Shown here: positions 1 to 64,000 of the stretch, one piece after another
Numbering within the stretch: position 1 is the stretch's first letter
Layout of the letters: every line of letters starts with the position of its first letter
Virus record (IMG/VR): IMGVR_UViG_3300020188_000808
Coordinates: 62,001 to 126,000 of that record
DNA: 64,000 nucleotides
Strand: one strand, 5' to 3'
Program-made: the position numbers and the translations under genes
The notes under the pieces: model-generated
Seen by the model: the letters and a program-made list of their open reading frames with translations, nothing else
Told to the model about the DNA's origin: nothing
Databases searched by the model: none

Positions 1-1889
1 CCAACTGATGCATCTGTTACAACTGATGATACTTGTGTATCAGTACCTGGTACTTCGTAAATACTTGGATATCCTCTTTGCATAGCAATCGCTTGCCATT
101 TAGTGGGCTGTAACCCGTATTCAAAGTCAGCATCAAGCATAGATACTGAGTTACTAACACGCATACGTTCAATAGCATCTGTACCAAAGTCATGTGGTCT
201 AGTAATAACATCACCTTGATCAATAAAGATTTGAATATCATCTGTATCGTAAAATTGTTTAACTTCTTCTTTGATTGGTAATACATTTAATCCGTTTTCA
301 ATAACGTTTGTAATAACACCAAATAGTTCTGTTACTCTTTGACTAACATTTAATTCACTAATTTGTAAAATAGTATTTTGTGAAATTGCACCTGCACCAA
401 CTTGTTCTGTTGGGTATAGTGTATTTGAAAAAATGTAATTGTTAATTACATCTCTAGCAAAATGTTTTGCTAAAATTTCTGGCATTCTATCGCCGTCAAT
501 TTGTGGCGTAGTTTGTACCCAATACTTACTAGCATTGTAATGTGTTTTTGTATTTCCAGAATATTTAATATCGTGTGTAATTCCTTCAATATTAAATCCC
601 ATATCTCTTTCACACTTAGCAGTATTGTATGTATAGTTGTACCATACATCTGAAATTGCATTAGCTGTTGCTGATACAAATATGTGATCTGAAGTATCAG
701 ATGAAATACCAACATTAATTGTAACTGTGTCTGTAGTAGAACTTTCAATTAAAATTGGTTTATTATAAGTTGGATCTGTTCCTGTATCATTAGGCACACC
801 ACTTGCTCTTGGATATGCATGTTCAGTAGCATGATTATCTTTAGCACAAGTAAATGTTAAACCACCAGGAGCAATTCTAATATAATCTCCTCTATAAAAC
901 GTATGACTAGGAATTGTTAAAACCATTTGGCCACTTGCTGGACTAAATGTTGCCGCAGTTGGAGTAAATCTTGTACTTGCCGCAACTTTACCTGCAATCC
1001 AAGCAACAGTTTCTTTCTTTAAAAACTCTAAGTTTGCTTCTAATAGTGCTACTGCTTTTGGAGAATAAACTCTATTATCTGTATCTTTCTTTAGGTATAC
1101 TGTAGTAACTGTACCAGTTCTTTCAAGGAACTTTGGAAAGTCTTCTTCAATACCTTTAGTTAACTGTGAAGTATCATCTGTTTGGAATGCAGTTGACGCA
1201 CCTAAATCAGGGTCACTAAAGTTATATAAAATTTCGTTGTTTGTTGAATCTGTAATCAACAATAAATCGTTTGCAGGAACACGAGTTTGAATTTTAACAC
1301 TTGAAATTTGTGATCTCTGTAGTGGAGGAATAACATCTAAGCCGCCTGCAATAACAGTTGTAATGATTCCCATTAGTTCTGTTATTCTTGCATCAGTACC
1401 TGTTTCATAGTTACTGCCGTTGTCATAAACTTGCACTTGTGCTGGTGGTTCTGATTGTAAACTTGTGTAAGGAACTTGTGGTAGAATGTAGTTATTAATT
1501 AAACTAACAACAAAGTTCTTAGCCGCAATTTCAGGAGCTCTATCACCATCAATCTGCGGAGTTGAATTAATCCAATACTTACTTGCTAAGAAACGTGCTT
1601 GATAATTTCCGCCATAACGCAAATCCCAAAGTACGCCGGTTGCTCCGTCTGTACCTTCTAAATTGTATCGTGTATCTCGTCTACATAGTACATCATTGTA
1701 TGTGTAGTTGTACCATATTGATCCTGGATTACCTGTATTTGCCGCAACTTGTGCAGTAAGCCATGCTGACAGTTCTTCAACAATAAAGTTAATGTTTGAT
1801 TTTATTAGACTGTATGCATACGGAAATCTATTTTCACTAATAGGAATTCCTGGTTGAAATATATACGAGTCAATTTTTTTCTTTGCCAT
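1..1889 (-). CDS. Large virion structural/fibre protein, N-terminal part (runs off window start)
   Basis: ATG at 1889 (MAKKKIDSYIFQPG...). Read by hand as open to the window edge. Two YNYTYN..C.RD modules like those in 13609..19731. Absent from the ORF track, presumably because no stop lies in the window. Confidence 0.75.
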   Translation of the reverse strand, partial: MAKKKIDSYIFQPGIPISENRFPYAYSLIKSNINFIVEELSAWLTAQVAANTGNPGSIWYNYTYNDVLCRRDTRYNLEGTDGATGVLWDLRYGGNYQARFLASKYWINSTPQIDGDRAPEIAAKNFVVSLINNYILPQVPYTSLQSEPPAQVQVYDNGSNYETGTDARITELMGIITTVIAGGLDVIPPLQRSQISSVKIQTRVPANDLLLITDSTNNEILYNFSDPDLGASTAFQTDDTSQLTKGIEEDFPKFLERTGTVTTVYLKKDTDNRVYSPKAVALLEANLEFLKKETVAWIAGKVAASTRFTPTAATFSPASGQMVLTIPSHTFYRGDYIRIAPGGLTFTCAKDNHATEHAYPRASGVPNDTGTDPTYNKPILIESSTTDTVTINVGISSDTSDHIFVSATANAISDVWYNYTYNTAKCERDMGFNIEGITHDIKYSGNTKTHYNASKYWVQTTPQIDGDRMPEILAKHFARDVINNYIFSNTLYPTEQVGAGAISQNTILQISELNVSQRVTELFGVITNVIENGLNVLPIKEEVKQFYDTDDIQIFIDQGDVITRPHDFGTDAIERMRVSNSVSMLDADFEYGLQPTKWQAIAMQRGYPSIYEVPGTDTQVSSVVTDASV

Positions 1890-1897
1890 CTGTTTTC

Positions 1898-2926
1898 CTA
1901 CATTCCGAAAGCAACAGCCATTGCTGATGCCCTACTGTCTACATATTTTTTGTTAGTAACTGTTGTAGCTGTTGTTGGGTTTGCTTGTACTTGTGCCGAA
2001 GCAAACGTTGCATTAGCCGGAGTTACTGCTCCAATTGTAGTGTTATTTATTGTTCCTGCGGTTGCTGTTAGGTTGTTAGTGATAACTGACCCTGGCTTAG
2101 TCGAACCAATACTTACACCATCTATATTGCCGCCACCTGCTGGTGCAATAGTTAATCTACCACTACCTGTTGGGCTTACATTTACATTCGCATTTAAACC
2201 TGTAAAGTTTGCAGTATCTGTTACTGTTAATAAGTTAGCAGTAATATCCATGTTATTAAGTGTTCCACCGTTTGATGGATTTATTACTACTGTTCCTGAA
2301 CTTCCAGTTGGAGATAGTGTAATAACTGCATTCTCACCCTGGGCTGTTAAGTTACCGGTTGTTGTAATTCTACTAAAATTACCAATACCACTAACTAGTG
2401 GATCAATAACTGTAATTTCTACTAAAGGTATTTGGTCACCGTCACCATACCATAATGTTGCTGGTGCATTATCTGGAACTGCAAAGGTTATTTTACCTTC
2501 AAATTTACTTTGTGCATCATTGCCTGTAAGTGTTGTAAGACCGTCTTTAGAAGTATGTGTTAGCCCTGTATTAAAGTTAGAATATACACTACCATCAAAG
2601 CTGAATATATTCATTGTGATGTCACCAGTTATATCACCAGCTTCATTTAATTCTCTTAAAAATAAGTTAAAAACATAACTACTTCCTCGAACAAGCTCAA
2701 TTGGTGGATTTAGTAATAACTCATCTGGTTCGTCTGGATTATATACTTCGTCAATAGTAAATCCGTTACCTGCTTGTCTAAATAAGAAATCGCCAGCTGT
2801 ATCAACAACCTCGTCGACAACGGTATATGTTAATGTGCGTACACTAACATTACCAACTTCGTCAACTTCAAACCCTGGACTAGTAAATCCATACTGTGCT
2901 TGAAAGGGTGATTTAATTACTGCCAT
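1898..2926 (-). CDS. Virion structural/fibre protein with degenerate cupredoxin-like module
   Basis: 342 aa. LVRGSSYVFN...FAVPDNAPATLWY module without Cys/His ligands. Thr-rich beta repeats. C-terminal NKKYVDSRASAMAVAFG. Confidence 0.65.
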   Translation of the reverse strand: MAVIKSPFQAQYGFTSPGFEVDEVGNVSVRTLTYTVVDEVVDTAGDFLFRQAGNGFTIDEVYNPDEPDELLLNPPIELVRGSSYVFNLFLRELNEAGDITGDITMNIFSFDGSVYSNFNTGLTHTSKDGLTTLTGNDAQSKFEGKITFAVPDNAPATLWYGDGDQIPLVEITVIDPLVSGIGNFSRITTTGNLTAQGENAVITLSPTGSSGTVVINPSNGGTLNNMDITANLLTVTDTANFTGLNANVNVSPTGSGRLTIAPAGGGNIDGVSIGSTKPGSVITNNLTATAGTINNTTIGAVTPANATFASAQVQANPTTATTVTNKKYVDSRASAMAVAFGM

Positions 2927-2951
2927 TTATGTTCTCCAATAGTATTTATCA

Positions 2952-4646
2952 CTAGTTTTGTACTACTATTAATCCATGCATTGCACCATGGAATTGACAA
3001 TTATAATGATATGTTCCTGCCGCAGTAGGTTCCCAAACTACATTTCCTGATGTTGAACCTTGGCCTGTAGCCGCTGGTGAAACAACATTGCCAGTACCTG
3101 TTGAGTTTACTGTCTTAATGTAGAACGGATGTCCTGGAGCATTAACAGCAAATGTAAGTGTATCGCCAACACTAACTGTAACTGTTTGATTATTTCCGGA
3201 AACTGCTCCTAATGCGTCTGTGCCTGATAATACATATGCACCTGACCCGTCATTAGTTGTATTAATTGTATAGCTATCTCCTGGTGTTGTACTTGTGTCG
3301 ACAATAGCTAAGTTAAATGTTGATTCGCCATTATCTAATGAAATTACAAATCCTTCATCGCCTTCTGTTGTTGCATCAGCAGTTGCAGTAAATGTTAATG
3401 AGTCTGTTGTACCAACAACAAAGTTACCTGTTAAAGAAGCTCCTGCTAAATCTGCACTAGTAACACCTGTAATTGTATAAGGTAGTACTGTACCATTGTC
3501 AACATTTGAAGTGCTAAGTGTAATTGTAAATGCGTTTCCTTCGTTAACTGTTGTCTGTGTTGATCCTAAAGTATAACTTGGAATTAAAGGACTTAAACTT
3601 GTGTCGCCAAACGCAACTTCAACTGTTGTAGCAGTACCGTCAATTGACATTACAAAAGTTTCGTCGCCGTCAGTATTTAAATCTTCAGCCGCAGTAAACA
3701 CAATAGATTCTGTAGTTCCTACTTCAAAGTTTCCAGATAGATCAGCGCCGCCTATGTCTGAACTGTCAACGCCAGTAATTGTATATCCAACTAAAGTTCC
3801 TTCTTCAACATTTTCTGCTGTTAGAGTAATTGTAAATGATTCACCTTCGTTAACACTTGCCGCTGTTGATGTAAGTCCGTAACTAACAGATGGTGTTGTA
3901 CTTGTATCTTGAATAACAATACTTGTAGTAGCTTGGTTGTTGTCAAGTTTAATTTGCAGTACTTCTTGTCCTTCTGAAGTTGAATCAACAGTAATTGGAA
4001 AACTAAGAATATCAGTAGTACCAACAATAAATGATCCTGTAAGATTAAATCCGCCTATGTCTGCACTTTGTATTCCTGAAATTGTATAAGGTAATACTGT
4101 ACCTGCAAGTACATTTGATGTAACTAATGTTATTGTAACTGTTTGTCCAAGTTCGCCTGTGTTTGTAGTACTTGGGTTAAGTGTATAAACTGGTGCGTCG
4201 GCCGCTCTGCTTGATCCTAACAATGTTGCTGTAGGTTCGTTTTGTGTCGCATAATAATTTGCTGAATAAATTACTTTTGCACCTTGGATAGCTGTTGAGT
4301 CATCTTGTACTCTTGGATATGCTACTAATTTAAAGAATGAATCTGTAACTTCAACTTCTAATTGTATTAGATCGTTTCCTAAATTACTACGTCCATATAC
4401 AACAATATTTGCTTCACTAGTACTAGCAGTTGCTAAACACTTAAGAACTTCTTTGCGTTCACTGTTTACATCACACGCAACAGTATATTCAACACCGAAA
4501 TAACTTCCTACATACCAGCGATCTAATTCTGTTCCTGATTCTACTAGTGTATAACTTGGACCTGCGTAAGACAAGTTGGTTCCGTTACGAAACTCAATTG
4601 TACTGTTTTGTCCACGTCTAAAATATTTGGTGATATCGAAGCTCAT
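2952..4646 (-). CDS. Virion protein with 3 Calx-beta/Ig-like repeats and C-terminal cupredoxin (plastocyanin-like) domain
   Basis: 564 aa. Three ~100-aa repeats (VNEG.SFTITL...GT.LPYTITG). C-terminal GHPF...YNCQFHGAM copper-ligand pattern. Confidence 0.7.
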   Translation of the reverse strand: MSFDITKYFRRGQNSTIEFRNGTNLSYAGPSYTLVESGTELDRWYVGSYFGVEYTVACDVNSERKEVLKCLATASTSEANIVVYGRSNLGNDLIQLEVEVTDSFFKLVAYPRVQDDSTAIQGAKVIYSANYYATQNEPTATLLGSSRAADAPVYTLNPSTTNTGELGQTVTITLVTSNVLAGTVLPYTISGIQSADIGGFNLTGSFIVGTTDILSFPITVDSTSEGQEVLQIKLDNNQATTSIVIQDTSTTPSVSYGLTSTAASVNEGESFTITLTAENVEEGTLVGYTITGVDSSDIGGADLSGNFEVGTTESIVFTAAEDLNTDGDETFVMSIDGTATTVEVAFGDTSLSPLIPSYTLGSTQTTVNEGNAFTITLSTSNVDNGTVLPYTITGVTSADLAGASLTGNFVVGTTDSLTFTATADATTEGDEGFVISLDNGESTFNLAIVDTSTTPGDSYTINTTNDGSGAYVLSGTDALGAVSGNNQTVTVSVGDTLTFAVNAPGHPFYIKTVNSTGTGNVVSPAATGQGSTSGNVVWEPTAAGTYHYNCQFHGAMHGLIVVQN

Positions 4647-4746
4647 TTTACCTTTTACATTCCTCTTTAGTATATTTACCTAATTTGCAGACTGTTACGA
4701 GTTATGAGAAATACCTAAATATCGCAGGTCTAATGGGTGTAATTTA

Positions 4747-6558
4747 CTAATTTTTTAATGTTACTAGCTTTTGATATTCAGGTAGATAAAGATATTCGAT
4801 GTCACTATTAGCAAGTGTACGTACTGCATCATCAAGTGTTTCAACTAAAGGCTCGCCACCTAAATTAAAACTTGTATTAAAGATAATACTAATACCTGTG
4901 CGTTCTTTAAATGCTTTAATTACATCATAGTAGTGTTTATTTTGATCTCTATTAACAGTTTGAATACGACATGTTCCGTCAACATGAATAATACTTGGAA
5001 TCTTATCTGCAATGCCGTCTTGGCAGTTTACAGCATACATCATTGTTGGTGAACTTTTCATTCCACGTAGGTCAAACCATTCATGTACATCTTCTTCTAA
5101 AATAGATCCTGCAAACGGACGAAAGTATTCACGTCTTTTAACTTTGTTTACATAATCTTTACCATTAGGATCTGTTGGATCGTACATAATAGTTCTATTA
5201 CCTAATGCACGTGGTCCGTTTTCTGAACGTCCTTGGAATAATGTAACGATTTTTCTATCTACTAATAATTCTACTGCTTTTGCGTTGTCGCAATCTTCAA
5301 CAGTTGCTTCGTATTTTTCTACTACTTTGTTAATATCATCTTCAGAATAACAGTAAGCCGGTCCTTCATATAATGTTTCTTGTTGTTTTTGAACTTTGTT
5401 ACTTTTAGTTAAACGTCTGTGCATTAACATTGCACCGCCCATGGCTGTACCTGCATCGTTACTTACTGGCTCAACATAGATTTCAATTCCGTCATCTTTT
5501 AATGCTTCTAAATAATGATAGTTAGCAACACAGTTAAGTCCATATCCTCCACTAATAACTACTTTATTTTTTCCTGACATTTGAACTGCTTTACGAATTA
5601 ATTTAACAACTTCTTCTTGGCTTTCAGTTTGAATATTATATGCCATGTTGCGTCTATTTTCTAAATAGGTTACGTCTTGCGTTTCTGGATTGTCGCCGTG
5701 GTCAGTTAAGTAAGGGTGCATATTGTAATTAACATGAGCTCCATTAGGATATGTTGGAACAATAACATGTCTATCTGCTTGTGAAGTTAATGTATCATGT
5801 CTAAAGATTTTTGGTGCAGTATCAGCTTTTCCATATGGAAATAGTCCCATAGTCTTGCCTGCTTCAATAAAACTAAATCCACAGTATTCTGTTACTGCCT
5901 CATATGCTTTAACAATTCCAGCATTTTCTGAAATAACTAACTCATGTGTAGCTTCTTTATCTTCGTCATACATTTCACTTGAAAACTCAGGTATCCAAGC
6001 ACCCATTAAAGGACCGTTAGCACCAATGTGCTTGTATAATGTTTTAAAATTGTCAGGATAATTACAATCGTAAATACTTTCAGTTTCCCAAACAGTAGTA
6101 GGTTGCCCGCCAATATCTAATGTAATAAAAGTTCCTGCACCATCTACAATAAGTGCTACTGCATCTTCAAATCCTGAACGATAAAATGCACAAGCCGCAT
6201 GTAACTTGTGATGAATATTTGACATGTCAATTACTTGTGGATGAGATGTACCAGTGTAAGGTAATCTTTTAATTAATCCTAACTTACGTGCAAGACCTGT
6301 ATAAACATCGTCTCCACTAAAGTCTACTTTACCAGCAGTTTGATCTAAATTTTGTGTATGTGCAACAACTAAAAAATCTAATGTATCAGTGTATTCAAGT
6401 ATTTTAACCATACTTGCATATGGCCCGCCATCATACTTTTGTCTAGTTAATCGTTCTTCTTCAATTGAAAAAACAATTTCACCATCTTTTAATAAACATA
6501 CTCCGCCGTTGTGTCCTCTAGCGATTCCTGCAATCCATACTGGCTTTTTAGTTGGCAT
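4747..6558 (-). CDS. O-carbamoyltransferase, NodU/CmcH/TobZ family
   Basis: 603 aa. Motifs EEERLTRQK, HHKLHA, DGAG, GKTMGL, GG..LNCVAN, GPRALGNR, KRREYFRPFA, HVDGTCRIQTV, NTSFN..GEP. Confidence 0.92.
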   Translation of the reverse strand: MPTKKPVWIAGIARGHNGGVCLLKDGEIVFSIEEERLTRQKYDGGPYASMVKILEYTDTLDFLVVAHTQNLDQTAGKVDFSGDDVYTGLARKLGLIKRLPYTGTSHPQVIDMSNIHHKLHAACAFYRSGFEDAVALIVDGAGTFITLDIGGQPTTVWETESIYDCNYPDNFKTLYKHIGANGPLMGAWIPEFSSEMYDEDKEATHELVISENAGIVKAYEAVTEYCGFSFIEAGKTMGLFPYGKADTAPKIFRHDTLTSQADRHVIVPTYPNGAHVNYNMHPYLTDHGDNPETQDVTYLENRRNMAYNIQTESQEEVVKLIRKAVQMSGKNKVVISGGYGLNCVANYHYLEALKDDGIEIYVEPVSNDAGTAMGGAMLMHRRLTKSNKVQKQQETLYEGPAYCYSEDDINKVVEKYEATVEDCDNAKAVELLVDRKIVTLFQGRSENGPRALGNRTIMYDPTDPNGKDYVNKVKRREYFRPFAGSILEEDVHEWFDLRGMKSSPTMMYAVNCQDGIADKIPSIIHVDGTCRIQTVNRDQNKHYYDVIKAFKERTGISIIFNTSFNLGGEPLVETLDDAVRTLANSDIEYLYLPEYQKLVTLKN

Positions 6559-7378
6559 CTTTTATTCCTCTGTAACTTCTATCCCAATTTACTAACTTAG
6601 TAATATTTTTAATAGTTTGTTTATAGTCATTAGTTTTACACTCTATAACAGTATCTATCATTTTTTTCGTTGTATCATCTAAGTTCTGGTTTAAATATGA
6701 CTGCACAAAACTTAAATGTTGTGTTGGACTAGGGTGTAACTCTACCCATTTTTCACCGTTTTCTTCAAACCACCAACTGTGTTCTGGACTATTCCAAGCA
6801 TGTAACCCTAAAGGTTCTAACCATTCAGGTCCTTCTAACACATATCTATATTGTTCTAAATTAAATTCTTTAAATGCATCAGCAAGTTCGGGAGTATTTC
6901 TTAAATTTTCTCCATGTCCTTTTTGATGCGGTATATCAGTACCTAACGTTTCTAAGTTACTAATACTTGTAAAATAAAACTTGCAATTAGTATCTTTTAA
7001 TAATCCTTTAGTAAGTATGATGTTATTCATTGTATGTAAAAACAATGCTTTCTCATCATAAAAAGTTTCTATCCATTTATCATCAAATACTTCTTTATTC
7101 TGATAACTGAATATACTACCTTTAGTTTGCCAAGGTTCTTTGTGCTTAAAGTTAAGATAGTCGTAACGTAAATGACTTGACCATTGTACGATTACTGTAT
7201 CGTCTTTGTCAATTTCATTTGTAGCATGGCATTCTGCAACACGTTCAGCAATGGCTCTGTTACCTAAACCTGCGTGTCCCCAGTTTTGATATTCATCGAA
7301 ATCTTGTGCATATATGTCTGCATATGTAGGCCAATTCCATGATGTATAGGAACATCCAAACACAAATAAACGTTTCAT
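6548..7378 (-). CDS. SGNH/GDSL-like hydrolase-fold protein
   Basis: 276 aa. N-terminal FVFGCSYT, G.GN, IVQWS, C-terminal ELHPS. Confidence 0.6.
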   Translation of the reverse strand: MKRLFVFGCSYTSWNWPTYADIYAQDFDEYQNWGHAGLGNRAIAERVAECHATNEIDKDDTVIVQWSSHLRYDYLNFKHKEPWQTKGSIFSYQNKEVFDDKWIETFYDEKALFLHTMNNIILTKGLLKDTNCKFYFTSISNLETLGTDIPHQKGHGENLRNTPELADAFKEFNLEQYRYVLEGPEWLEPLGLHAWNSPEHSWWFEENGEKWVELHPSPTQHLSFVQSYLNQNLDDTTKKMIDTVIECKTNDYKQTIKNITKLVNWDRSYRGIKDAN

Positions 7379-7380
7379 TA

Positions 7381-8376
7381 TTAAGCAGTTACAGTTGTTT
7401 CTTCAGTAGCTTGGTACTTTTCACCAACTTTTTTCTTATTTCTAATTCCTGCTGTTACTGATTCACAAATGACACTTTCAACTTTTTCGTTCATTGCCAT
7501 AATACCGTCGTTGGTTCTGTCTGCATATTCGTCTGTTGTAACTCTAATAGGTGAATATACTCTAGCACCTTCGCCCATATCTAAAATATCAAAGTTTTTA
7601 TCTTCTGGATATGAAACATTAATTGGAAAAGTTGATCCTATTACTACTGTACACTTCTTATCTAGTGCATGAGCAATATGCTGTCCTACACTATCACACC
7701 CTAAAAAGTAATCTGCGTTTGCAATAATGCCTGCCCAATGTCTTAGGTCTGCACCCATTGGACTTGCTACAGGTTCTTTACAACCGTGTTTTGAAAAATC
7801 AATACCAAATTCTGCCATATGTACTACAGCATATTTCTTTGAAAGTGACTTAACAATGTTGACCGAGTTTTCAGCTTCAAAACTTCTGCCACTCCAGTCA
7901 GTAATAACACCGTTGTCGTGTTGAACTGCTCTTCCAAATGGTTGGAACACAACTACTTTATCTTTTTTAGTTTTTTCTCTAACTTCATCAACTAACTTTT
8001 TACCAAATAGCATTTCTTCTCTTGATAATTTTAAGATAGGTCTTTGTAGTTTACGTAATCCTTTATTATTAATTTGAATATCGTATGCTTCTGCAATACT
8101 ACATTGTTGATTATAGTACTCAAACACCCTGTATGGTTCAGGTGTTAATAAATTCATGTCTTTAAGTTTATCTTGGAAGAGATTCTTGTGCCAGTGATCA
8201 TATGCCTTTGCATGTAGTACTGGATGACCTTTATAAAAGTCAGTACCGCCTTCGCATACAATGATAAAGTTGTCTTCTGGATTTTCTTCTGCAAACTTTT
8301 CAAGTGCTGGAATACTAGCAAGAACTCTGCCAGCACCACCATTGATAAAAATAGCCGTATTTCTTTTATCTGTCAT
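7381..8376 (-). CDS. GT-B glycosyltransferase-like protein (GT9 heptosyltransferase-like)
   Basis: 331 aa. C-terminal IIANADYFLGCDSVGQHIAHALDKKCTVVIG matches the GT9 pattern. N-terminal GGAGRV lacks the usual Asp. Confidence 0.65.
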   Translation of the reverse strand: MTDKRNTAIFINGGAGRVLASIPALEKFAEENPEDNFIIVCEGGTDFYKGHPVLHAKAYDHWHKNLFQDKLKDMNLLTPEPYRVFEYYNQQCSIAEAYDIQINNKGLRKLQRPILKLSREEMLFGKKLVDEVREKTKKDKVVVFQPFGRAVQHDNGVITDWSGRSFEAENSVNIVKSLSKKYAVVHMAEFGIDFSKHGCKEPVASPMGADLRHWAGIIANADYFLGCDSVGQHIAHALDKKCTVVIGSTFPINVSYPEDKNFDILDMGEGARVYSPIRVTTDEYADRTNDGIMAMNEKVESVICESVTAGIRNKKKVGEKYQATEETTVTA

Positions 8377-8433
8377 TTTATATCCTTCTACAATTCGTGT
8401 AATTGCTTGTATAGATATTTAATGTAGATCAGT

Positions 8434-9804
8434 TTAGCTTGTTTGTTTTCTGGCTGTAATAGTTCCAGCAATACGTGTATTGCCTCTTGAATCTGTAGGA
8501 GGTGTTGGAAGCCCATCTGCAATGCCATCATCATATGGTGTACCGTCTGTGCTTAGACCTAATCTAGCCAGATCATTTGCCATATAGTTGCCGCCTGATT
8601 CAGGTGGAATAAAGTGTCCAGTTGCAGGATGATATGTATGATCCATTAACCAGCCATCTGCAGGGTTGTTACGATCTTCTTCACTTGTGTAACGTCCTAT
8701 TGCACCCGGGAATTGGTCTCTTTCACCATATACACCTGGTCTAGCCGCGTTTGGACTTTGTGGAAATCTTACCTTCCAAGGATCAATTCTAGCTACTTTA
8801 CTTAGATTAAATGTAGCACCTGAACCAGCATCTGTTGTTGGTGTAGTTGCTACTGCGTCAAGTGTTCTTGCTTCTTTAATATGTCTTGCGTTAAATGCAT
8901 TACGTGTTCTAACACCTGTAATTGCACCATCTGAATCAACTGATGTAACAATAATGTTTACATCTAATGAATCGTTTTCGTTAACAATAGCAGTATCGTC
9001 TTGACCACTAGTTGCCGCTTCAAAATCAAATCCTGGTCTTTTTCCCATTGGTTGACATAAATCGTCTAATGTACCCACGTCTGCATTTGAAAAACCAAAT
9101 ACACTTGCGTCAACATTAAAGTTATCGCCTACTGCGTATCCTGTTCCTGCTGTTGCAATAGTTACTGTCCAAGCCGCACCGTATGTAGCTGGTAAATTTC
9201 TTAAAGTTGTTCTGTAATCTTGCCAAGCAGTTAGTAATGATGCTGGCATATCTTCTGATACATGACCATCAGCCGCCGCTAATTTACCCCAACGTACTCT
9301 TTTAATTGCTTCCCAATCTGTGTGCGGTTTAATAAACGGATATGGTGTATTCCATTGTTGTGCAACCGGATCATAAGTAATTTCATCTCTATCGTATGTA
9401 TGGTCTGGTGTTGGAACTTCAGGCTCAATGTGTACAAATGGATTACCTTCCCAATCATTAATTGGAAGTGTTTCACTTACTTTTGCTCTACCTTCTAAAA
9501 ATAGTGTGTCTTGATCAGTTTCCATTAATTCACATAACAAAGGATTTTCTTCACAGTTAACTTTAACCATGTATTCACCAACGTTTGGCACATAATCATC
9601 TTCAACTTCGTAGCTAAATTTAACTTCGCCTGTACGCTTGTTGTCACGTTTACGTAGGAATACCCACATTTCTCTTGGACCTTGATACGTCCACTGCCCT
9701 ACTTTACCTAATGTTGTAGTCTGATAAAGATATGCATCTGGCATATCATAAGAGAAATCTACATCAATTTCAATAACTCTATTTTGTGCATTTGGATCTA
9801 TCAT
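8434..9804 (-). CDS. Tail-fibre assembly chaperone-like protein with inserted domain
   Basis: 456 aa. WEAIKRVR...AWQDYRTTLRNLP chaperone motif. Paralog of 11429..12121. Confidence 0.65.
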   Translation of the reverse strand: MIDPNAQNRVIEIDVDFSYDMPDAYLYQTTTLGKVGQWTYQGPREMWVFLRKRDNKRTGEVKFSYEVEDDYVPNVGEYMVKVNCEENPLLCELMETDQDTLFLEGRAKVSETLPINDWEGNPFVHIEPEVPTPDHTYDRDEITYDPVAQQWNTPYPFIKPHTDWEAIKRVRWGKLAAADGHVSEDMPASLLTAWQDYRTTLRNLPATYGAAWTVTIATAGTGYAVGDNFNVDASVFGFSNADVGTLDDLCQPMGKRPGFDFEAATSGQDDTAIVNENDSLDVNIIVTSVDSDGAITGVRTRNAFNARHIKEARTLDAVATTPTTDAGSGATFNLSKVARIDPWKVRFPQSPNAARPGVYGERDQFPGAIGRYTSEEDRNNPADGWLMDHTYHPATGHFIPPESGGNYMANDLARLGLSTDGTPYDDGIADGLPTPPTDSRGNTRIAGTITARKQTS

Positions 9805-9826
9805 ATTCTTTTCCTAATTGTTACCT

Positions 9827-10633
9827 TTAATAATATACCACATATACTGCGCCTTCAGCACCTGGTGAACCACAACAGCATCCGCCGCCCATAGTTTGAC
9901 CTGCTTCGCCTGCGCCGCCTGGCCATGCACCAAATCCTTGACACTCACCGCCTCTTGCACAACAACCATTTGGTCCAATCTTTGGTCCTGCTTGTGCCAT
10001 TGGAGCAGTAGGAACAAATTGTAGTCCTCTATCGCCACAATGCTGTGATCTTTGTGCAGATCCAGTCATACTTGCAATACCAAAGTCAACGTTATTAGGT
10101 TGAATTTGACAGTTATAACAGTTCATACAACATCCGTAACAGTTAAAAAATCCATGACAATGTGTACAGTTACTACAGTAACCGCCACAAGCTACAGCAC
10201 AAAAACATGAGCCGCCTGTTGGTGTTCCAAATACAAAACTATTATGTCCTGCGTAGTTATTACCTGCATATAAACAACAGCCCGAACGTCCTGCACAAAT
10301 TGTGAATTGATCACCACCTGCTACGTTAGCTGATTTAATTGCATATCCTCCTGAATCCGATGGATATCCCTGCATACAGCAACATCCGCCTGTTCCTGAG
10401 CCACCACCGCCCCACATTTCCCATACAGCAAATGTAGCACCTTGTGGTACTGTCCAACGACAACATTTACCACCATTGTTGTTACAATAATATCTTGATT
10501 CTGGTGGAACTCCGTAAGCTGTTGCTGGCCACGCTTCGTTGTGATCTGCGTTCCAAGCATAACTTACAGTAAACGACTTTGGAGCAATAACTCCTACATC
10601 GTAACCTGGTAAATAATCTCTTAAACTTGACAT
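9827..10633 (-). CDS. Cys/Gly-rich fibre-tip (gp38-adhesin-like) protein
   Basis: 268 aa, 27 Cys by hand count. WTVP...WGGGGSG.GGCCC and terminal G.V.V.Y glycine-rich-domain pattern. Confidence 0.65.
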   Translation of the reverse strand: MSSLRDYLPGYDVGVIAPKSFTVSYAWNADHNEAWPATAYGVPPESRYYCNNNGGKCCRWTVPQGATFAVWEMWGGGGSGTGGCCCMQGYPSDSGGYAIKSANVAGGDQFTICAGRSGCCLYAGNNYAGHNSFVFGTPTGGSCFCAVACGGYCSNCTHCHGFFNCYGCCMNCYNCQIQPNNVDFGIASMTGSAQRSQHCGDRGLQFVPTAPMAQAGPKIGPNGCCARGGECQGFGAWPGGAGEAGQTMGGGCCCGSPGAEGAVYVVYY

Positions 10634-10645
10634 ATTCTATACTCC

Positions 10646-11416
10646 CTACGCTATATCCGATTGATAATAAACTACTACTAATCCGCCAGCGCCTGGTCCA
10701 CCGCAGTAACAAGTACCATTGTGAGTATGTAGCGTACCACCGCCTCCGCCTGGGAAGTCAGCTGGTCCGTCTGCATCTCTACCGTGTGTTTTATAACAGT
10801 TATCTCTTGACATTCTAGCTTGTTGTCCACCGTATGGTGCTGACGTCATGTTTTCCCATGATGAACTAGCACACATTGCTGTACCTGCTCCACCACCGTT
10901 AAATCCGCACATACTAAAGTCTGCGCCTTTTACACAACCGCACATTCTATTTGGACATCCGCAATGTCCGCCCCATGCACTACCAAATCCGCAAGTTGCA
11001 CAGCCATATCCGCCGCCACTTGAGCATAAGCACATGTAACCGCCTGAACAACAGCCGTTGCTTGAACACGCATAACTACCACATCCTGGACAGCCCATAA
11101 CTGGTCTACAGCAACCTGCCGCTCCTGCACATAATGTAAATGATGCCGCATTATTAATTTCTACAATTTTTCTACCGTATGATCCACTTCCACCAGGAAA
11201 GCCAGCCATACAACAACAGCCACCGCCGCCGTCACCGCCTGCACCCCACGTTTCAAAAGCGGCCCATGTTACATCGTCACTTGGGTTCCAATTACAACAG
11301 CATCCTGGGTTACTATTTCTAGTATTATCAAAAGAACTATGATAAACATAAATTGTTCTTAATGCTGGAGTACCTGTTGCAGTTCCAAGTTGTAGTAATG
11401 ATCTTAATGCAGACAT
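10646..11416 (-). CDS. Cys/Gly-rich fibre-tip (gp38-adhesin-like) protein
   Basis: 256 aa, 27 Cys by hand count. WGAGGDGGGGCCC and PGGGGG...GAGGLVVVYY. Confidence 0.65.
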   Translation of the reverse strand: MSALRSLLQLGTATGTPALRTIYVYHSSFDNTRNSNPGCCCNWNPSDDVTWAAFETWGAGGDGGGGCCCMAGFPGGSGSYGRKIVEINNAASFTLCAGAAGCCRPVMGCPGCGSYACSSNGCCSGGYMCLCSSGGGYGCATCGFGSAWGGHCGCPNRMCGCVKGADFSMCGFNGGGAGTAMCASSSWENMTSAPYGGQQARMSRDNCYKTHGRDADGPADFPGGGGGTLHTHNGTCYCGGPGAGGLVVVYYQSDIA

Positions 11417-11428
11417 TTATATTTCTCC

Positions 11429-12121
11429 TTAACCTATTCCTACGCCATCAGTTGACGGTGGTTCAGCATATCCGCCTACAGTTGGTTCTTCTGGGAACTT
11501 AACCATATGTGCTGGATATTCATCACTCTCGCCACGTTTGAACGTAACCGGTAATTCTCTTAATTTTGTTCTGAAATCAATCCATGGTTGCTTAACACTA
11601 TCAGGCATATCTGCCGCAACTCTGTGATCTGTTGCATCTAATCTATCATTTCTTAGTTGAGTTAGTGTTTCCCAAGTTTGCCAAGGTTGTTTCCAAGTTA
11701 GTGTCCAATTATTACTATCTTCATCATGTACACATAAATCTCTTTCGTAAGCATGATCTGGCATTGGAGGCCATTGAGTTGAGTAATTTCCATAACCTTC
11801 TGGTAATGCTGTTACTACTTCTGATTGTGATAGTGTTACTGTATGTGGTAGGAAGATAGAACACATTAATGTGTCTTCTCCAGCACAATCTAAAGTAACT
11901 AATCTTTCACCTTCTGGTGTAGTATCAGTTGTTGGATTGTAAATAAAATCTTCATCTGGTGCGTTTTGACTCAGTGTGTTTTTTCCTGTAGTAGCATCAA
12001 CAAATACGTATAGTCTGTCTGGACCTGTATAACTTGCTGTTGCTGTGTCCCCATCCGAGTTTGATTGACTCAAATATTCATTGGGGATATCATATGTAAA
12101 GTTTTTTGTAATTTCAGCCAT
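11429..12121 (-). CDS. Tail-fibre assembly chaperone-like protein
   Basis: 230 aa. WETLTQLRNDRLDATD...PWIDFRTKLRELP motif. Confidence 0.7.
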   Translation of the reverse strand: MAEITKNFTYDIPNEYLSQSNSDGDTATASYTGPDRLYVFVDATTGKNTLSQNAPDEDFIYNPTTDTTPEGERLVTLDCAGEDTLMCSIFLPHTVTLSQSEVVTALPEGYGNYSTQWPPMPDHAYERDLCVHDEDSNNWTLTWKQPWQTWETLTQLRNDRLDATDHRVAADMPDSVKQPWIDFRTKLRELPVTFKRGESDEYPAHMVKFPEEPTVGGYAEPPSTDGVGIG

Positions 12122-12150
12122 TTTGTTTCCTTCGTTTGTATTTAGTCATA

Positions 12151-12891
12151 TTAACTGTACGATACTTTAACCATTCCGCCTGAGCCCCAATGGCCCCAAC
12201 AGCATGGTCCGCCACATGCAGTACCATTATATCCAGCGTCCCCTGGGTAAGGTTGAGCACAACCCCATCCGCAACCTGAACAAGTCATTGGATTACCGCA
12301 ATAATCTCGACCTTTTCTAGTATTTGCACCTTTTGGTGGTCCACTTACGTAGTCCCACATTTGATTGTGACAATATTGTGTAGCCATAGGATTATTTCTA
12401 CTATGACCTAATCTTAAATCGCCCTGCGTACCGCCCGAAATTTGTGAACATCCAAAGCAACAGTTATATGCATAATGTGCATGACAGTTTGTTCTACCTG
12501 TACATCCACCTCTAGCACACGTAGTTGCAATACCAGATCCTGATACAAAACTAGTTGAACCATCAATGCCTAAGCAATCTCTTTCACAACATGCTCCGTT
12601 ACCAGCCGCACAAATTGTGTATTGGCAACCAGCTATTGTGTTTACTGATCTAATTGCGTATGATCCGCCGCCTGCGTTCTGTGAACTAAACTGACAGCAA
12701 CATCCTCCTGCTCCTGCGGCTCCTGCACCCCATAGCTCAAATGTTACGTTAACAATGTCTGCTGGTACTGTCCAAAGACAACAGCAACCGCCATTATTAA
12801 TACCCCTATTATTGTTGTACACATAGAAGAACTTTGTAGGAGCCGAAGTTCCCGAAGTAGTATCTCCTAAAAGTGTTCTCAGGTCTGCCAT
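12151..12891 (-). CDS. Cys/Gly-rich fibre-tip (gp38-adhesin-like) protein
   Basis: 246 aa, 25 Cys by hand count. GGCCCLWTVP...WGAGAAGAGGCCC...GSGGMVKVSY. Confidence 0.65.
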   Translation of the reverse strand: MADLRTLLGDTTSGTSAPTKFFYVYNNNRGINNGGCCCLWTVPADIVNVTFELWGAGAAGAGGCCCQFSSQNAGGGSYAIRSVNTIAGCQYTICAAGNGACCERDCLGIDGSTSFVSGSGIATTCARGGCTGRTNCHAHYAYNCCFGCSQISGGTQGDLRLGHSRNNPMATQYCHNQMWDYVSGPPKGANTRKGRDYCGNPMTCSGCGWGCAQPYPGDAGYNGTACGGPCCWGHWGSGGMVKVSYS

Positions 12892-12909
12892 AGTTAGTAT
12901 CCTCTCTTC

Positions 12910-13242
12910 TTACGTTCCTGACATAATCCAGCCGTATGTGGACCCGGAATAAATCAATGTAATAGCTACGTTATTAATGTCTAAAGTTAAGTCTTCTGAT
13001 AAATTCTGGATTTTTGAACCGTTTCTACCAAGTGTTACATTGTTAGTATTAAAACTACCTGTAACATCAATGATTGAAATAGTATCGTTTACAATTAAAC
13101 TAGCGTTAGCTGGTAAAGTAATTGTGAATCCACCACCATTTGAATTAGCTAAAATACGATCGTTAACTACAGCTTGATACGTGCTACTAACTTCACGAAT
13201 GACGCTACTTGCAGTTCCTGTTGTTGATATATATCTTCCCAT
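12910..13242 (-). CDS. Small fibre-associated beta protein
   Basis: 110 aa. GGFTITLPA...IIDVTGSFNTNNVTLGRNGSKI...LIYSGSTYGW, a pattern typical of phage fibre domains. Confidence 0.6.
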   Translation of the reverse strand: MGRYISTTGTASSVIREVSSTYQAVVNDRILANSNGGGFTITLPANASLIVNDTISIIDVTGSFNTNNVTLGRNGSKIQNLSEDLTLDINNVAITLIYSGSTYGWIMSGT

Positions 13243-13275
13243 TTTAGTGTTTCCTTTTTATTACTATATTTATCA

Positions 13276-13596
13276 TTATGCTGTAGATGTCTCAATACCC
13301 ATTGCTACTGCACTGACATTTGCGGCACTACTATAAACTACCAGAATTTGCCCTGCCGCCATTGCAATACCTGATCTTTCTAACACACCTTTAGCTAAAA
13401 TTTCAACATCATATTCAATGTATTCACTTGCTAGTGGTGTACCAGCTGATGCGACAGCAACTCTTACCGAAATTGCACTATTTCCTCTATTACAAATCGA
13501 TAGCGTTACAATCCCGAAGGTGTTTGCAGGTACCGTGTAAAGAGAAGTGTTAGTGCCAGCGGCTAAGTCTGCGTGTCCTAATCTTCCTGTGGCCAT
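13276..13596 (-). CDS. Small beta-sandwich virion protein (paralog of 25495..25824 and 29440..29772)
   Basis: 106 aa. LYTVPA...LSICN motif. Confidence 0.6.
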   Translation of the reverse strand: MATGRLGHADLAAGTNTSLYTVPANTFGIVTLSICNRGNSAISVRVAVASAGTPLASEYIEYDVEILAKGVLERSGIAMAAGQILVVYSSAANVSAVAMGIETSTA

Positions 13597-13608
13597 ATTG
13601 TTTCTCCT

Positions 13609-16600
13609 TTAACTCAATATAAATTGTTGCATTGCAACTGGTGATCCGCTTACGCCACCTGTGAAATGCATCTGTGCTGTTGTATTTATTAATACTCCGG
13701 TAGTTGTTGTAATTGTATTACCTTGAATATTAATTACTCCAGCTGTTACACTATTTACGTTCAATTCTGACGCTCCTCCACCAATTTGGCTAGTAATATA
13801 TGTCTTAATAGCTTTTTGTGTAGGAACAATACTGTCACTATTTGCTGTAAATGTTCCGTCTGTACTAAACTCATTAACTGTTGCACCAGCACCGCCAAGT
13901 GCTACTGCTCCAAGTTGTAGTTCTTGTAGTCCTGATATACTAAATGCATCAGCATTTAGGGTTGCAATACCAGTTGCTTGTTCAACACTAAACAAGTCGC
14001 CAACTCTAAAGTTACCGTCTTGGTCTGTACTTGTGAAGAACACTCTTCCTCCACCGCCTTCAACAGCTTCATCATTTGGATCAGCTGGTGTAGTTGGTGT
14101 GCCTGGATAGTTAGTAGTAGTAAATCCACCAGTACCAATATCCAAATAATCGTGACCTGTAAGTCTACATTGTGAGTATCTAATTCTCATCTCTATGTTA
14201 TCACCATGTATTGGAGCATCATCTAATGCCATATTTGGTGATATTTGTAACAATGCTGAGTAAGGTGAACTACCTGTTAACTGTGTAACACTAACTAGTT
14301 TAAAGAATGTTCCTGGTAAACTAGCAAACTCAACGTTTGCGCCAGCTTGTGGAATACTTTCCATTCCTTCGACTTGGATATACTTGCCATCTTGTTTAGC
14401 ATCTCTATATCCTGCTCCGTAAGCAATAGTACCGTTAACAATGTATGGACTACCAAGTGTAAGTACTGCTGGAAATAGTCTATAAACATCTAAGTAAAGT
14501 TGTAATGTGTCGCCATCAATAACTTTTACATAATAACTATTACCATTAAGTTGAGTAGTACCACCTACACCATTAATTAATACTTTATCTCCGTCTACTA
14601 ATCCGTGTGTAGCAACAGTAATATTTAAAATACCTGTTCCGCCATCTTTTGGTAAACTGTCAAGACCGTTAATTAATCCTTCGTTGATAATGTCAATTAA
14701 CTCGCCAGCTAATGTAATAGCACCTGCTTCTGCATTATTAGCATTTGTAGTTTGTGTAGTTACTACTGGACTTTGTAGAGTTGTATATGTTGTATTAATT
14801 AAAATATAACTGTTTAATAACGTTCTCATAAACTCATAAGCCGCAAGTTTTTGACTTTGTCTTCCTGGTAGTGTAGTGTTAACACCAATCCAATAACTTC
14901 TTGCCGCTTTAATTGATTCTTTAGTTCCACCAAACTTAATGTCATGTGCTAATGCGTCAACATATTCGCCAACATTTGATTCCCATGATGATTTGTCATA
15001 TGTAAATGCATTCCATAATGTAGAACTACCTGCGTTTGCAATTTGGTTATCAATCCAAGCAATAACTTCGTCTTTAATAAATTCTTTGTTGTCAGTAAGC
15101 AATGTATAAGCAAACGGATTAGCAGTAAATGTTACTCCTGTAATATCTTTACTAAACCCTGCATCTGAAACTGTTGCTGTTGCCGCTGTCCAACCTGTTC
15201 CTCTTGAAGCAAATGTTGGTTGTGCAAGTACACCATCAGCAACAAATACTTCTAATGGAGCATCTAATGTATTGTTTGGATCTGTAAATGTTACAGTTGG
15301 AGGTGTTGTATAAGAAGCACCTGGATGGATAATTCTTACTTCACTAATTTTACCATCTGCAACTTTTGCTCTTGCAACTGCTTGAGCCGTTGCTGTTGAT
15401 CCATCATTGCCAGGAGCACTAATGTTAACTCTTGGTTCAATGCTATATTGTGTTGTATTATCTAATTCAGCTTCAACGGCTTGTCCTGGCACAGTAACGT
15501 CCCAACCAGCTGTGTCATCTGAATACTTTTTAATATTAGCAATCTTTGTACCTGCATTATAAGTGTCAATATACCCATACTGTCCAGCACCTGTTCCGCC
15601 TACAAGGAATACTGCCATACCTGTGTATGCCGCACTCAACGAAGCGTCAGTGTTTGAAATTGTAATACTTGTAGTATCACCTGTCTGTGGAGTATTTGTT
15701 GCAGTTTTATAATCTGCACCACCAAATGTATCATCGTCACCTGTTAAACGAATTTGCATAACACCACCAGTTACAACTGTTGGAGTTAATCCTGTAATAC
15801 CAAATCCATCTCCAGAATAACTAAGTGTTGTGTTTGCCGGTACATAATCTCTACCTGCATGAATGTATTCATGGTGTATAATTCCTGCGTTGTCTGTTAC
15901 AACTGCACCAATTACAGCATCAAAACTTCTATTATCTACTGTTGCTTTAATAGCTGTTTCAGTTAAGTCAACACCTTCTGCTACAGTACCAAAGTCACCG
16001 TATGAACTGTTACCGTTAGTAGCACGTATTTTACCACCTGCTTCTGCAAGATAACCAATGTGTCCATAATATGAGAACACGGAAACAAGTTCTGCTCTTC
16101 CTAAGTTAGTTACCCATGCACCAATACCTTCATCAAGTACTTGTGTAAAGTCGTTAGCAACAATTGAATCGTTACCACCGTTGTGAATATCTCCGTCAAC
16201 TTTCATACCAACACATCTTGTACCAAATGTTGTTACGTTTTGTACATATGGTGAACGTGTGTTAATCCACGCATCTTCATCATCTGGTCCCCAACTTGGG
16301 TTAAGTGAACAAAATGCTCCTGCTGTTGGACGTTTAGTTCCGTATGCGTTTGGTGCACTTAATGTACCTGTTAGTCCTTTAACAGTACAGTTTCTTAATC
16401 CTGTGCCGTTTTCTAAATAGAACATGTCTTCTAGTAAACTTCCGTTAACTGCATTACTAAACCATCTAGCTACTAGGGTTGAATAATAATTGCCAAAGTT
16501 TTCTAAATCCCAAAGGACTGCTTTCATGTATTCTTTTAAATCTCTTTTACATTTTGATTGCATACTTGCACTAGCCATTGCTTCTTGGAAGTCTTTTGTG

Positions 16601-19600
16601 TTGTTTGCTTGAATATATTCAAATCCTTCATCAACTAAGAAATCTAAGTTAGCATAAATTTTGCCTCTAGTATCTGTGTATGCCGCATCAACTCTTCTAC
16701 CAACTTGTCCTACAACTGTTGGCTTAGTTCCTGCGCCGTTAACTTCATAATCAATCCAATCATGGATGTCTTGTACTAATAATTCTGCTGTTTCTACAGC
16801 CGCCGCAGTACCTGCTGGAACATTTGTATCTTGTGTACGTGTGTTTCCTGTAGCGATTGTTGCAACATCCATTGTAAATGCCGCTCCGCCGCCGCTACCT
16901 AATGCACTATCTGCAATAGTAATTGTGTCATTAACTGCATGTCCAGAACCTGCTGTAACTACTAGTACGCTTGTTACTGCTCCTGTTCCGTCAACTGCAA
17001 TATCAAAAGTTCCTACTACTCCTGTGCCACTAGATGATCCAGTTACACCTGTGTAGGTTCCTGTTGCTCTACTTGCGTCTGCGGCTCCAAATGTATCCAT
17101 TGTTAAGTGGCCACCTGCTGGTGTTTTAGTAACAGAATTATTTAAAATTGTATCACTAAGTATTGCCTTCATTCTTAAAATAGCAATTTTACTTAAATTT
17201 GCATCGTTAGTATCAGTTGGTCCAGCTGTTGCCGCACTAATTTCAGTACTACGTAATTCATCGCCAACAACTGCTGTATCTGCTGGAACAATAATCGGAA
17301 GTACTTCGTTGTATTGTCCTGTTTTAACAAAAATTGACACGTTTGGTTTAATCTTTTTAGCTAAACTATTTGTATTACCTGCTGTAATTGTATCTGTAAT
17401 TAATATTGTTAGTGCGTTAGCTGTTGTTTCAATGTTTGGTTCAGCAGTTTTAGTAGAATCAGTAATTTGTAAAACTGGTGTTGCTACGCTGTTTAATGTT
17501 GCGTAGTTTACTGCTGGCGCTAAGTTAGTAATAATGCTTGGTATTAAACTCATTGCATAATTAATTGCCGCATTGGTTTCGTCTTCTTGTCCTGATACAT
17601 AGTTTGCACCTGCAGGTGAAATATAAGATAACGCCGCTTCACGCATTCTTACGTTTCCGCCGTGTCTTAAATCCCATAGTAATGCATCTAAAATAATTCC
17701 AATGTCTCTACGACACTTAACTGCATCGTATGTAAATCCACTTGTAAACGGAGCAGTATTATTTGCAATACTGTGTGTAATAAACTCCATTGTTTGTTCT
17801 TGAATAAACTGTTTATTTCTTTCAATTAGATATGTTGCTTCAGGATTACGCGGACCTCTACGTACTTGTTCAGCCGCCCATCTTGTTGAAAAGAAAGGCT
17901 TATCAATTGTTACACCGTATGCTGGTGCAAATCCGTCTGTTCCGTTTGTACCAACATAATAAACTTGATCTAGTTGTCCAAAGTATGCCCATTCTGGAGC
18001 ATTTTCAGCTTCATTAACTTTTAATACTTGTCCTGCTTTACCAATTGGTAATCTAGTTGGACCTGCTCCACCATAGTAAACCAAATCACCAAGTGTTGTT
18101 AAGTTTCCTGATTCAACTCCACCGGATAATAAGTTCCAATATGCTCCAGCTACATCTTGATCTGGTCTGTTTTGTACTGATACTTCATCTGATGTGTGTG
18201 CTTGTACACAAATATAAGAGTTAACATTATTAATACCTCTAACAGTATCACCTAAATCATAGTATGTTGCGTCAGCCCATGCATCTTTCCAAGACATACC
18301 TTCATTAAGTCTATCCCAGTAAGTTACATTTGGTGGTCTATTTCCTGTTGTATCTTGAATACTAATATATGTGTAGCCACCTACACGTACAACATCACCT
18401 ACTTTATAAGCAGTTGCGTTGTTATAGTCGCCTTTTAAACTAAATCCTGTTGTAAATAAATCCCACGTTGCCGCATTGCCAAATGGAACAACGTTAGTGT
18501 TATTTGCTGTTGCAATATATGAGTAACCACCATAAGTTACAAAGTCACCAATTTGGTATGCAGTTGCATTTGACCAACTGTCTTCAAATTCTAATCCTGG
18601 TACAAATGTTTGCCACTGTGTTACTGTTTCAATAGTAGCAACATTAAATGTAAATCCTGTTCCTGCGCCGCCAATTGATCCTGGACCAACTGTGATTGTA
18701 TCGCCTGGAGCATGTCCTGCGCCACCTTTAACTACTACAAGTGTTACTGCACCTGTTCCGTCAACTGTTGCGTTAACTCTGTGTCCAGTACCAGTACCAC
18801 TAGTGGTACCTGTAATGTCATTGTATGTTCCTGCTATTCTGTCTGGATCAGCGGCACTAATTGTATCAACTGTTACAATATGTCCTGCGGCTGATACGTC
18901 ATCAGTTAAACTTGTTGCACTTGATGTATGTTCGTGTGTGTTAATCCAAAGACCGCCACCATACTTAACAACATCATTAAGTTTATATCTTGTATTAATT
19001 GCGTGTACTGATTTATATTCAATACCATTGTGTACAATATCCCATTTAGTTTGGTCTGACTCTAAACCATTAGAGGCTGTTGCCGCACTTTGGTGTCCTT
19101 CGTTACAAATATATAATTTGCCGCCATACTTAACAGTATCAGAAACTTTATACCTAGTTGCTACAGACCAATCTGTTTTCCAGTCCATACCTTTTGAGAA
19201 AATATCCCATTTCTCTATATCGGCTTCTAATCCGTCAGTGTCTGAATTTTGTGAGCTTGCCCCTGTATGTGCAGTATTACAAAGATATAAGTTGCCACCG
19301 TACTTAACAATATCGTTAACTTTATAAACTGTAGAAATAGTCCATACATTTTTCCAATTAAATCCTTCTGCGAATAAATCCCATTTAGCTTGATCAGTTT
19401 CTAAAATTCCAGCTAGACCAATTTCTATAGACCCGTCTGCAGATGAAGTATGTGCTGTATTACAAATATAGATATAACCGCCGTACTTGACAATATCATT
19501 CTGTTTATAATTATATCCAGAATTCCAATCACCTTGCCATTGAACGCCGTCAGTAAATAAGTTCCACTTTGTTGATTCGTCAGTAGTAAAATCAGCTGAG

Positions 19601-19731
19601 GCAGTATGCCCAACATTACAGAAGTAAGTTCTTCCGCCTTGTCTTACAATATCGTCTTTATAGTATAAAGCACCAGTTGTCCAAGTGCCTTTCCATACAA
19701 ATCTAATTCTACCTAGTTTAAATTCAGCCAT
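13609..19731 (-). CDS. Giant tail-fibre/virion structural protein
   Basis: 2040 aa. Many W....Y..GD.V.YGG..Y.C...H.S repeats, a predicted beta-helix region and C-terminal GGRVFFTSTDQDGNFRVG. Confidence 0.8.
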   Translation of the reverse strand: MAEFKLGRIRFVWKGTWTTGALYYKDDIVRQGGRTYFCNVGHTASADFTTDESTKWNLFTDGVQWQGDWNSGYNYKQNDIVKYGGYIYICNTAHTSSADGSIEIGLAGILETDQAKWDLFAEGFNWKNVWTISTVYKVNDIVKYGGNLYLCNTAHTGASSQNSDTDGLEADIEKWDIFSKGMDWKTDWSVATRYKVSDTVKYGGKLYICNEGHQSAATASNGLESDQTKWDIVHNGIEYKSVHAINTRYKLNDVVKYGGGLWINTHEHTSSATSLTDDVSAAGHIVTVDTISAADPDRIAGTYNDITGTTSGTGTGHRVNATVDGTGAVTLVVVKGGAGHAPGDTITVGPGSIGGAGTGFTFNVATIETVTQWQTFVPGLEFEDSWSNATAYQIGDFVTYGGYSYIATANNTNVVPFGNAATWDLFTTGFSLKGDYNNATAYKVGDVVRVGGYTYISIQDTTGNRPPNVTYWDRLNEGMSWKDAWADATYYDLGDTVRGINNVNSYICVQAHTSDEVSVQNRPDQDVAGAYWNLLSGGVESGNLTTLGDLVYYGGAGPTRLPIGKAGQVLKVNEAENAPEWAYFGQLDQVYYVGTNGTDGFAPAYGVTIDKPFFSTRWAAEQVRRGPRNPEATYLIERNKQFIQEQTMEFITHSIANNTAPFTSGFTYDAVKCRRDIGIILDALLWDLRHGGNVRMREAALSYISPAGANYVSGQEDETNAAINYAMSLIPSIITNLAPAVNYATLNSVATPVLQITDSTKTAEPNIETTANALTILITDTITAGNTNSLAKKIKPNVSIFVKTGQYNEVLPIIVPADTAVVGDELRSTEISAATAGPTDTNDANLSKIAILRMKAILSDTILNNSVTKTPAGGHLTMDTFGAADASRATGTYTGVTGSSSGTGVVGTFDIAVDGTGAVTSVLVVTAGSGHAVNDTITIADSALGSGGGAAFTMDVATIATGNTRTQDTNVPAGTAAAVETAELLVQDIHDWIDYEVNGAGTKPTVVGQVGRRVDAAYTDTRGKIYANLDFLVDEGFEYIQANNTKDFQEAMASASMQSKCKRDLKEYMKAVLWDLENFGNYYSTLVARWFSNAVNGSLLEDMFYLENGTGLRNCTVKGLTGTLSAPNAYGTKRPTAGAFCSLNPSWGPDDEDAWINTRSPYVQNVTTFGTRCVGMKVDGDIHNGGNDSIVANDFTQVLDEGIGAWVTNLGRAELVSVFSYYGHIGYLAEAGGKIRATNGNSSYGDFGTVAEGVDLTETAIKATVDNRSFDAVIGAVVTDNAGIIHHEYIHAGRDYVPANTTLSYSGDGFGITGLTPTVVTGGVMQIRLTGDDDTFGGADYKTATNTPQTGDTTSITISNTDASLSAAYTGMAVFLVGGTGAGQYGYIDTYNAGTKIANIKKYSDDTAGWDVTVPGQAVEAELDNTTQYSIEPRVNISAPGNDGSTATAQAVARAKVADGKISEVRIIHPGASYTTPPTVTFTDPNNTLDAPLEVFVADGVLAQPTFASRGTGWTAATATVSDAGFSKDITGVTFTANPFAYTLLTDNKEFIKDEVIAWIDNQIANAGSSTLWNAFTYDKSSWESNVGEYVDALAHDIKFGGTKESIKAARSYWIGVNTTLPGRQSQKLAAYEFMRTLLNSYILINTTYTTLQSPVVTTQTTNANNAEAGAITLAGELIDIINEGLINGLDSLPKDGGTGILNITVATHGLVDGDKVLINGVGGTTQLNGNSYYVKVIDGDTLQLYLDVYRLFPAVLTLGSPYIVNGTIAYGAGYRDAKQDGKYIQVEGMESIPQAGANVEFASLPGTFFKLVSVTQLTGSSPYSALLQISPNMALDDAPIHGDNIEMRIRYSQCRLTGHDYLDIGTGGFTTTNYPGTPTTPADPNDEAVEGGGGRVFFTSTDQDGNFRVGDLFSVEQATGIATLNADAFSISGLQELQLGAVALGGAGATVNEFSTDGTFTANSDSIVPTQKAIKTYITSQIGGGASELNVNSVTAGVINIQGNTITTTTGVLINTTAQMHFTGGVSGSPVAMQQFILS

Positions 19732-19772
19732 TTTTTCTTCCTACATGCATGTTATATGTATTTATCATTTGT

Positions 19773-22700
19773 TTATATTCCCCCCGGACCGTAGCCATTT
19801 TCGCCACCATCATAGAAGCCATCACTTCCTTCAAAGTCGTCTTGACTTTCAGTTAGCATCATTGTATCCATATTGCCGTTAAAGTATGCTTGTGCCATCA
19901 TCATACCACTTGGTATCTTAGTAAAGTGCATAGGTACCGGAATATTAATAGCTAATCCACCTGTATTTGATATGTGATTTAAATCACTAAATTTACAAGT
20001 ACCTGCTGTAACTGCGTTTGCCGCTACGTTTGAACCACCACCACTAATTCTACTCTGTAAATAAGCCGCAATAGCCTTCTGTGTTGGTACAATGTTATTA
20101 CTATTAGCAACAAATGTTTGTTCTTTTGAGAATTCTCTAATTACAGCATTTGTTCCACCTAATATAAACGCACCAAGTCTAAGTTCGTCTAGTCCTTCTA
20201 GGTTAAACTGTGAAGCATTAATAGTAACAATACCTGTACTTTGCTCAACTTTAAATAATTCGCCAACTCTAAAGTTACCATCTTGGTCTGTAGAAGCGTA
20301 GAATACTCTACCACCGTTGTACTCTTGAGCTTCATATGATTGCTCTGGTGGATTAATATTACCATACCCGTCTGTATATAACAATGGATATGCAGTATCT
20401 GCAAAGTTACCTGTACCAATGTCTAAGAAATCATGGAATGTTAATCGTACCTGACTATAGTTCTGTCTAATATTTGCCGGAGTAGCATGTTCTGGTGATT
20501 CTTGCACTCCCATATTAGGACTAATTGTAAGTTTTGCAACTGCATTAGGAGCCGCACCTGACAATATTGTAGCAGTACCAACTTTATAAATTACATCATT
20601 AATACCATCAACTCTAAAGTTATCACCCGGACTTGGAATTAGTGTTAAATCACTAACAATAATTTCTCCGCCAATTTGGAATAAATCTGCATAGCCGTCA
20701 CCGGTAATTGTTACTTGGTTAAATTTAGTATACAATGCACCTCTGTTTGTAAAGTTAGGTTGTCCTAACACTCTATTTTTAATTCTAACTTGATACGTTA
20801 CTTCTGTAGTTTTTTGTGTATCATGAATATGCAATGAGGGTGGTACCCCTACATTATAACCACTACCTGGATCAGTCATTGTAAATGATTCAATGCGTCC
20901 TGTTGTTACAGGGAACGCTCTCATTTTTGCTTTAGCACCATATTTAATTGCCGCTAAGTTTGCTGTTGCCGTTGCAGGACTAATCATAAATCTTGGTCCA
21001 CTTGTTAGTGTCATTGGACTAATCTTTGGTCTATAGTTTTGTGCATTTAATAAAGGTATAGCAGGTTTACTATTCCAAACATGACCACCATCACCGTATA
21101 AAATATCTCCTTGCACACTGATTGCCATAAACAATCCATCACTATATGCAAGACCAAATACTCGTGTTCCAATAAAGTTTGGATCTGAAACAATTAACCA
21201 TTCTGAGTTTAATGCTCCAGTGTCTTTGGCTGTAAAGCTAATGTAGAATGTACTGTTTAATCCAAACGAAGCACTAGTAGTACCTGCTACGGAATTAATC
21301 ATTGTAGTTGAAGGATCAAATACAAATGTAGCAGTTCCGTTTGGTTGACATGCCGCTACAAATCTTCCATTACCAAATGCAAACCCTGTTACGTTATATG
21401 TTGTTGGACAAACTCTAGTTGCAGTAGTCCAACTTTGGCCATCGTTAATACTTTCAATAGCGGTTCCGTCTTCTTTGACAATCATCCATTTACCATTTCC
21501 GTAAGCTAAGAATTTTTGTCCTGTTCCAAATCCTGTATTAGTATAAGTCCAAGCAGTTCCGTCTGTTGTAGTAATTGCAATTTCATCACTATCGTCTGCT
21601 ATTGCTATAACTGTGTGCGAAGTTGTTGAATATGATCCTTCAACTATACTTACATAGTTGTGTGCATTAATAGAGTATGCTGTTGAACCCCATGCTGTAC
21701 CAGCAGTTGACAAGTTAGCTTTGCTACCATTGCCTAGTGCAATAAAGTATTTTAATTTACCTTTACATTTGACAATACAATTTGGTCTTACAAAGTCAGC
21801 ATCAATGATCGCCGCTGTCCATTGATCGCCTGCTTCGTTACTGTAAATAGCTTTGTCATCTCCTGTTGAAGGAAATGCAACCATTGTTGTTCCTGTTGCT
21901 GAGAAACAATCCTGCCAAGCAGTTGCTCCGTATCCTGTAGCAAAACCTTCTTCTGCATATGGAGGAGCTTCAACTTCCATTCTTGATTCAATTCTATAAG
22001 TTGTTGATCCGTCTAGTGTTGTTGTAATTGGCCAACCTGGAACTAAATGGTCCCAACCACGTTTGCCATCTGACTCGCGTAGTACATTAATCTTTTTAGT
22101 TGTAGTAAAGTATTCGTCAATTATTCCAAACTGTCCAACGCCTTCACCTTCTTCAATGATAATCTTCATTGATTCGCTAATTGCGTTTACTTGAAAAGTT
22201 AAGTTTCCGCCGCCAAAATTACCAATGTCACTATCAAGTATAGTAATAGTGTCGCCAACTCTATGACTGTGGCCACCGTTTGTAATTGTAACAGTTGGAG
22301 TTCCTGTACCGTCAATAGTAATTGTAAACGTACCTACAGTATCTTTTGCAAACGGGTTATCTGATGTTGCAGTAACTCCTGTATATGTGTACGGAGCATC
22401 AAGAACGTTACCAACCCAACCTGGATTTGCACCCGGTAATCCTGTAATCGCTGTTATTGCTCTACCAACATAATATTCTGGTCCGTTGTTATCTGACTGT
22501 GCAATAGTAATTGAAATACTATCACCGCCTTGTGCAGAGTTTCTTATACCTGTAATATGTCCTCTACCACCTGGTGTACTTGAATCACCTGGATCAAGTA
22601 ATCTAACTTCACTAATTGCACCGTTTCTTACATCTGTTGATGTATTATCAACTCCAACACCACTACCTGAACCTGTAATTGCAAAGTTTGCATTAGTATA

Positions 22701-25097
22701 TTCTTCACCTGCGTGTGTAAATCCTAGTGCAAAAATTTGGTTAGCGTTACTGTAAACTGTTGGTGCTTTTGCATTATAATATCTGTTGTTAATAGTTGCT
22801 GTAATTGGAGTTTCACTTACTAATTCTCCTTCAGCAAACGATCCATATTTTCCGTATGAGTTGTTACCATTAGTAGCACGTAGCTTTCCACCTGCTGTAC
22901 AATAATAACCAATATGACAATAATATGTAAACACAGATACAAGCTCTGCTCTACCGTCTTTGTTAGCCCATACACCAATACCATCACTAATAACTTGTGT
23001 AAAGTCGTTAGCAACAATTGATTTGTTTCCGCTGTTGTGCAAAGCACCGTCAATTTTTAATCCAACACAAGCAGTACCAATAGTTGTTACGTTTTGTACA
23101 TATGTTGATTTAGATGTAATCCACACACTTGAGTCGCCTGGTCCTGAACCTGGATCAAGTGCAACAAATGCTCCACTTGCTGGAACTTGTGCTCCATAAG
23201 TATCTGGAGTTCCTAGTGTACCTGTTAGTCCTTCAAGAGTCATATTTCTAATTCCACAACCATTTCTAACTTGGAACATATCTTGACTTTCAGAACCTTC
23301 TTTTGGTCTAACTGTAGTACTTCTTAATTCGTCGCCAACAACAGCAACGCCTGCTGGAACTTTAATAGGAAGAACTTCTTCGTAAATCCCTGTGCTAACA
23401 AAAATTGTTGCTGGTGCTCTATTAGCTTGATCTGCTAAAATATATTGTGTGGCATATTTAATTGTTCTAAACGGACTTGTTGGTGCTAATCCAGCACCAG
23501 ACACATCATGGCCCGAAGTTGCAACATAGAATACTTTAGCTACTTGTCCTAATGCTTCCCATTGTGCGGAATCGTCAATAACTTTTATTGCATCTCCACT
23601 ATTACCAATAGCAAGTCTTTCGTGAGTAGTTCCGTTGTGTGTTCTAAGATCACCTCTGTATTCCATTACGTTGCCAGGAGCACCTTGAATATGTTTAACC
23701 CAGTAACTATTTGTAGAATCTAGTGCTGGTTCAACCAATGATGAATCGTCAGCTTCGTGTGCTTGAATACATTTCCAAGTAGTACCTGCTTGAACTACAA
23801 TATCACCTAATACATAATCAGCTGTTTCAATCCATTCACCTCTGTATGCTACTCCAGTTATTACTAACTGCCAATACATTGAAACACTACCGTTTAAACT
23901 TCTAGTCTCACCTGGATCGTAGTATCCTTCGCTTTCAGGATCTAATGCATCTGGTTTTTGGTTAAGACTGTCTTGTACAGCAATATAAACAAAGCCACCG
24001 TTTCTAACTACTTCACCTGTTTTGTATGCTGTTGAAGCTGACCATTCGCCCTTCATTGCATAACCGGTAATTACTAATTCCCAATCATATAATCCTTGTA
24101 AACTTTCACCTTCGTAGAAAACACCAGTTACACTTGGAGGACTACCTAAGTTGTTTGTCATTGATGTATAGGTATATCCACCATAACGTACAATGTCACC
24201 TGGTTGGTAACTTGTAGAATTACTCCACTCTGCTTCAAATCCTAATCCTGGTAACCAAAGATCAAATTTACTTTCGTCAAATGTTGCTAATGATGCATGA
24301 AATTCTTTACATCTCCACATTGATGGTCCGTATCTAACTAAATCACCAACTTTATATCTTGTTCCTGAAGAGTCGCCGTTGTCTTGCCAAAACCCTGTGT
24401 ACTCAATTCCGTGTAGTACAACGTCCCATTTAGTAAGATCGTCTTCTAATCCTAAAAGTGCAGTTTCTGCAGAGGTATGTCCTTCATTACATCTATAAAC
24501 AATAGCACCATATTTTACAACATCGTCATCTTTGTATCTTGTATTAGGAGCCCAGTCAATTCTATAATTATTACCTTGAAATACAGTTTCCCATTTGTCT
24601 TGGTCTTGTTCAAGTCCAGCAATAGTAGAACTAGAAGTATGTTCTTGAATAGCTTTGTAAACAATTCCACCGTAACGTACAACGTCACCAATTCTATATC
24701 TTGTTAATGCTGACCATTGTGCGGACCAATTAGGCGTTGATGCATATGCTAAAAGTTTATCAACATCATCTGTAATACCATCTGTAGCACTACTTCCTGA
24801 AACGTGTTCGTCAGTTACACGATAAATTACACCATTATATTTGACTAAATCGTTAATTCTATATCTAGTTTCAATTTGCCAATTGCCTCTCCATTGGCGA
24901 CCGTCTGCCATCAGCAACCATTTAGGTGTTGCCGCAGTTAAATCTGTTTCAAAACTAGTTTGATCTGATAAGTGACCAACCATACAAACATAAACGTTAC
25001 CGCCATGTCTAATAATATCATCTTTGATATATGTTGCGCCTGCAAGCCAAACGTTTTTCCAAGTATATCTTATTCGTGCTAGATTAAATTCAGCCAT
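19773..25097 (-). CDS. Giant tail-fibre/virion structural protein, paralog of 13609..19731
   Basis: 1774 aa. Collinear N-terminus (MAEFNLARIRYTWK), repeats and C-terminal GGRVFYASTDQDGNFRVG. Confidence 0.8.
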   Translation of the reverse strand: MAEFNLARIRYTWKNVWLAGATYIKDDIIRHGGNVYVCMVGHLSDQTSFETDLTAATPKWLLMADGRQWRGNWQIETRYRINDLVKYNGVIYRVTDEHVSGSSATDGITDDVDKLLAYASTPNWSAQWSALTRYRIGDVVRYGGIVYKAIQEHTSSSTIAGLEQDQDKWETVFQGNNYRIDWAPNTRYKDDDVVKYGAIVYRCNEGHTSAETALLGLEDDLTKWDVVLHGIEYTGFWQDNGDSSGTRYKVGDLVRYGPSMWRCKEFHASLATFDESKFDLWLPGLGFEAEWSNSTSYQPGDIVRYGGYTYTSMTNNLGSPPSVTGVFYEGESLQGLYDWELVITGYAMKGEWSASTAYKTGEVVRNGGFVYIAVQDSLNQKPDALDPESEGYYDPGETRSLNGSVSMYWQLVITGVAYRGEWIETADYVLGDIVVQAGTTWKCIQAHEADDSSLVEPALDSTNSYWVKHIQGAPGNVMEYRGDLRTHNGTTHERLAIGNSGDAIKVIDDSAQWEALGQVAKVFYVATSGHDVSGAGLAPTSPFRTIKYATQYILADQANRAPATIFVSTGIYEEVLPIKVPAGVAVVGDELRSTTVRPKEGSESQDMFQVRNGCGIRNMTLEGLTGTLGTPDTYGAQVPASGAFVALDPGSGPGDSSVWITSKSTYVQNVTTIGTACVGLKIDGALHNSGNKSIVANDFTQVISDGIGVWANKDGRAELVSVFTYYCHIGYYCTAGGKLRATNGNNSYGKYGSFAEGELVSETPITATINNRYYNAKAPTVYSNANQIFALGFTHAGEEYTNANFAITGSGSGVGVDNTSTDVRNGAISEVRLLDPGDSSTPGGRGHITGIRNSAQGGDSISITIAQSDNNGPEYYVGRAITAITGLPGANPGWVGNVLDAPYTYTGVTATSDNPFAKDTVGTFTITIDGTGTPTVTITNGGHSHRVGDTITILDSDIGNFGGGNLTFQVNAISESMKIIIEEGEGVGQFGIIDEYFTTTKKINVLRESDGKRGWDHLVPGWPITTTLDGSTTYRIESRMEVEAPPYAEEGFATGYGATAWQDCFSATGTTMVAFPSTGDDKAIYSNEAGDQWTAAIIDADFVRPNCIVKCKGKLKYFIALGNGSKANLSTAGTAWGSTAYSINAHNYVSIVEGSYSTTSHTVIAIADDSDEIAITTTDGTAWTYTNTGFGTGQKFLAYGNGKWMIVKEDGTAIESINDGQSWTTATRVCPTTYNVTGFAFGNGRFVAACQPNGTATFVFDPSTTMINSVAGTTSASFGLNSTFYISFTAKDTGALNSEWLIVSDPNFIGTRVFGLAYSDGLFMAISVQGDILYGDGGHVWNSKPAIPLLNAQNYRPKISPMTLTSGPRFMISPATATANLAAIKYGAKAKMRAFPVTTGRIESFTMTDPGSGYNVGVPPSLHIHDTQKTTEVTYQVRIKNRVLGQPNFTNRGALYTKFNQVTITGDGYADLFQIGGEIIVSDLTLIPSPGDNFRVDGINDVIYKVGTATILSGAAPNAVAKLTISPNMGVQESPEHATPANIRQNYSQVRLTFHDFLDIGTGNFADTAYPLLYTDGYGNINPPEQSYEAQEYNGGRVFYASTDQDGNFRVGELFKVEQSTGIVTINASQFNLEGLDELRLGAFILGGTNAVIREFSKEQTFVANSNNIVPTQKAIAAYLQSRISGGGSNVAANAVTAGTCKFSDLNHISNTGGLAINIPVPMHFTKIPSGMMMAQAYFNGNMDTMMLTESQDDFEGSDGFYDGGENGYGPGGI

Positions 25098-25495
25098 TAT
25101 CCTGAGTATCCTGTCGGGTTAGTTCCAAACGGTAAATGATCAGCTGATGCATTTTCATCGTATGTATATTTTGTATTAATTCTTAGGACTAATTCACCTT
25201 CTTCATTAACATAATAATAAATGTTTTTTTCGTCCCATCTCATTTGCTCATATACTAAGTTATCAAAAACTAGTACATGATTAGGATTTCTTCCTTCAAA
25301 GAAATCTTCGCCAGTTTGGAAGTCAGCAAAGTTACCGTCTGGTCCACCTGGTCTGTTCATTTGGATTGAATCTGATGGACTAGCAACGTCAACCTTAGCA
25401 ACAAACAATGCACCATCGTCATCTCTACGAAGTGCGTAAAAATATCTATCTCCTGTTTGTCCTTCTAAAGGTGCTTGACCTACATACTGTACCAT
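25097..25495 (-). CDS. Hypothetical virion-associated protein
   Basis: 132 aa. Overlapping stop/start coupling within the fibre operon. Confidence 0.6.
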   Translation of the reverse strand: MVQYVGQAPLEGQTGDRYFYALRRDDDGALFVAKVDVASPSDSIQMNRPGGPDGNFADFQTGEDFFEGRNPNHVLVFDNLVYEQMRWDEKNIYYYVNEEGELVLRINTKYTYDENASADHLPFGTNPTGYSG

Positions 25496-25824
25496 TATAC
25501 AATCTCCACGTAACTTAAAATTACATCAACAGCATCATCTTGATCTGCTGTTATTACAACTTCGTTATTTCCTGGCAGTACTAATTTTTCACCGCCGTTA
25601 ATTGCACGTAATGATGCGTTTGGTGCAATCATTACATCTTTAATATAATATCCTAATACACTAGTATCATCTTTTACTTGAATACTAATTCTAGTGTTAC
25701 CGTCTAGCAAGTTTGCAATACTCAGTCCAATAGCAGTAACTTTACTTGCCGGTGGAACTGTTAGTATTGTGATAGGTTGTGTTCCTACACTTTTTTCTAC
25801 TTTATTTTTAAAAAACGTTGCCAT
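25495..25824 (-). CDS. Small beta-sandwich virion protein
   Basis: 109 aa. ILTVPP...LSIAN motif. Confidence 0.6.
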   Translation of the reverse strand: MATFFKNKVEKSVGTQPITILTVPPASKVTAIGLSIANLLDGNTRISIQVKDDTSVLGYYIKDVMIAPNASLRAINGGEKLVLPGNNEVVITADQDDAVDVILSYVEIV

Positions 25825-25835
25825 AACTTATATCT

Positions 25836-27311
25836 TTATCCCATACTCAAAACTAATTCTAATGCAATATTTTGTGCGTCTGTTTGCGAAACTGATCCTG
25901 AACTACCTGCTACTGAATCCCACTGAGTGCCATCGTATATTTCTAAACGTCCATCAGTTGTATTCCATCTCATCATACCAATTACTGGACTAGGGTGTCT
26001 TTGTGATCCTGTTCCAACTGGTACAACAAATCCGTCTGTGCCTGCAATTTCAAAGTAGCCAGTTCCTGTGCTACTAAACGTTGTTACTGCATCTGTACTA
26101 GTGTTATTTATTGTACTTCCACTGATATTAATATTGTCTATTTGTACACCACCAGTGCCGTTTGGTGCTAAAATAAGGTCAGTATCAGGTGTTGTTGTAC
26201 TAATTGTTTGTCCGTCAATGCTAATACTATCAATTTGTAGTTTAGCAACATTAAATTCTGTTTGTGTAATACTAGCAATTTCTGTTCCACCAGCATAAAA
26301 ACGTATAGTATCGTCATTTGCTCCTGGAGTTAATTCAGCTGTAATATATGTATCTGCGTCTAAGTCATATACACCAGTTAACACTACCCAGTTACCATCG
26401 TAACCTTCAAACTTTGAAGTAGTTGTATTATAGCGTATCATACCTACAGCCGGTACGCTTGGTCTTTGTGCAGTTGTACCTGCTGGTATTCTAATAGATC
26501 CTGTGCCGTCAATGTCAACAACACCTGTTGATGGTGCAAGTGTGATATCATTTATTGAACTAATTCTGCTACCTTTAAGTACAAAATCGTCAATAATAAC
26601 ACTACCGTTACCAGCATATCTTAATTCTAAATCAGCATTTGAAACTGTGTTTTGAATAACACCAGTATCAATTTGTATATCATCTATGTATGCACTTGTA
26701 GCGTGTATACTGTTCCATGTTTCAGCTGTGGTTCCTAAATTGTATGTTGCTGTCTGTGATGGTAATAAATCACTTGTAATACCTGCAACAATATTAATAG
26801 TATCATTTTCGTCATCACCAATAGTAACATTACCGCCAATGGTAATATCACCTGTTGCTGAAACATTGCCTGTAACATCTAAATTACCTGTAACTAATGC
26901 ATCGCCTGTAACGTTTACTTTACCAGTTCCGTCTGGAATGATATCTATATCTGCGTTTGAAACTGTTGTGCTGATTACATTGGTGTCAAAGCGTAAATCA
27001 TCAACATCAAATGTTTTTAATGCTGTTACCTTGTCAGATCCAACTGTAGTAAGATTAAGTGTATTTGCAATAGTACTGATTGTATTGCCATTAATTCTAA
27101 CATCACCTACATATGCTGTACCTGATGAAATTAAATCTATTGATCTTGCTGTTCCGTTAATATCTAAATCGTATTGAGGAGATGCAGTCTTAATGCCGAC
27201 TCGACTGTTGTTAACATCCAAATAAAGTAAATCCGTTTCAAAAGCTAAGTCTACTCCATTACGAAGAAGATTTGACTTCAAAAGCGGACCAGTAATACGA
27301 CCTACAGCCAC
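25836..27311 (-). CDS. Tail-fibre-like protein (GTG start)
   Basis: 491 aa. IP.GTT.QRP....GMIRYNT modules. RBS AGGAG upstream. N-terminus paralogous to 27454..28905. Confidence 0.75.
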   Translation of the reverse strand: MAVGRITGPLLKSNLLRNGVDLAFETDLLYLDVNNSRVGIKTASPQYDLDINGTARSIDLISSGTAYVGDVRINGNTISTIANTLNLTTVGSDKVTALKTFDVDDLRFDTNVISTTVSNADIDIIPDGTGKVNVTGDALVTGNLDVTGNVSATGDITIGGNVTIGDDENDTINIVAGITSDLLPSQTATYNLGTTAETWNSIHATSAYIDDIQIDTGVIQNTVSNADLELRYAGNGSVIIDDFVLKGSRISSINDITLAPSTGVVDIDGTGSIRIPAGTTAQRPSVPAVGMIRYNTTTSKFEGYDGNWVVLTGVYDLDADTYITAELTPGANDDTIRFYAGGTEIASITQTEFNVAKLQIDSISIDGQTISTTTPDTDLILAPNGTGGVQIDNINISGSTINNTSTDAVTTFSSTGTGYFEIAGTDGFVVPVGTGSQRHPSPVIGMMRWNTTDGRLEIYDGTQWDSVAGSSGSVSQTDAQNIALELVLSMG

Positions 27312-27453
27312 CTTTTTCTCCTAATACGGGGATCCTGTCCCTCCAACCACCTTACTTTGCGGGTTGACCACAGTAATGTCCCACAGCACGGTGATCGGTA
27401 TCTCTCCTCTCACTGGTCTTGTACTATGTTATATGTATTTATCGATTTTGGAA

Positions 27454-28905
27454 TTAACCGAGTGCTAACGTATAGATAAACCCTAATTCTTCCATAAAGT
27501 CTGTAGTAATTGCATCACCTGCTCCTGACACGTTAGCCCATTGTGTTCCGTCCCAAGTTTCTAAATATGACAGTCCAGTATTGAATCGTGTGGTACCTAA
27601 TGCTTGTCCAGCAGGTCTAGCGGCTGTTGATCCATATGGTATTCTTAGTCCATATGTGTCATCAAACTCAATATATCCGTATATTCCTGTCTTACTAAGT
27701 ATTAAGTTGTTAGTTGGGTGTGTATTAGTAATAGTATTACCGGTTAGTTTAAAGTTTCCTGCAATAACACTACCTGTACCATTTGCTGTTAAGTTGATTG
27801 CATCATTAGTTCCTGCTGAACTAATTGTTCCATTGTCAATTGTAATGCTGTCTTGTGATACAAGTTTATGTGCAGTTAATCCATCAACGCCCATGTTAAC
27901 ATTTGTTACACCATTAGTATAAAAATCAAATCTATTACTGCTGTCTGCTAATACATAAGTTTGTCTATCTTCACTCCATATACCTTTTAGTGGAGTATAT
28001 GCATTTGAAAATAACTCAAAGAAATTAGTTGTTGTATTATATCTAACATCTCTATAAGTGTTTGGGCGTTCTGCCTCTGTACCATGAGGAACATTTAACG
28101 CTCCAGCGGCACTAATTCCAATACTTGTATCTGGATCAATTACTAAATCGCCCGATGTTGTTGAAAGAACGCCACCGGAAACTCTTATATTATCAATAAC
28201 AACTGCGCCTGTACCACTAGCACGAATAATCAAATTGTTACCTGAGCTTCTAGTTGTAATTACGCCTGTATCAATTTCAATATCGCCAAATACTGCTTTA
28301 CCAGCAGTAACATTGTTCCACATTTTAGTAGGACTACCTAAGTTTAATAAGTCCTCAGTTCTTCTAGGATTTATATCTTGACTAAAGTCTACACTACCAA
28401 AATTAAGGGTATCACTTGCTTCATCACCAAAGTTAAAAGTTCCACCTGTGCTAACATTGCCACTAATAGTAATATTGCCATTGGCATGCATATTACCTAG
28501 TTGTACAACACTTTTTAAAAAATGTGTGCGGCCTGAACCATTAGGGTCAAACGTAATATCGCTGTTTGACAAACTAGTAATTAGATTGTCGTTGAATCTT
28601 AAATTTTCAGTTCTAAGTTCTTCAGCACGAATGTTTGCTTGTGAGTCTAAATTAATATCACCTACAACTGCTCTAGCACCTAATGTATTAATTTCAATAT
28701 TGCCGCCAGTTATGCGTGTTGCATATGGATCAATAATTTTTATTTGTCCGTTAATTTGTAATAAATCTGTAGGGGAATCTGTTCTAACACCAATACGATT
28801 GTTACTAGAACCAATAGATAATAGGTCAGTTTCAAATTTAAGATCGGATTGTGTACGTACTAAGTTTGATGCTAGTAACGGACCGGATATTCTCGCAATG
28901 GCCAT
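27454..28905 (-). CDS. Tail-fibre-like protein
   Basis: 483 aa. VPHGTEAERP...RYNTT and IPYGSTAARP...RFNT modules. Confidence 0.75.
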   Translation of the reverse strand: MAIARISGPLLASNLVRTQSDLKFETDLLSIGSSNNRIGVRTDSPTDLLQINGQIKIIDPYATRITGGNIEINTLGARAVVGDINLDSQANIRAEELRTENLRFNDNLITSLSNSDITFDPNGSGRTHFLKSVVQLGNMHANGNITISGNVSTGGTFNFGDEASDTLNFGSVDFSQDINPRRTEDLLNLGSPTKMWNNVTAGKAVFGDIEIDTGVITTRSSGNNLIIRASGTGAVVIDNIRVSGGVLSTTSGDLVIDPDTSIGISAAGALNVPHGTEAERPNTYRDVRYNTTTNFFELFSNAYTPLKGIWSEDRQTYVLADSSNRFDFYTNGVTNVNMGVDGLTAHKLVSQDSITIDNGTISSAGTNDAINLTANGTGSVIAGNFKLTGNTITNTHPTNNLILSKTGIYGYIEFDDTYGLRIPYGSTAARPAGQALGTTRFNTGLSYLETWDGTQWANVSGAGDAITTDFMEELGFIYTLALG

Positions 28906-28934
28906 TATGCCCTCCTATACTATATTTATAGGAT

Positions 28935-29438
28935 TTACTTGTCGAAGTTGTGGAAGATTGTTACTGGTTTTCCTGTTGGTACTGGTGTGCCAAATACTAC
29001 ATACCATCCTGCGGCATAACCACTTGGATTTTGTTCTAATGTATAGTTAGTTGTAGGTATTTGTAAAACGTTTTCTACCATTACAAGAATGTTTTGTGCG
29101 GCCGCTGGCGCTGGATTATAACTGTCGCCGTTGTTTAGTGGACCAAATTTTGTTTCTACATCGTTGCCATTACCTGCGGATTGTACGACAATATTAGCTG
29201 GAGCAAATCTTCTTACAGGTGCCCAAGACCCTGCTTCATAATTTTCAAACACATTAGTTGTAGTGTTGTAACGCATCATTCCATTAGTTGGATTTAAAGG
29301 TTGTTGAGCTGTAGTACCAACTGGTATCATTACAGCATTGTTACTATCTAAAGTAACTAATCCGTTGATGTCTCTACGAATATCTTTATTACCGTAGATT
29401 CCTCTAGCATTTGTACTTTGTGCTTTTAAAAAACGCAT
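28935..29438 (-). CDS. Fibre-associated structural protein
   Basis: 167 aa. IPVGTTAQQP...GMMRYNTT module. Confidence 0.65.
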   Translation of the reverse strand: MRFLKAQSTNARGIYGNKDIRRDINGLVTLDSNNAVMIPVGTTAQQPLNPTNGMMRYNTTTNVFENYEAGSWAPVRRFAPANIVVQSAGNGNDVETKFGPLNNGDSYNPAPAAAQNILVMVENVLQIPTTNYTLEQNPSGYAAGWYVVFGTPVPTGKPVTIFHNFDK

Positions 29439-29439
29439 A

Positions 29440-29772
29440 TTAAACTTCCAAATAACTAACTGTTACACTTAAATTTAAAGGTGCTTGACTTAGTACAGTT
29501 ACTGAATCTCCTGCTGATAAAATAACTTTTTCACTATCAAATGTAAAAGTTTCTCCACCTGGTACAGGCATCTCTTTAACAACCATATTAGTATTACTCT
29601 TAGGTTGTGATTGCTGTACAAAATGTAAATCAAAAGAAGTATCATTAGTGCCTGCCGCATCATATGCCGCTGTATTACACACCATAATAGTTGTAATAGC
29701 ATATGATTTATTCGCTGGTACTGTTAGTACTACTGTGTCTGTTGCGCCTATTGTTGTTTGTGCTATTGCCAT
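29440..29772 (-). CDS. Small beta-sandwich virion protein
   Basis: 110 aa. VLTVPA...IMVCN motif. Confidence 0.6.
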   Translation of the reverse strand: MAIAQTTIGATDTVVLTVPANKSYAITTIMVCNTAAYDAAGTNDTSFDLHFVQQSQPKSNTNMVVKEMPVPGGETFTFDSEKVILSAGDSVTVLSQAPLNLSVTVSYLEV

Positions 29773-29784
29773 ATTGTTGCTTCC

Positions 29785-30753
29785 TTAAAAAATCATACTT
29801 AAAAGTAATGATCTATTTTTACTTACTAATTCGTCGTTTACATTACTACTATTTACATAATATATTCCTGTTTTTCCCACTCCTGGTGCTTTAACATAAA
29901 TCTTTGCTCCATCTGTTGGTGCTGTAGGATCAACATTTGCATCGTCTGGACTAGGTGTTGCTAGTATATGTAATTGATCATCAACTACTACTGAACCTGC
30001 TCCTGGCGCTGATAAAACAAGATCTGCTCCACTTACTGTAGTACTAATTGTTGACTCTTGTATTCTTAAATCGTGTAACTCTGATCTATTTTTAAAAAAT
30101 GTATTATTAGTTGTACCATCAACCGTAATTATAAACTTACTAGTTGTTCCAGTTTCTTCAAAATCTTCAACTATAATTTCTGTAGGACTAGAAGTTCCAG
30201 ATTTTAGTTTTTTAAAGTTTGCCGCGGCAACCTGTGTTGCAACTGCACCGTCAACGTATGCTTTGTTTGGAATATGATCATCATCTGTAATTTGATCTTC
30301 ATAATTGTTAGTACCACTAACACTAATGACGCCTGTGCCTGCATTGATTAAGTATAAATCGCCGCCGCCTGTTGAAATACTTCTAACATTTAAGCCAATG
30401 TTGCCACCACTTTCATCAATTAGTGTAAATGCACCTGTCTTAATTGTTTGCGTAACTGGATCATTCCAAGTAATAGTTTCGTCGAATAAAATTTGTGTAT
30501 CAGGTAAACTACCTCTTTCAATTCTAACACCAGATTGATTAAGAGTTACTCCTGCACCTTGCTCGCCTGCATTGAGTACAATAATGTTATCATTAATGTT
30601 TAAATCTGTACTTGTGACATTAGTTTGTTGGCCATTAACAACTAAATCTCCTGTGAGATATAATTGACCAATTTGATTACCGGTATCAATAGTAACGGTT
30701 CCGCCACTTTGTACCTTTACTGTATAATCACCATCTGTTACTAATTGTCTCAT
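29785..30753 (-). CDS. Short tail-fibre-like protein
   Basis: 322 aa. DNIIVLNAGE...IERG, NKAYVD, C-terminal SKNRSLLLSMIF. Confidence 0.65.
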   Translation of the reverse strand: MRQLVTDGDYTVKVQSGGTVTIDTGNQIGQLYLTGDLVVNGQQTNVTSTDLNINDNIIVLNAGEQGAGVTLNQSGVRIERGSLPDTQILFDETITWNDPVTQTIKTGAFTLIDESGGNIGLNVRSISTGGGDLYLINAGTGVISVSGTNNYEDQITDDDHIPNKAYVDGAVATQVAAANFKKLKSGTSSPTEIIVEDFEETGTTSKFIITVDGTTNNTFFKNRSELHDLRIQESTISTTVSGADLVLSAPGAGSVVVDDQLHILATPSPDDANVDPTAPTDGAKIYVKAPGVGKTGIYYVNSSNVNDELVSKNRSLLLSMIF

Positions 30754-30804
30754 TTATTGTTCCTTAATAAAGTGGGGGATTGCTCCCCCACATAATTACC
30801 TACT

Positions 30805-31230
30805 TTAGTCTGCTGGATCGTCTGACTCAAAGTCATCAGCATCTGGTGCGCCATCAACGTTGTCGATAACAGCATCATCACCTGCTTCTTCCATTTCAAC
30901 AGTAGCACCTGTACCAGTGAAGTCCCATTTGATCTTATCGCCTGCTCCTTCAAGTTGTACCAAGTGTGCAGTAATCTTAGTTACTTGCTTTGGAGTTGCT
31001 CCGTCTAAGACTGTAATAGTCATTTCGCCTGCCGCAACTGCCGCACTTGCTTTATTAACTAAGAAACAATCTTTTGTAGCTGTACCGTCTGTGCAACGGA
31101 ATTTTTTACTTCCAAGTTGCTTAACAATCCAGCCGTTTACTGATCCAGTTCCATTGTGAAACTGTACTTTAATTTCGTCACCGCCTGCTGTAGGTGGGCC
31201 AAAATATCTTTTGTTTAGTGGTCTTCCCAT
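30805..31230 (-). CDS. Hypothetical late protein (MGRPLNKRYFG...)
   Basis: 141 aa. Strong RBS, late promoter at 31318-31324, acidic tail. Confidence 0.7.
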   Translation of the reverse strand: MGRPLNKRYFGPPTAGGDEIKVQFHNGTGSVNGWIVKQLGSKKFRCTDGTATKDCFLVNKASAAVAAGEMTITVLDGATPKQVTKITAHLVQLEGAGDKIKWDFTGTGATVEMEEAGDDAVIDNVDGAPDADDFESDDPAD

Positions 31231-31328
31231 TTGTTTTCTCCTTTAAAACGTTCTAGGTTTACGCAGTGGGTCAGTTCTGCATAAGTCCGCAACATGCGGC
31301 ACGATTATTGACACAAGTATTTATCTGA

Positions 31329-31736
31329 TTAATCAATTCGTACGGTTAATGAAATAAAATCCCTTACAAAATCAAATTGTGTTTCTAATACTTCAAACAG
31401 ATGGCCGTTTAAACTTGTTTTAACTAGGCTGTAGCTGTTCTTTCCTATGTTGCTATAGTAATGCTTGTCTAAGCCGTATCGACGTCCGTAAGACGGAAAT
31501 ACGCTTGTTACAAATAGGCATGTGTCACCTAATTCTTTAGCTGTTAATCTATAAGGTTGTTTTAGTGCAAGGTAAGATTGTGCAAAACTTTCAACGGGAA
31601 GGAAATTTGGTTTATCTATTTTAGATGCAAGAAGCATTACTACATATGCTTCAACTTCTACCGGAAGTTCGTATCCTGTAGTCGACTGTGTCTCTTGGAC
31701 AAGGTCGTAAAAGACTGTGGTGTACTCGTCCTTCAT
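31329..31736 (-). CDS. Hypothetical protein resembling a bacterial conserved family (LGDTCLF...YY..IG..SY)
   Basis: 135 aa, with its own CTAAATA promoter motif at 31742-31748. Confidence 0.6.
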   Translation of the reverse strand: MKDEYTTVFYDLVQETQSTTGYELPVEVEAYVVMLLASKIDKPNFLPVESFAQSYLALKQPYRLTAKELGDTCLFVTSVFPSYGRRYGLDKHYYSNIGKNSYSLVKTSLNGHLFEVLETQFDFVRDFISLTVRID

Positions 31737-31752
31737 ACAAGTATTTAGTCAT

Positions 31753-31780
31753 AAAAATAGGCCCAATTATTGGGCCTATT
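31753..31780 (-). terminator. Intrinsic terminator after the transporter gene
   Basis: ATAGGCCCAA/TTGGGCCTAT stem followed by a T-tract on the minus strand. Confidence 0.8.
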
Positions 31781-31786
31781 CTGGTT

Positions 31787-32752
31787 TTACATTCCTATTT
31801 GATTAGGAACAATGATGTAGTGAATAGCAAGTACCACTCCAACTGATGCGCCTAAGCCAATCATCATCTTAAAGAAGTCTTTGGTCACCAACGGAAATAC
31901 TGTCTTAAACTTTTCCTTGCCTGTCATAGTTGCCATAGCAAGTTCACGTCCACATAGTAGTCCTACAAACACCCACGTTGTTGACATAGGTATATCGTTT
32001 AGTTCTTTAAAGAAGAATAAGATCAACCAGTACACACCATCAATGATAGTTGCTGAACGCACATATCTTGTGTTGTGTTTTTCTAGTACAATCTTTTGGA
32101 TCTTACCACCACCCTCTCTAAACATAAATGCTAGTCCTACAACAAACACAACGCTCACTAGGATCATTAGGTCCCATGGAACTTGTCTGGGAAGGAACAC
32201 AGCAATATTTGCCATGTCATGACTTAGCCAAGTAAACCACAGGAAGCCTGTTGTTACCCATTGTGCTATTCGCCACGCTTTCTTATGTTGTTCTTTGACA
32301 GGCTTTGCTTCGTCTAGTAGTTTAGTAACTCCTATCCAAATAATGTATGCCGCGACTGCCGCGACAGCATAGCCCATCATGCTTTTCATAAGCATCTTCT
32401 CTAGTACAAAGGTACTTGCGAAGGCACTTAATACTAAAAAAGAAGTACTAACTGGTACTCCTATTCGTGTAAGTATTAATAATAGTCCTGGTGCCATTGC
32501 GTGATACCATTGTATCTCTTGGAACGGTATTTTGTTTAGTCGTCCATAACTAATATCTCCACCGTTGGTATACCAACCATACCAAAGTGTATACAGTAGA
32601 ACAGCCGAAGCCGCTCCCCACATCGCTTTCCAATTAAATTTTTCGTTATTACTTGCGATCCATGTACCGAGAGTCTGTACACTATCATTTGCGATAACTG
32701 CGTAACCTGCGAACAGGAAACCTACAGCCATCCATAGGGTGAGTGCGTCCAT
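31787..32752 (-). CDS. PiT-like (phosphate transporter-related) membrane protein
   Basis: Start moved to ATG 32752 (RBS GGAG at 32761-32764), 321 aa. Multiple TM segments. IANDSVQTLGT and LSHDMANIAV resemble the two PiT signature repeats. Confidence 0.65.
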   Translation of the reverse strand: MDALTLWMAVGFLFAGYAVIANDSVQTLGTWIASNNEKFNWKAMWGAASAVLLYTLWYGWYTNGGDISYGRLNKIPFQEIQWYHAMAPGLLLILTRIGVPVSTSFLVLSAFASTFVLEKMLMKSMMGYAVAAVAAYIIWIGVTKLLDEAKPVKEQHKKAWRIAQWVTTGFLWFTWLSHDMANIAVFLPRQVPWDLMILVSVVFVVGLAFMFREGGGKIQKIVLEKHNTRYVRSATIIDGVYWLILFFFKELNDIPMSTTWVFVGLLCGRELAMATMTGKEKFKTVFPLVTKDFFKMMIGLGASVGVVLAIHYIIVPNQIGM

Positions 32753-32862
32753 TATTATTTCTCCTCTGCTTGCCGCTTTTACCACGGCGCTCACATACTA
32801 AGACAAGGCTCAACGTTGCCCTGCTGGAACATTATTGTTCGCAATTATTTAGTGAATAGAAG

Positions 32863-32880
32863 ATTACAGTTTTGTTACAG
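32863..32880 (-). promoter_or_regulatory. Pho-box-like direct repeat
   Basis: Minus strand CTGTAAC-AAAA-CTGTAAT, 11-bp period, upstream of the PiT-like gene. Resembles the PhoB consensus CTGTCAT-A(A/T)A(T/A)-CTGT(C/A)A(C/T). Confidence 0.55.
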
Positions 32881-32884
32881 TGAC

Positions 32885-32912
32885 AAAAAAAGCACCCGAA
32901 GGTGCTTTTTTT
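32885..32912. terminator. Bidirectional intrinsic terminator
   Basis: AAAAAAAGCACC-TTCG-GGTGCTTTTTTT on the minus strand (UUCG loop). Confidence 0.85.
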
Positions 32913-32914
32913 GG

Positions 32915-33226
32915 TTACTTCTCTTGTGCTGGGAAGTCTAATGGATTCCTTGGTTTAAACTGAATGTTCATATCGGTTAGATATGGATCGCAACCTTTGT
33001 CTTCTAAACGCATTGCGAGCCACATCTCAAATGACTCCTTGTCTTCAAACGTACGAGTAAACTCGTAACTCTTGAACGGTAATTCCCTATTGAACGTTAC
33101 TACTACTTCGTTCGCGTTTGCGTCTGTAACAAATCCAAACATCACTGTTACAAACATTACAAGTCCTATAAGCATTACACTCAATGCTCCGGGACAATTC
33201 TTTTCATTACAACTTGTACCTATCAT
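32915..33226 (-). CDS. Hypothetical protein with N-terminal membrane anchor
   Basis: Best RBS spacing gives ATG 33226 (track start 33238). Hydrophobic segment LSVMLIGLVMFVTVMFGFV. Confidence 0.55.
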   Translation of the reverse strand: MIGTSCNEKNCPGALSVMLIGLVMFVTVMFGFVTDANANEVVVTFNRELPFKSYEFTRTFEDKESFEMWLAMRLEDKGCDPYLTDMNIQFKPRNPLDFPAQEK

Positions 33227-33249
33227 CATAGTCTCCAAATTTTAGTCAT

Positions 33250-33332
33250 AAAAAAAGGCGACTTGCTGTAGCCTTTAAGCATCGCTACTTGGGTCGCCTT
33301 CCGATTGTGTGTTTACTCTATTAGTAAACAAT
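33250..33332 (-). ncRNA. Candidate ~83-nt small RNA or attenuator leader
   Basis: Follows TTGACA-N16-TATAAT. 8-bp 5' hairpin (33310-33330) and a long terminator hairpin (33255-33300) plus U-tract. No evident ORF. Confidence 0.5.
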
Positions 33333-33338
33333 AATATT

Positions 33339-33366
33339 ATTATACAAGTATTTAGTAATTTGTCAA
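33339..33366 (-). promoter_or_regulatory. Sigma70-type promoter with nested late motif
   Basis: TTGACA (33366-33361), 16-nt spacer containing CTAAATA, TATAAT (33344-33339). Confidence 0.75.
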
Positions 33367-33479
33367 CCTAGTTTCGCACTTTTTGACAGAATCTAGCACT
33401 GAATATTTTTATGGGTATATAAAAATAACTAATGACACTATTACTAAAGTAATAAGCCATTTGTGTCCATCGTGGAGTT

Positions 33480-33776
33480 TCACACGCAACCAGTCGGCTT
33501 GGGGAGCCCACCATACTTGGCAATCTGTTTCATTGGACCGGTCTTCCAAGCATCATACAGGCCTTTTGCTTTGCGATCCATGCCCAATGCTTTACCAAAG
33601 TCCTTTACTCGTGGCACCATTGATGTTTCTTCATACATAGAACGTGCTAACATAATGTGGCTTACCTGTTCTTCGGTAAGCGTCTTGTCATCTTCACGAG
33701 CCATAGAGTGCATTACTTCCTCACTCCAATCACTCATTGACACGAGGAATCCGTCACCGTCTCTTTCAATACTCAT
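33480..33776 (-). CDS. tusE: TusE/DsrC-family sulfur relay protein
   Basis: 98 aa. N-terminal DGDGFL...DWSEE and C-terminal GLPKPTGCV with penultimate Cys. Confidence 0.9.
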   Translation of the reverse strand: MSIERDGDGFLVSMSDWSEEVMHSMAREDDKTLTEEQVSHIMLARSMYEETSMVPRVKDFGKALGMDRKAKGLYDAWKTGPMKQIAKYGGLPKPTGCV

Positions 33777-33955
33777 ACTTCATTTCTCCATAAGTTGTTT
33801 TTTGCAATGTAATCAAAGTTCCAACGCCCTGCGTCAGGTCTCTTGATTATGTCCTCTTTCTTAAACGTGTTGCGAGGGTTAACAACATTATCCTTGTTAC
33901 CGCCAATGGTGTGGTCTAACATCATCTGCTTTCCATACTTGATCCTCTTGATCAT
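33773..33955 (-). CDS. Small hypothetical protein (60 aa)
   Basis: ATG 33955 preceded by a doubled RBS (AAGGAG-AAAGGAG). Stop overlaps the tusE start. Confidence 0.55.
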   Translation of the reverse strand: MIKRIKYGKQMMLDHTIGGNKDNVVNPRNTFKKEDIIKRPDAGRWNFDYIAKNNLWRNEV

Positions 33956-34097
33956 CTCCTTTCTCCTTGTTATTTGCAGGGTCACCTGCTTCCAAATTAT
34001 CCAAGTCAGGATTCTTTTTTCCGTGTGGATAACGCTTGCCATCCTTATGGTTACCTGACTCGGTTCCTACTCCACTTATTCTTATCTTTTTCTTCAT
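33897..34097 (-). CDS. Possible leaderless small protein (66 aa)
   Basis: ATG 9 nt after TATAAT (34112-34107). Overlaps the next ORF by 59 nt, so may be non-coding. Confidence 0.35.
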   Translation of the reverse strand: MKKKIRISGVGTESGNHKDGKRYPHGKKNPDLDNLEAGDPANNKEKGDDQEDQVWKADDVRPHHWR

Positions 34098-34106
34098 AGT
34101 AATACT

Positions 34107-34134
34107 ATTATACTATCGTAGCAGATAATAACAA
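34107..34134 (-). promoter_or_regulatory. Sigma70-type promoter of the tusE unit
   Basis: TTGTTA (34134-34129), N16, TATAAT (34112-34107). Confidence 0.6.
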
Positions 34135-34172
34135 CCAGGTAATTTTTATGGGTATATAAGAAAAATTTAGTC

Positions 34173-34206
34173 AAAAAAATAGGCCCAATGCGAACAGAGG
34201 GCCTAT
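34173..34206 (-). terminator. Intrinsic terminator after csp
   Basis: ATAGGCCC/GGGCCTAT stem plus T7. Confidence 0.8.
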
Positions 34207-34219
34207 AGTTGTAGTTCTA

Positions 34220-34420
34220 CTACTTGACTGATAAGTTTATAGCAGAAGGGCCTTTTGGACCATCCTGTGTTTCAAACTCTACAGTATCGCCTTCATTCAA
34301 CGAGTGTAAGCCTGCGGCTTCTACTGCTGAAATGTGTACGAAGATATCTTTGTCTTCGGTAGCGATAAATCCAAAACCTTTAGTGGCATTGAACCATTTT
34401 ACTTTTCCTTGATTACTCAT
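34220..34420 (-). CDS. cspA: Cold-shock domain protein
   Basis: 66 aa. [15 protein letters not shown] (RNP1) and DIFVHISA (RNP2). Confidence 0.95.
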
Positions 34421-34538
34421 GTTTTTCCTTGTTAGTGTTTATTTTGAGGAAGTTTGTATCTAATATTAGGGCGGGAGGGTTGTTATTTCTACTGCGTCTT
34501 GTTCTTATTACTGTCTTGTCTCAATTGTATTTAGTCAC

Positions 34539-34563
34539 AAAAAAAACTGCATAAAGCAGTTTG
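34539..34563 (-). terminator. Intrinsic terminator
   Basis: AAACTGC-TTTAT-GCAGTTT followed by a T-tract. Confidence 0.75.
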
Positions 34564-34646
34564 GTTTTGTTTAGTTGTTATATGTATTTAGCTGGTCGAC
34601 AAAAAAGGTGCTTATAATAGGTCTTTTTGCGAGTCTAAATTTAAGT

Positions 34647-34861
34647 ATAGCAAAATAGGGAGGACTTGGGTACACCTCCAAGTACGGACCGGAATACCAT
34701 TCCTAAACCGTACAACCTATCCCCGCGGGTTAGTGCGATGTGACTCAGCGTATTTCTACTACCAAGCCTGGGTACCACCCCTGGACAGTCAAGTTCGACC
34801 CTTCTGGTAAAGGCCTCTTCCTTGCACTACAAACAAAAGCTAATTACTCTTTTGTTGCTAT
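34647..34861 (-). ncRNA. Candidate ~215-nt structured non-coding RNA
   Basis: Own sigma70-type promoter. 7-bp 5'/3' closing stem, nested stems with G-U pairs and a GAAA loop. GC-rich, no ORF. Confidence 0.6.
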
Positions 34862-34867
34862 GTAATT

Positions 34868-34896
34868 AATATAACATTGTTATTAACAAAGAGCAA
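34868..34896 (-). promoter_or_regulatory. Sigma70-type promoter for the candidate ncRNA
   Basis: TTGCTC (34896-34891), N17, TATATT (34873-34868). Confidence 0.55.
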
Positions 34897-34936
34897 TCAC
34901 TTTGTTTACCAAAATATATAAAATGGAATTTTAGTC

Positions 34937-34967
34937 ATAAAAAAGCACTCCGGAGAATGCTTTTTAT
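34937..34967. terminator. Intrinsic terminator after pqqA
   Basis: Minus strand AAAAAGCATTC-TCCG-GAGTGCTTTTTT (UNCG loop). Confidence 0.85.
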
Positions 34968-34988
34968 GTTTCAATGTATAAACAAGTA

Positions 34989-35063
34989 TTACTTGTTCAT
35001 TACATACATCGTCACTTCAAATCCAAAACGCATTTCTGTTGCTTGAGGTTTAGTCCATTTCAT
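34989..35063 (-). CDS. pqqA: PQQ precursor peptide PqqA (24 aa)
   Basis: Hand translation MKWTKPQATEMRFGFEVTMYVMNK*. W.KP...R.GFEVTMY with the E-x3-Y motif. RBS AGGAG 6 nt upstream. Confidence 0.9.
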   Translation of the reverse strand: MKWTKPQATEMRFGFEVTMYVMNK

Positions 35064-35153
35064 AATAATCTCCTAATAATATGTGCAACTTGCACACTAT
35101 TATTTAAACATATTACAAAGTAAAAGTCATGCAGATAATCATTAAAAGGTCAT

Positions 35154-35185
35154 AAAAAAAGGGCGACAAATAAATGCCGCCCTTT
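35154..35185 (-). terminator. Major capsid gene terminator
   Basis: AAAGGGCGGC-ATTTATTT-GTCGCCCTTTTTTT. Confidence 0.85.
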
Positions 35186-35210
35186 AATCTTATTCCGTTA
35201 AGACTATGTC

Positions 35211-36380
35211 TTAAGAGAAAGTAGGTGTAGATGTAAAGCTAACTGTACCTAAGTAGTCTGCCGCATTACCTAGAGACGATGCTGTGTTTGACAACTCAAC
35301 ATATCCGTATCTAGTCATAAAGCTAACTACTGGCTCAAAGCTATCTGGATCTAACACTACGCCACTGCTCATTAATGGAATGTATGGGCAGTAGAACGCT
35401 GGTGCGTCTGATTCAGAAGAACCTTTGTAACCAACTAGTACCGCTGTGTCATCTGCCGCGTAACTATCAACATAAACTTTCATAGCTGAATTTAATGTTC
35501 CAACCATTTTAGTGTTTGTTGGTGCTTCGAATGAACCTTCAGTTGTTCTTGCGAACGCTGAAGTAGTTGCACTCTGAAGTACAGTTAACGCTTGTGGAGA
35601 TACCACTGCGTAGTTACCAGCACCACGACGTGTACGCTGAGCAATAACGTTAGCAACACGGTTGATCATTACAGCTAAAGCCGCATGTTCGTCACCAACG
35701 AATGTTGCAGTACCGCTAACAGCAGTCTGATCGTAGTTTTGGTTGTTAGTTGATCCAGCTAATGCACGTAAAGAAGCTAATACTTCTTGGTCGATCTCAG
35801 CAGTAATCTCTTGGGCTAGTGCCGCCATGATTTCTGCTTCGATGTCAATGCCTTGCTGTGCTTGAGCATCTTGAGCCGCTTCAAAAGTCCATCTAGCTGA
35901 TAGCTTTCTGGTTTTTGCTTCGACTGTTTGCTTTAAGATCTGAATTGACAATCTCTTGCCTGCCGCACCTTCAAGAGCCGCTGTTGCAGATCCTTTTGGT
36001 GATGCATCAGTAGCGTTACCTGAGTAAGCCGCCGCGATCTTAAATGGTGATAGTGCTTCTTCACCAACTTCGTTACCATCAGATGTATCTGAGTAACGTA
36101 CTCTTAATGTGTGGATTTGACCCACTGGACCTGTCATAGGCTGTACACCGACCAATTCGTTGGCGATAACAGTTGGCATGACACGTCTGATTACTGGTAG
36201 GATAACTCTATTTAGAGTTGCAACATTACCGGCGCTTGTGCTTCCGGCTGTAGCAGTCTCATTCAACCACTTGCGTGTGTTTTCAAGAGTGCTTGCCATG
36301 ATTGCTTTCTTATTGCCTTGAAGGCCTTCTAAAAGTGCAACCTTGGTATCCTGCCAGCGACTTTCTAGTAGTTCTGACAT
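35211..36380 (-). CDS. gp23: Major capsid protein, T4 gp23-like
   Basis: 389 aa. VIRRVMPTVIANELVGVQPMTGPVGQIHTLR, KTRKLSARWTFEAAQD, FYCPYIPL, FMTRYG. Confidence 0.95.
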   Translation of the reverse strand: MSELLESRWQDTKVALLEGLQGNKKAIMASTLENTRKWLNETATAGSTSAGNVATLNRVILPVIRRVMPTVIANELVGVQPMTGPVGQIHTLRVRYSDTSDGNEVGEEALSPFKIAAAYSGNATDASPKGSATAALEGAAGKRLSIQILKQTVEAKTRKLSARWTFEAAQDAQAQQGIDIEAEIMAALAQEITAEIDQEVLASLRALAGSTNNQNYDQTAVSGTATFVGDEHAALAVMINRVANVIAQRTRRGAGNYAVVSPQALTVLQSATTSAFARTTEGSFEAPTNTKMVGTLNSAMKVYVDSYAADDTAVLVGYKGSSESDAPAFYCPYIPLMSSGVVLDPDSFEPVVSFMTRYGYVELSNTASSLGNAADYLGTVSFTSTPTFS

Positions 36381-36390
36381 TATTTTCTCC

Positions 36391-37494
36391 TTATTTCAAT
36401 CCTGCAAGTCGTCTAATGTCAACAATATTATTTGTTGATTCGACGCTTACACTACTAACGTTAGTTTCTTTGTTGCCTGTGATTTCTTTTGCCTCTGACT
36501 CAGTCAATTTAGCCTTTTTCTTTTCCGGAGTCTTCCCGTCAATAACGGCAGTAATATACTTGTCAAACGAACTTTTCAATTTGTCTGTCTGTACACTTTC
36601 CAGTAAGTCATTCATAATCTCACGTTGATCCTTGCTCAAAGGACCAGTTAATTCGTGCATTACTTCTTTTCTCTTAGTCGCTTCTACAAGTTTTGCAATC
36701 TCTGCATCTCTTGTAGCAATGACTTTCTTCGCTTGTTCAGCTACACTTTTTGCTTCTTCAACTGTTTTGTCTTTCAACGCAACAACTTTCATTAGCTTAG
36801 ATGTTTCTGATTTTTCATTTAAGTAACTATTAGTATACTCATTTGCAAACGTTTCGAAAATCTTACGACCAAAATCGTTTTTACGTGCTGAATCAATATC
36901 TTCTTTCAGTGCTGTAATTTCCTTTTTAAGGCCTTTACTTACTGTTTCAGTTACTAACTCTGCACTTCTTTTAACAAAAGTAGTTTTAACTTTTGCTAAG
37001 TGTTCTTTAGCTTCACGTACTAAACGTACTTTCGTTTCAGCTAAATCACGTTTATCTTGATGGAACTCTGCAATTTCTTTTGCTAAAGCTTCTACTACAA
37101 ATTCTTCAAGTTTTCCAAATTTCTCTGATACAACTTTTTGATCTTCATGTAGTTCTCCAACTTCCTTCTTTAGCTGATCAAATACAAAACCTTTTAGCAT
37201 ACCTGCGTTTTCACGCATCGCAACAGCGTATTTTGCTCTTGCTTCTGCTAATGCTTTTCTATCTTCAGCAAATTCAGAAATTTCTTCGCTTAGTTTGTCG
37301 TTAACTAGTGAGTCAACAGCTTCAATCATCTGAGCCTTATCATGCTCATACTTTGAAGCAAACTCTTCGCGAAGTTCAGCGGTTACAGCAAGTTTATTTT
37401 CGTTAACTTGCTTGTCCCATGCCTCTTGGATGTCAGCTTTAATCTCTTCAGAAAGTACATTGTTTTCAAAAAGTGATTTCAGTGCTTCCAACAT
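36391..37494 (-). CDS. gp22: Prohead core scaffold protein, gp22-like
   Basis: 367 aa coiled coil between protease and MCP. C-terminal RRLAGLK. Confidence 0.85.
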   Translation of the reverse strand: MLEALKSLFENNVLSEEIKADIQEAWDKQVNENKLAVTAELREEFASKYEHDKAQMIEAVDSLVNDKLSEEISEFAEDRKALAEARAKYAVAMRENAGMLKGFVFDQLKKEVGELHEDQKVVSEKFGKLEEFVVEALAKEIAEFHQDKRDLAETKVRLVREAKEHLAKVKTTFVKRSAELVTETVSKGLKKEITALKEDIDSARKNDFGRKIFETFANEYTNSYLNEKSETSKLMKVVALKDKTVEEAKSVAEQAKKVIATRDAEIAKLVEATKRKEVMHELTGPLSKDQREIMNDLLESVQTDKLKSSFDKYITAVIDGKTPEKKKAKLTESEAKEITGNKETNVSSVSVESTNNIVDIRRLAGLK

Positions 37495-37507
37495 TATGGT
37501 CTCCTTA

Positions 37508-38140
37508 TTACCTTAGACCCTTGATGATATTCACCAAAGATTCTTTTAAATATTTTTGTGCCTTCGCGTCGCCTTGGACTTCTCGTGCTACATTAAGTGC
37601 CTGATACCCCCCACGGGCGTTTAGTAAATGCTCATATATTGGGGTTGGGTATGCACCCGGAGCACTTGGTTGTGCTACAACATCAACTGTGATGATTTCG
37701 TAGTCACTTACTTCACCGGAACCGTCTTCACTTACGTTTCCGCTACCTCTTGATGAAACACCTAGTTTAACTCCGCTTTCCAGCATTGTTTTAACTAAGG
37801 TGCCCATCGGTGTTGGTAAAACTTTCATTTTGCCATAACCGTTTGGTCCATCCATCCACATATCTGTGATCATATGGCTTACACGGTCTAAGTTTATGTT
37901 AAGTCCTTCTGGGTGATCAACTTCTCCAAGAACACTATATCCTCCTGTGATTTGATCGTTGAGAGTTTTGACAGCTCTACCTATCTCAGTAACAGGGTAA
38001 ACTCGCTGGTTAGCATTTTTTACACCGCCCTGGATACAAATACCTTTAAGATAAAGATCTTTGCCTCCATTCTTGTTTTCAGTAGTCTCGACGACCATAC
38101 CTGCTTGGTCGAATGTCAATGTCTCAGTTAAATTAAACAC
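37508..38140 (-). CDS. gp21: Prohead protease, gp21-like
   Basis: 210 aa. GICIQGGVKNANQRVYP, GEVDHP, LGVSSRGSG, DVVAQPSAPGAY. Confidence 0.95.
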   Translation of the reverse strand: MFNLTETLTFDQAGMVVETTENKNGGKDLYLKGICIQGGVKNANQRVYPVTEIGRAVKTLNDQITGGYSVLGEVDHPEGLNINLDRVSHMITDMWMDGPNGYGKMKVLPTPMGTLVKTMLESGVKLGVSSRGSGNVSEDGSGEVSDYEIITVDVVAQPSAPGAYPTPIYEHLLNARGGYQALNVAREVQGDAKAQKYLKESLVNIIKGLR

Positions 38141-38158
38141 CTATAAGTTCCTTAACTA

Positions 38159-39118
38159 TTAAGATCCAATAGTACTTTTACTATCAGTTCCTGTTTCGCC
38201 TGCGCCTTTTTTCTCAGCGCCGTGGCCTTTTGAGTTAGCACTCATTGACTTTGAAGCTTTTCCGCCTGGTACGTTAACGTTCCCTGCGTTATCTTCTTTA
38301 GCCGAGTCAGCTTTCCCGCCTTTTTCATCACCACCTTGTGCAATGTTACTAGCAGTTCCACCCATGTCGTTAGCGCCAGCTACTGGAGATTTGGTGTTTG
38401 CACCATTGTCGCCCATATTAGCTGTTACTTTTTCAACATACTCACGCATTTCAGTGTTGGCATCTTTTTTGCCTTCAAATGCTGGTGCTACTTCAAGATC
38501 GGCTTCAGGAGCAAATGCTTCTTCTGCCTCTTCGTCATCACCTTCGTCGTCTCCAGCGTCCATATCCATTTCTGGTTCTGCATCGCCTTCATCTTCGTCA
38601 CCGTCTTTATCAGCCATCATAGCATCAAATTCAGCTTTTAGGTCATCGAATGTGTCTTCTAAATCAGTAACTCTGTCTTCAATTTCTTCTTCGTCGCTAT
38701 CTGATTCATCACCTTCTTCGCTGTCTGCGGCAATATCTGCCATCATGTCATCAGCGGCATCGCCACCCATGTCATCTTCTGCTTCTGGTGTAATTTCGTC
38801 TACAAAGTTTTCGTCAACTTCTTCATCTGAAGATTCATCAACTTCTTCGTCAGTTGCTTCGTTAGTTTCTTCGTCGTCTGAAGATTCATCAACTTCTTCG
38901 TCAGTTGCTTCATTAGTCTCTTCATCATCTGAAGATTCATCAACTTCTTCGTCAGTTGCTTCTTCTACTTCAACTTCTTCTACATCATCTTTTAAAAGAT
39001 TTTCGTAAATATCACGTGATTTTTCAACCACAATTTCGTGAAACAGTTCTTCTGCTCCCGCTTTGTCTTCAGCAATTAGCTTTTCAAGCATTGCTTCAAA
39101 TTTGTTTTGATTAGCCAT
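38159..39118 (-). CDS. Very acidic prohead core/internal protein
   Basis: 319 aa, E/D-rich, upstream of the protease, with late promoter. Confidence 0.75.
   Translation of the reverse strand: MANQNKFEAMLEKLIAEDKAGAEELFHEIVVEKSRDIYENLLKDDVEEVEVEEATDEEVDESSDDEETNEATDEEVDESSDDEETNEATDEEVDESSDEEVDENFVDEITPEAEDDMGGDAADDMMADIAADSEEGDESDSDEEEIEDRVTDLEDTFDDLKAEFDAMMADKDGDEDEGDAEPEMDMDAGDDEGDDEEAEEAFAPEADLEVAPAFEGKKDANTEMREYVEKVTANMGDNGANTKSPVAGANDMGGTASNIAQGGDEKGGKADSAKEDNAGNVNVPGGKASKSMSANSKGHGAEKKGAGETGTDSKSTIGS
38826..38962. repeat. 51-bp tandem repeat (~2.7 copies) encoding EATDEEVDESSDDEETN
   Basis: TCTGAAGATTCATCAACTTCTTCGTCAGTTGCTTC starts at 38826, 38877 and 38928. Confidence 0.9.
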
Positions 39119-39219
39119 TTTTCTCTCCTCCTGTTGTTTAGATACGATAAGCTGTCAATTGTATTTATGGTTTTTCATTAAAAGGGTGGTTAAACCGGGC
39201 AAAACGAGCCGATTTTACA

Positions 39220-39822
39220 TTAAGATTGTAAATTCACGAATTTTTCAATGAATTCACTTACTGTGATGTGTGATAAGTTGCCCAATGGTCTTAAATTATC
39301 AGGGCAATAATCATCTTTGTTCTCTACTACTCTTATATATCTTTTTTGTATATTTTTTTGAATTATGATACCAGTCTGTCGACTCCAATTTCCGTGGTAT
39401 GTAGCACTATCTGTACTTCTTTTATAATTTTGTGTATCTGCAAACAAATTATTAATTTTGCCTTCTAGTCCTTCATAGTCAAAGCCTAGTATGTATATTT
39501 CGTTGTGATCGTGTGCTTTACCATAAGTTGCTAACCATAATGCTGTAGGCCCACTTGACCACCCTTTAGGATCGTCAAAGTAATTAAACTTATGAAATTT
39601 TTCAAATAATTTGTTTGGGTTAGTCCACACTTCGTGTTCTAATTGATATTTTGAATTGTTAATTTCTGTAACCATCTTAGTATCTACAGCAACAAGATAA
39701 TCAGGATTTAATCCTGTTCTATAAACTGCATTACATGCATATAGAGTTCCGTGTGCTTTAAGTGGTTCTAGTTGTATAGGTTTTCTTGAGGTACCATTTC
39801 CAATAACAAATGCTATTGACAT
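39220..39822 (-). CDS. DUF115/MptE-like (Maf-type) fold protein
   Basis: 200 aa. AFVIGNGTSR, YACNAVYR...PDYLVAVD, SSG...IYILGFD. Confidence 0.65.
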   Translation of the reverse strand: MSIAFVIGNGTSRKPIQLEPLKAHGTLYACNAVYRTGLNPDYLVAVDTKMVTEINNSKYQLEHEVWTNPNKLFEKFHKFNYFDDPKGWSSGPTALWLATYGKAHDHNEIYILGFDYEGLEGKINNLFADTQNYKRSTDSATYHGNWSRQTGIIIQKNIQKRYIRVVENKDDYCPDNLRPLGNLSHITVSEFIEKFVNLQS

Positions 39823-39824
39823 GA

Positions 39825-40070
39825 CTAAACAGCCTGTTCTGCGTTAGCGGCAAGTCCGTACATTTGTCTTACGAAATGTAATTCCTTGTCCTGCTCCTCT
39901 TTGTGTAAATCAGATGCTAATCTCATTTTGTTTATCTGACGTAGGGTTAAACGTGTTTTACGTGTATCGTCTTTTTTCATAATTGAATCGTCTGATTTGG
40001 GATCATAAGAGTTATTCTCAACTGGCTCTAATGTTTCTTTGTCAAAATAAAATAATTCACGTAGTATCAT
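39825..40070 (-). CDS. Small head-module protein
   Basis: 81 aa directly after portal. TRKTRLTLRQINKMR...VRQMYG. Confidence 0.7.
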   Translation of the reverse strand: MILRELFYFDKETLEPVENNSYDPKSDDSIMKKDDTRKTRLTLRQINKMRLASDLHKEEQDKELHFVRQMYGLAANAEQAV

Positions 40071-40078
40071 GCTAGTAT

Positions 40079-41815
40079 TTATACCTCTCCGCCTGGAACA
40101 GGAGCTTCTCCGCCTGTTACGGTTTCTGGTGGTGTTCCATCGCCGCCATCTTCTGGTGCCGGTGCATCTGGATCAACCGTTTCATCTTCCATTCCGCCTA
40201 GGTCTGCTTCCATACCTGCGGCACTAACTCCAGCGCCACGCATTTCGCCTGCGGCGTCTGTTGGTACTGGTGTAATATTTTCATCATTTTCTTGACGCCA
40301 TAACTTTTCGTTATCTGCAACTTCTTCTGCACTTAGTCCTAAGAAACGTTTAAGTGCAAATCTATTTGAAACATAAGGTATAGCCGCCATCTGTGTAAAC
40401 GTTCCAACTCTTGCATTGTCAAGTTCTGACTGTCTGTAACTTGCAAAGTTTTGTGGTGGTTGCATTCTTAGATCAAACATTGCTGTGTCAATGTTAATAC
40501 CTTTTTCTAATAGGTAGCGTTTAAAGTCTTGGTTAAATTGTTCTGTTAAAAGTCCTTGTAGTCTTTCGCAATAGGTGTTGAAGCGTAACTCTTGAATGTA
40601 TGCAGTACCCACTCGCCCATCTTGGAATGCACTAGAGCCATCGTCAGGCCCTGTAGGAAGATAAGAACTAGGAATACGCAAACCGCGTACCAACTTATTA
40701 GTAAAATATCTAAGATCATCAATCTCTCCTAGGTTAGTTCCACCTGGTAATGTTTCAACTTTAGATCCACGTCCTTCTGCTGTTTGCGGAAAGAAGTAAT
40801 CTTCGTTGATACTTAATGGGTTATAGCTAGAGTCAATAACATTATTTCCTCCACCTGTGCTACTTGGAATACGTCTTTGGTGTATGTCTGTTTTTACACG
40901 TTCAACAAATTGCATTGCCAAGTGTGATGGCATATTACCTACGTCAACGTAGAATACTCTACGTTCTGGTGCTCTTTGCACTCTGTAAATAATAATAGCA
41001 TCTTCTAATAATTCTTTTTGTTTGTATACTTTAAATATACTTTCTAATAAACTGTTACCAAATGGAAAGTTGTTATCTAATCCTTCTGATAAACTTAGGT
41101 GTACAATATGTTCTGCATCAACTGCAAACTCTGATTCGCCTTTTGCAAAACGCCCACCTTGTAATGCTTGGTTAGGTGCACCTGTCATTCCACGTGAACC
41201 GCCAGTCATATAACCGTCACCACCACCTGTAACATTACCATTTGTTTGTAATGGTGTAGTTGCTACATTGGAAACAAAGTTTAAGTTTACATTTTTAATA
41301 ACATACTGCTCAGGTTTTTTACCTTCTGATTCGTTAACAATAATCTTTGTAACGTTTGCAGGATCAATGTAGTGCCATTTTTTAGTTTCTGGATCTCTAA
41401 TAAAAAATGCATCGCCATACTTAAAAGTATTACGCAAAATACGGAACATTTTTGTTTCAAAGTTTTGTACTTTACACCACTGTTGTAAGTATAGTTTAAG
41501 TGTTTGTACTTCTGTGTTAGTTGCGTCTGATTTGAAATCCATAATAAATGGACTTCTATTTGAAGTATTTTTTTGTGTTGTAAATTCTGCTAAGATATCT
41601 AATGCGGCATTTACTTCACTATCGTTGTCCATAGTGTTATATTGCCCGTATCTTTCAACACGATTTGGAGAACCTACATATACATCTGGCAAGTAACTTG
41701 AATAATTTGCTTGAGCAGGACCCATACCTTGATTAGAACTTCCGCCTAATGGACTATAACTGCCGTCTCGATTAGACCCCGTTGGTACTGGTGTGAAATA
41801 GCGTTTCCAGCTCAT
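40079..41815 (-). CDS. gp20: Portal protein, gp20-like
   Basis: 578 aa. LLEDAIIIYRVQRAPERRVFYVDVGNMP, EDYFFP...GRGSKVETLPGG. Confidence 0.96.
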   Translation of the reverse strand: MSWKRYFTPVPTGSNRDGSYSPLGGSSNQGMGPAQANYSSYLPDVYVGSPNRVERYGQYNTMDNDSEVNAALDILAEFTTQKNTSNRSPFIMDFKSDATNTEVQTLKLYLQQWCKVQNFETKMFRILRNTFKYGDAFFIRDPETKKWHYIDPANVTKIIVNESEGKKPEQYVIKNVNLNFVSNVATTPLQTNGNVTGGGDGYMTGGSRGMTGAPNQALQGGRFAKGESEFAVDAEHIVHLSLSEGLDNNFPFGNSLLESIFKVYKQKELLEDAIIIYRVQRAPERRVFYVDVGNMPSHLAMQFVERVKTDIHQRRIPSSTGGGNNVIDSSYNPLSINEDYFFPQTAEGRGSKVETLPGGTNLGEIDDLRYFTNKLVRGLRIPSSYLPTGPDDGSSAFQDGRVGTAYIQELRFNTYCERLQGLLTEQFNQDFKRYLLEKGINIDTAMFDLRMQPPQNFASYRQSELDNARVGTFTQMAAIPYVSNRFALKRFLGLSAEEVADNEKLWRQENDENITPVPTDAAGEMRGAGVSAAGMEADLGGMEDETVDPDAPAPEDGGDGTPPETVTGGEAPVPGGEV

Positions 41816-41816
41816 A

Positions 41817-44462
41817 TTATGCCGCTCCTCCTAATGCATCATTCATCTGTTTTCCACCTCTAGTTTGTTTTTTAAGTTCTTCTAACATAAGTGCGTTAGT
41901 ACTATTTAACGAAACTAGCATAGAAGCACTTTTATCTTGGCTTTCATTTGATACATTTAATACTTTGGTAAATGATGCTTTGGTTTCTGCGTCCATGTTT
42001 TTGTATTCTTCGTTATATTCGGCTATTTGTTTAATTAATTCTTTAATATTTTTGGTAACTTGTTTTAAATTGGCATCGTCCATAGCTTCAACATATGCCG
42101 CAATACCTTGTAATCCATCTCCAATATTTTTAAGTCCAGCGGCATCAACATCAGCAAAAGCCTCAAGTTTTTTAGCCATAACATCTAAATTGCCATCATT
42201 ACCAAAAAAGCTACTAAAGAATTTACCGGCGCTGTCTAAAAATCCGTTACCTGTAAATGCACTAACACCTTTTTGTAAAGATTGTAATGCTGGGCCTAGG
42301 TCGCTCATAGTTTTTGGATTAATTCCTTCAAACGATTTAACACCATCTGATAATCCTTCTAATGCTCCGTCACTAATAAACGATGCAACAAGTCCGCCTT
42401 TGGCAAGTCCCATCATATTATCAGTTAATGGCCCTAATGATTTACCAACATCAAGTAATTTCTTAGCATCCATGCCTTCAAACTTTTTAACGCCGTCTGC
42501 AAGTGTGCCTACTCCGCTAGTAATCGAATCTATCAATGCGGCAATTCCGTATCCAGCTACTCCAATTCCAGCAAACGCTAGACCAATTGCAAGTACACCT
42601 GGTACTGCTAGGTTAATTGGACCTGCTAGTGCGCCAATAGCCGCCGCAACGCCAAGTAATACAGCCGCGGCACCAATGCCGCCCCACATTAATGCTTTGC
42701 CCCACTCTTCAAATTTTGTAATTATTGGGCCTAATGATTCAAACATTGATCCCATAAGTGTTCCACCTGAGCCACCTGCATCGTCGCCTGCTTCGGCGCC
42801 TGGTGAGCCTGGTGATGCTTTAGTCTTAGGCTTACCTCCAAACAAAAATCTAATTGGATCAATTAAGTATTTTGTTACTAGTTCTCCAATACTAAGTTTG
42901 CCCCAATCATCTTTGAAATTTTGAAACATATTTCCAAGGTTGTCAATTAGTATTCCTAATCGATCTGTAAATCCTTGAATTGATGTTTGTACCTTGTCAC
43001 TCTCAAACCACGTTGTTAGTTTTGACATTGCTGATTGTACTTTAGTAAATACTCCAGAATCAAGTAACGCAACCATAATTTTACTACGTACTTTCTCTAT
43101 TGCACTATCAAAGTTTGTTAGTGTTTTATTTTTAGCTGTGGTTGCATCTAGTTGTTTCTGCTGTGCATCGCTTAGTTTACCACCTACTGTACCAGCTTTT
43201 GCTAAACTAAGTGCGGCGTCATATGCAGTTACACCCATTGCGGCATATGTACCTATATTTTCTTTTTCTTGTTTAACTAACGCCTGTGCTTGAGCTATTT
43301 GCTCGTTTGTTTGTGCGGCAAACTCATCGGCTGTTATTGATCCAGATCGTAATCCTCTAGCCATTTCAGCAAACTGTGGATTTGTACGCAACAAACCTTC
43401 TGTAAATGGAGTAAGAGCTACACCGTTAGTTGCAACTAATTCAGTCATTGCATCTTTCATTTCTGGACTCATATTTTTCATCATTGCCAAAGAATTTTGT
43501 AAATTCGTTTTGACTCCTTCATCCATATTTGAAATTAATGCCTGTAATCTTTTATCAGTTGCTTGTGATTGTAATTCTTCTGCGGCTTGCTTTCTTGTCA
43601 TACCTGTAACTTTAGCAAGTTGATCAAGTTGCATAATATAATTCTGTGTGCCTTTAGCTAACTGTCTGTCAGTCATTGTGCCTAAACGGCCTTGAACTTT
43701 TTGTAATTCAATATAGTCAGCTGTAAATTCAGTTACATCTTCCATTGTCATACCCAATGCTGAAAACTGTGCTTGTGATTGCTGTACATATTTTGAAATT
43801 TTAGAAAATCTATCAGCACCTGTAGTTGCACCGCCAAACGCTAGTGCTAACATTGATGAATTTTCTTGGATTGATCCAGCTAGTGTAGCCATACTTAATC
43901 CTGCTTCAGCGGCACGTCTTTGCATAGAGAATAAATCGTCTCCAAAATCAATACCACCATTTGACAGTGATCTGTACATGTCAATTTGATTGTCAAGGAC
44001 ATTTAACATAGTTTGTCCAAATTGTCCTAAAACACCACCAACTATTGGAAACTGACTTACTAGTCCTGTAACATGCTGTCCAAAATCACTAATTCTGTTG
44101 CCACCGGCTACTAATTCTTTTCCTAGCCCGCCTACCGCTGATATAGTGTTTCCAACACCACTTAATAATCCACCACTATACCTATCTAATGTTTTAGCAA
44201 AGTTTTTAGTTTTTTGGGTAAGACTAGTAGTAGCTTTGGTTTGTTTTTGGGTAGCTTCGGTACCTTCTTGTGTGGCTTTGTTGTCTTTTTGTGCTATTCC
44301 AATACCTTTGGTCTTAACAGCATTGGCCATTTTTTCAGTAGCTGACCCACCGCCAGTACTGCCTTTTTCCATTAGTTGGACTAGTCGTTGGAGAGTAGCT
44401 TCACTAGCCGCATTGCTAGTAACTCCGTCCATTTGACCGCCTCTGTATGTGATTTCTGCCAT
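41817..44462 (-). CDS. Tape measure protein
   Basis: 881 aa, Ala/Gly/Leu-rich helical with hydrophobic stretches. Adjacent to the gp26-like gene. Confidence 0.8.
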   Translation of the reverse strand: MAEITYRGGQMDGVTSNAASEATLQRLVQLMEKGSTGGGSATEKMANAVKTKGIGIAQKDNKATQEGTEATQKQTKATTSLTQKTKNFAKTLDRYSGGLLSGVGNTISAVGGLGKELVAGGNRISDFGQHVTGLVSQFPIVGGVLGQFGQTMLNVLDNQIDMYRSLSNGGIDFGDDLFSMQRRAAEAGLSMATLAGSIQENSSMLALAFGGATTGADRFSKISKYVQQSQAQFSALGMTMEDVTEFTADYIELQKVQGRLGTMTDRQLAKGTQNYIMQLDQLAKVTGMTRKQAAEELQSQATDKRLQALISNMDEGVKTNLQNSLAMMKNMSPEMKDAMTELVATNGVALTPFTEGLLRTNPQFAEMARGLRSGSITADEFAAQTNEQIAQAQALVKQEKENIGTYAAMGVTAYDAALSLAKAGTVGGKLSDAQQKQLDATTAKNKTLTNFDSAIEKVRSKIMVALLDSGVFTKVQSAMSKLTTWFESDKVQTSIQGFTDRLGILIDNLGNMFQNFKDDWGKLSIGELVTKYLIDPIRFLFGGKPKTKASPGSPGAEAGDDAGGSGGTLMGSMFESLGPIITKFEEWGKALMWGGIGAAAVLLGVAAAIGALAGPINLAVPGVLAIGLAFAGIGVAGYGIAALIDSITSGVGTLADGVKKFEGMDAKKLLDVGKSLGPLTDNMMGLAKGGLVASFISDGALEGLSDGVKSFEGINPKTMSDLGPALQSLQKGVSAFTGNGFLDSAGKFFSSFFGNDGNLDVMAKKLEAFADVDAAGLKNIGDGLQGIAAYVEAMDDANLKQVTKNIKELIKQIAEYNEEYKNMDAETKASFTKVLNVSNESQDKSASMLVSLNSTNALMLEELKKQTRGGKQMNDALGGAA

Positions 44463-44538
44463 TTATTAAGTACCTATATAATGGAAGTTCATAAATATAC
44501 TATATGAACAACACTTATTATTTATCCGGAGAAAAACC

Positions 44539-45405
44539 ATGCCAGAAATAGAAAGAAGTGGAGCGAATCCACTACAAAAATATTTTAGGCAACCTAAAAT
44601 ATATATCAAATTACCCAGTGGTGGACAATTTTACCCTGAGGGAGCATTAGAACTAACAGAAAACGGTGAGTTGCCTGTTTATGCAATGACAGCAAGAGAT
44701 GAATTATCATTCAAAACTCCTGATGCATTACTTAACGGACAATCAACTGTTGATGTAATTCAAAGTTGCATTCCTAACATTAAGAATGCCTGGGCAATGC
44801 CTACTGTTGATATTGATACAGTACTGGTTGCTATTAGAATTGCTACCTACGGTGAAAAATTAGACCTAACAACTAGAGTTCCAAACACACAAGGGTTAGA
44901 AAGATCATTTGGTCTTGACCTAAGAATGGTGTTAGACAAATTTGCGGCTGTAGAGTTTAATGACACTATCACTATTGACGAGTTTACAATTAAATTGCGT
45001 CCTCAAACTTATAAAGAGTTTACTAGAGTTGCAACAAAAACATTTGAAGAACAACGTATTGCACAAGTAATCCAAGAAGACGATATGGATGAACAAAAGA
45101 AACTAGAAATCTTTAATACTGCATTTGAACGTTTAACTGCTATTACTATTGATATGGTTATTGATGGAGTAGTGTCTGTTCAAGTTGGTGACGATGTAGT
45201 AACTGATAGAAATCATATTGTTCAGTTTATTCAAAACGCAGATAAAAAGTTTTATGCTGGCGTTGTTGAAAATATGGAAACACAAAAAAATAAGTTTAGT
45301 TTAAAACCTATTGAAATTGAATCCACTGAAGAAGAAATTGCGGCAGGTGCTCCTAAAAAATGGGACATGCCTGTAACATTTGATCAATCAAATTTTTTCG
45401 CATAA
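44539..45405 (+). CDS. gp26: Baseplate hub assembly protein / tail chaperone, gp26-like
   Basis: 288 aa. MTARDELSFKTPDALLNG...DIDTVLVAIRIATYGE. Ends NFFA. Confidence 0.8.
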   Translation: MPEIERSGANPLQKYFRQPKIYIKLPSGGQFYPEGALELTENGELPVYAMTARDELSFKTPDALLNGQSTVDVIQSCIPNIKNAWAMPTVDIDTVLVAIRIATYGEKLDLTTRVPNTQGLERSFGLDLRMVLDKFAAVEFNDTITIDEFTIKLRPQTYKEFTRVATKTFEEQRIAQVIQEDDMDEQKKLEIFNTAFERLTAITIDMVIDGVVSVQVGDDVVTDRNHIVQFIQNADKKFYAGVVENMETQKNKFSLKPIEIESTEEEIAAGAPKKWDMPVTFDQSNFFA

Positions 45406-45435
45406 GGATAGCTTCTCAGTCTCTGGAGGATATCC
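45393..45435 (+). other. Predicted -1 ribosomal frameshift signal
   Basis: In-frame T TTT TTC heptamer (45393-45399), 6-nt spacer, ~12-bp hairpin GGATA...TATCC (45406-45435). Confidence 0.65.
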
Positions 45436-45629
45436 TAAAAGAAGTTGACAACTTAGAAAACGAGACCAAAAATTTCAAGATGGAACTATCTCGTATAGTT
45501 TGGTATATGAGAGGTAGCGTTAGTCTTGAGGAGATCTATCAGGTTGGTCCCGAAGATAGAGAAATATTTTCTAAACTTATTAAAGAGAATCTTGAAACTG
45601 CTAAGAAAACTGGTCAACCTTTTTGGTAG
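45399..45629 (+). CDS. gp51-like ORF in the -1 frame (frameshift extension of gp26-like gene)
   Basis: Open 45384-45629 with no ATG until 45480. RIRIASQSLEDILKEVD...WYMRGSVSLEEIY...PFW*. Confidence 0.6.
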   Translation, partial: RIRIASQSLEDILKEVDNLENETKNFKMELSRIVWYMRGSVSLEEIYQVGPEDREIFSKLIKENLETAKKTGQPFW

Positions 45630-45635
45630 GATCTA

Positions 45636-47792
45636 TTACTTTGCTATTAACATTTGACGTACTTGTTTTTGTACGCCTGCTTTACTAATTCTATCTACTA
45701 GATCTGGTAAGTTAACTCCGCTACTCTGTTGTGCAGTTCCTCCACCTAAACTTTGTTTAACACTATCAACATTTACACCAGACTTTTTAATTTTTTGTGC
45801 TAGTGTTGCAACATTGCTTTGTGTTGGTGTAGCTTGTGCTGATCCTTGTTTAGCTTGTGCTTTAGCTTGTGCTGAAGCTGGAACTTTTGGTTTCTTTGCA
45901 TAATCTCCGCCTGTTGCTTTTGCTGGTTTATCTGGAGTACCTGTAGGATAACTTAGGGGAGTTTTGCCCGGAGTAGGTGAGCTAGATGGCTCTTGTTTGT
46001 CATTTTTAGTTGATGCTTGTGCTTGTGTAGCTGTAGCTTTATCACCGCTTGTTGACGCTGTATCTGCGTCTGTGGCACCATCTGTAGGTGCTTTAGTTAC
46101 TTCATCTGGACTAATTGGTGCTTGTGTTGATCCTGCAATACTGCTTATCTGATCATTAGTTAACCCTGCACCTGATAATATATTTACAATGCTACCAGAA
46201 TCAGTTGGTTCGCCCATCTTCTTCCAATCTTTATTAAGTTTGTTAGCAGTAACTTTATTACCTACATCTTTGGCACCTTGCTTAACTGCACCAACTGCAC
46301 TTTTAGCACCTTGAGCAACTGCACCTGCGGCTCTACTTGCAACTTTGCCTACACCACGTTTTAGTTTAGCACCAAGTGTGTTAGGATTGTTTAATGGTAG
46401 TTCACCTTGTGCAGGTTCTGCTTCTTGTAAGTATTCGTTAAATGCAGTTTCATAATCAATTGATTCTGCTTTGTCGCCTACTGCTCCAAAGTCTGAAAGT
46501 TTTTGACTCTTGTCAAAGTTTTTATCTACAGGTGTTGCATCACTTCCGCCTTTAAGATCTAATTCAAGTTGTTTCTTTTCTTCTGGATCAATTGGTTTGA
46601 CTTTGTGCATTTCTTTGTTGTTGTCGTCAACAGTTTGTAGAGCACCTTGTGCCGCCGCACCAATTGCGCCACCGGCGCCACTTAATGTTTCAATTGCTTT
46701 GTCAGCATTGTCAAGCACAGCAATAGCCGCATCCAGTTGATCACCTGTTAGTGCATCTTTAGGAATGTCTGCTATAGTTTTTGCAAGTGCAGTTAGGTCT
46801 GCGTTTGCTTGTTGTGTTGTTGACATAAATCCGTGCAACTTACCTGCCGCTTCGTAATATTCAGGACTAAAAACTTTTGCATTTGATGCCGCATCTGATA
46901 GTGCTTTATATTGTGCAACTTGATCAGCAGTCATAGTTAAATCATAATTGTAAAAGAAGCCGTTGATGTTACCAGACATTTTTAAATTACGTGCACCGTC
47001 AAGTACACCTGCATCAAAACCTGCATCTGCTACTGCACCATCTACTGCCGCAGTAAAGTTGGCTTTTTCAAAAGCATCCATCATAGCGTCTGCTTCTGCT
47101 TCACTGCCCGTTGCAATGTTATCGACCATATTATCAGTTAGCCCTTGAATTGCCAAACCAGCAAGAGCACCATATGCCGCTGTTTTAACTGACTTACCAA
47201 CTGCTGTTGAAAGTTTTTCACCTTGTAATAGATCTTTTGTTGAACGCAGTACTAAACCTGCGGCCGCACCACCTAATGGTCCGCCTGCAAAGGCCGCAAC
47301 AGTTGTTAAAATACCAACTGCTAATGAAGCCTTACCTGGATTTGCTTTTGCCCAATCACTGACAGCTTTTACACCTGCAACAATTTTACCGTCACTTGAT
47401 CCAATTTTCTTTTTAAGTTCTTCAAACTTTGCATCAGCATTTTTAATTGGGCCTGCGTTTTGTGCTAGTTTGCCCAGCTCATTAATCTTTGCATCAACTT
47501 TTTTAGCTAGGTCAACGGGTAATTTAGCCGCCGCTCCAACTGCTGAACCTGCTTTACCAAGTGCAGTTTTGTTATCTCCACTGGCCATTGCTGTTTCTTC
47601 AGCGCCTTTGAAGATTGCTTGTATTTGATCTGATGTTAATTCTGCTTCTGCTAGTTTTGCATAAGACTCAACTAGTGGCCAAAGCTCTAATTCAAAGCGT
47701 GTTAGATAATTTTGTTGTGCTTCGTTTAGATCTTGCCAACCCTCGTTTAAAATTGTTTGGGTTTTGCTTGTAATTACTTCGTTGAGTTTCAT
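45636..47792 (-). CDS. Putative internal head/ejection protein
   Basis: 718 aa. N-terminal MKLNEVIT...LNE, Ala/Gly-rich, one hydrophobic hairpin. Confidence 0.55.
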   Translation of the reverse strand: MKLNEVITSKTQTILNEGWQDLNEAQQNYLTRFELELWPLVESYAKLAEAELTSDQIQAIFKGAEETAMASGDNKTALGKAGSAVGAAAKLPVDLAKKVDAKINELGKLAQNAGPIKNADAKFEELKKKIGSSDGKIVAGVKAVSDWAKANPGKASLAVGILTTVAAFAGGPLGGAAAGLVLRSTKDLLQGEKLSTAVGKSVKTAAYGALAGLAIQGLTDNMVDNIATGSEAEADAMMDAFEKANFTAAVDGAVADAGFDAGVLDGARNLKMSGNINGFFYNYDLTMTADQVAQYKALSDAASNAKVFSPEYYEAAGKLHGFMSTTQQANADLTALAKTIADIPKDALTGDQLDAAIAVLDNADKAIETLSGAGGAIGAAAQGALQTVDDNNKEMHKVKPIDPEEKKQLELDLKGGSDATPVDKNFDKSQKLSDFGAVGDKAESIDYETAFNEYLQEAEPAQGELPLNNPNTLGAKLKRGVGKVASRAAGAVAQGAKSAVGAVKQGAKDVGNKVTANKLNKDWKKMGEPTDSGSIVNILSGAGLTNDQISSIAGSTQAPISPDEVTKAPTDGATDADTASTSGDKATATQAQASTKNDKQEPSSSPTPGKTPLSYPTGTPDKPAKATGGDYAKKPKVPASAQAKAQAKQGSAQATPTQSNVATLAQKIKKSGVNVDSVKQSLGGGTAQQSSGVNLPDLVDRISKAGVQKQVRQMLIAK

Positions 47793-47802
47793 CAGTCAGT
47801 CC

Positions 47803-48318
47803 TTAGAGTAGTTTTGCTAATTCTGCTTTGTCCTGAGGACTAAGTGCATCAATTTCTTTTTGTAAATCTGCAGGAATTCCTCCTTGGGCACTTGCTGATC
47901 CAAATTTATCACCTAAACTAGCTGGACTACTTGCAGTTGCCGCTTGTCCTGCCGCACCTTTGAAAGAATCTTGTGCAATTCCTTGTAACAAATCGTCTAC
48001 TTGTTTAGGAGTCATTTGTCCTTGTACACCTTGCATACGCTTTGTTGGAAGTTTTTGTTTTTGTAAAAAGTCCATAACTTGATCTGCTGTTGGTTGTTTA
48101 GCATTACCACCAGTTTGACCCATATAGCCTCTATATTGTGTGAATATCTCTTTTGCTCTGGCGTTTTGATCTACTTTACCTGACATGCCAGCCGCTGTGC
48201 CTTTAGCGCCAACGGCGCCCGCTACTTTTGCGCCAGCTTTTCTTGCTAGGTTACCTAGGGCACTTCCGCCAGGAGCCTCAGAGACTGTTGTTTCTGTAAC
48301 TATTTGATTGATTTTCAT
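47803..48318 (-). CDS. Putative internal head protein
   Basis: 171 aa. N-terminal MKINQIVTE. Shares modules with 45636..47792. Late promoter at 48340-48346. Confidence 0.55.
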   Translation of the reverse strand: MKINQIVTETTVSEAPGGSALGNLARKAGAKVAGAVGAKGTAAGMSGKVDQNARAKEIFTQYRGYMGQTGGNAKQPTADQVMDFLQKQKLPTKRMQGVQGQMTPKQVDDLLQGIAQDSFKGAAGQAATASSPASLGDKFGSASAQGGIPADLQKEIDALSPQDKAELAKLL

Positions 48319-48382
48319 AGCAAACTCCTTTGTATAATATATTTATACTTAATTAGTTCTAAATCCTCATTAAATAAACAAT

Positions 48383-48565
48383 ATGGTTATACGTTATGTT
48401 ATATCGTCTAACGGCGAAGTAGTTGCAACACTTAATAGTATGGATGAAGCAACACAAGCCGTTGAGATGTTTAAACTTCAATCTCCTCATAATACATTCG
48501 AAATCGATACTATCAATGTTAGTCTTGTAAAGTCTGGTTTTGGAAGAGATCCTGATCTACACTAA
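48383..48565 (+). CDS. Small hypothetical protein
   Basis: 60 aa, with TTAAATA at 48370-48376 upstream. Confidence 0.5.
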   Translation: MVIRYVISSNGEVVATLNSMDEATQAVEMFKLQSPHNTFEIDTINVSLVKSGFGRDPDLH

Positions 48566-48574
48566 ATAATCCAC

Positions 48575-48646
48575 ATGTGTTCGCCTATATTTTACTTTGT
48601 GATTTTGACTATTGTGTTATTATGGATACTCTATAAACATAATTAG
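48575..48646 (+). CDS. Possible 23-aa membrane peptide
   Basis: MCSPIFYFVILTIVLLWILYKHN*. CTAAATA at 48562-48568, hairpin plus T-tract at 48648-48675. Confidence 0.3.
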   Translation: MCSPIFYFVILTIVLLWILYKHN

Positions 48647-48734
48647 GAACAAGTACTGCGTACTTGTTGTTTTTCGCTATCGCTCAAACACTTATATCTT
48701 TTAATCTTAATAAGGAATAATTATACTTAATAAT

Positions 48735-49100
48735 AAGTGCGAAGCACTTTAGCATTATCTAGATAGTTGAGCCACAATTCGCCCGTTGCCGGACGAATTA
48801 AAAAAAATGACTACTCCTACATTATCTGAGTGAGCATCGCCACAATCTATTAAAGAAGATTGTAATATAATTACACGGAGGCGGCGTACCGCATACCCCC
48901 TACTTCAGCATTCGCATAATACGCGGAAAGCAGTTAATCCCTAATAGTCGAAATTACTTACTTTGTGGTTGTATCTTTTTCACAGAGCCACGATCTTTTA
49001 TACCTAAGTTAGTATTGTCCTTGCAACGCACTAGTCCACCGGTGTATTTCTCACAAGTTCAAAGTGAGTCGAGCTACCTCGACCAAACAATGTTGCTATG
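48735..49100 (-). ncRNA. Candidate ~370-nt multi-hairpin structured RNA downstream of GIY-YIG gene
   Basis: At least 7 stems, including a 10-bp stem with GCAA loop and a G-U pair (48776-48799) and GCGG-UACG-CCGC (48881-48892). No ORF of 60 aa or more. Confidence 0.6.
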
Positions 49101-49105
49101 TTTGC

Positions 49106-49528
49106 CTATAATTTGCGTAATTCTTCTTTAAGAATCTTTGATCCGCCAACTCTAACATTAATGATTCCGTTGTAGTAATCATCTGTTTCAAGTACTCTGC
49201 GTTCAAACTGCTCTCGTGCCTCTAAGTAACTTGCTAAGCCTCTGCTTTTACAATAATATAATATTTCTCTGGTGAAATTTTTCTGGCCTAATTCTTCAAC
49301 GTCTCTTAATAAGTTATCACTGGAGCCCCAATAGTCTCTCCAATCTGATTCTTTAGTTCCACGTCTTTTGTTTTTTCTGCCTTTGAGCGGTGGCTTAGTT
49401 GTCTTAAACTTAGCTAATTTTTTGCCTATGTACTTACGATTGTTAGTTTTATTAGTGATTAAGTAAACAAATGCTTCGCAATCTGTTGGAAGTTCGTCTA
49501 TTTTTTTACTTTTGTAAGTCCACTGCAT
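49106..49528 (-). CDS. GIY-YIG family nuclease (stand-alone catalytic domain)
   Basis: 140 aa. AFVYLITNKTNNRKYIG, YWGSS, LEAREQ, YYNG. Confidence 0.85.
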   Translation of the reverse strand: MQWTYKSKKIDELPTDCEAFVYLITNKTNNRKYIGKKLAKFKTTKPPLKGRKNKRRGTKESDWRDYWGSSDNLLRDVEELGQKNFTREILYYCKSRGLASYLEAREQFERRVLETDDYYNGIINVRVGGSKILKEELRKL

Positions 49529-49556
49529 GAACTTACTTACATTGTGTCTAGGGGTA

Positions 49557-49760
49557 TTACTCTTGATTGTGGTTCTTCTTGTTAGATGTAAAGTCGTCCA
49601 TGATTTCTACTCTGCGTGTAGAGCACAAACGACGAATTTCGCTTAACCACCTACGTGCTTCACGTTTAGTACGTTCGCTTTTGCGAATTTCAAACGCTTC
49701 ATTGGCTTTATAGTATTGCATATAAGCCTTAGTAAGTAAATCATGCGTATCGTCAGTCAT
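49557..49760 (-). CDS. Small hypothetical helical protein
   Basis: 67 aa, translationally coupled to gp46. Confidence 0.65.
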   Translation of the reverse strand: MTDDTHDLLTKAYMQYYKANEAFEIRKSERTKREARRWLSEIRRLCSTRRVEIMDDFTSNKKNHNQE

Positions 49761-51529
49761 TATCGTATTTCTATATCGTTATCATAACTAGTAAAGCCAT
49801 TTTCCTTAACAACTCTAAGTACATTTGTAACTCTACCAATTAGTTCATCTTTGTGTGAGATTAGATAAACGTTTTTACTACGCTCTCTAGCCATTTTCTT
49901 AAGAATACTAATAGAGCTTTCAACACCTGCGGTATCCATACCACTATCAATAAGCTCATCAATGAATAGTAAGTTAATGTTTTGATATAAACTTTCCCAC
50001 ACATCACGGAATGACCAACTCATACCAAGTATAAGTCTGTTACGTTCACCTCTACTCAAGTTATCAAAGTCTAAGTCCTGTCCTAGTTGTTGTATTTCAA
50101 CTGTTAGGTCATTTTTAAACACTACAGTATGTGGTAACCCTATTTTGTCTAAGTAATATGTAAGTCTGTTGTTTAAGTATGCTAAGTTTTGTTCAATAAT
50201 CTTCTTACGAATAAAACTATCTTTGTTTGTTAGTAACTTATATAAAAAGTCTTGATGTTCTTTAGTACTAGTCAATTCATTTACTGTTTCCCAGTTAAGT
50301 TCTTGAATAGCAGTTTCTTTTAAATCATCAATTTGTTCTTGGTAAGGGTCAACTTCATCTTGTTTTGCCTGCAACGTAAGTTTCAAATTTTCAACATTAT
50401 GTTGATGCTCATATGCTTCTTTGGCATTTTCGTAAAATGTGTTAGGCTTACTTTCAACGTCACCAAGGTCTTCAATCTTTTTAACTACCTTTTCAAACTT
50501 TTCAGCAATCTCAATTAGGTATGTGTGTGCATCGCCATAATCGGTTTGCAGTTTATCTTTAAGTTCTTCTAATTTTTCATCATGTAAGTCTTGTCCACAA
50601 GCATAACACTTTGCATGTTCTAAGTCATCTAGTTCTTTACCAGACTTTTTCATGTTCTTGTCAGCTTGTTCTAAAGCACGTTCAATAGTAGCTCGTTCTT
50701 TGATCAAGTTATTGTGTTTAGTTGTTTTCTCTGACCAAGAACTTAACAAGTCATGTGCTTCTAGTTCAGCATCAATATCTAACTTTTCTAATTCTTTAAT
50801 TGCTTTGGCAAGTTTATCACAGTCTTGTTTGTTTTGAGAGATCCATGCTTTACGTCTAGTGTGCAATCTATCAATATTTTCTGTAATTTTTTCGTTACTT
50901 GCTGTTACTGCCGTGAGTCTAGCAGTTTCTTCTGTGAGTTGGTCCTTAACAATCTTAGATTGCTCTCTAAGTTTATCAGCCTTCTCACTTAATATAGTAA
51001 TACCTAATAGTTGTTCAATGATTGCACGTTGATCGTTGCTTTTTAAAGATAAAAACGGTTCAGTATATGTGTTAAGTGCAAGAATATGTTTGAACATCTC
51101 ATGACTCATACCAAGTAGTGTGTTAATATCTTCTTGTGTCTTGCGACTATCACCTTGACTTTCGTCTGTAATCTCTTGATCAGTACCATCAATGCTAAAT
51201 TTTAACAAATTAGGCTTACGTCCACGTTCAATATGATAATTTCTACCATCTTTTTCAAACGTGAGTGTTACTAACATCGCTTTGTTATTAGTTTTGTTAA
51301 CTAAATTATCTTTGCGTATGTTAGTTAGTGCTTGGCCGTACAGGGCGTAGGATAATGCGTTGATTATCGTAGTTTTACCTGTACCGTTACGGGAACCAGA
51401 ATCGTCACCTCCTTGATCTAAGTTTTCACCAAGCACTAACGTTAGTTGTTCTCTATCAAAGTCAACTCCTTGTGTAGAATTACCTACACTCATGAAATTT
51501 TTGACTGTTAATTCTTTAATTTTAATCAT
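49760..51529 (-). CDS. gp46: Recombination endonuclease ATPase subunit, gp46/SbcC/Rad50-like
   Basis: 589 aa. Walker A NGTGKTT, zinc hook CYAC, signature LSRGE, Walker B LFIDE. Confidence 0.95.
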   Translation of the reverse strand: MIKIKELTVKNFMSVGNSTQGVDFDREQLTLVLGENLDQGGDDSGSRNGTGKTTIINALSYALYGQALTNIRKDNLVNKTNNKAMLVTLTFEKDGRNYHIERGRKPNLLKFSIDGTDQEITDESQGDSRKTQEDINTLLGMSHEMFKHILALNTYTEPFLSLKSNDQRAIIEQLLGITILSEKADKLREQSKIVKDQLTEETARLTAVTASNEKITENIDRLHTRRKAWISQNKQDCDKLAKAIKELEKLDIDAELEAHDLLSSWSEKTTKHNNLIKERATIERALEQADKNMKKSGKELDDLEHAKCYACGQDLHDEKLEELKDKLQTDYGDAHTYLIEIAEKFEKVVKKIEDLGDVESKPNTFYENAKEAYEHQHNVENLKLTLQAKQDEVDPYQEQIDDLKETAIQELNWETVNELTSTKEHQDFLYKLLTNKDSFIRKKIIEQNLAYLNNRLTYYLDKIGLPHTVVFKNDLTVEIQQLGQDLDFDNLSRGERNRLILGMSWSFRDVWESLYQNINLLFIDELIDSGMDTAGVESSISILKKMARERSKNVYLISHKDELIGRVTNVLRVVKENGFTSYDNDIEIR

Positions 51530-52538
51530 CTCTACCTAGATCCCTGTATATGTCTAACAGTTTTTTCCTATCAAAATTGTCTGAGTCAATTGCTTCAATC
51601 TCTTTAGCTACAATTTCATCAACACTTTCAAACTGTGCGATGTCAATTTCACTATTCATCTCGTCATCTTTGGTACTAGGAATTAATGTAATTTCTCTAC
51701 ATTCGTATTCTTTAATAAATGTTTCTTTAATAAAACTTGCTTCTTCGTAACTAATAGGTAAGTCTAGTGTAACTCTCAAATACATCTTGGGTTTAATAAG
51801 TGTATCTTTCTCATCTAGTAGTTGGCTAAGTTTAACTGTGCGATACTTAGGACAGTTCCACCAGTTAATATACTGTGGTTCACCGCCATGTTCTAAAATC
51901 ATCATACCACGCTCGTCATCCCATGCATCTGCATAGTTGTGTGGTAAAGCATTTCCAATATAGTGTACAGGCCCTTTTACTTGTCGCTTGTGAAAGTGTC
52001 CACTAAACACATATTCTTGGTGTTGGAAATGTTCTGCTCTAAGTTCTCCGTGGTCTGGCATCTGTACCATAGCATTCATATAGAAACTAGGCAGTTCAAA
52101 GTGTCCAAATATATACTTGCTTTTAATTTTACTAATCTTTTTCCATTCGTCGCCTACTAACCAAGGAACAAGTGTACTATCACCAATGGTCATTATTTCA
52201 TTAACCATTGTAATGCCTTCAATATGCTTACCAAAAGCAACTGAATTTAAATCTCTTTTATCTTTATAATATAAATCGTGGTTACCAGGAAAGAAATAAA
52301 ACTTTTCAAATGCCTTACCAAGTTTTTCCAATGCTCGAAGCGTAGCATCAAGGGTGGTAATATTCAAACTGTTTCTATTATGATGCCAGTCACCCATAAA
52401 GATGCCAGTCTCACAGCCGTTAGCCTGAGCCTGTTCAATGTACCAATCTACAAATTCTTCGCAGTCGTCATTGTGTGTTTTAGAATTGGACTTGAGTCCA
52501 AAGTGTATGTCTGTAAAGACAGCCGCTTTTTTAAACAA
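51522..52538 (-). CDS. gp47: Recombination endonuclease nuclease subunit, gp47/SbcD/Mre11-like
   Basis: 338 aa. DIHFG, GDWHH, GNHD, GHFE, SGHFH metallophosphoesterase motifs. Confidence 0.95.
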   Translation of the reverse strand: MFKKAAVFTDIHFGLKSNSKTHNDDCEEFVDWYIEQAQANGCETGIFMGDWHHNRNSLNITTLDATLRALEKLGKAFEKFYFFPGNHDLYYKDKRDLNSVAFGKHIEGITMVNEIMTIGDSTLVPWLVGDEWKKISKIKSKYIFGHFELPSFYMNAMVQMPDHGELRAEHFQHQEYVFSGHFHKRQVKGPVHYIGNALPHNYADAWDDERGMMILEHGGEPQYINWWNCPKYRTVKLSQLLDEKDTLIKPKMYLRVTLDLPISYEEASFIKETFIKEYECREITLIPSTKDDEMNSEIDIAQFESVDEIVAKEIEAIDSDNFDRKKLLDIYRDLGRDD

Positions 52539-52563
52539 AATTATACCTCACGATTCATACTTT

Positions 52564-52592
52564 ATTGTACAACATATAGTTTTTACTGTCAA
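52564..52592 (-). promoter_or_regulatory. Sigma70-type promoter for gp47-46
   Basis: TTGACA (52592-52587), N17, TACAAT (52569-52564). Confidence 0.8.
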
Positions 52593-52593
52593 C

Positions 52594-53454
52594 CTATTTT
52601 TTAACGGGTATAGTAGTAACTGTCGAAGACGATGCATACTTTTTATTATGTGCGTCTAATTCGGCTTCCCATTGTCCTTGATTCTGTCTTGTAAAAGATG
52701 GCGTCATGTCGTTCATCTCAAGGATGTCATCTCTTATATTTTGATTACGTTTTTCAATATTAATAATTCTAACAAATGAGTTTGTAACCGCCGCAGTATA
52801 ATAAGCAAATGGATTATTTGATTTTGACTCGTCAAACTGTAAACCAATCTGTGTTAATTGTAGGATTGCCTGTCCTCGCATTTCGTCATTATATGTATAA
52901 CCTCTTACATTACCACGTGTAGCATAACGCTCACATAGCTTCATCCACATCATAGCAAGTTTTCTAGTTGCTTGTCCGCCAGATAAACTAAAATGTCCAT
53001 TCTCCATTCCACCTTCCCAATGACTTTTACCTACAAGCTCTAATTCGTCGTTGTCGTTAAACTTGTAGTGTACAAATGGGGGAAAGTTTAATTTTACCTT
53101 AGTATCTGCTACTGTTTTAGGATTTTTCTTCCTACCTTTTTCTTCTGGAATGTGATCATATGTCATAACACGGAAAATTAGGTCTGTTTTAGCTATTTTT
53201 CGGTAGTCTATTTCAGTATCAGCTTGTTTGACCTTTTCACCAGCCAGCTTTCTTCGAGTATATTCGTCATAACTGATTCGTTTTGCTTGGTTTCTTTTAG
53301 CTTCTGCTATAGTTCTAATATTAATTTTTGCAACATCAGGTAAAATGATGTCAAATTGTGCATAAGCGTCATCTGTAAAACTGCTAAATGTACTTTTAGA
53401 TTTGTGTATTTCTAATAACAAATCTCTGTTGTTTAAATAATTTACTTTTCTCAT
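52594..53454 (-). CDS. gp55: Late-transcription sigma factor, gp55-like
   Basis: 286 aa. YLNNRDLL, NVRGYTYNDEMRGQAIL, FDESKSNNPFAYYT...NSFVRIINIEKRNQ. Confidence 0.88.
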   Translation of the reverse strand: MRKVNYLNNRDLLLEIHKSKSTFSSFTDDAYAQFDIILPDVAKINIRTIAEAKRNQAKRISYDEYTRRKLAGEKVKQADTEIDYRKIAKTDLIFRVMTYDHIPEEKGRKKNPKTVADTKVKLNFPPFVHYKFNDNDELELVGKSHWEGGMENGHFSLSGGQATRKLAMMWMKLCERYATRGNVRGYTYNDEMRGQAILQLTQIGLQFDESKSNNPFAYYTAAVTNSFVRIINIEKRNQNIRDDILEMNDMTPSFTRQNQGQWEAELDAHNKKYASSSTVTTIPVKK

Positions 53455-53480
53455 GTATGAATTCTCCAGGTTATAGTTCT

Positions 53481-53516
53481 ATTATAAACTACTAACTTAA
53501 TAAAGTCAACTAAATA
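53481..53516. promoter_or_regulatory. Abutting divergent promoters: sigma70-type for gp55 (minus) and late motif for baseplate operon (plus)
   Basis: Minus TTGACT (53509-53504)-N17-TATAAT (53486-53481). Plus CTAAATA 53510-53516. Confidence 0.7.
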
Positions 53517-53535
53517 CTTGTAGGAGATTGCCAAT

Positions 53536-54408
53536 ATGTCAATAGATTTTGCGAAAATAGGAAACAACATCAAAAGTGGTGTCCAAGATGCTACCGCTGA
53601 TTTCACTAAGGGAGTAGCCGACGCGGCAAATGCTATTTCAGAATTTGTCAACGTTGACGGCTTTGCAAAAGCTCTTCGTGGTAAAAATTTACCAGGAAAA
53701 GACAAAGGCCCATTAGGAAATATGGACGGCAACGTTTCGTTTGCCAAACCAACCAACCGTGATTGGCGTGTTAAATTAAGTATGCCTAATCTTGAGTCTT
53801 TCAATAAATCTCCGTTATTGCAACCACTTGCTAAAACAAATGGTTTAGTTTTTCCGTATACGCCTACAATTATTGTAGCACACTCGGCAAACTATAGTGC
53901 AATTACTCCTACACATACTAATTATCCGTATTATGCGTATCAAAACTCACAAGTGGATCAGTTGGTTATCACAGGTGACTTTTTTGTACAAAACGGAATT
54001 GAAGCAAAATATTGGGTTGCGGCATTACACTATCTACGTTCAGTGACTAAAATGTTTTATGGCGGCGAAGGAGATACACTAGGTGCTCCACCTCCAGTTA
54101 TTAAATTAAACGGATACGGAGATTTTATTTTTAACAATGTCCCTTGTGTTGTTACTAACTTCACAGTTGATTTACCACAAGACGTTGATTATATTGCAAC
54201 AGGATTGAATACACCAATTACAACAAAGTCAGATCAAGAAACTGATAAAACTCCAGAGAGTACTAGAGACGGAGTAAGTTGGGCACCAACACAAAGTTTA
54301 ATAACAGTTACAGTACAACCAATTTACAGTAGGCGCGAGATTGAACAGTTTAGTTTACAAAAATATGTCAATGGCGACTATGTTAAAAGTGGTGGAGGAT
54401 TTATTTAA
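53536..54408 (+). CDS. Tail tube initiator/cap-like protein (gp48/gp54 class)
   Basis: 290 aa. FPYTPTI...GAPPPVIKLNGYG...NVPCVVTNFTVDLP. Confidence 0.65.
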   Translation: MSIDFAKIGNNIKSGVQDATADFTKGVADAANAISEFVNVDGFAKALRGKNLPGKDKGPLGNMDGNVSFAKPTNRDWRVKLSMPNLESFNKSPLLQPLAKTNGLVFPYTPTIIVAHSANYSAITPTHTNYPYYAYQNSQVDQLVITGDFFVQNGIEAKYWVAALHYLRSVTKMFYGGEGDTLGAPPPVIKLNGYGDFIFNNVPCVVTNFTVDLPQDVDYIATGLNTPITTKSDQETDKTPESTRDGVSWAPTQSLITVTVQPIYSRREIEQFSLQKYVNGDYVKSGGGFI

Positions 54409-54713
54409 TGGCAGACTATTCCCAATCTAGTCCATGGTTTGCTACTCCGGAAAACGAAAGCGGTGAGTATATGGACTTACTTAGAGTTCGTACTGTACCG
54501 GCATCATCAGATGACGCCTTATACGAAATTGAACCTCAGTATAATTATAGACCAGATCTACTAGCATATGACTTATATGGAAGTCCAAAGTTATGGTGGG
54601 TGTTTGCCCAACGTAATATGGATACTATTAAAGATCCTGTCTATGACATAAAAGTTGGAACTAAAATTTATCTACCTAACGCTTCTGCACTTTCTGATAG
54701 ACTAGGAGTTTAA
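54408..54713 (+). CDS. gp53: Baseplate wedge protein, gp53-like (LysM-like)
   Basis: 101 aa. RPDLLAYDLYGSPKLWWVFAQRN. Confidence 0.85.
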   Translation: MADYSQSSPWFATPENESGEYMDLLRVRTVPASSDDALYEIEPQYNYRPDLLAYDLYGSPKLWWVFAQRNMDTIKDPVYDIKVGTKIYLPNASALSDRLGV

Positions 54714-54714
54714 T

Positions 54715-57045
54715 ATGGCGGACTATCGTGACAAGATATTTAAAGACGCAGAAGCCTTGGAAAAGAAACGAGTTTCCGAAAAAGAAGTTCTTGGCGGCAA
54801 AGTAAGTTCAACAGATAATAAAAAAGAAAAAGAAAAAGAAGAAACCAAAGCACAAAACAATAGTAAAAAACCAAAAAAAGTCCTTACACAAAAAGATCTA
54901 GTACCAAACGAACTTCATGAGTTTAACTCAATGAATTATATGTTTGGACTATATTGTTTAACCACAGATGAAATATTAGATCCAGATAACACATATATGA
55001 AAACTGGCAAAGAGCCTGAAGTTGTTGTTATTAAAAGTGGCGGTGGAACACGAAACGTTGGCAATCGAAAAGCAATGACGTCTTTAGAAAAAGCTGGAGG
55101 TAGAGTTGAATACTTTATTGACAACTTTACTATGAAATCTCTAATAGGATTTAATGCTCAGACTCGTGCAACACAAATGCACAAAGGACAATTTGAAGTT
55201 ACTGAACCTTATAGCATGGGACAATTCTTTGAAACACTTCAAGTTGCGGCACAAATGGCCGGACATATGTCTTATACCTTTGCAACATTTTTAATGACAA
55301 TTGATTTTGTAGGATATACTGCTGACAATCAAATGAAGCGTGTTGCAAAACGTCAAATACCAATAAAGATAACACAATCTACTATGAACGTTACAGCGTC
55401 TGGTACAGTATACGAAGTTACTTGGCTTTCTTCTAATGGAAGTGCTAACACTGATTCAGTACAAAAAATTCCAACAGACATGCAACTTATTGGCGGCAAT
55501 GTACAAGAAATGTTACAAAGCGGCGCACAAAGTTTAACATCGATTATGAATGGTCATTTGCTAAAACGAGAAGAAGGCAATGAAAGCACTTTTGCTGATC
55601 AGTATATTATATTATTTCCACCAGCTAATGCATTAGAAAGTGCAAAGTTAGCAAGATCTAAAGAAACAAATTCAGCAACAGACGATATGACAGCTCAACA
55701 AAAAGTTGAATCTGCAACAGGAAAAAGTCAAAGTTCACAACAAATTGATTATGATGACTTCCTAAAAAGAATTACAGGTGTAACAGTAAAAAGATCTGAT
55801 CTTGGAGAAGCTATCGTATCTCAAAGTTTAGCAGAAGGAAATATTAACCCTATTGGTAAATCAATACTAGTTAAAGATAAATTACAATCCGGATCAACAG
55901 CAAGTGCCGGATTAAATCAAGTTTATTTTCCAGAAAAAAAGGTATGGGAGCAGAGTGCAAACTTTATACCCGAAGACAAACGTGCTTTTAAATTTGAAAA
56001 AGGTACTAAAATTAATAATATTATTGAAGAAGTAGTATTATCAAGTGAGTACGGCAAAGGGTTATTAGATACAAAATTAAAAGACGGATATCGTCCTTGG
56101 TTCAGTATACTACCAATGGTATTTCAAGTTCCTATAAAAGATATAGAACAAAAGAAAGGCCGCCCGCCATTTATATACGTTTTTAAAGTAATACCGTATG
56201 AGGTACATGCTAGTACTTGGATGTCTCCAGGAGACATTGCACCTGAGGTTGCCATAAATGATATTCGAAAAGAATACCATTATTTGTATACAGGTAAAAA
56301 CAAAGATGTATTAGAGTTTGATCTTACATTCAATACACGTTTCTTAACACCTATTCCACGAGATGGCGGAGCAGATACTAGCACCGCACAAAACGATGGA
56401 GACGCGGCAACAGCTAATCAAAAAGATAACACTAAGCCTATAACAGAAGGAGAAGGTAAAAAAGAAAAACCACTTGTTCCTTTAAAGTCAATTGTTGATT
56501 CTGATATTGAAATTATTACTTCAGGAATGAGAGCAGTTCCTACAGACACTAAAGAAGTAATTGCACGAACATTCCATAAAGCACTAGTTTACAGTTCGGT
56601 AGATTTAGCTAAAGTAGAATTAACTATTATGGGAGACCCATATTTTTTAAGTGATAGTGGAACAGGTAATTATATGTCGGCGGCAGGGTCAACTTGGTAT
56701 GCAGACGAAAACGGTCATATTGACCATGTACGATCTCAACAGTTTATACAACTATTTTTTAAAACTCCATATGATTATTCTGCTAACAGCTCAACTATTG
56801 AATTTCCAACAGTTTCAAATGAAAAAAATGGAATTGTAATTAGACAGTTTAGTGGGGTGTATAAAGTTACTCAATGCGACCACAGTTTTCAAAGTGGACA
56901 GTTTAAACAAACACTGACATTGTTAAGATTAAATGCTCAAGCTGAATTAGATTTTAAAAACAAAGACGCAGAAAACAAACCTCCGGTAGAAGCCAGCGAA
57001 ACCAATTCAAAGAATGATCAACCTGGAAATAGTAGGACAGCATGA
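54715..57045 (+). CDS. Large baseplate hub protein (gp27-like position)
   Basis: 776 aa between gp53 and gp5. C-terminal LTIMGDPYF...SGVYKVTQCDHSFQSGQFKQTLTL. Confidence 0.65.
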   Translation: MADYRDKIFKDAEALEKKRVSEKEVLGGKVSSTDNKKEKEKEETKAQNNSKKPKKVLTQKDLVPNELHEFNSMNYMFGLYCLTTDEILDPDNTYMKTGKEPEVVVIKSGGGTRNVGNRKAMTSLEKAGGRVEYFIDNFTMKSLIGFNAQTRATQMHKGQFEVTEPYSMGQFFETLQVAAQMAGHMSYTFATFLMTIDFVGYTADNQMKRVAKRQIPIKITQSTMNVTASGTVYEVTWLSSNGSANTDSVQKIPTDMQLIGGNVQEMLQSGAQSLTSIMNGHLLKREEGNESTFADQYIILFPPANALESAKLARSKETNSATDDMTAQQKVESATGKSQSSQQIDYDDFLKRITGVTVKRSDLGEAIVSQSLAEGNINPIGKSILVKDKLQSGSTASAGLNQVYFPEKKVWEQSANFIPEDKRAFKFEKGTKINNIIEEVVLSSEYGKGLLDTKLKDGYRPWFSILPMVFQVPIKDIEQKKGRPPFIYVFKVIPYEVHASTWMSPGDIAPEVAINDIRKEYHYLYTGKNKDVLEFDLTFNTRFLTPIPRDGGADTSTAQNDGDAATANQKDNTKPITEGEGKKEKPLVPLKSIVDSDIEIITSGMRAVPTDTKEVIARTFHKALVYSSVDLAKVELTIMGDPYFLSDSGTGNYMSAAGSTWYADENGHIDHVRSQQFIQLFFKTPYDYSANSSTIEFPTVSNEKNGIVIRQFSGVYKVTQCDHSFQSGQFKQTLTLLRLNAQAELDFKNKDAENKPPVEASETNSKNDQPGNSRTA

Positions 57046-58604
57046 TAAACAAAAATCCAAATTTAGATCAAGTTTCAAAAGACAACGCTCCGGTAATGTT
57101 TCCAGGGCCTTATCTAGCTAAGGTTGTTAGCTTTGTTGATGCTCACTATATGGGCGGGTTGCAAGTACAATTACTTAAAACAACTACAACAGGTAACCCT
57201 AACTTTTCAGAAGGATCAATGTACCAAGCAAGATACTTGTCACCCTTTTCAGGACAAACTCCAAGAAACGGAGTAACCAAAAATGACAGTTATAAAGATA
57301 CACAACAGTCATATGGTTTTTGGATGATTCCGCCTGATATTGGAACACAAGTTCTTGTAATATTTGCAGAAGGAAATCCTAACCAATGCTTTTGGCTAGG
57401 GTGTGTGCATGACAGCTATATGAACTTTGCTGTTCCAGGAAATGCCGCAACATCATTTACTACTAAAACTGAACCTGAAAAAATGCAGGGAGCAAAGTTA
57501 CCTGTATCTGAATATAACAAAGAAAATGAACCAGGAGTAGGCCAAGACCCAACTAGATTTTTAAAACCGTTCCAAGAAGAAATGACCAACGGGTTAATTA
57601 ACCAAGGATTAATCTTTGACGAATTCCGCGGGATCACATCTTCAAGTGCAAGGAGAGAAATACCAAGTGCAGTATTTGGATTTAACACACCCGGACCAAT
57701 AGATAAAAGACCAGGTGCACCAAAATCAAGAGTTGGCACAAACGAATCGTTTGTTGAAGTTCATAAATCACGACTAGGCGGAACGTCATTAGTAGCAGAC
57801 GACGGTGACGATAAATTTTTAAGAAGAACAGAAGCAAAAGATGGTCCACCAGATTATGCAGACGTAATGCAACACGAGTTAGATGGCAAACCAACAATTC
57901 CACATAACGAATTATTTCGTGTGCGTACAAGAACAGGACATCAAATACTTTTACATAATTCAGAAGATTTAATTTACATAGCTAATGCTAGAGGAACTGC
58001 TTGGGTAGAATTAACTAGTGATGGCAAAATTGACATTTATGCTGAAGATAGTATTAGTATGCATAGTAAAAATGATTTCAACTTTACAGCAAATCGTAAC
58101 ATTACTATTGAAGCAGGTGCAAATCTATACTTAAAAGCAAGTGGCGATCATGATCAAACTTCTAAATCAGCAGTTGGCAAAATACAAATAGAATCTTCTG
58201 CAGATACTAATATTTTAATCGGAGCCAATGGTAAAATTACAACATCAACTAACTTTGATCTAAACACAGGTAGTGCAAACAAATTTACAGCAGGTACAAC
58301 TACTGATATACTCAGTGGAGGAAATCATACAGAAACAGCGGCAATAATCCATATGAATGGTCCAGCCGCCGGAGAAGCCGCTAAAGTTAGTGCGTTGAAT
58401 ACCCACATAGTTCCGGGCGAAACGTTTGGAGTATTAACTCAAAGAGTTCCGCAACACGAACCATGGCCGTGGCACGAAAACTTAAATCCGGTAGCACACC
58501 GACCGTTTGCTACAGATAGAGACAATAATTTTACAACTAAAAATGATGAACCAACCCCAAGATTACCAGATGCCTTTACAAAAGCAAGTAAAGCTGGCGA
58601 TTAA
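57042..58604 (+). CDS. gp5: Baseplate central spike, gp5-like (OB fold plus beta-helix)
   Basis: 520 aa. YGFWMIPPDIGTQVLVIFAEGN, RTRTGHQILLH, beta-helix repeats. No lysozyme domain recognised. Confidence 0.85.
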   Translation: MINKNPNLDQVSKDNAPVMFPGPYLAKVVSFVDAHYMGGLQVQLLKTTTTGNPNFSEGSMYQARYLSPFSGQTPRNGVTKNDSYKDTQQSYGFWMIPPDIGTQVLVIFAEGNPNQCFWLGCVHDSYMNFAVPGNAATSFTTKTEPEKMQGAKLPVSEYNKENEPGVGQDPTRFLKPFQEEMTNGLINQGLIFDEFRGITSSSARREIPSAVFGFNTPGPIDKRPGAPKSRVGTNESFVEVHKSRLGGTSLVADDGDDKFLRRTEAKDGPPDYADVMQHELDGKPTIPHNELFRVRTRTGHQILLHNSEDLIYIANARGTAWVELTSDGKIDIYAEDSISMHSKNDFNFTANRNITIEAGANLYLKASGDHDQTSKSAVGKIQIESSADTNILIGANGKITTSTNFDLNTGSANKFTAGTTTDILSGGNHTETAAIIHMNGPAAGEAAKVSALNTHIVPGETFGVLTQRVPQHEPWPWHENLNPVAHRPFATDRDNNFTTKNDEPTPRLPDAFTKASKAGD

Positions 58605-58624
58605 AACTTAAGGTAAATAGTGTT

Positions 58625-59062
58625 ATGGCAAGTGAATTATATAAAAATGTAACAGTTAATACAGTAAAAAGTCCTGCAAATCCTACAACCACTAATCGTG
58701 CTTATAGAGGCCTTAGTACTGTTAATCCAGAGAACAACAGTAAAACGTTGTATGACATTGGACTGATTAAACAAGATTTACTTAATCACTTCCATATACG
58801 CCAAGGCGAAAAATTAGAAAATCCCGAGTTTGGAACAATCATTTGGGACGCATTGTTTGAACCGCTAACACCATCAATGGAAGAAGCAATAGCTGAAAAC
58901 GTTAAAAGGATAGTAAATTCGGACCCAAGAGTCATTGTAAATCAAATTGTCATTGACACATACGAAAGTGGTATTATTATAGACTGCGAATTGACATATT
59001 TGCCTTATAATATCAGTGAAAAAATGCGTTTGACATTTGACGAAAACGCGGGAGTGAATTAA
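58625..59062 (+). CDS. gp25: Baseplate wedge protein, gp25-like
   Basis: 145 aa. DLLNHFHIRQGEKLENPEFGTIIWDALFEPL. Confidence 0.9.
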   Translation: MASELYKNVTVNTVKSPANPTTTNRAYRGLSTVNPENNSKTLYDIGLIKQDLLNHFHIRQGEKLENPEFGTIIWDALFEPLTPSMEEAIAENVKRIVNSDPRVIVNQIVIDTYESGIIIDCELTYLPYNISEKMRLTFDENAGVN

Positions 59063-59115
59063 GTACATACTTAACACAATACAATAAATACTACTATACT
59101 AAGGAAAGCAAATAA

Positions 59116-62100
59116 ATGGCGGCAACAGATAGACAAAATAGGTTATTAATAGCAGAAGATTGGGCCAAGGTGTATCAGTCTTTCCGTAATGCTGAGTTCA
59201 AATCATATGATTTTGACAACTTACGCAGAACAATGATTAACTACCTTAGAGAAAATTATCCTGAGGACTTTAATGATTACATTGAATCAAGCGAATACCT
59301 AGCACTAATTGACCTAATTGCTTTCTTAGGACAAAACCTTGCTTTTAGAGTAGACTTAAATTCAAGAGAAAACTTTTTAGAACTTGCATCACGTAGAGAA
59401 AGTATTCTACGTTTAGCACGTTTACTTTCTTACAATCCTAAACGTAACAAAGCGGCCAACGGATTGCTTAAATTAGAAACTGTATCAACATCAGAAGACA
59501 TTGTTGATAGTAACGGATCAAATTTAGCTAACCAATCAATTATTTGGAACGACCCTAGTAACTCTAATTGGAGAGAACAGTTTGAAAGAGTGTTAAACGC
59601 CGCTCTACCAATAAATTCGCAGATTGGCAAACCAATTAAAAAAGATAGTGTTGAAGGCGTTCCAACAGATCAATACAGATTTAATGCATCAAACACTGAT
59701 GTACCGGTTTATACTTTTAGTAAAAATGTTGATGGTAGAAGTCTACAGTTTCAACTTGTTAGTACAGATGTTAATAACGGAGTTATTTCTGAAGAAGCAC
59801 CGTTTCCAGGAAACAGTTTAGGATTTCTTTATAGAGATGACGGCAGAGGTCCAGGATCAACTAACTCAGGATTTTTTGCACACTTCCGTCAAGGTACACT
59901 TGATAGCGGAACGTTTAATATTGATACTCCAAGTACTAACCAAACAGTAAGTATTGAAGCAACAAATGTTAACAATGACGATGTTTGGTTGTACAAGTTA
60001 AACTCAATTGGAGCAGAGGACGTATTGTGGACAAAAGTTGATGCTGTTGAAGGTAACAATATTGTTTATAATAGTACAAGAAAAGATCAAAGAAACATTT
60101 ATGCTGTGTTAACAAAAACACAAGACTCAATTGACATGATCTTTAGTGACGGAACATTTGGTAACCTTCCTAAAGGCTCGTTTAAAGCCTTTTACAGAAC
60201 TAGTGCAAATGACAGTTTTAATATTGTTCCAAAAGACTTAACAAATATTTCTGTAACAGTTCCTTATATTGCAAAATCAGGAAATGATGCAACATTGAAT
60301 TTAGTATTTTCTTTAAAATACACAGTTGACAACTCAAGCATAAGTGAGTCAAATGCAAGTATTAGAGCAAATGCTCCTTCTACATATTATACACAGAATC
60401 GTATGGTAACAGGAGAAGACTATCAAGTAGCACCATTAGGAATTAGCCAAGAAATTATTAAAGTGAAAACTGTTAATAGATCTGCAAGTGGTATTAGTAG
60501 ATATTACGATCTTTTAGATTCTACAGGAAAATATTCAAATACTAGTTTGTTTGGAACAGATGGATTATTATATAAAGAATTAATTAACAGTAAAGAAGTG
60601 TTTACGTTTAGTACTAGAACTGACGTTGAAGGAACTATTGAAAATGTAGTTACTCCAATACTATCAAAAAATTCAGTTATTAATTATTATCTAGATAATT
60701 TTCCAAAGGTTTTAGTTGCTGATTTACAAGCAAGTTGGTCGCAAGTTTCAAATGCAACAAATTACAGTACAGGCCAGTTTTTAGATTCAGTTGGCTCTAC
60801 ATATCAAGTTGGATCATTTACAGGTAGTGGATTACGTTTTATTGAATCAGGAAGTTTAGTTAAATTTGTTGCACCAACAGGACAGTATTTTGCTAAAGAT
60901 GGAACATTAGGAACCGGCAATGTTTTACCGGCAGGGACAAAGCGTTACATATGGACTAAGGTAGTGAGTGTGTTTGGTGATGGAAGATCTAATCAAACTG
61001 ACGGTAGCGGCCCTATTGTGTTTAATGATGTTATTCCAACAGGAGCAATACTTAACGAAATTAGACCAAAGTTTAGTAAAGCACTTGTTGCTGATGTAAA
61101 AACTCAATTAATTGACCAAGTATTTGCATACAAAACATTTGGTTTAAGATACGATACTAATCTAAGACAATGGCGTTTAATTACAGAAAATAACTTAGAC
61201 ATTACAAGTAACTTTAGTACAGGTAAAACTGGTGATATTACTAACCAACAGTTAGATGCAAGTTGGTTACTATTATTTGAAACAGACGGATCGCAGTATA
61301 CTATTAGTTATAGAGGGCTAAGATATATTTTTGAAAGCAACGAAGAAATTAAATTCTTCTATGACAGCGAACAAAAAATTTACGATAACAAGACAGGACA
61401 AATTGTTAAAGATAAAATTTCAGTGTTATCAATTAATACCACACCAGATGGCGTAACACCATTTACTATTGATTATCCTTGGCAAATTACAAAAGAATAC
61501 AGAGACCCTGAAGGATATATTGACAGTAAAAAAGTTGAAGTAGGATTTTACGACACAGATGATGATTCAGTAGTTGATGATCCTGATACATTTAATGAAT
61601 TAATTGCACCAACTGTTAATGTTAATTCAAAGTTTGTTTTCTTAAAGAAATACGTTACATCAGACAACATTGAAGATTTTAAATATGTTGACAATGACAT
61701 TGAAAATATTAGCGTAGTAACTAATGATAGTTTTATTCAAACTTCAGGAATGCCAAACGGTAAAGTATTTTATGTTGCAAACACAGACGTATTTAAAGTG
61801 TACAACAATGTTACAGGACTATTAACACAAACTACTGATTATAAAGCATTTACAGGTCGTGATAAATTAAAATTCCATTACGTTCATACAGCAGATGATG
61901 ACGCTCGTATTGATCCAAGTAGTACTAATATCAACGATTGCTATTTGTTAACAAAAACATATGACACAGCATTTAGGCAGTATTTAAATGGCGTAACAGC
62001 AACTTTACCACTGCCTCCAAGTAGTGATAACTTGTTTAACAGCTATGGTGGAGAAATTAATAAAATCAAGTCAATTAGTGACGAAGTGATTTATCATCCG

Positions 62101-62556
62101 GTTAAGTACAAAGTACTGTTTGGAACAAAAGCAGAATCAAATATGCAGGCTACATTTAAGATTGTAAAAAACCCAGAACAAGTTGTTAATGACAACGATA
62201 TTAAATCAAAAGTTATTACTGCAATCAATCAATTTTTTGCATTAGAAAATTGGGACTTTGGTGATACATTTTACTTTACAGAATTAAGCACATACGTGAT
62301 GAATCAAGTGTCTCCAGACTTAGTAAGTTTAATTATTGTTCCTAAACAATCGTCACAGACATTTGGTAGTTTGTTTGAAATACGCGGTGAAGCAAATGAA
62401 ATTTTTATTAGTGGAGCAACAGTTGACGATGTACAAGTTATTGACGCAATCACTGCCAGTAGAATACAAGCGACAGGAAATGTTGTAACAGCAACAAATT
62501 CTAACACTACTAACGGAATTACAAGTGGCACTACGTATAGTAGTACATCTTATTAA
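59116..62556 (+). CDS. gp6: Baseplate wedge protein, gp6-like (extended)
   Basis: 1146 aa. SYDFDNLR, FNDYIESSE, ENFLELASRRESILRLARLLSYNPKR, TQNRMVTGEDY. Confidence 0.9.
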   Translation: MAATDRQNRLLIAEDWAKVYQSFRNAEFKSYDFDNLRRTMINYLRENYPEDFNDYIESSEYLALIDLIAFLGQNLAFRVDLNSRENFLELASRRESILRLARLLSYNPKRNKAANGLLKLETVSTSEDIVDSNGSNLANQSIIWNDPSNSNWREQFERVLNAALPINSQIGKPIKKDSVEGVPTDQYRFNASNTDVPVYTFSKNVDGRSLQFQLVSTDVNNGVISEEAPFPGNSLGFLYRDDGRGPGSTNSGFFAHFRQGTLDSGTFNIDTPSTNQTVSIEATNVNNDDVWLYKLNSIGAEDVLWTKVDAVEGNNIVYNSTRKDQRNIYAVLTKTQDSIDMIFSDGTFGNLPKGSFKAFYRTSANDSFNIVPKDLTNISVTVPYIAKSGNDATLNLVFSLKYTVDNSSISESNASIRANAPSTYYTQNRMVTGEDYQVAPLGISQEIIKVKTVNRSASGISRYYDLLDSTGKYSNTSLFGTDGLLYKELINSKEVFTFSTRTDVEGTIENVVTPILSKNSVINYYLDNFPKVLVADLQASWSQVSNATNYSTGQFLDSVGSTYQVGSFTGSGLRFIESGSLVKFVAPTGQYFAKDGTLGTGNVLPAGTKRYIWTKVVSVFGDGRSNQTDGSGPIVFNDVIPTGAILNEIRPKFSKALVADVKTQLIDQVFAYKTFGLRYDTNLRQWRLITENNLDITSNFSTGKTGDITNQQLDASWLLLFETDGSQYTISYRGLRYIFESNEEIKFFYDSEQKIYDNKTGQIVKDKISVLSINTTPDGVTPFTIDYPWQITKEYRDPEGYIDSKKVEVGFYDTDDDSVVDDPDTFNELIAPTVNVNSKFVFLKKYVTSDNIEDFKYVDNDIENISVVTNDSFIQTSGMPNGKVFYVANTDVFKVYNNVTGLLTQTTDYKAFTGRDKLKFHYVHTADDDARIDPSSTNINDCYLLTKTYDTAFRQYLNGVTATLPLPPSSDNLFNSYGGEINKIKSISDEVIYHPVKYKVLFGTKAESNMQATFKIVKNPEQVVNDNDIKSKVITAINQFFALENWDFGDTFYFTELSTYVMNQVSPDLVSLIIVPKQSSQTFGSLFEIRGEANEIFISGATVDDVQVIDAITASRIQATGNVVTATNSNTTNGITSGTTYSSTSY

Positions 62557-62569
62557 GGGGATAAGCTAA

Positions 62570-64000
62570 ATGGCTTTTAACGACAATCAATCTGATAATG
62601 CTCTTCCAGTAGGAGCCAATCAGAATAAGAGAGCTAGTGTTGACCACTTACCTAAGTATTTTAGAACCGAATCAAATAAAAAGTTTCTTAGTGCTACACT
62701 TGATCAACTTTTAAATCCAGGAGTTGCTGAAAAGATTTCAGCATACTATGGAAGACGTATTGCAAAAGCTAGAATTGCTTCTGATAATTATGTATCAGAT
62801 ACATCAACTGATAGAGAAAATTATCAATTTGAACCTGCAACACTTATTCAAGACGAATTAGGTAATGTTAATTTTTACAAAGATTATAACGATTTTAAAA
62901 ATCAAATTAAAGCATTTAACGGCACAGTTGATAATGATAGTGTTTTAAATAAACAAGAATATTATGCTTGGAACCCACACATTAATTGGGACAAGTTTAC
63001 TAACTACAGAGAATACTATTGGTTACCAAACGGACCAATCGGCATTGGCATCGTTGGCCAAGTTAAAGATATTACTAGTACGTTTACTGTTACTAGCCAA
63101 GATAATATTGATAACACAGCATATGTATTTTCGCCAGACGGTAAGACACAAAATCCTTCATTAAAATTATATAGAGGACAAACTTACACGTTCGAAATTA
63201 ATACTCCTGGAATGCCTTTAACATTTAGAACTGCAAGAAGTTTAGATGCTGAAGTATTGTATACTACAGGTATTGATGATAGTACACAAACAACTGACGT
63301 TGGTACTGTTACTTTTGAAGTAGACATAAATGCTCCAGACACGCTGTATTATATTAATGGTAACGATATTAATACTAGTGGATTAATTAAGATTTATGAT
63401 ATTGAAGATAACAGTTCAATAGACGTTGAATCCGAAATACTTGGTAAAAAAGAATATGTAATGTCTAATGGGTATTCGTTATCCAATGGAATGAAAGTAT
63501 ACTTCCAAGGCGAAGTAACACCTGCAAAATATGCACAAGGCGAGTGGTATGTTGAAGGTGTTGGAGACAAAATTAAATTAGTTTCAGAAGCGAATGTACA
63601 AATTCCTGGAACATATGCTACAGATAAACCAGTACCATTTGATTCAGAAAATTTTGATAGAGTTCCTTTTAGTAATGCAAACAGTTATGCAGGAACAAAA
63701 GATTACGTTTGTATGAATAGATCAAGTCGTGATTTAAATCCGTGGGCAAGATACAATAGATGGACACATAAAACTGTAATAGAAACTACAGCAACTATCA
63801 ATGGCATTGTTCCAGAAATTGATCAAACAAATAGAGCCAAACGTCCTATTATTGAATTTAATGAAAATATTAAATTACATGAATTTGGTACAGAAGCAAA
63901 AGAAAATGTAGATTTAATTGATACATTTACAACTGACGTCTTTAGTACTATTGAAGGTTCGTTAGGTTATAACATTGACGGTGTTGAAATTGCAGACGGA
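62570..64000 (+). CDS. Large baseplate wedge-associated protein (gp7-like position), runs off window end
   Basis: ATG 62570 (MAFNDNQSDNALPVG...WDKFTNYREYYWLPNGP). Appears open to the edge. Not in the ORF track. Confidence 0.75.
   Translation, partial: MAFNDNQSDNALPVGANQNKRASVDHLPKYFRTESNKKFLSATLDQLLNPGVAEKISAYYGRRIAKARIASDNYVSDTSTDRENYQFEPATLIQDELGNVNFYKDYNDFKNQIKAFNGTVDNDSVLNKQEYYAWNPHINWDKFTNYREYYWLPNGPIGIGIVGQVKDITSTFTVTSQDNIDNTAYVFSPDGKTQNPSLKLYRGQTYTFEINTPGMPLTFRTARSLDAEVLYTTGIDDSTQTTDVGTVTFEVDINAPDTLYYINGNDINTSGLIKIYDIEDNSSIDVESEILGKKEYVMSNGYSLSNGMKVYFQGEVTPAKYAQGEWYVEGVGDKIKLVSEANVQIPGTYATDKPVPFDSENFDRVPFSNANSYAGTKDYVCMNRSSRDLNPWARYNRWTHKTVIETTATINGIVPEIDQTNRAKRPIIEFNENIKLHEFGTEAKENVDLIDTFTTDVFSTIEGSLGYNIDGVEIADG

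What the first reader, a model, noticed from the sequence alone, without database searches (positions are those of the whole stretch)
4747..8422. Glycosyltransferase-like / SGNH-like / carbamoyltransferase cassette inside the fibre operon
Seen: three tightly coupled enzyme-like genes behind their own late motif (8416-8422), between adhesin genes and structural genes. Known: NodU/TobZ enzymes O-carbamoylate sugars, GT9-related TibC/AAH enzymes heptosylate adhesins, SGNH proteins add or remove acyl groups. Inference: a pathway that builds a carbamoylated glycan on virion proteins rather than on DNA. The GT has GGAGR where GT9 has G.GD, so it may be catalytically atypical.
Basis: partly seen in the sequence, partly recalled or inferred. 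Interest (0 to 1): 0.62.

Follow-up and report, generated by a model that had tools for sequence, protein, structure and literature searches.

The report
Sugar-tailoring enzyme cassette in phage fibre module
Three tightly linked enzyme genes (a heptosyltransferase-like protein with an unusual active site, a small esterase/acyltransferase-like protein and a carbamoyltransferase) sit in the tail-fibre gene block of an uncultured jumbo marine phage and of hundreds of its relatives, and most likely build a decorated sugar whose target, the phage's own fibres or the host surface, is still unknown.

Summary
The three genes exist as described: A 8376-7381, B 7378-6548 and C 6558-4747, all on the minus strand, with junctions of +2 and -11 nt.

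- **C** is a clear NodU/TobZ-type O-carbamoyltransferase.
- **A** folds like GT9 heptosyltransferases. It keeps their D-S-G-x-H sugar-nucleotide motif, but an invariant Arg (GGxGR) sits where WaaC has its catalytic Asp.
- **B** has an SGNH fold with conserved Ser10, Asn40, Glu/Asp213 and His215. It belongs to an unnamed family seen so far only in viral contigs.

In 72 of 72 evaluable related viral contigs, A is followed by 0-2 copies of B and then C. The unit always lies between the same fibre genes, even when it is inverted.

The phage also encodes HldE-like, epimerase, cupin and HAD-like sugar-nucleotide genes, most of them about 11 kb from the cassette.

A joint pathway that makes a carbamoylated, heptose-type sugar is well supported. 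The acceptor is not settled:
- fibre proteins, about 0.4
- host envelope glycan, about 0.3
- DNA, under 0.1

The "own late motif" is weak evidence. It is non-canonical, and relatives drive the cassette from either late-type or sigma70-type promoters.

I rate this a new variant of a known kind, of moderate interest.

The parts
7381..8376 (-). Gene A, 331 aa: GT9-fold glycosyltransferase-like protein of the viral 'GGxGR' subfamily (T4-GC 302 / phrog_8954)
   Evidence: phrog_8954 E 5e-147, no Pfam hit. Weak TIGR02201 hit over residues 210-249. AF2 model pLDDT 78. All solved GT9 entries rank on top (Foldseek 9.6e-9; VIA Z 21.2-16.1, other GT-B families 12 or less). R17 aligns with WaaC D13, and CDSVGQH aligns with the GT9 DSGxxH motif.
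6548..7378 (-). Gene B, 276 aa: SGNH-fold esterase/acyltransferase-like protein of an unnamed family seen only in viral contigs (related to DUF6071)
   Evidence: No Pfam, PHROG or NCBIfam hit. AF2 pLDDT 92. SGNH/GDSL entries only; TesA Z 12.2 over 159 residues, rmsd 3.1. G8-C9-S10, N40 and H215 are present in every aligned homolog, with E or D at 213. 240 homologs, none with a functional name. The protein atlas points to DUF6071/Lipase_GDSL.
4747..6558 (-). Gene C, 603 aa: NodU/CmcH/TobZ-family O-carbamoyltransferase
   Evidence: Carbam_trans_C E 1.2e-57 and Carbam_trans_N E 7.4e-25. phrog_1601 E 2.6e-161. Similar to solved carbamoyltransferases 7xb6, NovN, GdmN and TobZ, E 5e-53 to 1e-38, with the HHxxH metal motif aligned.
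8377..8433 (-). 57-nt spacer before A, holding the variant motif ATTAAATA (8416-8423) and a Shine-Dalgarno-like AGGA
   Evidence: Sequence read. The motif lies 47 nt before the start. It is not enriched in the window but is kept in 16 close relatives.
8434..9804 (-). Upstream neighbour, 456 aa: tail-fibre-assembly-chaperone-like protein
   Evidence: Phage_tail_APC E 1.2e-4; phrog_9740 and phrog_4912. It is next to the cassette in nearly all related loci.
9827..12891 (-). Three Cys/Gly-rich paralogs (268, 256 and 246 aa; phrog_4205) plus a second chaperone-like gene (230 aa): putative adhesin and chaperone sets
   Evidence: Composition of 25-27 Cys and 18-21% Gly in each paralog.
2952..4646 (-). 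Downstream neighbour, 564 aa: repeat protein with Ser/Thr/Pro linkers and a C-terminal cupredoxin-like domain. In most related loci only the ~140-aa C-terminal domain follows C
   Evidence: phrog_27200, 9158 and 15006; weak Cupredoxin_1 hit. Sequence read. Synteny.
3..2926 (-). 342-aa Thr/Asn/Gly-rich fibre-like protein (2926-1898) and the N-terminus of a 2569-aa fibre protein (1889-3, running off the window)
   Evidence: The giant ORF lies at genome 63889-56180.
13267..13273 (-). Nearest canonical late-type motif upstream of the cassette (GATAAATA, 32 nt before the 110-aa gene). A possible start of a roughly 8.6-kb late transcript that includes the cassette, if nothing ends it before the next canonical motif at 2943-2949
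   Evidence: No intergenic terminator-like site lies between it and the cassette.

Best explanation
The three genes form one soluble, cytoplasmic sugar-tailoring unit.

- **A:** a GT9-fold transferase that has lost the usual Asp base but keeps the nucleotide-sugar motif. It transfers a heptose-type sugar from a nucleotide-activated donor. The phage can help make that donor itself, with an HldE-like kinase/nucleotidyltransferase, an epimerase, a cupin and a HAD-like phosphatase.
- **C:** makes carbamoyl-adenylate from carbamoyl phosphate and ATP, and O-carbamoylates a hydroxyl of that sugar. The known parallel is 7-O-carbamoyl-heptose in the Pseudomonas LPS core.
- **B:** an SGNH enzyme with an intact Ser/His/acid triad that adds or removes an O-acyl group. 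It is an optional extra decoration (0-2 copies among relatives).

The most likely acceptor is one or more of the phage's own distal tail-fibre or adhesin proteins, by analogy with TibC/AAH heptosylation of adhesins.

What is shown: the folds, the motifs, the gene linkage, and the presence of the sugar-nucleotide genes. What is inferred: heptose as the sugar, the order of the steps, and above all the acceptor.
For: **Enzyme identities:**

**One unit**
- A is followed by 0-2 B and then C in 72 of 72 evaluable IMG/VR loci. All but one of the junctions run from -53 to +13 nt.
- The A-C pair recurs in a distant member.
- C's clade (44% identity or more) occurs in the same cultured cyanophages and single-cell virus contigs as A.

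**Sugar supply**
- In S-CAM1, S-SSM7 and P-SSM2 the pair is followed by HldE-like, kinase, 'GmhA', cupin and epimerase genes; directly in S-CAM1 and P-SSM2, after four intervening genes in S-SSM7.
- The window's own genome has NUDIX, HldE-like (PfkB + cytidylyltransferase, 418 aa), epimerase, cupin and two 2OG oxygenases at genome 52138-56183. They abut the end of the giant fibre gene. A HAD-like homolog lies at about 205.9 kb.

**Link to fibres**
- The cassette stays between the same fibre genes even when it is inverted.
- Vibrio phage D505 has an A-like gene between two giant tail proteins, with no B or C.
- P0389 is a GT8 domain fused to an A-like domain, right after three Collar-domain fibre genes.
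- P0347 lies next to a DUF2793 protein.

**Location and family range**
- A, B and C have no signal peptide or membrane segment.
- The A family is essentially viral: 4 hits in 185,579 species genomes, all on MAG contigs.

**Transcription:** contigs from salt-marsh RNA libraries, one of them DNase-treated, cover the cassette. DNA carry-over is not excluded.
Against: - There is no direct evidence for any acceptor.
- The fibre module of marine myoviruses is a known hot spot for sugar genes, so position alone is weak (PMC7029224).
- A lacks the GT9 catalytic Asp, so it may use another mechanism, another type of acceptor, or be non-catalytic. Plant PnsB1, a GT9-fold subunit of the NDH complex, is among its best structural matches.
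- Expression is not uniformly late. P-SSM2 has two 11/12 sigma70-type promoters before its A homolog. Contigs with the cassette inverted share a conserved TTGCTT-N17-TGCTAAATT promoter.
- The motif before A in this window is non-canonical.
- No SIS-type GmhA was found in the 267-kb record, so heptose as the sugar is not certain.
Confidence: 0.4

Rival explanations
1. Host-surface remodelling. The cassette heptosylates and carbamoylates a host envelope glycolipid or glycan at the cytoplasmic face of the membrane, as WaaC/WaaF and WapO do. This changes the receptor, and so blocks superinfection or stops progeny from sticking to debris. This is the published guess for cyanophage 'LPS genes'.
For: - The closest characterised relatives of A are LPS core heptosyltransferases.
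- GT9 plus carbamoyltransferase plus heptose genes mirrors the Pseudomonas inner-core cluster, where WapO carbamoylates HepII (PMC8005017).
- Sullivan et al. proposed host-surface change (PMC1079782; PMC3037559), as did the pelagimyophage study (PMC7029224).
- Sigma70-type promoters in P-SSM2 and in the inverted cassettes would give early expression, which suits a slow surface change.
Against: - The catalytic Asp that LPS heptosyltransferases use on Kdo or heptose acceptors is replaced by Arg across the family.
- The family is almost absent from cellular genomes.
- In the loci examined, A-like genes mostly lie in structural or fibre modules rather than in lysogeny or early modules. One lies near a portal gene and others are on short contigs.
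- B has no signal peptide and no membrane acyltransferase partner. To my knowledge, surface-glycan SGNH acyltransferases normally act outside the cytoplasm.
Confidence: 0.3
2. DNA hypermodification. C carbamoylates a hydroxymethyl-pyrimidine in phage DNA, or a sugar attached to it, and A glycosylates the base.
For: - A phage NodU-type enzyme makes 5-carbamoyloxymethylcytosine from 5hmC (PMC8670742).
- Phage GT-B enzymes add heptose to 5hmC (bioRxiv 10.1101/2023.12.21.572611).
- Early-type promoters in some relatives.
Against: - No thymidylate-synthase/dCMP-hydroxymethylase homolog, C5-methyltransferase or TET/JBP gene was found in the 267-kb record. The TET search had no positive control, and the record is about 75% complete.
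- In the eLife study the DNA enzymes co-occur with thymidylate-synthase homologs. Carbamoyltransferases next to glycosyltransferases were on unmodified contigs.
- The cassette lies in the fibre module. The replication module has its own separate Carbam_trans_N-only gene.
- A resembles GT9, and T4 beta-glucosyltransferase does not appear among the listed matches.
Confidence: 0.06
3. A is not a transferase. It may be a sugar-nucleotide-binding scaffold or a fibre-assembly factor, while B and C tailor a free nucleotide sugar or another small molecule.
For: - Loss of the Asp base.
- The plant PnsB1 protein has the same fold (Z 17.7). To my knowledge it is non-catalytic.
- The neighbours are fibre-chaperone-like genes.
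Against: - The donor-binding motif D228-S229-x-x-x-H233 and several Arg residues are almost invariant over 77 representatives, which suggests selection on substrate binding or catalysis.
- One family member is fused to a GT8 glycosyltransferase domain.
- One member scores as Pfam Glyco_transf_9.
- To my knowledge, some inverting GT-B enzymes (protein O-fucosyltransferases) work with an Arg and no base.
Confidence: 0.12

Closest known systems
TibC / AAH bacterial autotransporter heptosyltransferases (GT9) with their adhesins TibA / AIDA-I
   Same: GT9 fold (TibC Z 16.8, 255 residues aligned). The transferase gene lies next to the genes of large repetitive adhesins. The enzyme is cytoplasmic and would act on a protein.
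   Different: 11% identity. A has no run of four Cys like the iron-binding Cys cluster that I recall for TibC. Arg replaces the catalytic Asp. No carbamoyltransferase or SGNH partner is known to me for TibC/AAH. The acceptor here is unproven.
LPS inner-core heptosyltransferases WaaC/WaaF with the carbamoyltransferase WapO (Pseudomonas core cluster)
   Same: Same enzyme families side by side (GT9 and NodU-type carbamoyltransferase), plus heptose-nucleotide genes. The product there is 7-O-carbamoyl-heptose (PMC8005017).
   Different: A fails the Pfam and NCBIfam cut-offs and lacks Asp13. The system is viral, lies in a fibre module, and includes an SGNH enzyme. No lipid A-Kdo acceptor is implied.
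Cyanophage 'LPS gene clusters' (T4-GC 302-308 of P-SSM2, S-SSM7, S-CAM1)
   Same: A and C are orthologs of T4-GC 302 and 303 (46-62% and 47-63% identity), in the same place between fibre genes.
   Different: In the window the heptose genes are moved about 11 kb away, to the far side of the fibre genes. B sits between A and C, and no tblastn match to B was found in any of 50,697 deposited phage records. The head genes resemble those of jumbo PA5oct/XbC2-type phages rather than cyanophages.
Phage 5-hydroxymethylcytosine carbamoyltransferase (Yang et al. 2021)
   Same: Same protein family as C, and also phage-encoded.
   Different: That enzyme co-occurs with a thymidylate-synthase homolog and deaminases. 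None was found here, and C's partners are a GT9-like and an SGNH protein.
Virion glycosylation in mycobacteriophages (Freeman et al. 2023, cited in PMC12801897)
   Same: Phage-encoded glycosyltransferases that decorate the phage's own structural proteins.
   Different: As far as I know, those use other glycosyltransferase families, act on capsid and tail-tube proteins in Actinobacteria phages, and involve no carbamoylation or heptose.

Membership tests
GT9 (ADP-heptose-type glycosyltransferases; Pfam PF01075) | GT-B fold closest to solved GT9 enzymes | tested here: met
   All solved GT9 entries rank first (Z 21.2-16.1). The next GT-B families score 12.1 or less. Foldseek E 9.6e-9.
GT9 (ADP-heptose-type glycosyltransferases; Pfam PF01075) | Sequence match above the family cut-off | tested here: not met
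   No Pfam hit. TIGR02201 scores 17.9 bits against a cut-off of 170. A profile search of the PDB finds no GT9. Only one distant family member (P0333) carries a precomputed PF01075 hit.
GT9 (ADP-heptose-type glycosyltransferases; Pfam PF01075) | N-terminal G-D motif with the catalytic Asp (WaaC D13) | tested here: not met
   R17 aligns with D13. Arg is found in 73 of 77 family representatives.
GT9 (ADP-heptose-type glycosyltransferases; Pfam PF01075) | C-terminal D-(S/T)-G-x-x-H donor-binding motif | tested here: met
   CDSVGQH aligns with NDSGLMH of WaaF. D228, S229 and H233 are conserved in 75-76 of 77.
GT9 (ADP-heptose-type glycosyltransferases; Pfam PF01075) | Uses ADP-heptose as donor | not testable with these tools
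   Indirect only: HldE-like, epimerase and HAD-like genes are in the genome and lie next to A in relatives.
TibC/AAH protein heptosyltransferases | Iron-binding Cys cluster and dodecamer (features recalled from memory) | tested here: not met
   A has 6 scattered Cys and no CxxC pairs (sequence). Oligomeric state was not tested.
TibC/AAH protein heptosyltransferases | Acts on an adjacent adhesin protein | not testable with these tools
   Adjacency to fibre or adhesin genes is met.
SGNH/GDSL hydrolase superfamily | SGNH alpha/beta/alpha fold | tested here: met
   TesA Z 12.2, 159 of 177 residues, rmsd 3.1. All 50 listed entries are GDSL/SGNH-type esterases, lipases or acyltransferases.
SGNH/GDSL hydrolase superfamily | Block I G-D-S nucleophile and block V D-x-x-H | tested here: inconclusive
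   The variants G-C-S10 and (E/D)213-x-H215-P are conserved in all aligned homologs.
SGNH/GDSL hydrolase superfamily | Sequence match to a curated SGNH family | tested here: not met
   No Pfam hit even at E 5. The atlas points only to DUF6071/Lipase_GDSL clusters.
NodU/CmcH/TobZ O-carbamoyltransferases | Kae1-like N domain plus YrdC-like C domain, above the Pfam cut-offs | tested here: met
   88.5 bits (cut-off 24) and 194.7 bits (cut-off 27).
NodU/CmcH/TobZ O-carbamoyltransferases | His-rich metal motif of the Kae1-like domain | tested here: met
   HHKLHAAC aligns with HHRAHLAC of the solved enzyme 7xb6.
NodU proper (NCBIfam NF041651 equivalog) | Score above the equivalog cut-off | tested here: not met
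   148 bits against a cut-off of 1000. C is a family member, not a NodU ortholog.
Phage 5hmC carbamoyltransferase system | Co-occurrence with a thymidylate-synthase-type hydroxymethylase | tested here: not met
   No PF00303 match in the 267-kb record. The record is about 75% complete.

The most novel reading that the evidence does not exclude
A widespread group of marine myoviruses O-heptosylates its own tail-fibre adhesins with a viral GT9-derived enzyme that uses an Arg-based, base-free mechanism. It then carbamoylates the sugar, and variably acylates or methylates it. Swapping or inverting the cassette and changing the number of B copies would tune receptor binding or shield the fibres. This would be the first protein-glycan decoration system known on phage fibres, and the first carbamoylated protein glycan.
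Probability: 0.3. Interest if true: 0.8.

Novelty: new variant of a known kind. Interest (0 to 1): 0.55.

Why it matters
- **Abundance.** The A family has about 3,000 members at the 90% identity level in public metagenomes, and the cassette is fixed in the host-recognition module of many marine myoviruses. Yet 20 years after these "LPS genes" were first listed, nobody knows what they act on.
- **If the target is the fibre.** Host range in these ecologically important phages would depend on a post-translational glycan as well as on fibre sequence.
- **If the target is the host surface.** It would be a lytic-phage form of receptor masking.
- **Enzymology.** Either way, the GGxGR enzymes are a new mechanistic branch of GT9, and B defines an uncharacterised SGNH family so far seen only in viral contigs.
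- **Testability.** Cultured carriers exist (S-CAM1, S-SSM7, P-SSM2), so the question can be tested directly.

Tried and rejected
- **Nucleotide search against phages.** Megablast of the cassette against 50,697 phage records found nothing.
- **B against phage records.** tblastn found nothing. The same was true for the 342-aa neighbour.
- **Sequence-profile links.** Links of A and B to solved structures failed. Only fold comparison worked.
- **Complex prediction.** No binding test was made, and none is claimed.
- **Shared acceptor domain.** I looked for a domain next to A-like genes in unrelated phages. Only a phrog_4205-like protein recurred, once.
- **Heptose isomerase.** No SIS_2 (GmhA) domain is in the genome. 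The 'phosphoheptose isomerase' of cyanophage annotations looks HAD-like here.
- **Host.** No psbA or psbD and no tRNA in the window. The host stays unknown.
- **Expression timing from the literature.** The P-SSM2 time course (Lin et al. 2016, PMID 26522011) is not held. The supplements of PMC7238727 list the orthologs but give no temporal class.
- **RNA libraries.** The reads were available only as contigs, so they show presence, not strand, ends or timing.
- **Comparison left out.** I therefore did not compare it with C.

Full report
**What is in the sequence**

Three minus-strand ORFs fill window 4747-8376: A (8376-7381, 331 aa), B (7378-6548, 276 aa) and C (6558-4747, 603 aa).
- The A stop and B start are 2 nt apart. 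B and C overlap by 11 nt.
- A 57-nt spacer precedes A, and a 100-nt spacer follows C.
- No intergenic terminator-like site separates the cassette from its neighbours. The only minus-strand hit near it lies inside gene C. Sigma70-like sites are not enriched in window 1-14000.

The window is bases 62001-126000 of a 267,783-bp IMG/VR virus record, estimated 75% complete.
- Its fibre module resembles that of T4-like cyanophages.
- Its head genes are nearest, at 67% DNA identity, to jumbo phages of the PA5oct/XbC2 type.
- No psbA or psbD was found, so the host is unknown.
- Near-identical sequence occurs in salt-marsh RNA libraries.

**Gene C**

C is an unambiguous member of the NodU/CmcH/TobZ O-carbamoyltransferase family.
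- Carbam_trans_C scores E 1.2e-57 and Carbam_trans_N scores E 7.4e-25, both far above the Pfam cut-offs.
- phrog_1601, 'Nol-like carbamoyltransferase', scores E 2.6e-161.
- It is similar to several solved carbamoyltransferases, with the His motif of the Kae1-like domain aligned.
- It is not a NodU ortholog: 148 bits against an equivalog cut-off of 1000.

**Gene A**

A has no Pfam hit and only a 40-residue, sub-threshold match to LPS heptosyltransferase III. The AlphaFold model (pLDDT 78) is nevertheless closest to every solved GT9 protein.

| Structure | Z |
|---|---|
| Veillonella GT9 (3tov) | 21.2 |
| WaaF | 19.2 |
| WaaC | 17.9 |
| Plant PnsB1 | 17.7 |
| TibC | 16.8 |
| Best other GT-B family | 12.1 |

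Profile alignment and a direct alignment with E. coli WaaC and WaaF give two results.
- GGAGRVL lies on SSMGDVL, so R17 takes the place of the catalytic Asp13.
- CDSVGQH lies on the GT9 donor-binding motif NDSGLMH.

Over 77 full-length representatives from an exhaustive profile search (530 clusters at 50% identity), several positions are almost invariant.
- Arg holds the R17 position in 73.
- G13, G14, G16, Q145, R164, S165, R212, D228, S229, H233 and R278 are nearly invariant.

I call it the GGxGR subfamily.

The family looks viral.
- A scan of one genome from each of 185,579 prokaryote species gave four hits, all on MAG contigs.
- One member scores as Pfam Glyco_transf_9.
- Another is fused behind a GT8 glycosyltransferase domain.

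**Gene B**

B has no hit in Pfam (even at E 5), PHROGs or NCBIfam. No tblastn match was found in any deposited phage genome.
- It has 240 homologs in metagenomes, none with a functional name.
- The model is confident (pLDDT 92). Its listed matches are almost all SGNH/GDSL-type enzymes: TesA Z 12.2 over 159 of 177 residues, plus carbohydrate esterases and the peptidoglycan O-acetyltransferase PatB.
- In 46 aligned sequences, G8-C9-S10, N40 and H215-P216 are present in every homolog that covers them. Position 213 is always Glu or Asp.
- This fits a working Ser/His/acid triad with variant motifs: GCS for GDS, and (E/D)-x-H for D-x-x-H.
- I could not prove residue equivalence.
- A paralog elsewhere in the genome (152341-153207) lies beside a UDP-glucose/GDP-mannose dehydrogenase and radical-SAM genes. 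That is again a sugar context.

**The three genes form one unit, fixed in the fibre module**

I fetched 80 related viral contigs (A 59-100% identical) and called their genes.
- In all 72 loci with enough downstream DNA, A is followed on the same strand by C.
- B lies between them in 0 copies (12 loci), 1 copy (49 loci) or 2 copies (11 loci).
- The junctions run from -53 to +13 nt, apart from one denV insertion.
- A methyltransferase follows C in about a dozen loci.

The unit always sits between two blocks.
- One is a chaperone-like/phrog_4205 block.
- The other is a cupredoxin-like domain gene, the 342-aa gene and a giant fibre gene.
- In at least 11 loci, by the nearest upstream gene, the unit alone is inverted in place.

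Other co-occurrence points the same way.
- Among deposited phage records, C's clade (44% identity or more) occurs in the same cultured cyanophages and single-cell virus contigs as A. Other carbamoyltransferase clades occur elsewhere in phages that lack A.
- A more distant A (E 1.6e-55) is again followed by a carbamoyltransferase.

**Sugar supply**

In S-CAM1 and P-SSM2 the A-C pair is followed directly by five genes: an HldE-like nucleotidyltransferase, a carbohydrate kinase, a 'phosphoheptose isomerase', a cupin and a nucleotide-sugar epimerase. In S-SSM7 four other genes intervene, and the stretch fetched shows no epimerase.

The window lacks these genes, but the genome has them just outside it.
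- NUDIX, a fused PfkB-kinase/cytidylyltransferase (418 aa, HldE-like), an NAD epimerase, a cupin and two 2OG-Fe(II) oxygenases lie at genome 52138-56183.
- They converge on the end of the 2569-aa fibre gene whose N-terminus is window 1889-3.
- The homolog of the cyanophage 'phosphoheptose isomerase' (about 205.9 kb) looks HAD-phosphatase-like, not SIS-like. No SIS_2 domain was found.
- A heptose-type donor is therefore likely but not certain.

**Expression**

- *The phage's real late-type motif.* It is NATAAATA. ATAAATA is depleted overall (15 against 27.5 expected). It lies on the coding strand in 13 of 15 cases, typically 24-35 nt before starts.
- *In the motif's favour.* [A/T]TTAAATA is retained at -41 to -62 in all 16 distinct upstream regions of close relatives. 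It may be a weak variant promoter.
- *Otherwise.* The cassette may be read through from canonical motifs further upstream (13267-13273).
- *Other phages differ.* Eleven distinct loci, including S-CAM1, have a canonical NATAAATA before A, mostly [T/C]ATAAATA. P-SSM2 has two TTGACT-17-TATAAT sites (11/12). The contigs with an inverted cassette share a conserved TTGCTT-N17-TGCTAAATT, an extended -10 promoter of the host type.
- *Conclusion on timing.* It is not uniformly late across the family.
- *RNA libraries.* Contigs from four salt-marsh RNA libraries, one DNase-treated, cover the whole cassette. They cannot show strand, ends or timing, and DNA carry-over is possible.

**What it most likely does**

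A, B and C lack signal peptides and membrane segments, so they act in the cytoplasm.

The best-supported chemistry has three steps.
1. A transfers a heptose-type sugar from a nucleotide donor.
2. C O-carbamoylates that sugar through carbamoyl-adenylate. This is the TobZ mechanism. The known chemical parallel is 7-O-carbamoyl-heptose made by WapO next to WaaC/WaaF in Pseudomonas (PMC8005017).
3. B adds or removes an acyl group as an optional decoration.

**The acceptor is the open point**

For the phage's own fibre or adhesin proteins:
- The cassette is fixed in the fibre module.
- An A-like gene lies between two giant tail proteins in Vibrio phage D505, with no B or C.
- The GT8-A fusion lies right after Collar-domain fibre genes.
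- An A-like gene lies next to a DUF2793 protein.
- The family appears almost only in viruses.
- There are precedents: TibC/AAH, and mycobacteriophage virion glycosylation.

For the host envelope:
- The nearest characterised enzymes act on LPS.
- This is the published hypothesis (PMC1079782, PMC3037559, PMC7029224).
- Some relatives have early-type promoters.

For DNA:
- Both carbamoylation and heptosylation of 5hmC by phage enzymes are known (PMC8670742; bioRxiv 10.1101/2023.12.21.572611).
- However, no hydroxymethylase, C5-methyltransferase or TET gene was found.
- The gene context also differs from that of the DNA systems.

My odds are about 0.4 for fibres, 0.3 for the host envelope, 0.06 for DNA, and 0.12 for a non-catalytic A or a small-molecule product. 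The rest is unassigned.

The Arg that replaces the base may mean an anionic acceptor or a base-free mechanism. To my knowledge, some protein O-fucosyltransferases work in that way. This is a lead, not a test.

**Novelty**

- The A-C pair was catalogued as T4-GC 302/303 in 2005-2010 but never characterised.
- New here are the finding that A is a GT9-derived family with Arg in place of the catalytic Asp, the SGNH family B, the strict A-(B)-C unit and its fixed position, and the mixed promoter types.
- It is a new variant of a known kind: sugar genes in the hypervariable fibre region of marine myoviruses.

**Limits**

- No complex prediction could be run.
- The P-SSM2 time course is not held.
- The printed 5hmC carbamoyltransferase sequence had no reference, so it was not compared with C.
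- No alternative genetic code was used.

Noticed in passing
window 9827-10633, 10646-11416 and 12151-12891 (all minus strand): Three paralogous ~250-aa proteins (phrog_4205) with 25-27 Cys and 18-21% Gly each, including runs such as GGCCC. The 246-aa one is followed directly, and the 256/268-aa pair together, by a tail-fibre-chaperone-like gene. They may be Gly-rich adhesin tips with metal or disulfide clusters.
   Followed up: partly
window 2952-4646 (minus strand): A 564-aa protein with four ~90-aa repeats joined by D-T-S-T-T-P linkers, plus a C-terminal cupredoxin-like domain with a His...Cys-x2-His-x2-Met pattern. In most relatives only this ~140-aa domain is kept, right after the carbamoyltransferase.
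   Followed up: partly
genome G000:C1:52138-56183 (5.8-9.9 kb before the window start): A cluster of NUDIX, an HldE-like kinase/nucleotidyltransferase fusion, an NAD epimerase, a cupin and two 2OG-Fe(II) oxygenases, converging on the giant fibre gene. The oxygenases could hydroxylate proteins or sugars.
   Followed up: partly
genome G000:C1:13075-14085 (minus strand): A second, 336-aa protein with only the Kae1-like Carbam_trans_N domain lies in the replication module, between a DnaB-like helicase and ClpP and near a Toprim-domain, primase-like gene. Its role is unknown and seems separate from the cassette.
   Followed up: partly
genome G000:C1:150035-155705: A paralog of B (288 aa, 33% identity over the N-terminal half) lies beside two radical-SAM/SPASM genes and a UDP-glucose/GDP-mannose dehydrogenase. 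This may be a second sugar-modification locus.
   Followed up: partly
window 31228-31301 (minus strand): A match to the Rfam 'freshwater-2' RNA motif just above its gathering score (51.5 against 49.9 bits), in an intergenic spacer of the structural region.
   Followed up: no
window 33239-35210: About 2 kb with no ORF of 90 aa or more on the minus strand, and no tRNA found. The content was not examined.
   Followed up: no
L057-L108 (inverted-cassette loci), about 100 nt before A: A conserved divergent promoter region. It holds a sigma70-type TTGCTT-N17-TGCTAAATT facing the cassette. A conserved GTATATTTA reads as a TAAATA late-type motif on the opposite strand, facing the fibre genes.
   Followed up: partly
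whole window and genome: The head genes resemble jumbo Pseudomonas/Xanthomonas phages (PA5oct, XbC2), while the fibre module resembles that of cyanomyoviruses. A 335-kb contig in a 'Neomarinimicrobiota' MAG carries a 64%-identical A and is probably a binned phage.
   Followed up: no

What the first reader, a model, noticed from the sequence alone, without database searches (positions are those of the whole stretch)
8434..12891. Array of three extremely Cys-rich glycine-rich adhesin-like paralogs with dedicated chaperones
Seen: three ~250-aa proteins with ~10% Cys (25-27 each), conserved CCC triplets, WG.GG.G and G.V.V.Y motifs and a shared N-terminal M..LR..L, interleaved with two chaperone-like genes. 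Known: T-even gp38 adhesins are glycine-rich polyglycine sandwiches but not this Cys-dense. Inference: a multi-specificity receptor-binding system stabilised by disulfides or metal-thiolates, which is hard to fold in a reducing cytoplasm. The loops between conserved motifs are highly divergent.
Basis: partly seen in the sequence, partly recalled or inferred. Interest (0 to 1): 0.7.

Follow-up and report, generated by a model that had tools for sequence, protein, structure and literature searches.

The report
Cysteine-rich cyanophage fibre-tip proteins with chaperones
Three very cysteine-rich, glycine-rich proteins in a marine cyanophage are variants of a known tail-fibre tip fold, each set followed by a fibre-assembly chaperone gene, which makes them good candidates for the poorly known host-recognition proteins of ocean cyanophages.

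Summary
On the minus strand of 8434-12891 lie three paralogs, which I call CRG-A, CRG-B and CRG-C (246, 256 and 268 aa). They have 25, 27 and 27 Cys (about 10%, against 0.44% in neighbouring proteins), and two chaperone-like genes (TAC1, TAC2) sit between and after them.

The window comes from a 268-kb T4-like cyanophage record (Kyanoviridae). The AlphaFold model of CRG-A matches the TNF-like plus glycine-rich domains of the cyanophage Pam3 tail fibre gp24 (Z 17.2). It also matches a Bxb1 tail-tip protein and the ALK/LTK glycine-rich domain. Most homologs carry Pfam Gly_rich_2. TAC1 and TAC2 carry the C-terminal helical motif of Phage_tail_APC/Tfa chaperones, as does Pam3 gp25.

The block fibre, two small proteins, CRG-A, TAC1, CRG-B, CRG-C, TAC2 keeps the same order in 78 metagenomic phage loci. 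A, B and C form separate orthologous clades. P-SSM2, S-SSM7, S-CAM1 and S-CAM3 have shorter versions.

So this is a Cys-dense variant of a known fibre-tip plus chaperone system, not a T-even gp38 family member. The role of the Cys (disulfides or metal), presence in virions, stoichiometry and multi-receptor use remain untested.

The parts
12151..12891 (-). CRG-A: 246-aa Cys-rich (25 Cys) glycine-rich protein with a TNF-like plus glycine-rich domain fold; candidate fibre-tip or receptor-binding protein
   Evidence: ORF and composition. phrog_4205 E 3.6e-28. AF2 model pLDDT 79, pTM 0.80. Pam3 gp24 Z 17.2 over 191 aa, Bxb1 9d93_Q Z 13.0, ALK/LTK Z 9-10. Homologs carry PF21722.
11429..12121 (-). 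TAC1: 230-aa tail-fibre assembly chaperone-like protein, with a specific N-terminal beta domain and a conserved C-terminal helical hairpin
   Evidence: PF16778 E 5.6e-4, below cut-off. phrog_9740 and phrog_4912 'tail fiber assembly' E 1.2e-7. Profile hit to 2KZ6 E 1.2e-5. AF2 pLDDT 91.9. 2KZ6 is the top structural hit for residues 148-214. AFDB neighbours are named phage tail assembly chaperone.
10646..11416 (-). CRG-B: 256-aa Cys-rich (27 Cys) paralog
   Evidence: phrog_4205 E 3.7e-15. 33% identical to CRG-A. Own orthologous clade.
9827..10633 (-). CRG-C: 268-aa Cys-rich (27 Cys) paralog
   Evidence: phrog_4205 E 9.9e-21. 36% identical to CRG-A. Own orthologous clade in the tree; weakly resolved.
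8434..9804 (-). TAC2: 456-aa chaperone-like protein. It has the TAC core (about 1-211), an inserted small beta domain (about 212-340), the closing PWKV-x-P motif and a C-terminal extension of about 100 aa
   Evidence: PF16778 E 1.2e-4 and phrog_9740 E 2.8e-22. The alignment with TAC1 orthologs shows the insertion. Weak Gp18_dom_I hit E 3e-4 in the insert.
12910..13242 (-). s110: 110-aa protein resembling segments of tail fibre and tail spike proteins; a conserved companion, possibly an adaptor
   Evidence: phrog_31104 E 1e-17 and several 'tail protein' PHROGs. Always present upstream of CRG-A. Also present in S-CAM1, S-CAM3 and P-SSM2.
13276..13596 (-). s106: 106-aa tail-fibre-like small protein; a conserved companion
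   Evidence: phrog_11338 'tail fiber protein' E 2.5e-11. Conserved position.
13609..19731 (-). Giant fibre protein (2040 aa) directly upstream, 12 bp from s106; the likely carrier of the tip module
   Evidence: phrog_9851 tail fiber E 2.9e-202. CBM_5_12 repeats E 3.8e-35.
19773..25097 (-). Second giant fibre paralog (1774 aa)
   Evidence: phrog_9851 E 1.6e-177. CBM_5_12 x6, E 8.1e-44.
7381..8376 (-). Flank, not shown to be part of the system: GT9 (heptosyltransferase)-like protein that follows TAC2 in nearly all loci
   Evidence: phrog_8954 E 5e-147. Weak Glyco_transf_9 and heptosyltransferase hits. Synteny.

Best explanation
The cassette encodes three standalone distal tip proteins of a T4-like cyanophage's fibre apparatus and their two assembly chaperones.

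Each CRG has three parts. A short conserved N-terminal peptide (M-[AS]-x-L-R-x-[LFY]-L) is inferred to dock it onto a fibre or adaptor. A TNF-like beta-sandwich follows. The third part is a glycine-rich lattice whose conserved glycine motifs carry variable loops; by analogy with Pam3 gp24 these loops point away from the virion and contact the host receptor.

TAC1 (after A) and TAC2 (after B and C) are Tfa/Phage_tail_APC-type chaperones. A lineage-specific N-terminal beta domain would hold the nascent tip. The conserved C-terminal helical hairpin would oligomerise, as in Pam3 gp25. The chaperone is probably released before the virion matures.

About 15 Cys positions are conserved across all three paralogs and 8-12 are lineage-specific. 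They include a CCC right after the first central glycine motif and a CC(C) right before the last one. I infer that they cross-link the lattice and sandwich, most likely as disulfides that form at or after release into oxic seawater, hardening an exposed tip.

Shown: composition, homology, fold, synteny, orthology and a faster rate than the flanking genes. Inferred: virion location, receptor binding, chaperone action and Cys chemistry.
For: Fold: the CRG-A model matches Pam3 fibre gp24 (Z 17.2, 191 aa), Bxb1 tail-tip chain Q (Z 13.0) and ALK/LTK glycine-rich domains (Z 9-10). Unrelated chains score Z 4 or less (Foldseek).

Family: 40 of 57 aligned homologs hit PF21722 Gly_rich_2 (labels; Atlas clusters).

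Context: the genes sit 12-33 bp apart behind two giant fibre genes and two fibre-like small genes. There is no internal terminator-like site on the coding strand and no TATAAATA late-promoter motif.

Chaperones.

Solved precedent: the gp24 tip plus the Tfa chaperone gp25 form a 3:3 complex, and only gp24 is found in virions (PMC9608196). Disulfides are used in a cyanophage's fibre attachment (PMC9942802).

Conservation: the gene order is identical in 78 loci, and A, B and C are separate clades.

Rate: at deep divergence the CRGs are about 40% and the TACs about 30% identical, while the flanking GT9-like and carbamoyltransferase genes stay about 63-65%. Host-range modules typically behave this way.

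Variability sits between the conserved Gly/Cys motifs. The Cys-rich state holds across the family: all 125 full-length cluster representatives have 5.9-12.2% Cys.
Against: There is no direct evidence that the CRGs are in virions or bind a receptor.

The window's own three proteins do not reach Pfam's Gly_rich_2 threshold.

They lack the roughly 60-aa helical shaft by which gp24 trimerises and docks, so how they attach is unknown.

The TAC hits to PF16778 are below the gathering score.

Two observations fit poorly with every Cys being locked in an intramolecular disulfide. Cys counts are more often odd than even (153 of 261). Single Cys-to-other changes occur between close relatives.

I could not read model coordinates, so no Cys-Cys distances were checked.
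Confidence: 0.65

Rival explanations
1. The three paralogs form one A:B:C heterotrimeric tip, like the three clustered C1q chains with TNF-like heads, and not three separate homotrimers.
For: Pam3 gp24's TNF-like/glycine-rich unit is a trimer (PMC9608196). Three copies with the same N-terminal peptide are kept at 1:1:1 in 78 loci as three orthologous clades. S-SSM7, S-CAM1 and S-CAM3 also have exactly three. S-SSM7's three are a lineage-specific set.
Against: P-SSM2 has only two CRGs around one TAC. CRG-A has its own chaperone, separate from the one behind B and C, which suggests at least two assembly units. No multimer prediction could be run.
Confidence: 0.2
2. The cysteines bind metal (Zn, Cu, Cd or Fe thiolate clusters) instead of forming disulfides, so the tip folds in the reducing cytoplasm around metal.
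For: CC, CCC, CxC and CxxC spacing at 10% Cys. Odd Cys counts in 153 of 261 proteins and tolerated single Cys changes. Two Cys runs flank the two central glycine motifs, which lie side by side in gp24 (sequence plus PMC9608196; an inference). No thiol oxidase is encoded in the own genome (though the control was silent).
Against: No conserved His or Asp accompanies the Cys (invariant columns). The proteins have a defined beta/glycine-lattice fold with aromatic residues, unlike metallothioneins. Disulfides are documented in a cyanophage virion (PMC9942802). No metal data exist.
Confidence: 0.2
3. The CRGs are not receptor binders. They are structural or lipid-contacting accessory proteins of the baseplate or fibre, or substrates of the adjacent glycosyltransferase and carbamoyltransferase, and specificity lies in the giant CBM-bearing fibres.
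For: Polyglycine-rich domains in mycobacteriophages are discussed as possible lipid-interacting parts on the central fibre (PMC13252515). The giant fibres carry CBM_5_12 repeats that could themselves bind host glycans. GT9-like and carbamoyltransferase genes follow the cassette in nearly all loci, with ADP-heptose genes in the cultured phages.
Against: The best structural match is a bona fide receptor-binding fibre. The fast evolution of the CRGs and TACs relative to the flanks fits host-range determinants. In 4 loci the GT9-carbamoyltransferase block is inverted relative to the cassette, so it is a separate unit.
Confidence: 0.15

Closest known systems
Cyanophage Pam3 tail fibre gp24 with its chaperone gp25 (PDB 7YPX, 7YFW; PMC9608196, PMC9942802)
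   Same: TNF-like beta-sandwich plus glycine-rich lattice (Z 17.2 over 191 aa). Central GGGGxGG-type motifs. Size of about 250 aa. A Tfa-type chaperone gene directly downstream, with a variable N-terminal beta domain and a conserved C-terminal helical domain. The host is a cyanobacterium.
   Different: The CRGs lack the roughly 60-aa N-terminal helical shaft and have 10% Cys. There are three paralogs with two chaperones instead of one pair. They follow giant fibres in a 268-kb T4-like phage and do not dock directly on a minimal baseplate. No sequence-level match was found. The TAC N-terminal domain is larger (about 145 aa) and has no PDB match.
Pfam PF21722 Gly_rich_2, the 'glycine-rich domain-containing proteins' of phages and giant viruses
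   Same: Most homologs of the CRGs are labelled with it. BFVD fold matches carry this name.
   Different: The window's three proteins fall below the model's reach. The Cys-dense subfamily (5.9-12.2% Cys in all 125 full-length representatives) is not singled out in any source I could search.
Mycobacteriophage Bxb1 tail-tip polyglycine-rich domain protein (PDB 9D93 chain Q)
   Same: Same fold (Z 13.0 over 180 aa), and a tail-tip location in a solved virion.
   Different: It is a siphophage of a mycobacterium, attached to the central fibre, and I found no report of it being Cys-rich. A lipid-contact role has been suggested for such domains (PMC13252515).
ALK/LTK extracellular TNF-like/glycine-rich (TG) domain
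   Same: Same two-part fold (Z 9-10). It is an extracellular ligand-binding module.
   Different: It is an animal receptor kinase ectodomain with no functional relation. The resemblance is of fold only.
T-even gp38 adhesin (Salmonella phage S16 gp38, PDB 6F45)
   Same: A small tip adhesin with a polyglycine lattice and variable distal loops, capping a long fibre. The Pam3 authors note an architectural likeness between gp24 and gp38 (PMC9608196).
   Different: No Pfam or fold match was found here. The middle domain is different.

Membership tests
Pfam PF21722 Gly_rich_2 | Match to the family HMM | tested here: inconclusive
   CRG-A, B and C give no hit even at E 1 or less. However, 40 of 57 aligned homologs hit it, best E 3.2e-10, and many database relatives carry the precomputed label.
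Pfam PF21722 Gly_rich_2 | TNF-like sandwich followed by a glycine-rich lattice | tested here: met
   AF2 model against solved members: Z 17.2, 16.5 and 13.0. BFVD matches are named glycine-rich domain proteins.
Pam3 gp24-type tail fibre | N-terminal alpha-helical shaft that trimerises and docks on the baseplate | tested here: not met
   Only about 20 N-terminal residues precede the sandwich; they have low confidence and hold one short helix. The structural alignment starts at gp24 residue 65-77.
Pam3 gp24-type tail fibre | Central GGGGxGG glycine-rich motifs | tested here: met
   WG-x-GG-x-G-x-GG after the strand, and G-x-x-G-x-x-G before the last strand, in all three proteins. W54, G55, G57 and G60 are invariant; G58 and G62 are conserved in at least 90% of the 54 sequences.
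Pam3 gp24-type tail fibre | Trimeric, present in the virion, binds the host | not testable with these tools
   No proteome or structure of a CRG-bearing phage was found.
Pam3 gp24-type tail fibre | Cognate Tfa-type chaperone gene directly downstream | tested here: met
   TAC1 lies 29 bp after CRG-A and TAC2 lies 22 bp after CRG-C. The same holds in all 78 loci and in four cultured phages.
T-even gp38 adhesin | Sequence or fold match to gp38 | tested here: not met
   No Pfam hit. No gp38 entry among the 50 best Foldseek or VIA-align matches.
Phage_tail_APC / Tfa chaperones (PF16778), for TAC1 and TAC2 | Match to the family HMM above the gathering score | tested here: not met
   20.1 and 22.3 bits against a cut-off of 26.6.
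Phage_tail_APC / Tfa chaperones (PF16778), for TAC1 and TAC2 | Conserved C-terminal helical hairpin with the D-x-P...W-x-x-YR-x-x-LR-x-P motif | tested here: met
   A profile of 40 TACs hits 2KZ6 at E 1.2e-5 over this motif. 2KZ6 is the top structural hit, Z 6.0. phrog_4912 E 1.2e-7. AFDB and Atlas neighbours carry the family name.
Phage_tail_APC / Tfa chaperones (PF16778), for TAC1 and TAC2 | Binds and folds the fibre tip | not testable with these tools
   This needs co-expression. See Tried and rejected for the one prediction job.
Metallothionein | Short, about 30% Cys, no aromatic residues, no fold without metal | tested here: not met
   The CRGs are 246-268 aa with 10% Cys, contain conserved W, Y and F, and have a confidently predicted beta/glycine-lattice fold.

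The most novel reading that the evidence does not exclude
The conserved Cys runs at the far ends of the two central glycine motifs, with the other 20-odd Cys, form a metal-thiolate or redox-switchable core in the fibre tip. The tip would then mature, or become competent to bind, only on leaving the reducing cell for oxic seawater. Alternatively, abundant ocean cyanophages would carry bound trace metal on their fibres. The three paralogs might then assemble as a C1q-like heterotrimer.
Probability: 0.2. Interest if true: 0.75.

Novelty: new variant of a known kind. Interest (0 to 1): 0.5.

Why it matters
The receptor-binding proteins of marine T4-like cyanophages, which infect Prochlorococcus and Synechococcus, are largely unassigned. 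This cassette gives concrete candidates. They are present in cultured phages that can be tested (P-SSM2, S-SSM7, S-CAM1, S-CAM3), together with their likely chaperones, which are usually needed to produce such proteins in the laboratory.

The family is large: 1,190 cluster representatives at E 0.001 or less. A glycine lattice with 10% Cys is an unusual structural solution. Whether it is disulfide-stapled or metal-bound bears on virion stability in seawater, and possibly on redox control of infectivity, as proposed for Pam3.

Tried and rejected
1. Complex prediction of CRG-A with TAC1, 1:1, using my own alignments: no verdict, so it is no evidence either way. The 3:3 complex exceeds the size limit.

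2. Near-identical DNA in cultured phages: none. tblastn with CRG-A found only short pieces in four records, probably because of low-complexity masking. TAC1 and profile searches worked better.

3. A profile of the CRG family against PDB sequences: no hit. The link to solved structures is by fold only.

4. Foldseek of the whole TAC1 model against the PDB: nothing significant. Only the C-terminal hairpin matches.

5. A link to radical SAM enzymes: rejected as a general feature. There are nine in the own genome, 75 kb away among sugar genes, but none in four other CRG-bearing phages.

6. Glutaredoxin and Erv1/Alr thiol oxidase: not found in the own record. The record is about 75% complete and the Erv1 control was silent. 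One thioredoxin is present.

7. Cys-pair inference from co-occurrence of Cys columns. The signal is dominated by paralog and clade identity, so I drew no pairs from it.

8. Obligate A:B:C heterotrimer as the main reading: demoted, because P-SSM2 has two CRGs.

9. Literature searches for a description of Cys-rich fibre proteins in cyanomyoviruses or a virion proteome of a CRG-bearing phage: none found.

10. Model coordinates are not readable with these tools, so I could not measure Cys-Cys distances.
Full report
WHAT IS THERE

All genes of the region lie on the minus strand. In order of transcription they are:
- a 1774-aa and a 2040-aa fibre protein (19773-25097 and 13609-19731);
- two small proteins, s106 (13276-13596) and s110 (12910-13242);
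- CRG-A (12151-12891, 246 aa);
- TAC1 (11429-12121, 230 aa);
- CRG-B (10646-11416, 256 aa);
- CRG-C (9827-10633, 268 aa);
- TAC2 (8434-9804, 456 aa);
- a GT9-like protein, a 276-aa ORF and a carbamoyltransferase.

Gaps between genes are 12-57 bp. No terminator-like site lies inside the cassette on the coding strand, and there is no TATAAATA late-promoter motif. The genes therefore look co-transcribed with the fibre genes.

The three CRGs have 25, 27 and 27 Cys (10.1-10.5%), 18-21% Gly and two CCC triplets each. Twenty neighbouring proteins have 0.44% Cys.

WHERE IT COMES FROM

The window is positions 62001-126000 of a 267,783-bp IMG/VR virus record. Its relatives are marine T4-like cyanophages of the Kyanoviridae.

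FOLD AND FAMILY OF THE CRGs

Pfam gives nothing for the three proteins themselves. PHROGs places them in phrog_4205, function unknown.

A database search found 109 relatives, many labelled PF21722 Gly_rich_2. Forty of 57 aligned members hit that model.

An AlphaFold model of CRG-A, built on 54 sequences, has pLDDT 79 and pTM 0.80. By Foldseek and by VIA-align it matches three groups of solved structures:
- the cyanophage Pam3 fibre gp24 (Z 17.2 and 16.5, about 190 residues);
- chain Q of the Bxb1 tail tip (Z 13.0);
- the ALK/LTK TNF-like/glycine-rich domain (Z 9-10).

The next, unrelated chains score Z 4 or less. Predicted viral structures with the same fold are named glycine-rich domain proteins, and they include proteins of S-CAM3 and P-SSM2.

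In Pam3, gp24 is the trimeric receptor-binding fibre. Its TNF-like domain carries a four-layer lattice of glycine-rich motifs, with a conserved stem and a variable far tip (PMC9608196).

The CRGs keep the central WG-x-GG-x-G-x-GG motif and the final glycine motif before the last strand. They lack gp24's roughly 60-residue helical shaft. Instead they have about 20 residues beginning with a peptide, M-[AS]-x-L-R-x-[LFY]-L, that is conserved in all three orthologous groups.

No gp38 entry appears among the matches. The link to T-even gp38 is therefore architectural at most.

THE TWO INTERLEAVED GENES

TAC1 and TAC2 share an N-terminal region and a C-terminal motif, D-M-P...W-x-x-YR-x-x-LR-x-LP. 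Several lines of evidence point the same way:
- sub-threshold hits to PF16778 Phage_tail_APC;
- phrog_9740 and phrog_4912 'tail fiber assembly';
- a profile of 40 TACs hits the Phage_tail_APC structure 2KZ6 at E 1.2e-5;
- the TAC1 model (pLDDT 91.9) has 2KZ6 as its best solved match for residues 148-214 (Z 6.0);
- its AlphaFold DB and ESM Atlas neighbours are named phage tail assembly chaperone or tail fibre assembly protein.

The N-terminal beta domain (about 1-147) has no solved match. This fits the modular Tfa plan described for Pam3 gp25: a variable client-binding N-domain and a conserved helical C-domain (PMC9608196).

TAC2 also has an inserted small domain and a C-terminal extension.

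CONSERVATION AND EVOLUTION

A scan of viral contigs found 489 related stretches. In the 78 loci kept, the order fibre, s106, s110, CRG-A, TAC1, CRG-B, CRG-C, TAC2 is identical, down to 37% identity of CRG-A. In 4 loci the following GT9-like/carbamoyltransferase block is inverted, which marks the end of the module.

In a maximum-likelihood tree the first, second and third copies form three separate groups. The triplication is therefore older than this phage lineage, and each copy has been kept.

Cultured phages carry variants:
- S-SSM7, S-CAM1 and S-CAM3 have three CRGs and one TAC;
- P-SSM2 has CRG-TAC-CRG;
- all of these CRGs have 8-12% Cys.

S-PM2, Syn9 and P-SSM4 have none. S-SSM7's three copies are a lineage-specific set.

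Against the window, deep relatives keep about 63-65% identity in the GT9-like and carbamoyltransferase genes. The CRGs keep only about 40% and the TACs about 30%. Variation lies between the conserved Gly/Cys motifs. This pattern is usual for host-range modules.

An exhaustive profile search found 1,190 cluster representatives at E 0.001 or less. All 125 full-length ones among the best 150 have 5.9-12.2% Cys. The Cys-dense state is therefore a property of a large subfamily.

THE CYSTEINES

Fifteen alignment columns are Cys in at least 78% of 261 sequences. They include C37, C38, C64-66, C94, C101, C102, C106, C125, C136, C144, C174, C198 and C230 of CRG-A. The rest are specific to a paralog or clade.

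One CCC lies in the first strand of the sandwich (residues 36-38 of strand 36-41). The other directly follows the first central glycine motif. A CC or CCC directly precedes the last motif. In gp24 these two central motifs lie side by side (PMC9608196). I therefore infer that the two Cys runs meet near the far end of the lattice. This is an inference and was not measured.

Counts are odd in 153 of 261 proteins, and single Cys changes occur between close relatives. Not every Cys can therefore be in a fixed intramolecular disulfide.

I favour disulfide cross-linking at or after release. Virions live in oxic seawater, and a cyanophage is known to use disulfides in its fibres (PMC9942802). Metal-thiolate binding is not excluded.

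Radical SAM maturation is unlikely as a general feature.

WHAT IT MOST LIKELY IS

It is a Cys-dense variant of the gp24/gp25-type fibre-tip-plus-chaperone system, split into three fixed paralogs with two chaperones and attached to a giant-fibre apparatus. Homology, fold, synteny and evolutionary behaviour are shown. Virion location, receptor binding, stoichiometry, chaperone action and Cys chemistry are inferred.

The one complex prediction allowed gave no verdict.

NOVELTY

The fold, the family and the tip-plus-chaperone logic are known. I found no description of this Cys-rich subfamily or of the conserved five-gene cassette in the papers searched. Public annotation calls these genes hypothetical. 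I rate it a new variant of a known kind, of moderate interest.

Noticed in passing
own genome G000:C1:150209-171298 (outside the window; loci L104, L105): A cluster of nine radical SAM ORFs, several with SPASM domains (in two the SPASM hit lies near the N-terminus), sits among sugar-nucleotide genes such as a UDP-glucose/GDP-mannose dehydrogenase. None is found in P-SSM2, S-SSM7, S-CAM1, S-CAM3 or Syn9. This is unusual for a cyanophage.
   Followed up: partly
window 4747-8376 (-); L083, L084 and L103 downstream of the cassette: A GT9 heptosyltransferase-like gene, a 276-aa ORF with no family and a Nol-like carbamoyltransferase always follow TAC2. In S-CAM1, S-CAM3 and P-SSM2 ADP-heptose synthesis genes come next. 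Sullivan et al. call these 'LPS clusters' (PMC3037559). Whether they modify host LPS or the phage's own fibre proteins is open.
   Followed up: partly
window 13609-19731 and 19773-25097 (-): Two giant fibre paralogs (2040 and 1774 aa) carry 4 and 6 N-terminal CBM_5_12 carbohydrate-binding repeats (phrog_9851).
   Followed up: partly
window 8434-9804 (-), TAC2 residues about 212-456: TAC2 carries an inserted small domain with a weak tail-sheath Gp18 domain I match. In this clade it also has a conserved C-terminal extension of about 100 aa with no family. Orthologs range from 201 to 496 aa.
   Followed up: partly
window 12910-13596 (-): Two small proteins (106 and 110 aa) resembling pieces of tail fibre or tail spike proteins sit between the giant fibre and CRG-A. 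They do so in every locus and in S-CAM1, S-CAM3 and P-SSM2. They may be adaptors.
   Followed up: no
window 2952-4646 (-): A 564-aa protein whose C-terminal roughly 110 residues match fibre-like PHROGs (phrog_27200, phrog_9158, phrog_15006) and, weakly, a cupredoxin-like domain.
   Followed up: no
window 8001-14000: Local G+C rises to 0.39-0.43 against 0.34-0.38 around it. The Gly and Cys codon load of the cassette probably accounts for this.
   Followed up: no

Follow-up and report, generated by a model that had tools for sequence, protein, structure and literature searches.

A predicted phosphate-transporter cassette with a Pho-box-like operator and a conserved folded RNA leader in a large salt-marsh phage

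Known systems and anatomy of the locus

Host Pho control of phage genes has so far been shown mainly for pstS and a few other genes in cyanophages. In P-SSM2 and S-PM2d, a lytic phage places a phosphate-acquisition gene behind a host-type Pho box, so that the starvation sensor of the host drives it, and host PhoB control of cyanophage genes has been shown by EMSA (PMC10976474). In E. coli, the Pho-box promoters of pstS, phoA and phoB comprise two 7-bp direct repeats separated by an A/T-rich 4-bp spacer, and PhoB contacts a TGTCA tract in each repeat (PMC4447250, PMC4415409). In the work of Makino and Wanner, these repeats are reported to stand in place of the -35 element and 10 bp before the -10 element. 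PiT transporters (SLC20, PHO4, PF01384), including TmPiT of Thermotoga maritima and PitA of E. coli, have two inverted repeats carrying ND and P-x-S-T-T motifs, and PHO4-family transporters are encoded by viruses of eukaryotic algae (PMC3429862). Finally, structured RNA leaders precede auxiliary genes in marine phages, such as the PhotoRC motifs before psbA and the glutamine riboswitches of cyanophages.

We examined a 64,000-nt stretch of DNA (the window), corresponding to bases 62001-126000 of a 267,783-bp IMG/VR virus record with 36% G+C and an estimated completeness of 75%. The gp23-type capsid protein is 66-71% identical to those of jumbo myoviruses of Sinorhizobium, Vibrio, Pseudomonas (PA5oct) and Cronobacter. 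Near-identical DNA was found in about 20 salt-marsh metagenome and metatranscriptome runs. The initial annotation had described a Pho-box-like repeat located 10 bp before a CTAAATA word and ahead of a gene with PiT-like signature repeats. This observation proved to be real, with correct coordinates and sequence (Table 1). The GTG at 32794, which had been taken as the start codon, is less likely than the ATG at 32752, because all relatives start at the ATG.

Table 1. Features of the cassette and its surroundings, in window coordinates
Feature	Position	Strand	Description
Terminator hairpin	32884-32913		Two-way intrinsic terminator, 13 pairs, A-run and T-run flanks; ends the upstream ORF and insulates the cassette
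Pho-box-like operator	32863-32880	-	Two 7-bp direct repeats, CTGTAAC and CTGTAAT, separated by AAAA (11-bp period)
Spacer	32853-32862	-	10 nt
Promoter core	32845-32852	-	CTAAATAA, 10 bp after the box, no -35 hexamer
Leader hairpin P1	32827-32840	-	GAAC/GTTC stem
Leader hairpin P2	32803-32824	-	7 pairs, conserved loop AACGUYGA
Leader core P3	32768-32794	-	GUGAGC, 5-bp variable stem, loop GGUAAAR, AA bulge, GC; ends 1 nt before the ribosome-binding site
Ribosome-binding site	32761-32766	-	GAGGAG
PiT-fold permease gene (predicted)	31787-32752	-	321 aa, stop codon included
Terminator hairpin	31756-31780		Closes the cassette
DsrC/TusE-like gene	33480-33776		About 700 bp away
gp23-type capsid gene	35211-36380	-

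A divergent protein with a predicted PiT fold

For the protein, Pfam gave only a PHO4 hit below the gathering score (15.9 bits against 33.7, E 0.0066), while distant members of the family reached 20-28 bits. PHROGs returned no match, tblastn against 50,697 phage records returned none, and the NCBIfam hits (ZupT and MnhC) were weak and were judged spurious. Nevertheless, the family is abundant in metagenomes: more than 7,800 relatives were scored, the top ones being about 90% identical, 514 IMG/VR loci were found, and an exhaustive search gave 851 clusters at 50% identity. The named records that we inspected call the protein hypothetical, whereas the automatic label of the ESM Atlas is "phosphate/sulfate permease". 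Phosphate-related auxiliary genes are therefore probably under-counted in viromes.

A profile built from 32 diverse relatives hit a single PDB sequence, the T. maritima Na/Pi transporter 6l85 (E 1e-5). The AlphaFold model is confident (pLDDT 93.3, pTM 0.90) and matched only 6l85, with a Foldseek probability of 1.0 and a TM of 0.62, all other hits having a TM below 0.25. VIA-align gave a Z of 21.8 and an rmsd of 3.7 A over 290 of 321 residues, the next best hit having a Z of 6.9. The model thus has the PiT fold, in which the transport domain consists of two inverted repeats with re-entrant hairpins.

The signature repeats reported in the initial annotation are real and correspond to ANDSV at 21-25, PVSTS at 100-104, SHDMAN at 177-182 and PMSTTW at 255-260. 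The G-x-N-D-x and P-x-S-x-T motifs of the PiT family are represented in both repeats, the second ND motif reading HD. The residues that bind Pi and Na+ in TmPiT are N21/D22, S105-T107, N257/D258, S345-T347 and D327 (PMC7413737), which are equivalent to N22/D23, S102/T103/S104, H178/D179, S257/T258/T259 and D238 in this protein. They are largely conserved across the family. The eight Pi-contacting residues of TmPiT are kept apart from T107, which is Ser here, and the N257 equivalent is His or Gln in this family.

Three observations link the family to phosphate. One distant member is fused to a PstS-type PBP_like_2 domain and lies next to PPK2, and another is fused to a phosphate-selective porin domain (Porin_O_P). 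In L127 (L numbers designate individual loci), a phage pstS gene (PF12849, E 1e-49) is directly followed by a PiT-like gene 77% identical to the one studied here. Transport was not measured, and the other cellular homologues examined, from a Bradymonadales MAG and others, mostly lie in contexts unrelated to phosphate. We therefore consider this protein to be a divergent branch of the PiT superfamily, a member by fold and ligand residues but not by the sequence threshold of Pfam, with phosphate as its likely substrate.

Box, promoter core and leader RNA in related phages

Taken alone, the box is no better than a chance match to the Pho-box consensus. With up to 3 mismatches to CTGTCATAWAWCTGTCAY, there are 3 matches in the 268-kb genome against 0-5 (mean about 2.3) in shuffles, and a looser scan of the window gave 2 matches against 1.8 expected. 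The other consensus-like matches in the genome lie inside genes on the antisense strand and were dismissed as chance. However, the box is the only one of 17 relaxed-box matches in the genome that is intergenic and upstream of a gene, and the word TGTAACAAAACTKTAAT occurs only once in the genome. The phoH gene of this genome has no box, and the record, which is an estimated 75% complete, shows no pstS.

Comparison with related loci makes the box credible. Conservation upstream of orthologs had been put forward in the initial annotation as a way of probing the claim, and we found that TGTAACAAAACTKTAAT with up to 2 mismatches occurs in 25 of 80 orthologous loci, always 97-176 nt before the gene and on the same strand, while being almost absent elsewhere in 494 kb. 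Sequence similarity between loci with different upstream genes begins exactly at the 5' end of the box. We then collected the 110 distinct contexts carrying the core of the leader described below and searched the 160 nt upstream. TGTNAY-N5-TGTNAY was found in 19 of 110, about 70 times the background rate, and in 39 of 110 in its relaxed version, whereas the same half-sites at spacings N3, N4, N6 and N7 were found in 0-2 of 110 and the reverse orientation in 3 of 110. As the 110 contexts share ancestry, this enrichment overstates the number of independent events. The repeat keeps its 7+4+7 geometry while its sequence drifts.

The boxes fall into several sequence types. TTGTCAT-AAAT-CTGTTAC and close variants, which are near-consensus for proteobacteria, precede the PiT-like gene in L099, L122, L140 and L207, and TTGTCAT-ATTT-CTGTTAC precedes pstS in L127. 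The type xTGTAAT-CTGT-xTGTAAT precedes an outer-membrane-barrel (OMP-like) gene, itself ahead of a PiT-like gene, in L108, L119 and L143, and the PiT-like gene in L162 and L173. TTGTAAT-AAAA-CTGTAAT precedes the PiT-like gene in L104, L109 and L194. The type found in the window and others, before the PiT-like gene, is YTGTAAC-AAAA-CTKTAAT. The same operator therefore stands before other phosphate-starvation genes, with half-sites reading TGTCA, TGTTA or TGTAA. Both half-sites of the window read TGTAA rather than the TGTCA tract contacted by E. coli PhoB, and since no host has been identified, the specificity of its PhoB is not known. No OmpR/PhoB-type DNA-binding domain was found in the 268 kb of phage DNA, so a host factor is the simplest reader of the site.

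With regard to the promoter, no sigma-70 promoter with a -35 is detectable in the window at this locus, where the box takes the place of the -35. Seven distinct contexts show the box, 10 nt of unrelated sequence and then YTAAATA, and L127 shows the box, 10 nt and then TATACT. In contrast, about half of the relatives carry a full TTGACA-N17-TATAAATA promoter between the box position and the gene, and in these the box is decayed or absent. Where a box remains, its second half-site has usually changed to CTTTAAT and its spacing to the -35 varies from 3 to 8 bp. Constitutive or early expression is therefore common in the family. In a third arrangement (L263, L128, L109 and L122), the box, N10 and TTGACA are followed by the same TTCACTAAATAAT word as in the window. 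Relative to L263, the window has lost 10 bp including the TTGACA, which brings the box one helical turn closer to CTAAATAA. The window is therefore one of the variants that depend most plausibly on the box, whereas the family as a whole switches between activator-type and constitutive promoters.

YWAAATAA lies 4-7 nt before hairpin P1 in nearly all contexts, and the transcript therefore probably starts at the foot of P1. In this genome, GATAAATAC is the most enriched upstream word, 24 of its 26 copies lying within 100 nt before ORFs, usually 12-35 nt before starts, and CTAAATAC variants occur 11-28 nt before several ORFs. CTAAATA-like words are used as late-type promoter words, and the late-promoter reading of the initial annotation is thus reasonable. 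However, CTAAATAA lies 99 nt before the start codon, and the comparison with T4-type late promoters (TATAAATA, no -35) neither places it among them nor rules it out. The sequence does not distinguish between a weak sigma-70 -10 element helped by PhoB, a late promoter, or both.

The best-conserved non-coding part of the locus is a structured leader of about 90 nt, which the initial annotation had missed. RNAalifold on 35 distinct leaders predicted two hairpins, P2 and P3, in which 9 of 14 pairs show compensatory double changes, with 99.4% of cells paired against 82.5% in shuffles and about 30% when the partners are slid. A wider alignment of 53 matches gave the same picture, although this alignment was guided by the model and leans toward it. 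P1 varies in sequence but keeps its pairing in relatives, as read directly from the alignment. The P3 core ends with the return strand followed by AAGCA, and across 92 distinct instances it shows 14 different, fully complementary stems and 17 G-U pairs that would be A-C mismatches on the other strand, indicating an RNA of the sense strand. The ribosome-binding site starts 0-3 nt after this core. The folding energy alone is not unusual (z -0.67), so the case for structure rests on covariation. Searches against the 4227 families of Rfam 15 gave no hit covering the leader at E up to 10 in the window or up to 1 in L127 and L021. We considered and did not adopt an intrinsic terminator or attenuator (most copies have no U-tract), a K-turn, a preQ1-like pseudoknot and a nut-like boxA/boxB site (only some copies carry a boxA-like word).

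A pattern scan of IMG/VR found at least 120 stretches. Most instances precede the PiT-like gene, but the same core also precedes pstS (L127 and L136), signal-peptide proteins of 180-184 aa (L096, L105, L108 and L143), a 103-aa protein matching the Pfam "cyanophage outer membrane protein-like barrel" family (L119) and one 55-aa Cys-rich ORF (L131). In 185,579 species genomes, the same pattern found 77 stretches, which is about the chance number. Only one of these, L263, has a paired stem, and it lies on a phage contig binned into a "Legionellales" MAG that also holds gp23 capsid genes, thus giving neither a cellular occurrence nor evidence about the host. The cellular homologues examined lack the leader motif. 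The leader is thus a phage-specific element shared by phosphate-uptake genes, whose ligand or partner was not identified, and its position against the ribosome-binding site suggests control of translation or of mRNA stability.

Eight salt-marsh metatranscriptome runs contain the 3,901-base stretch that was searched, but only as assembled contigs, which do not show start sites, strand or level. Contigs from three runs break at 32839-32868, inside the box and promoter, which fits the presence of strain variants there. We draw no conclusion about transcription or regulation from these data.

Interpretation and comparison with described systems

We consider it somewhat more likely than not that the locus is a terminator-insulated phosphate-uptake cassette of a jumbo myovirus with two control layers. 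In a phosphate-starved host, phosphorylated PhoB, or a close OmpR-family relative, would bind the repeat where a -35 element would be and recruit RNA polymerase, so that the phage adds a secondary-active, ion-coupled Pi permease to the membrane of the infected cell. The leader RNA would add a post-transcriptional layer, and as related phages reuse it for pstS and for an outer-membrane-barrel gene, these genes would form a small phage-borne phosphate regulon. The anatomy of the locus, the PiT fold and ligand residues, the conservation and enrichment of the box and the RNA structure were established computationally, whereas the binding of PhoB, phosphate as the substrate and what the leader senses or binds are inferred; neither PhoB binding nor induction under phosphate limitation was assayed. 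The proposal of the initial annotation, that the host phosphate sensor controls a phage PiT-type transporter rather than PstS, with a possible late-sigma input, is therefore supported in part: the PiT assignment is right and the Pho-box reading gains real comparative support, but PhoB control and the late-promoter input are inferences.

A broader reading is doubtful, although it is compatible with the data. In this view, a cosmopolitan group of aquatic jumbo phages carries a modular "mini Pho regulon", in which a PiT-like permease, PstS and a small outer-membrane barrel are each driven by a host-type Pho box plus a phage-specific structured leader. This leader would be a new regulatory RNA class, a riboswitch or a protein/sRNA operator, tuning translation of phosphate-uptake genes to the phosphorus or energy status of the infected cell.

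The alternative that survives best, although we find it unlikely, is that the gene is expressed from a phage late-type promoter (CTAAATAA) regardless of phosphate, the repeat being a site for some other factor (a phage protein, IHF or another OmpR-family regulator) or simply the conserved left edge of a mobile promoter-leader-gene cassette. CTAAATAC/GATAAATAC words lie 11-35 nt before many ORFs of this genome, such promoters need no activator, the cassette sits among structural genes, and homology starting at the box is expected at a cassette border. The variable spacing to the -35 in relatives and the TGTAA half-sites also fit this view. However, only the PhoB-type spacing is enriched, near-consensus Pho boxes occur in the same place in relatives and before pstS, the single occurrence of the box shows that it is not a general late-gene element, and no OmpR-type DNA-binding domain was found in the 268 kb of phage DNA.

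It is improbable that the box in this window is a decaying relic without function, with control resting entirely on the leader RNA and the core promoter. The chance-level match, the loss of the box or the G-to-T change in the second half-site in many relatives, and the absence of both box and leader in L040, L043 and L058 could be explained in this way. Nevertheless, the window and L024 keep both TGT triplets and the exact 10-bp spacing that other contexts share despite unrelated spacer sequence, and without the box the window promoter has no -35 at all. Equally improbable is a permease for sulfate or another oxyanion that serves the sulfur genes of the phage, the Pho-box resemblance being incidental: PiT relatives include sulfate permeases such as CysP, and the Atlas label, the nearby DsrC/TusE-like gene and the His or Gln at the N257 position are compatible with it, but the fusions and neighbours (PstS-type domain, PPK2, OprO/P porin and phage pstS) and the retained Pi-contacting residues point to phosphate, and the DsrC gene is a separate unit beyond a terminator and another ORF.

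This case would extend host Pho control of phage genes to a different transporter class, to a different host type with proteobacterial-style Pho boxes, and to jumbo phages, and the shared leader, a candidate new RNA family, gives a testable handle on post-transcriptional control of phage auxiliary genes. The published moraphage work (PMC12619734) concerns a different lineage. Compared with cyanophage pstS under host PhoBR, the logic of a phosphate gene behind a host-type box is shared, but the gene encodes a PiT-fold secondary permease rather than the PstS binding protein, the box is of the proteobacterial CTGTCAT type rather than the cyanobacterial PyTTAAPyPy(T/A) type, the capsid is nearest to those of Vibrio, Pseudomonas and Sinorhizobium jumbo phages, a structured leader is added, and the evidence is computational only. 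Compared with TmPiT and PitA, the fold, the inverted-repeat motifs and the ligand positions are the same, but identity is 14% and the protein is shorter (321 against 400-500 aa). The PHO4 transporters of algal viruses are likewise PiT-superfamily auxiliary genes, but they are canonical PHO4 genes in giant viruses of eukaryotes, whereas this is a divergent bacterial-type branch in a tailed phage with bacterial promoter logic. Compared with the E. coli Pho-box promoters, the repeat geometry and position are shared, but the half-sites are TGTAA and the -10-like element is a phage TAAATAA word that also looks like a late promoter. As with the PhotoRC motifs and glutamine riboswitches, a conserved folded 5' leader is attached to host-derived metabolic genes, but here it matches no Rfam family and is attached to phosphate-uptake genes.

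Promoter words and genes surrounding the cassette

Across the phage genome, the word GATAAATAC was found to be the most enriched upstream 8/9-mer, with 24 of its 26 copies lying within 100 nt before ORF starts. It is probably the late promoter of this phage, whereas TGGTTGACA and TATAAT-like words mark sigma-70-type promoters. One copy of GATAAATAC precedes an Rfam freshwater-2 RNA (RF02980), which scored 51.5 bits against a gathering score of 49.9 and lies directly before an ORF of 141 aa.

Two genes beside the cassette look like further host-derived auxiliary genes inside the structural-gene region. The first is a DsrC/TusE-like gene (PF04358, E 3e-22), and the second is an ORF that reads like a CspA-type cold-shock protein, an assignment that was made by inspection of its sequence, without a database search. 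The ORF upstream of the cassette encodes 107 aa with one hydrophobic segment, and no match was found to it in Pfam or PHROGs. It is preceded by TATGACTAAAAT, which is similar to the TATGACTAAATAC found before another ORF of the window.

Coordinates of the features in the window and in related phage loci
Sequence	Position	Strand	Feature
Window	30805-31230	-	141-aa ORF
Window	31228-31301	-	Freshwater-2 RNA (RF02980)
Window	about 31325		GATAAATAC preceding the freshwater-2 RNA
Window	2950, 19766, 44526		Further examples of GATAAATAC
Window	31329-31736		ORF preceded by TATGACTAAATAC
Window	32839-32868		Shared end or start of assembled contigs from RNA libraries
Window	32915-33238	-	107-aa upstream ORF
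Window	33480-33776	-	DsrC/TusE-like gene
Window	34220-34420	-	ORF reading like a CspA-type cold-shock protein
L127 (related phage)	12167-13321	-	Two-gene phosphate cluster
L108 (related phage)	239-1955	+	Two-gene phosphate cluster
L143 (related phage)	1921-3605	+	Two-gene phosphate cluster
L119 (related phage)	5833-7308	+	Two-gene phosphate cluster

Related phages and strain variants

With regard to the related phages, we observed two-gene phosphate clusters, comprising either pstS followed by a PiT-like gene or an OMP-like barrel gene followed by a PiT-like gene. In these clusters, each gene has its own copy of the leader. The phage PiT cassette was also found (locus L263) in a GTDB species genome titled Legionellales bacterium SP228, a MAG that contains gp23-type capsid genes on two other contigs. 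This is phage contamination of a bin and should not be read as evidence about the host. In the window itself, assembled contigs of three salt-marsh RNA libraries all end or begin within the same short interval, which indicates the presence of co-existing strain variants that differ in the box and promoter region.

Additional elements upstream of the PiT-like gene

A second conserved element, TTGTAAAGGCTGTCATGC-N7-GCATGAC, was identified about 120-170 nt before the PiT-like gene in seven related loci (L016, L028, L032, L036, L041, L075 and L077), where it lies between divergent promoters. This element, whose role is unknown, contains a CTGTCAT half-site and a 7-bp inverted repeat with a G-U-compatible variant.

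Between hairpins P2 and P3, the leaders of four related loci (L021, L036, L049 and L079) carry CUCUUUUAACAA, which resembles the rrn/lambda boxA antitermination word, whereas the window has only GUCUUA at that place.
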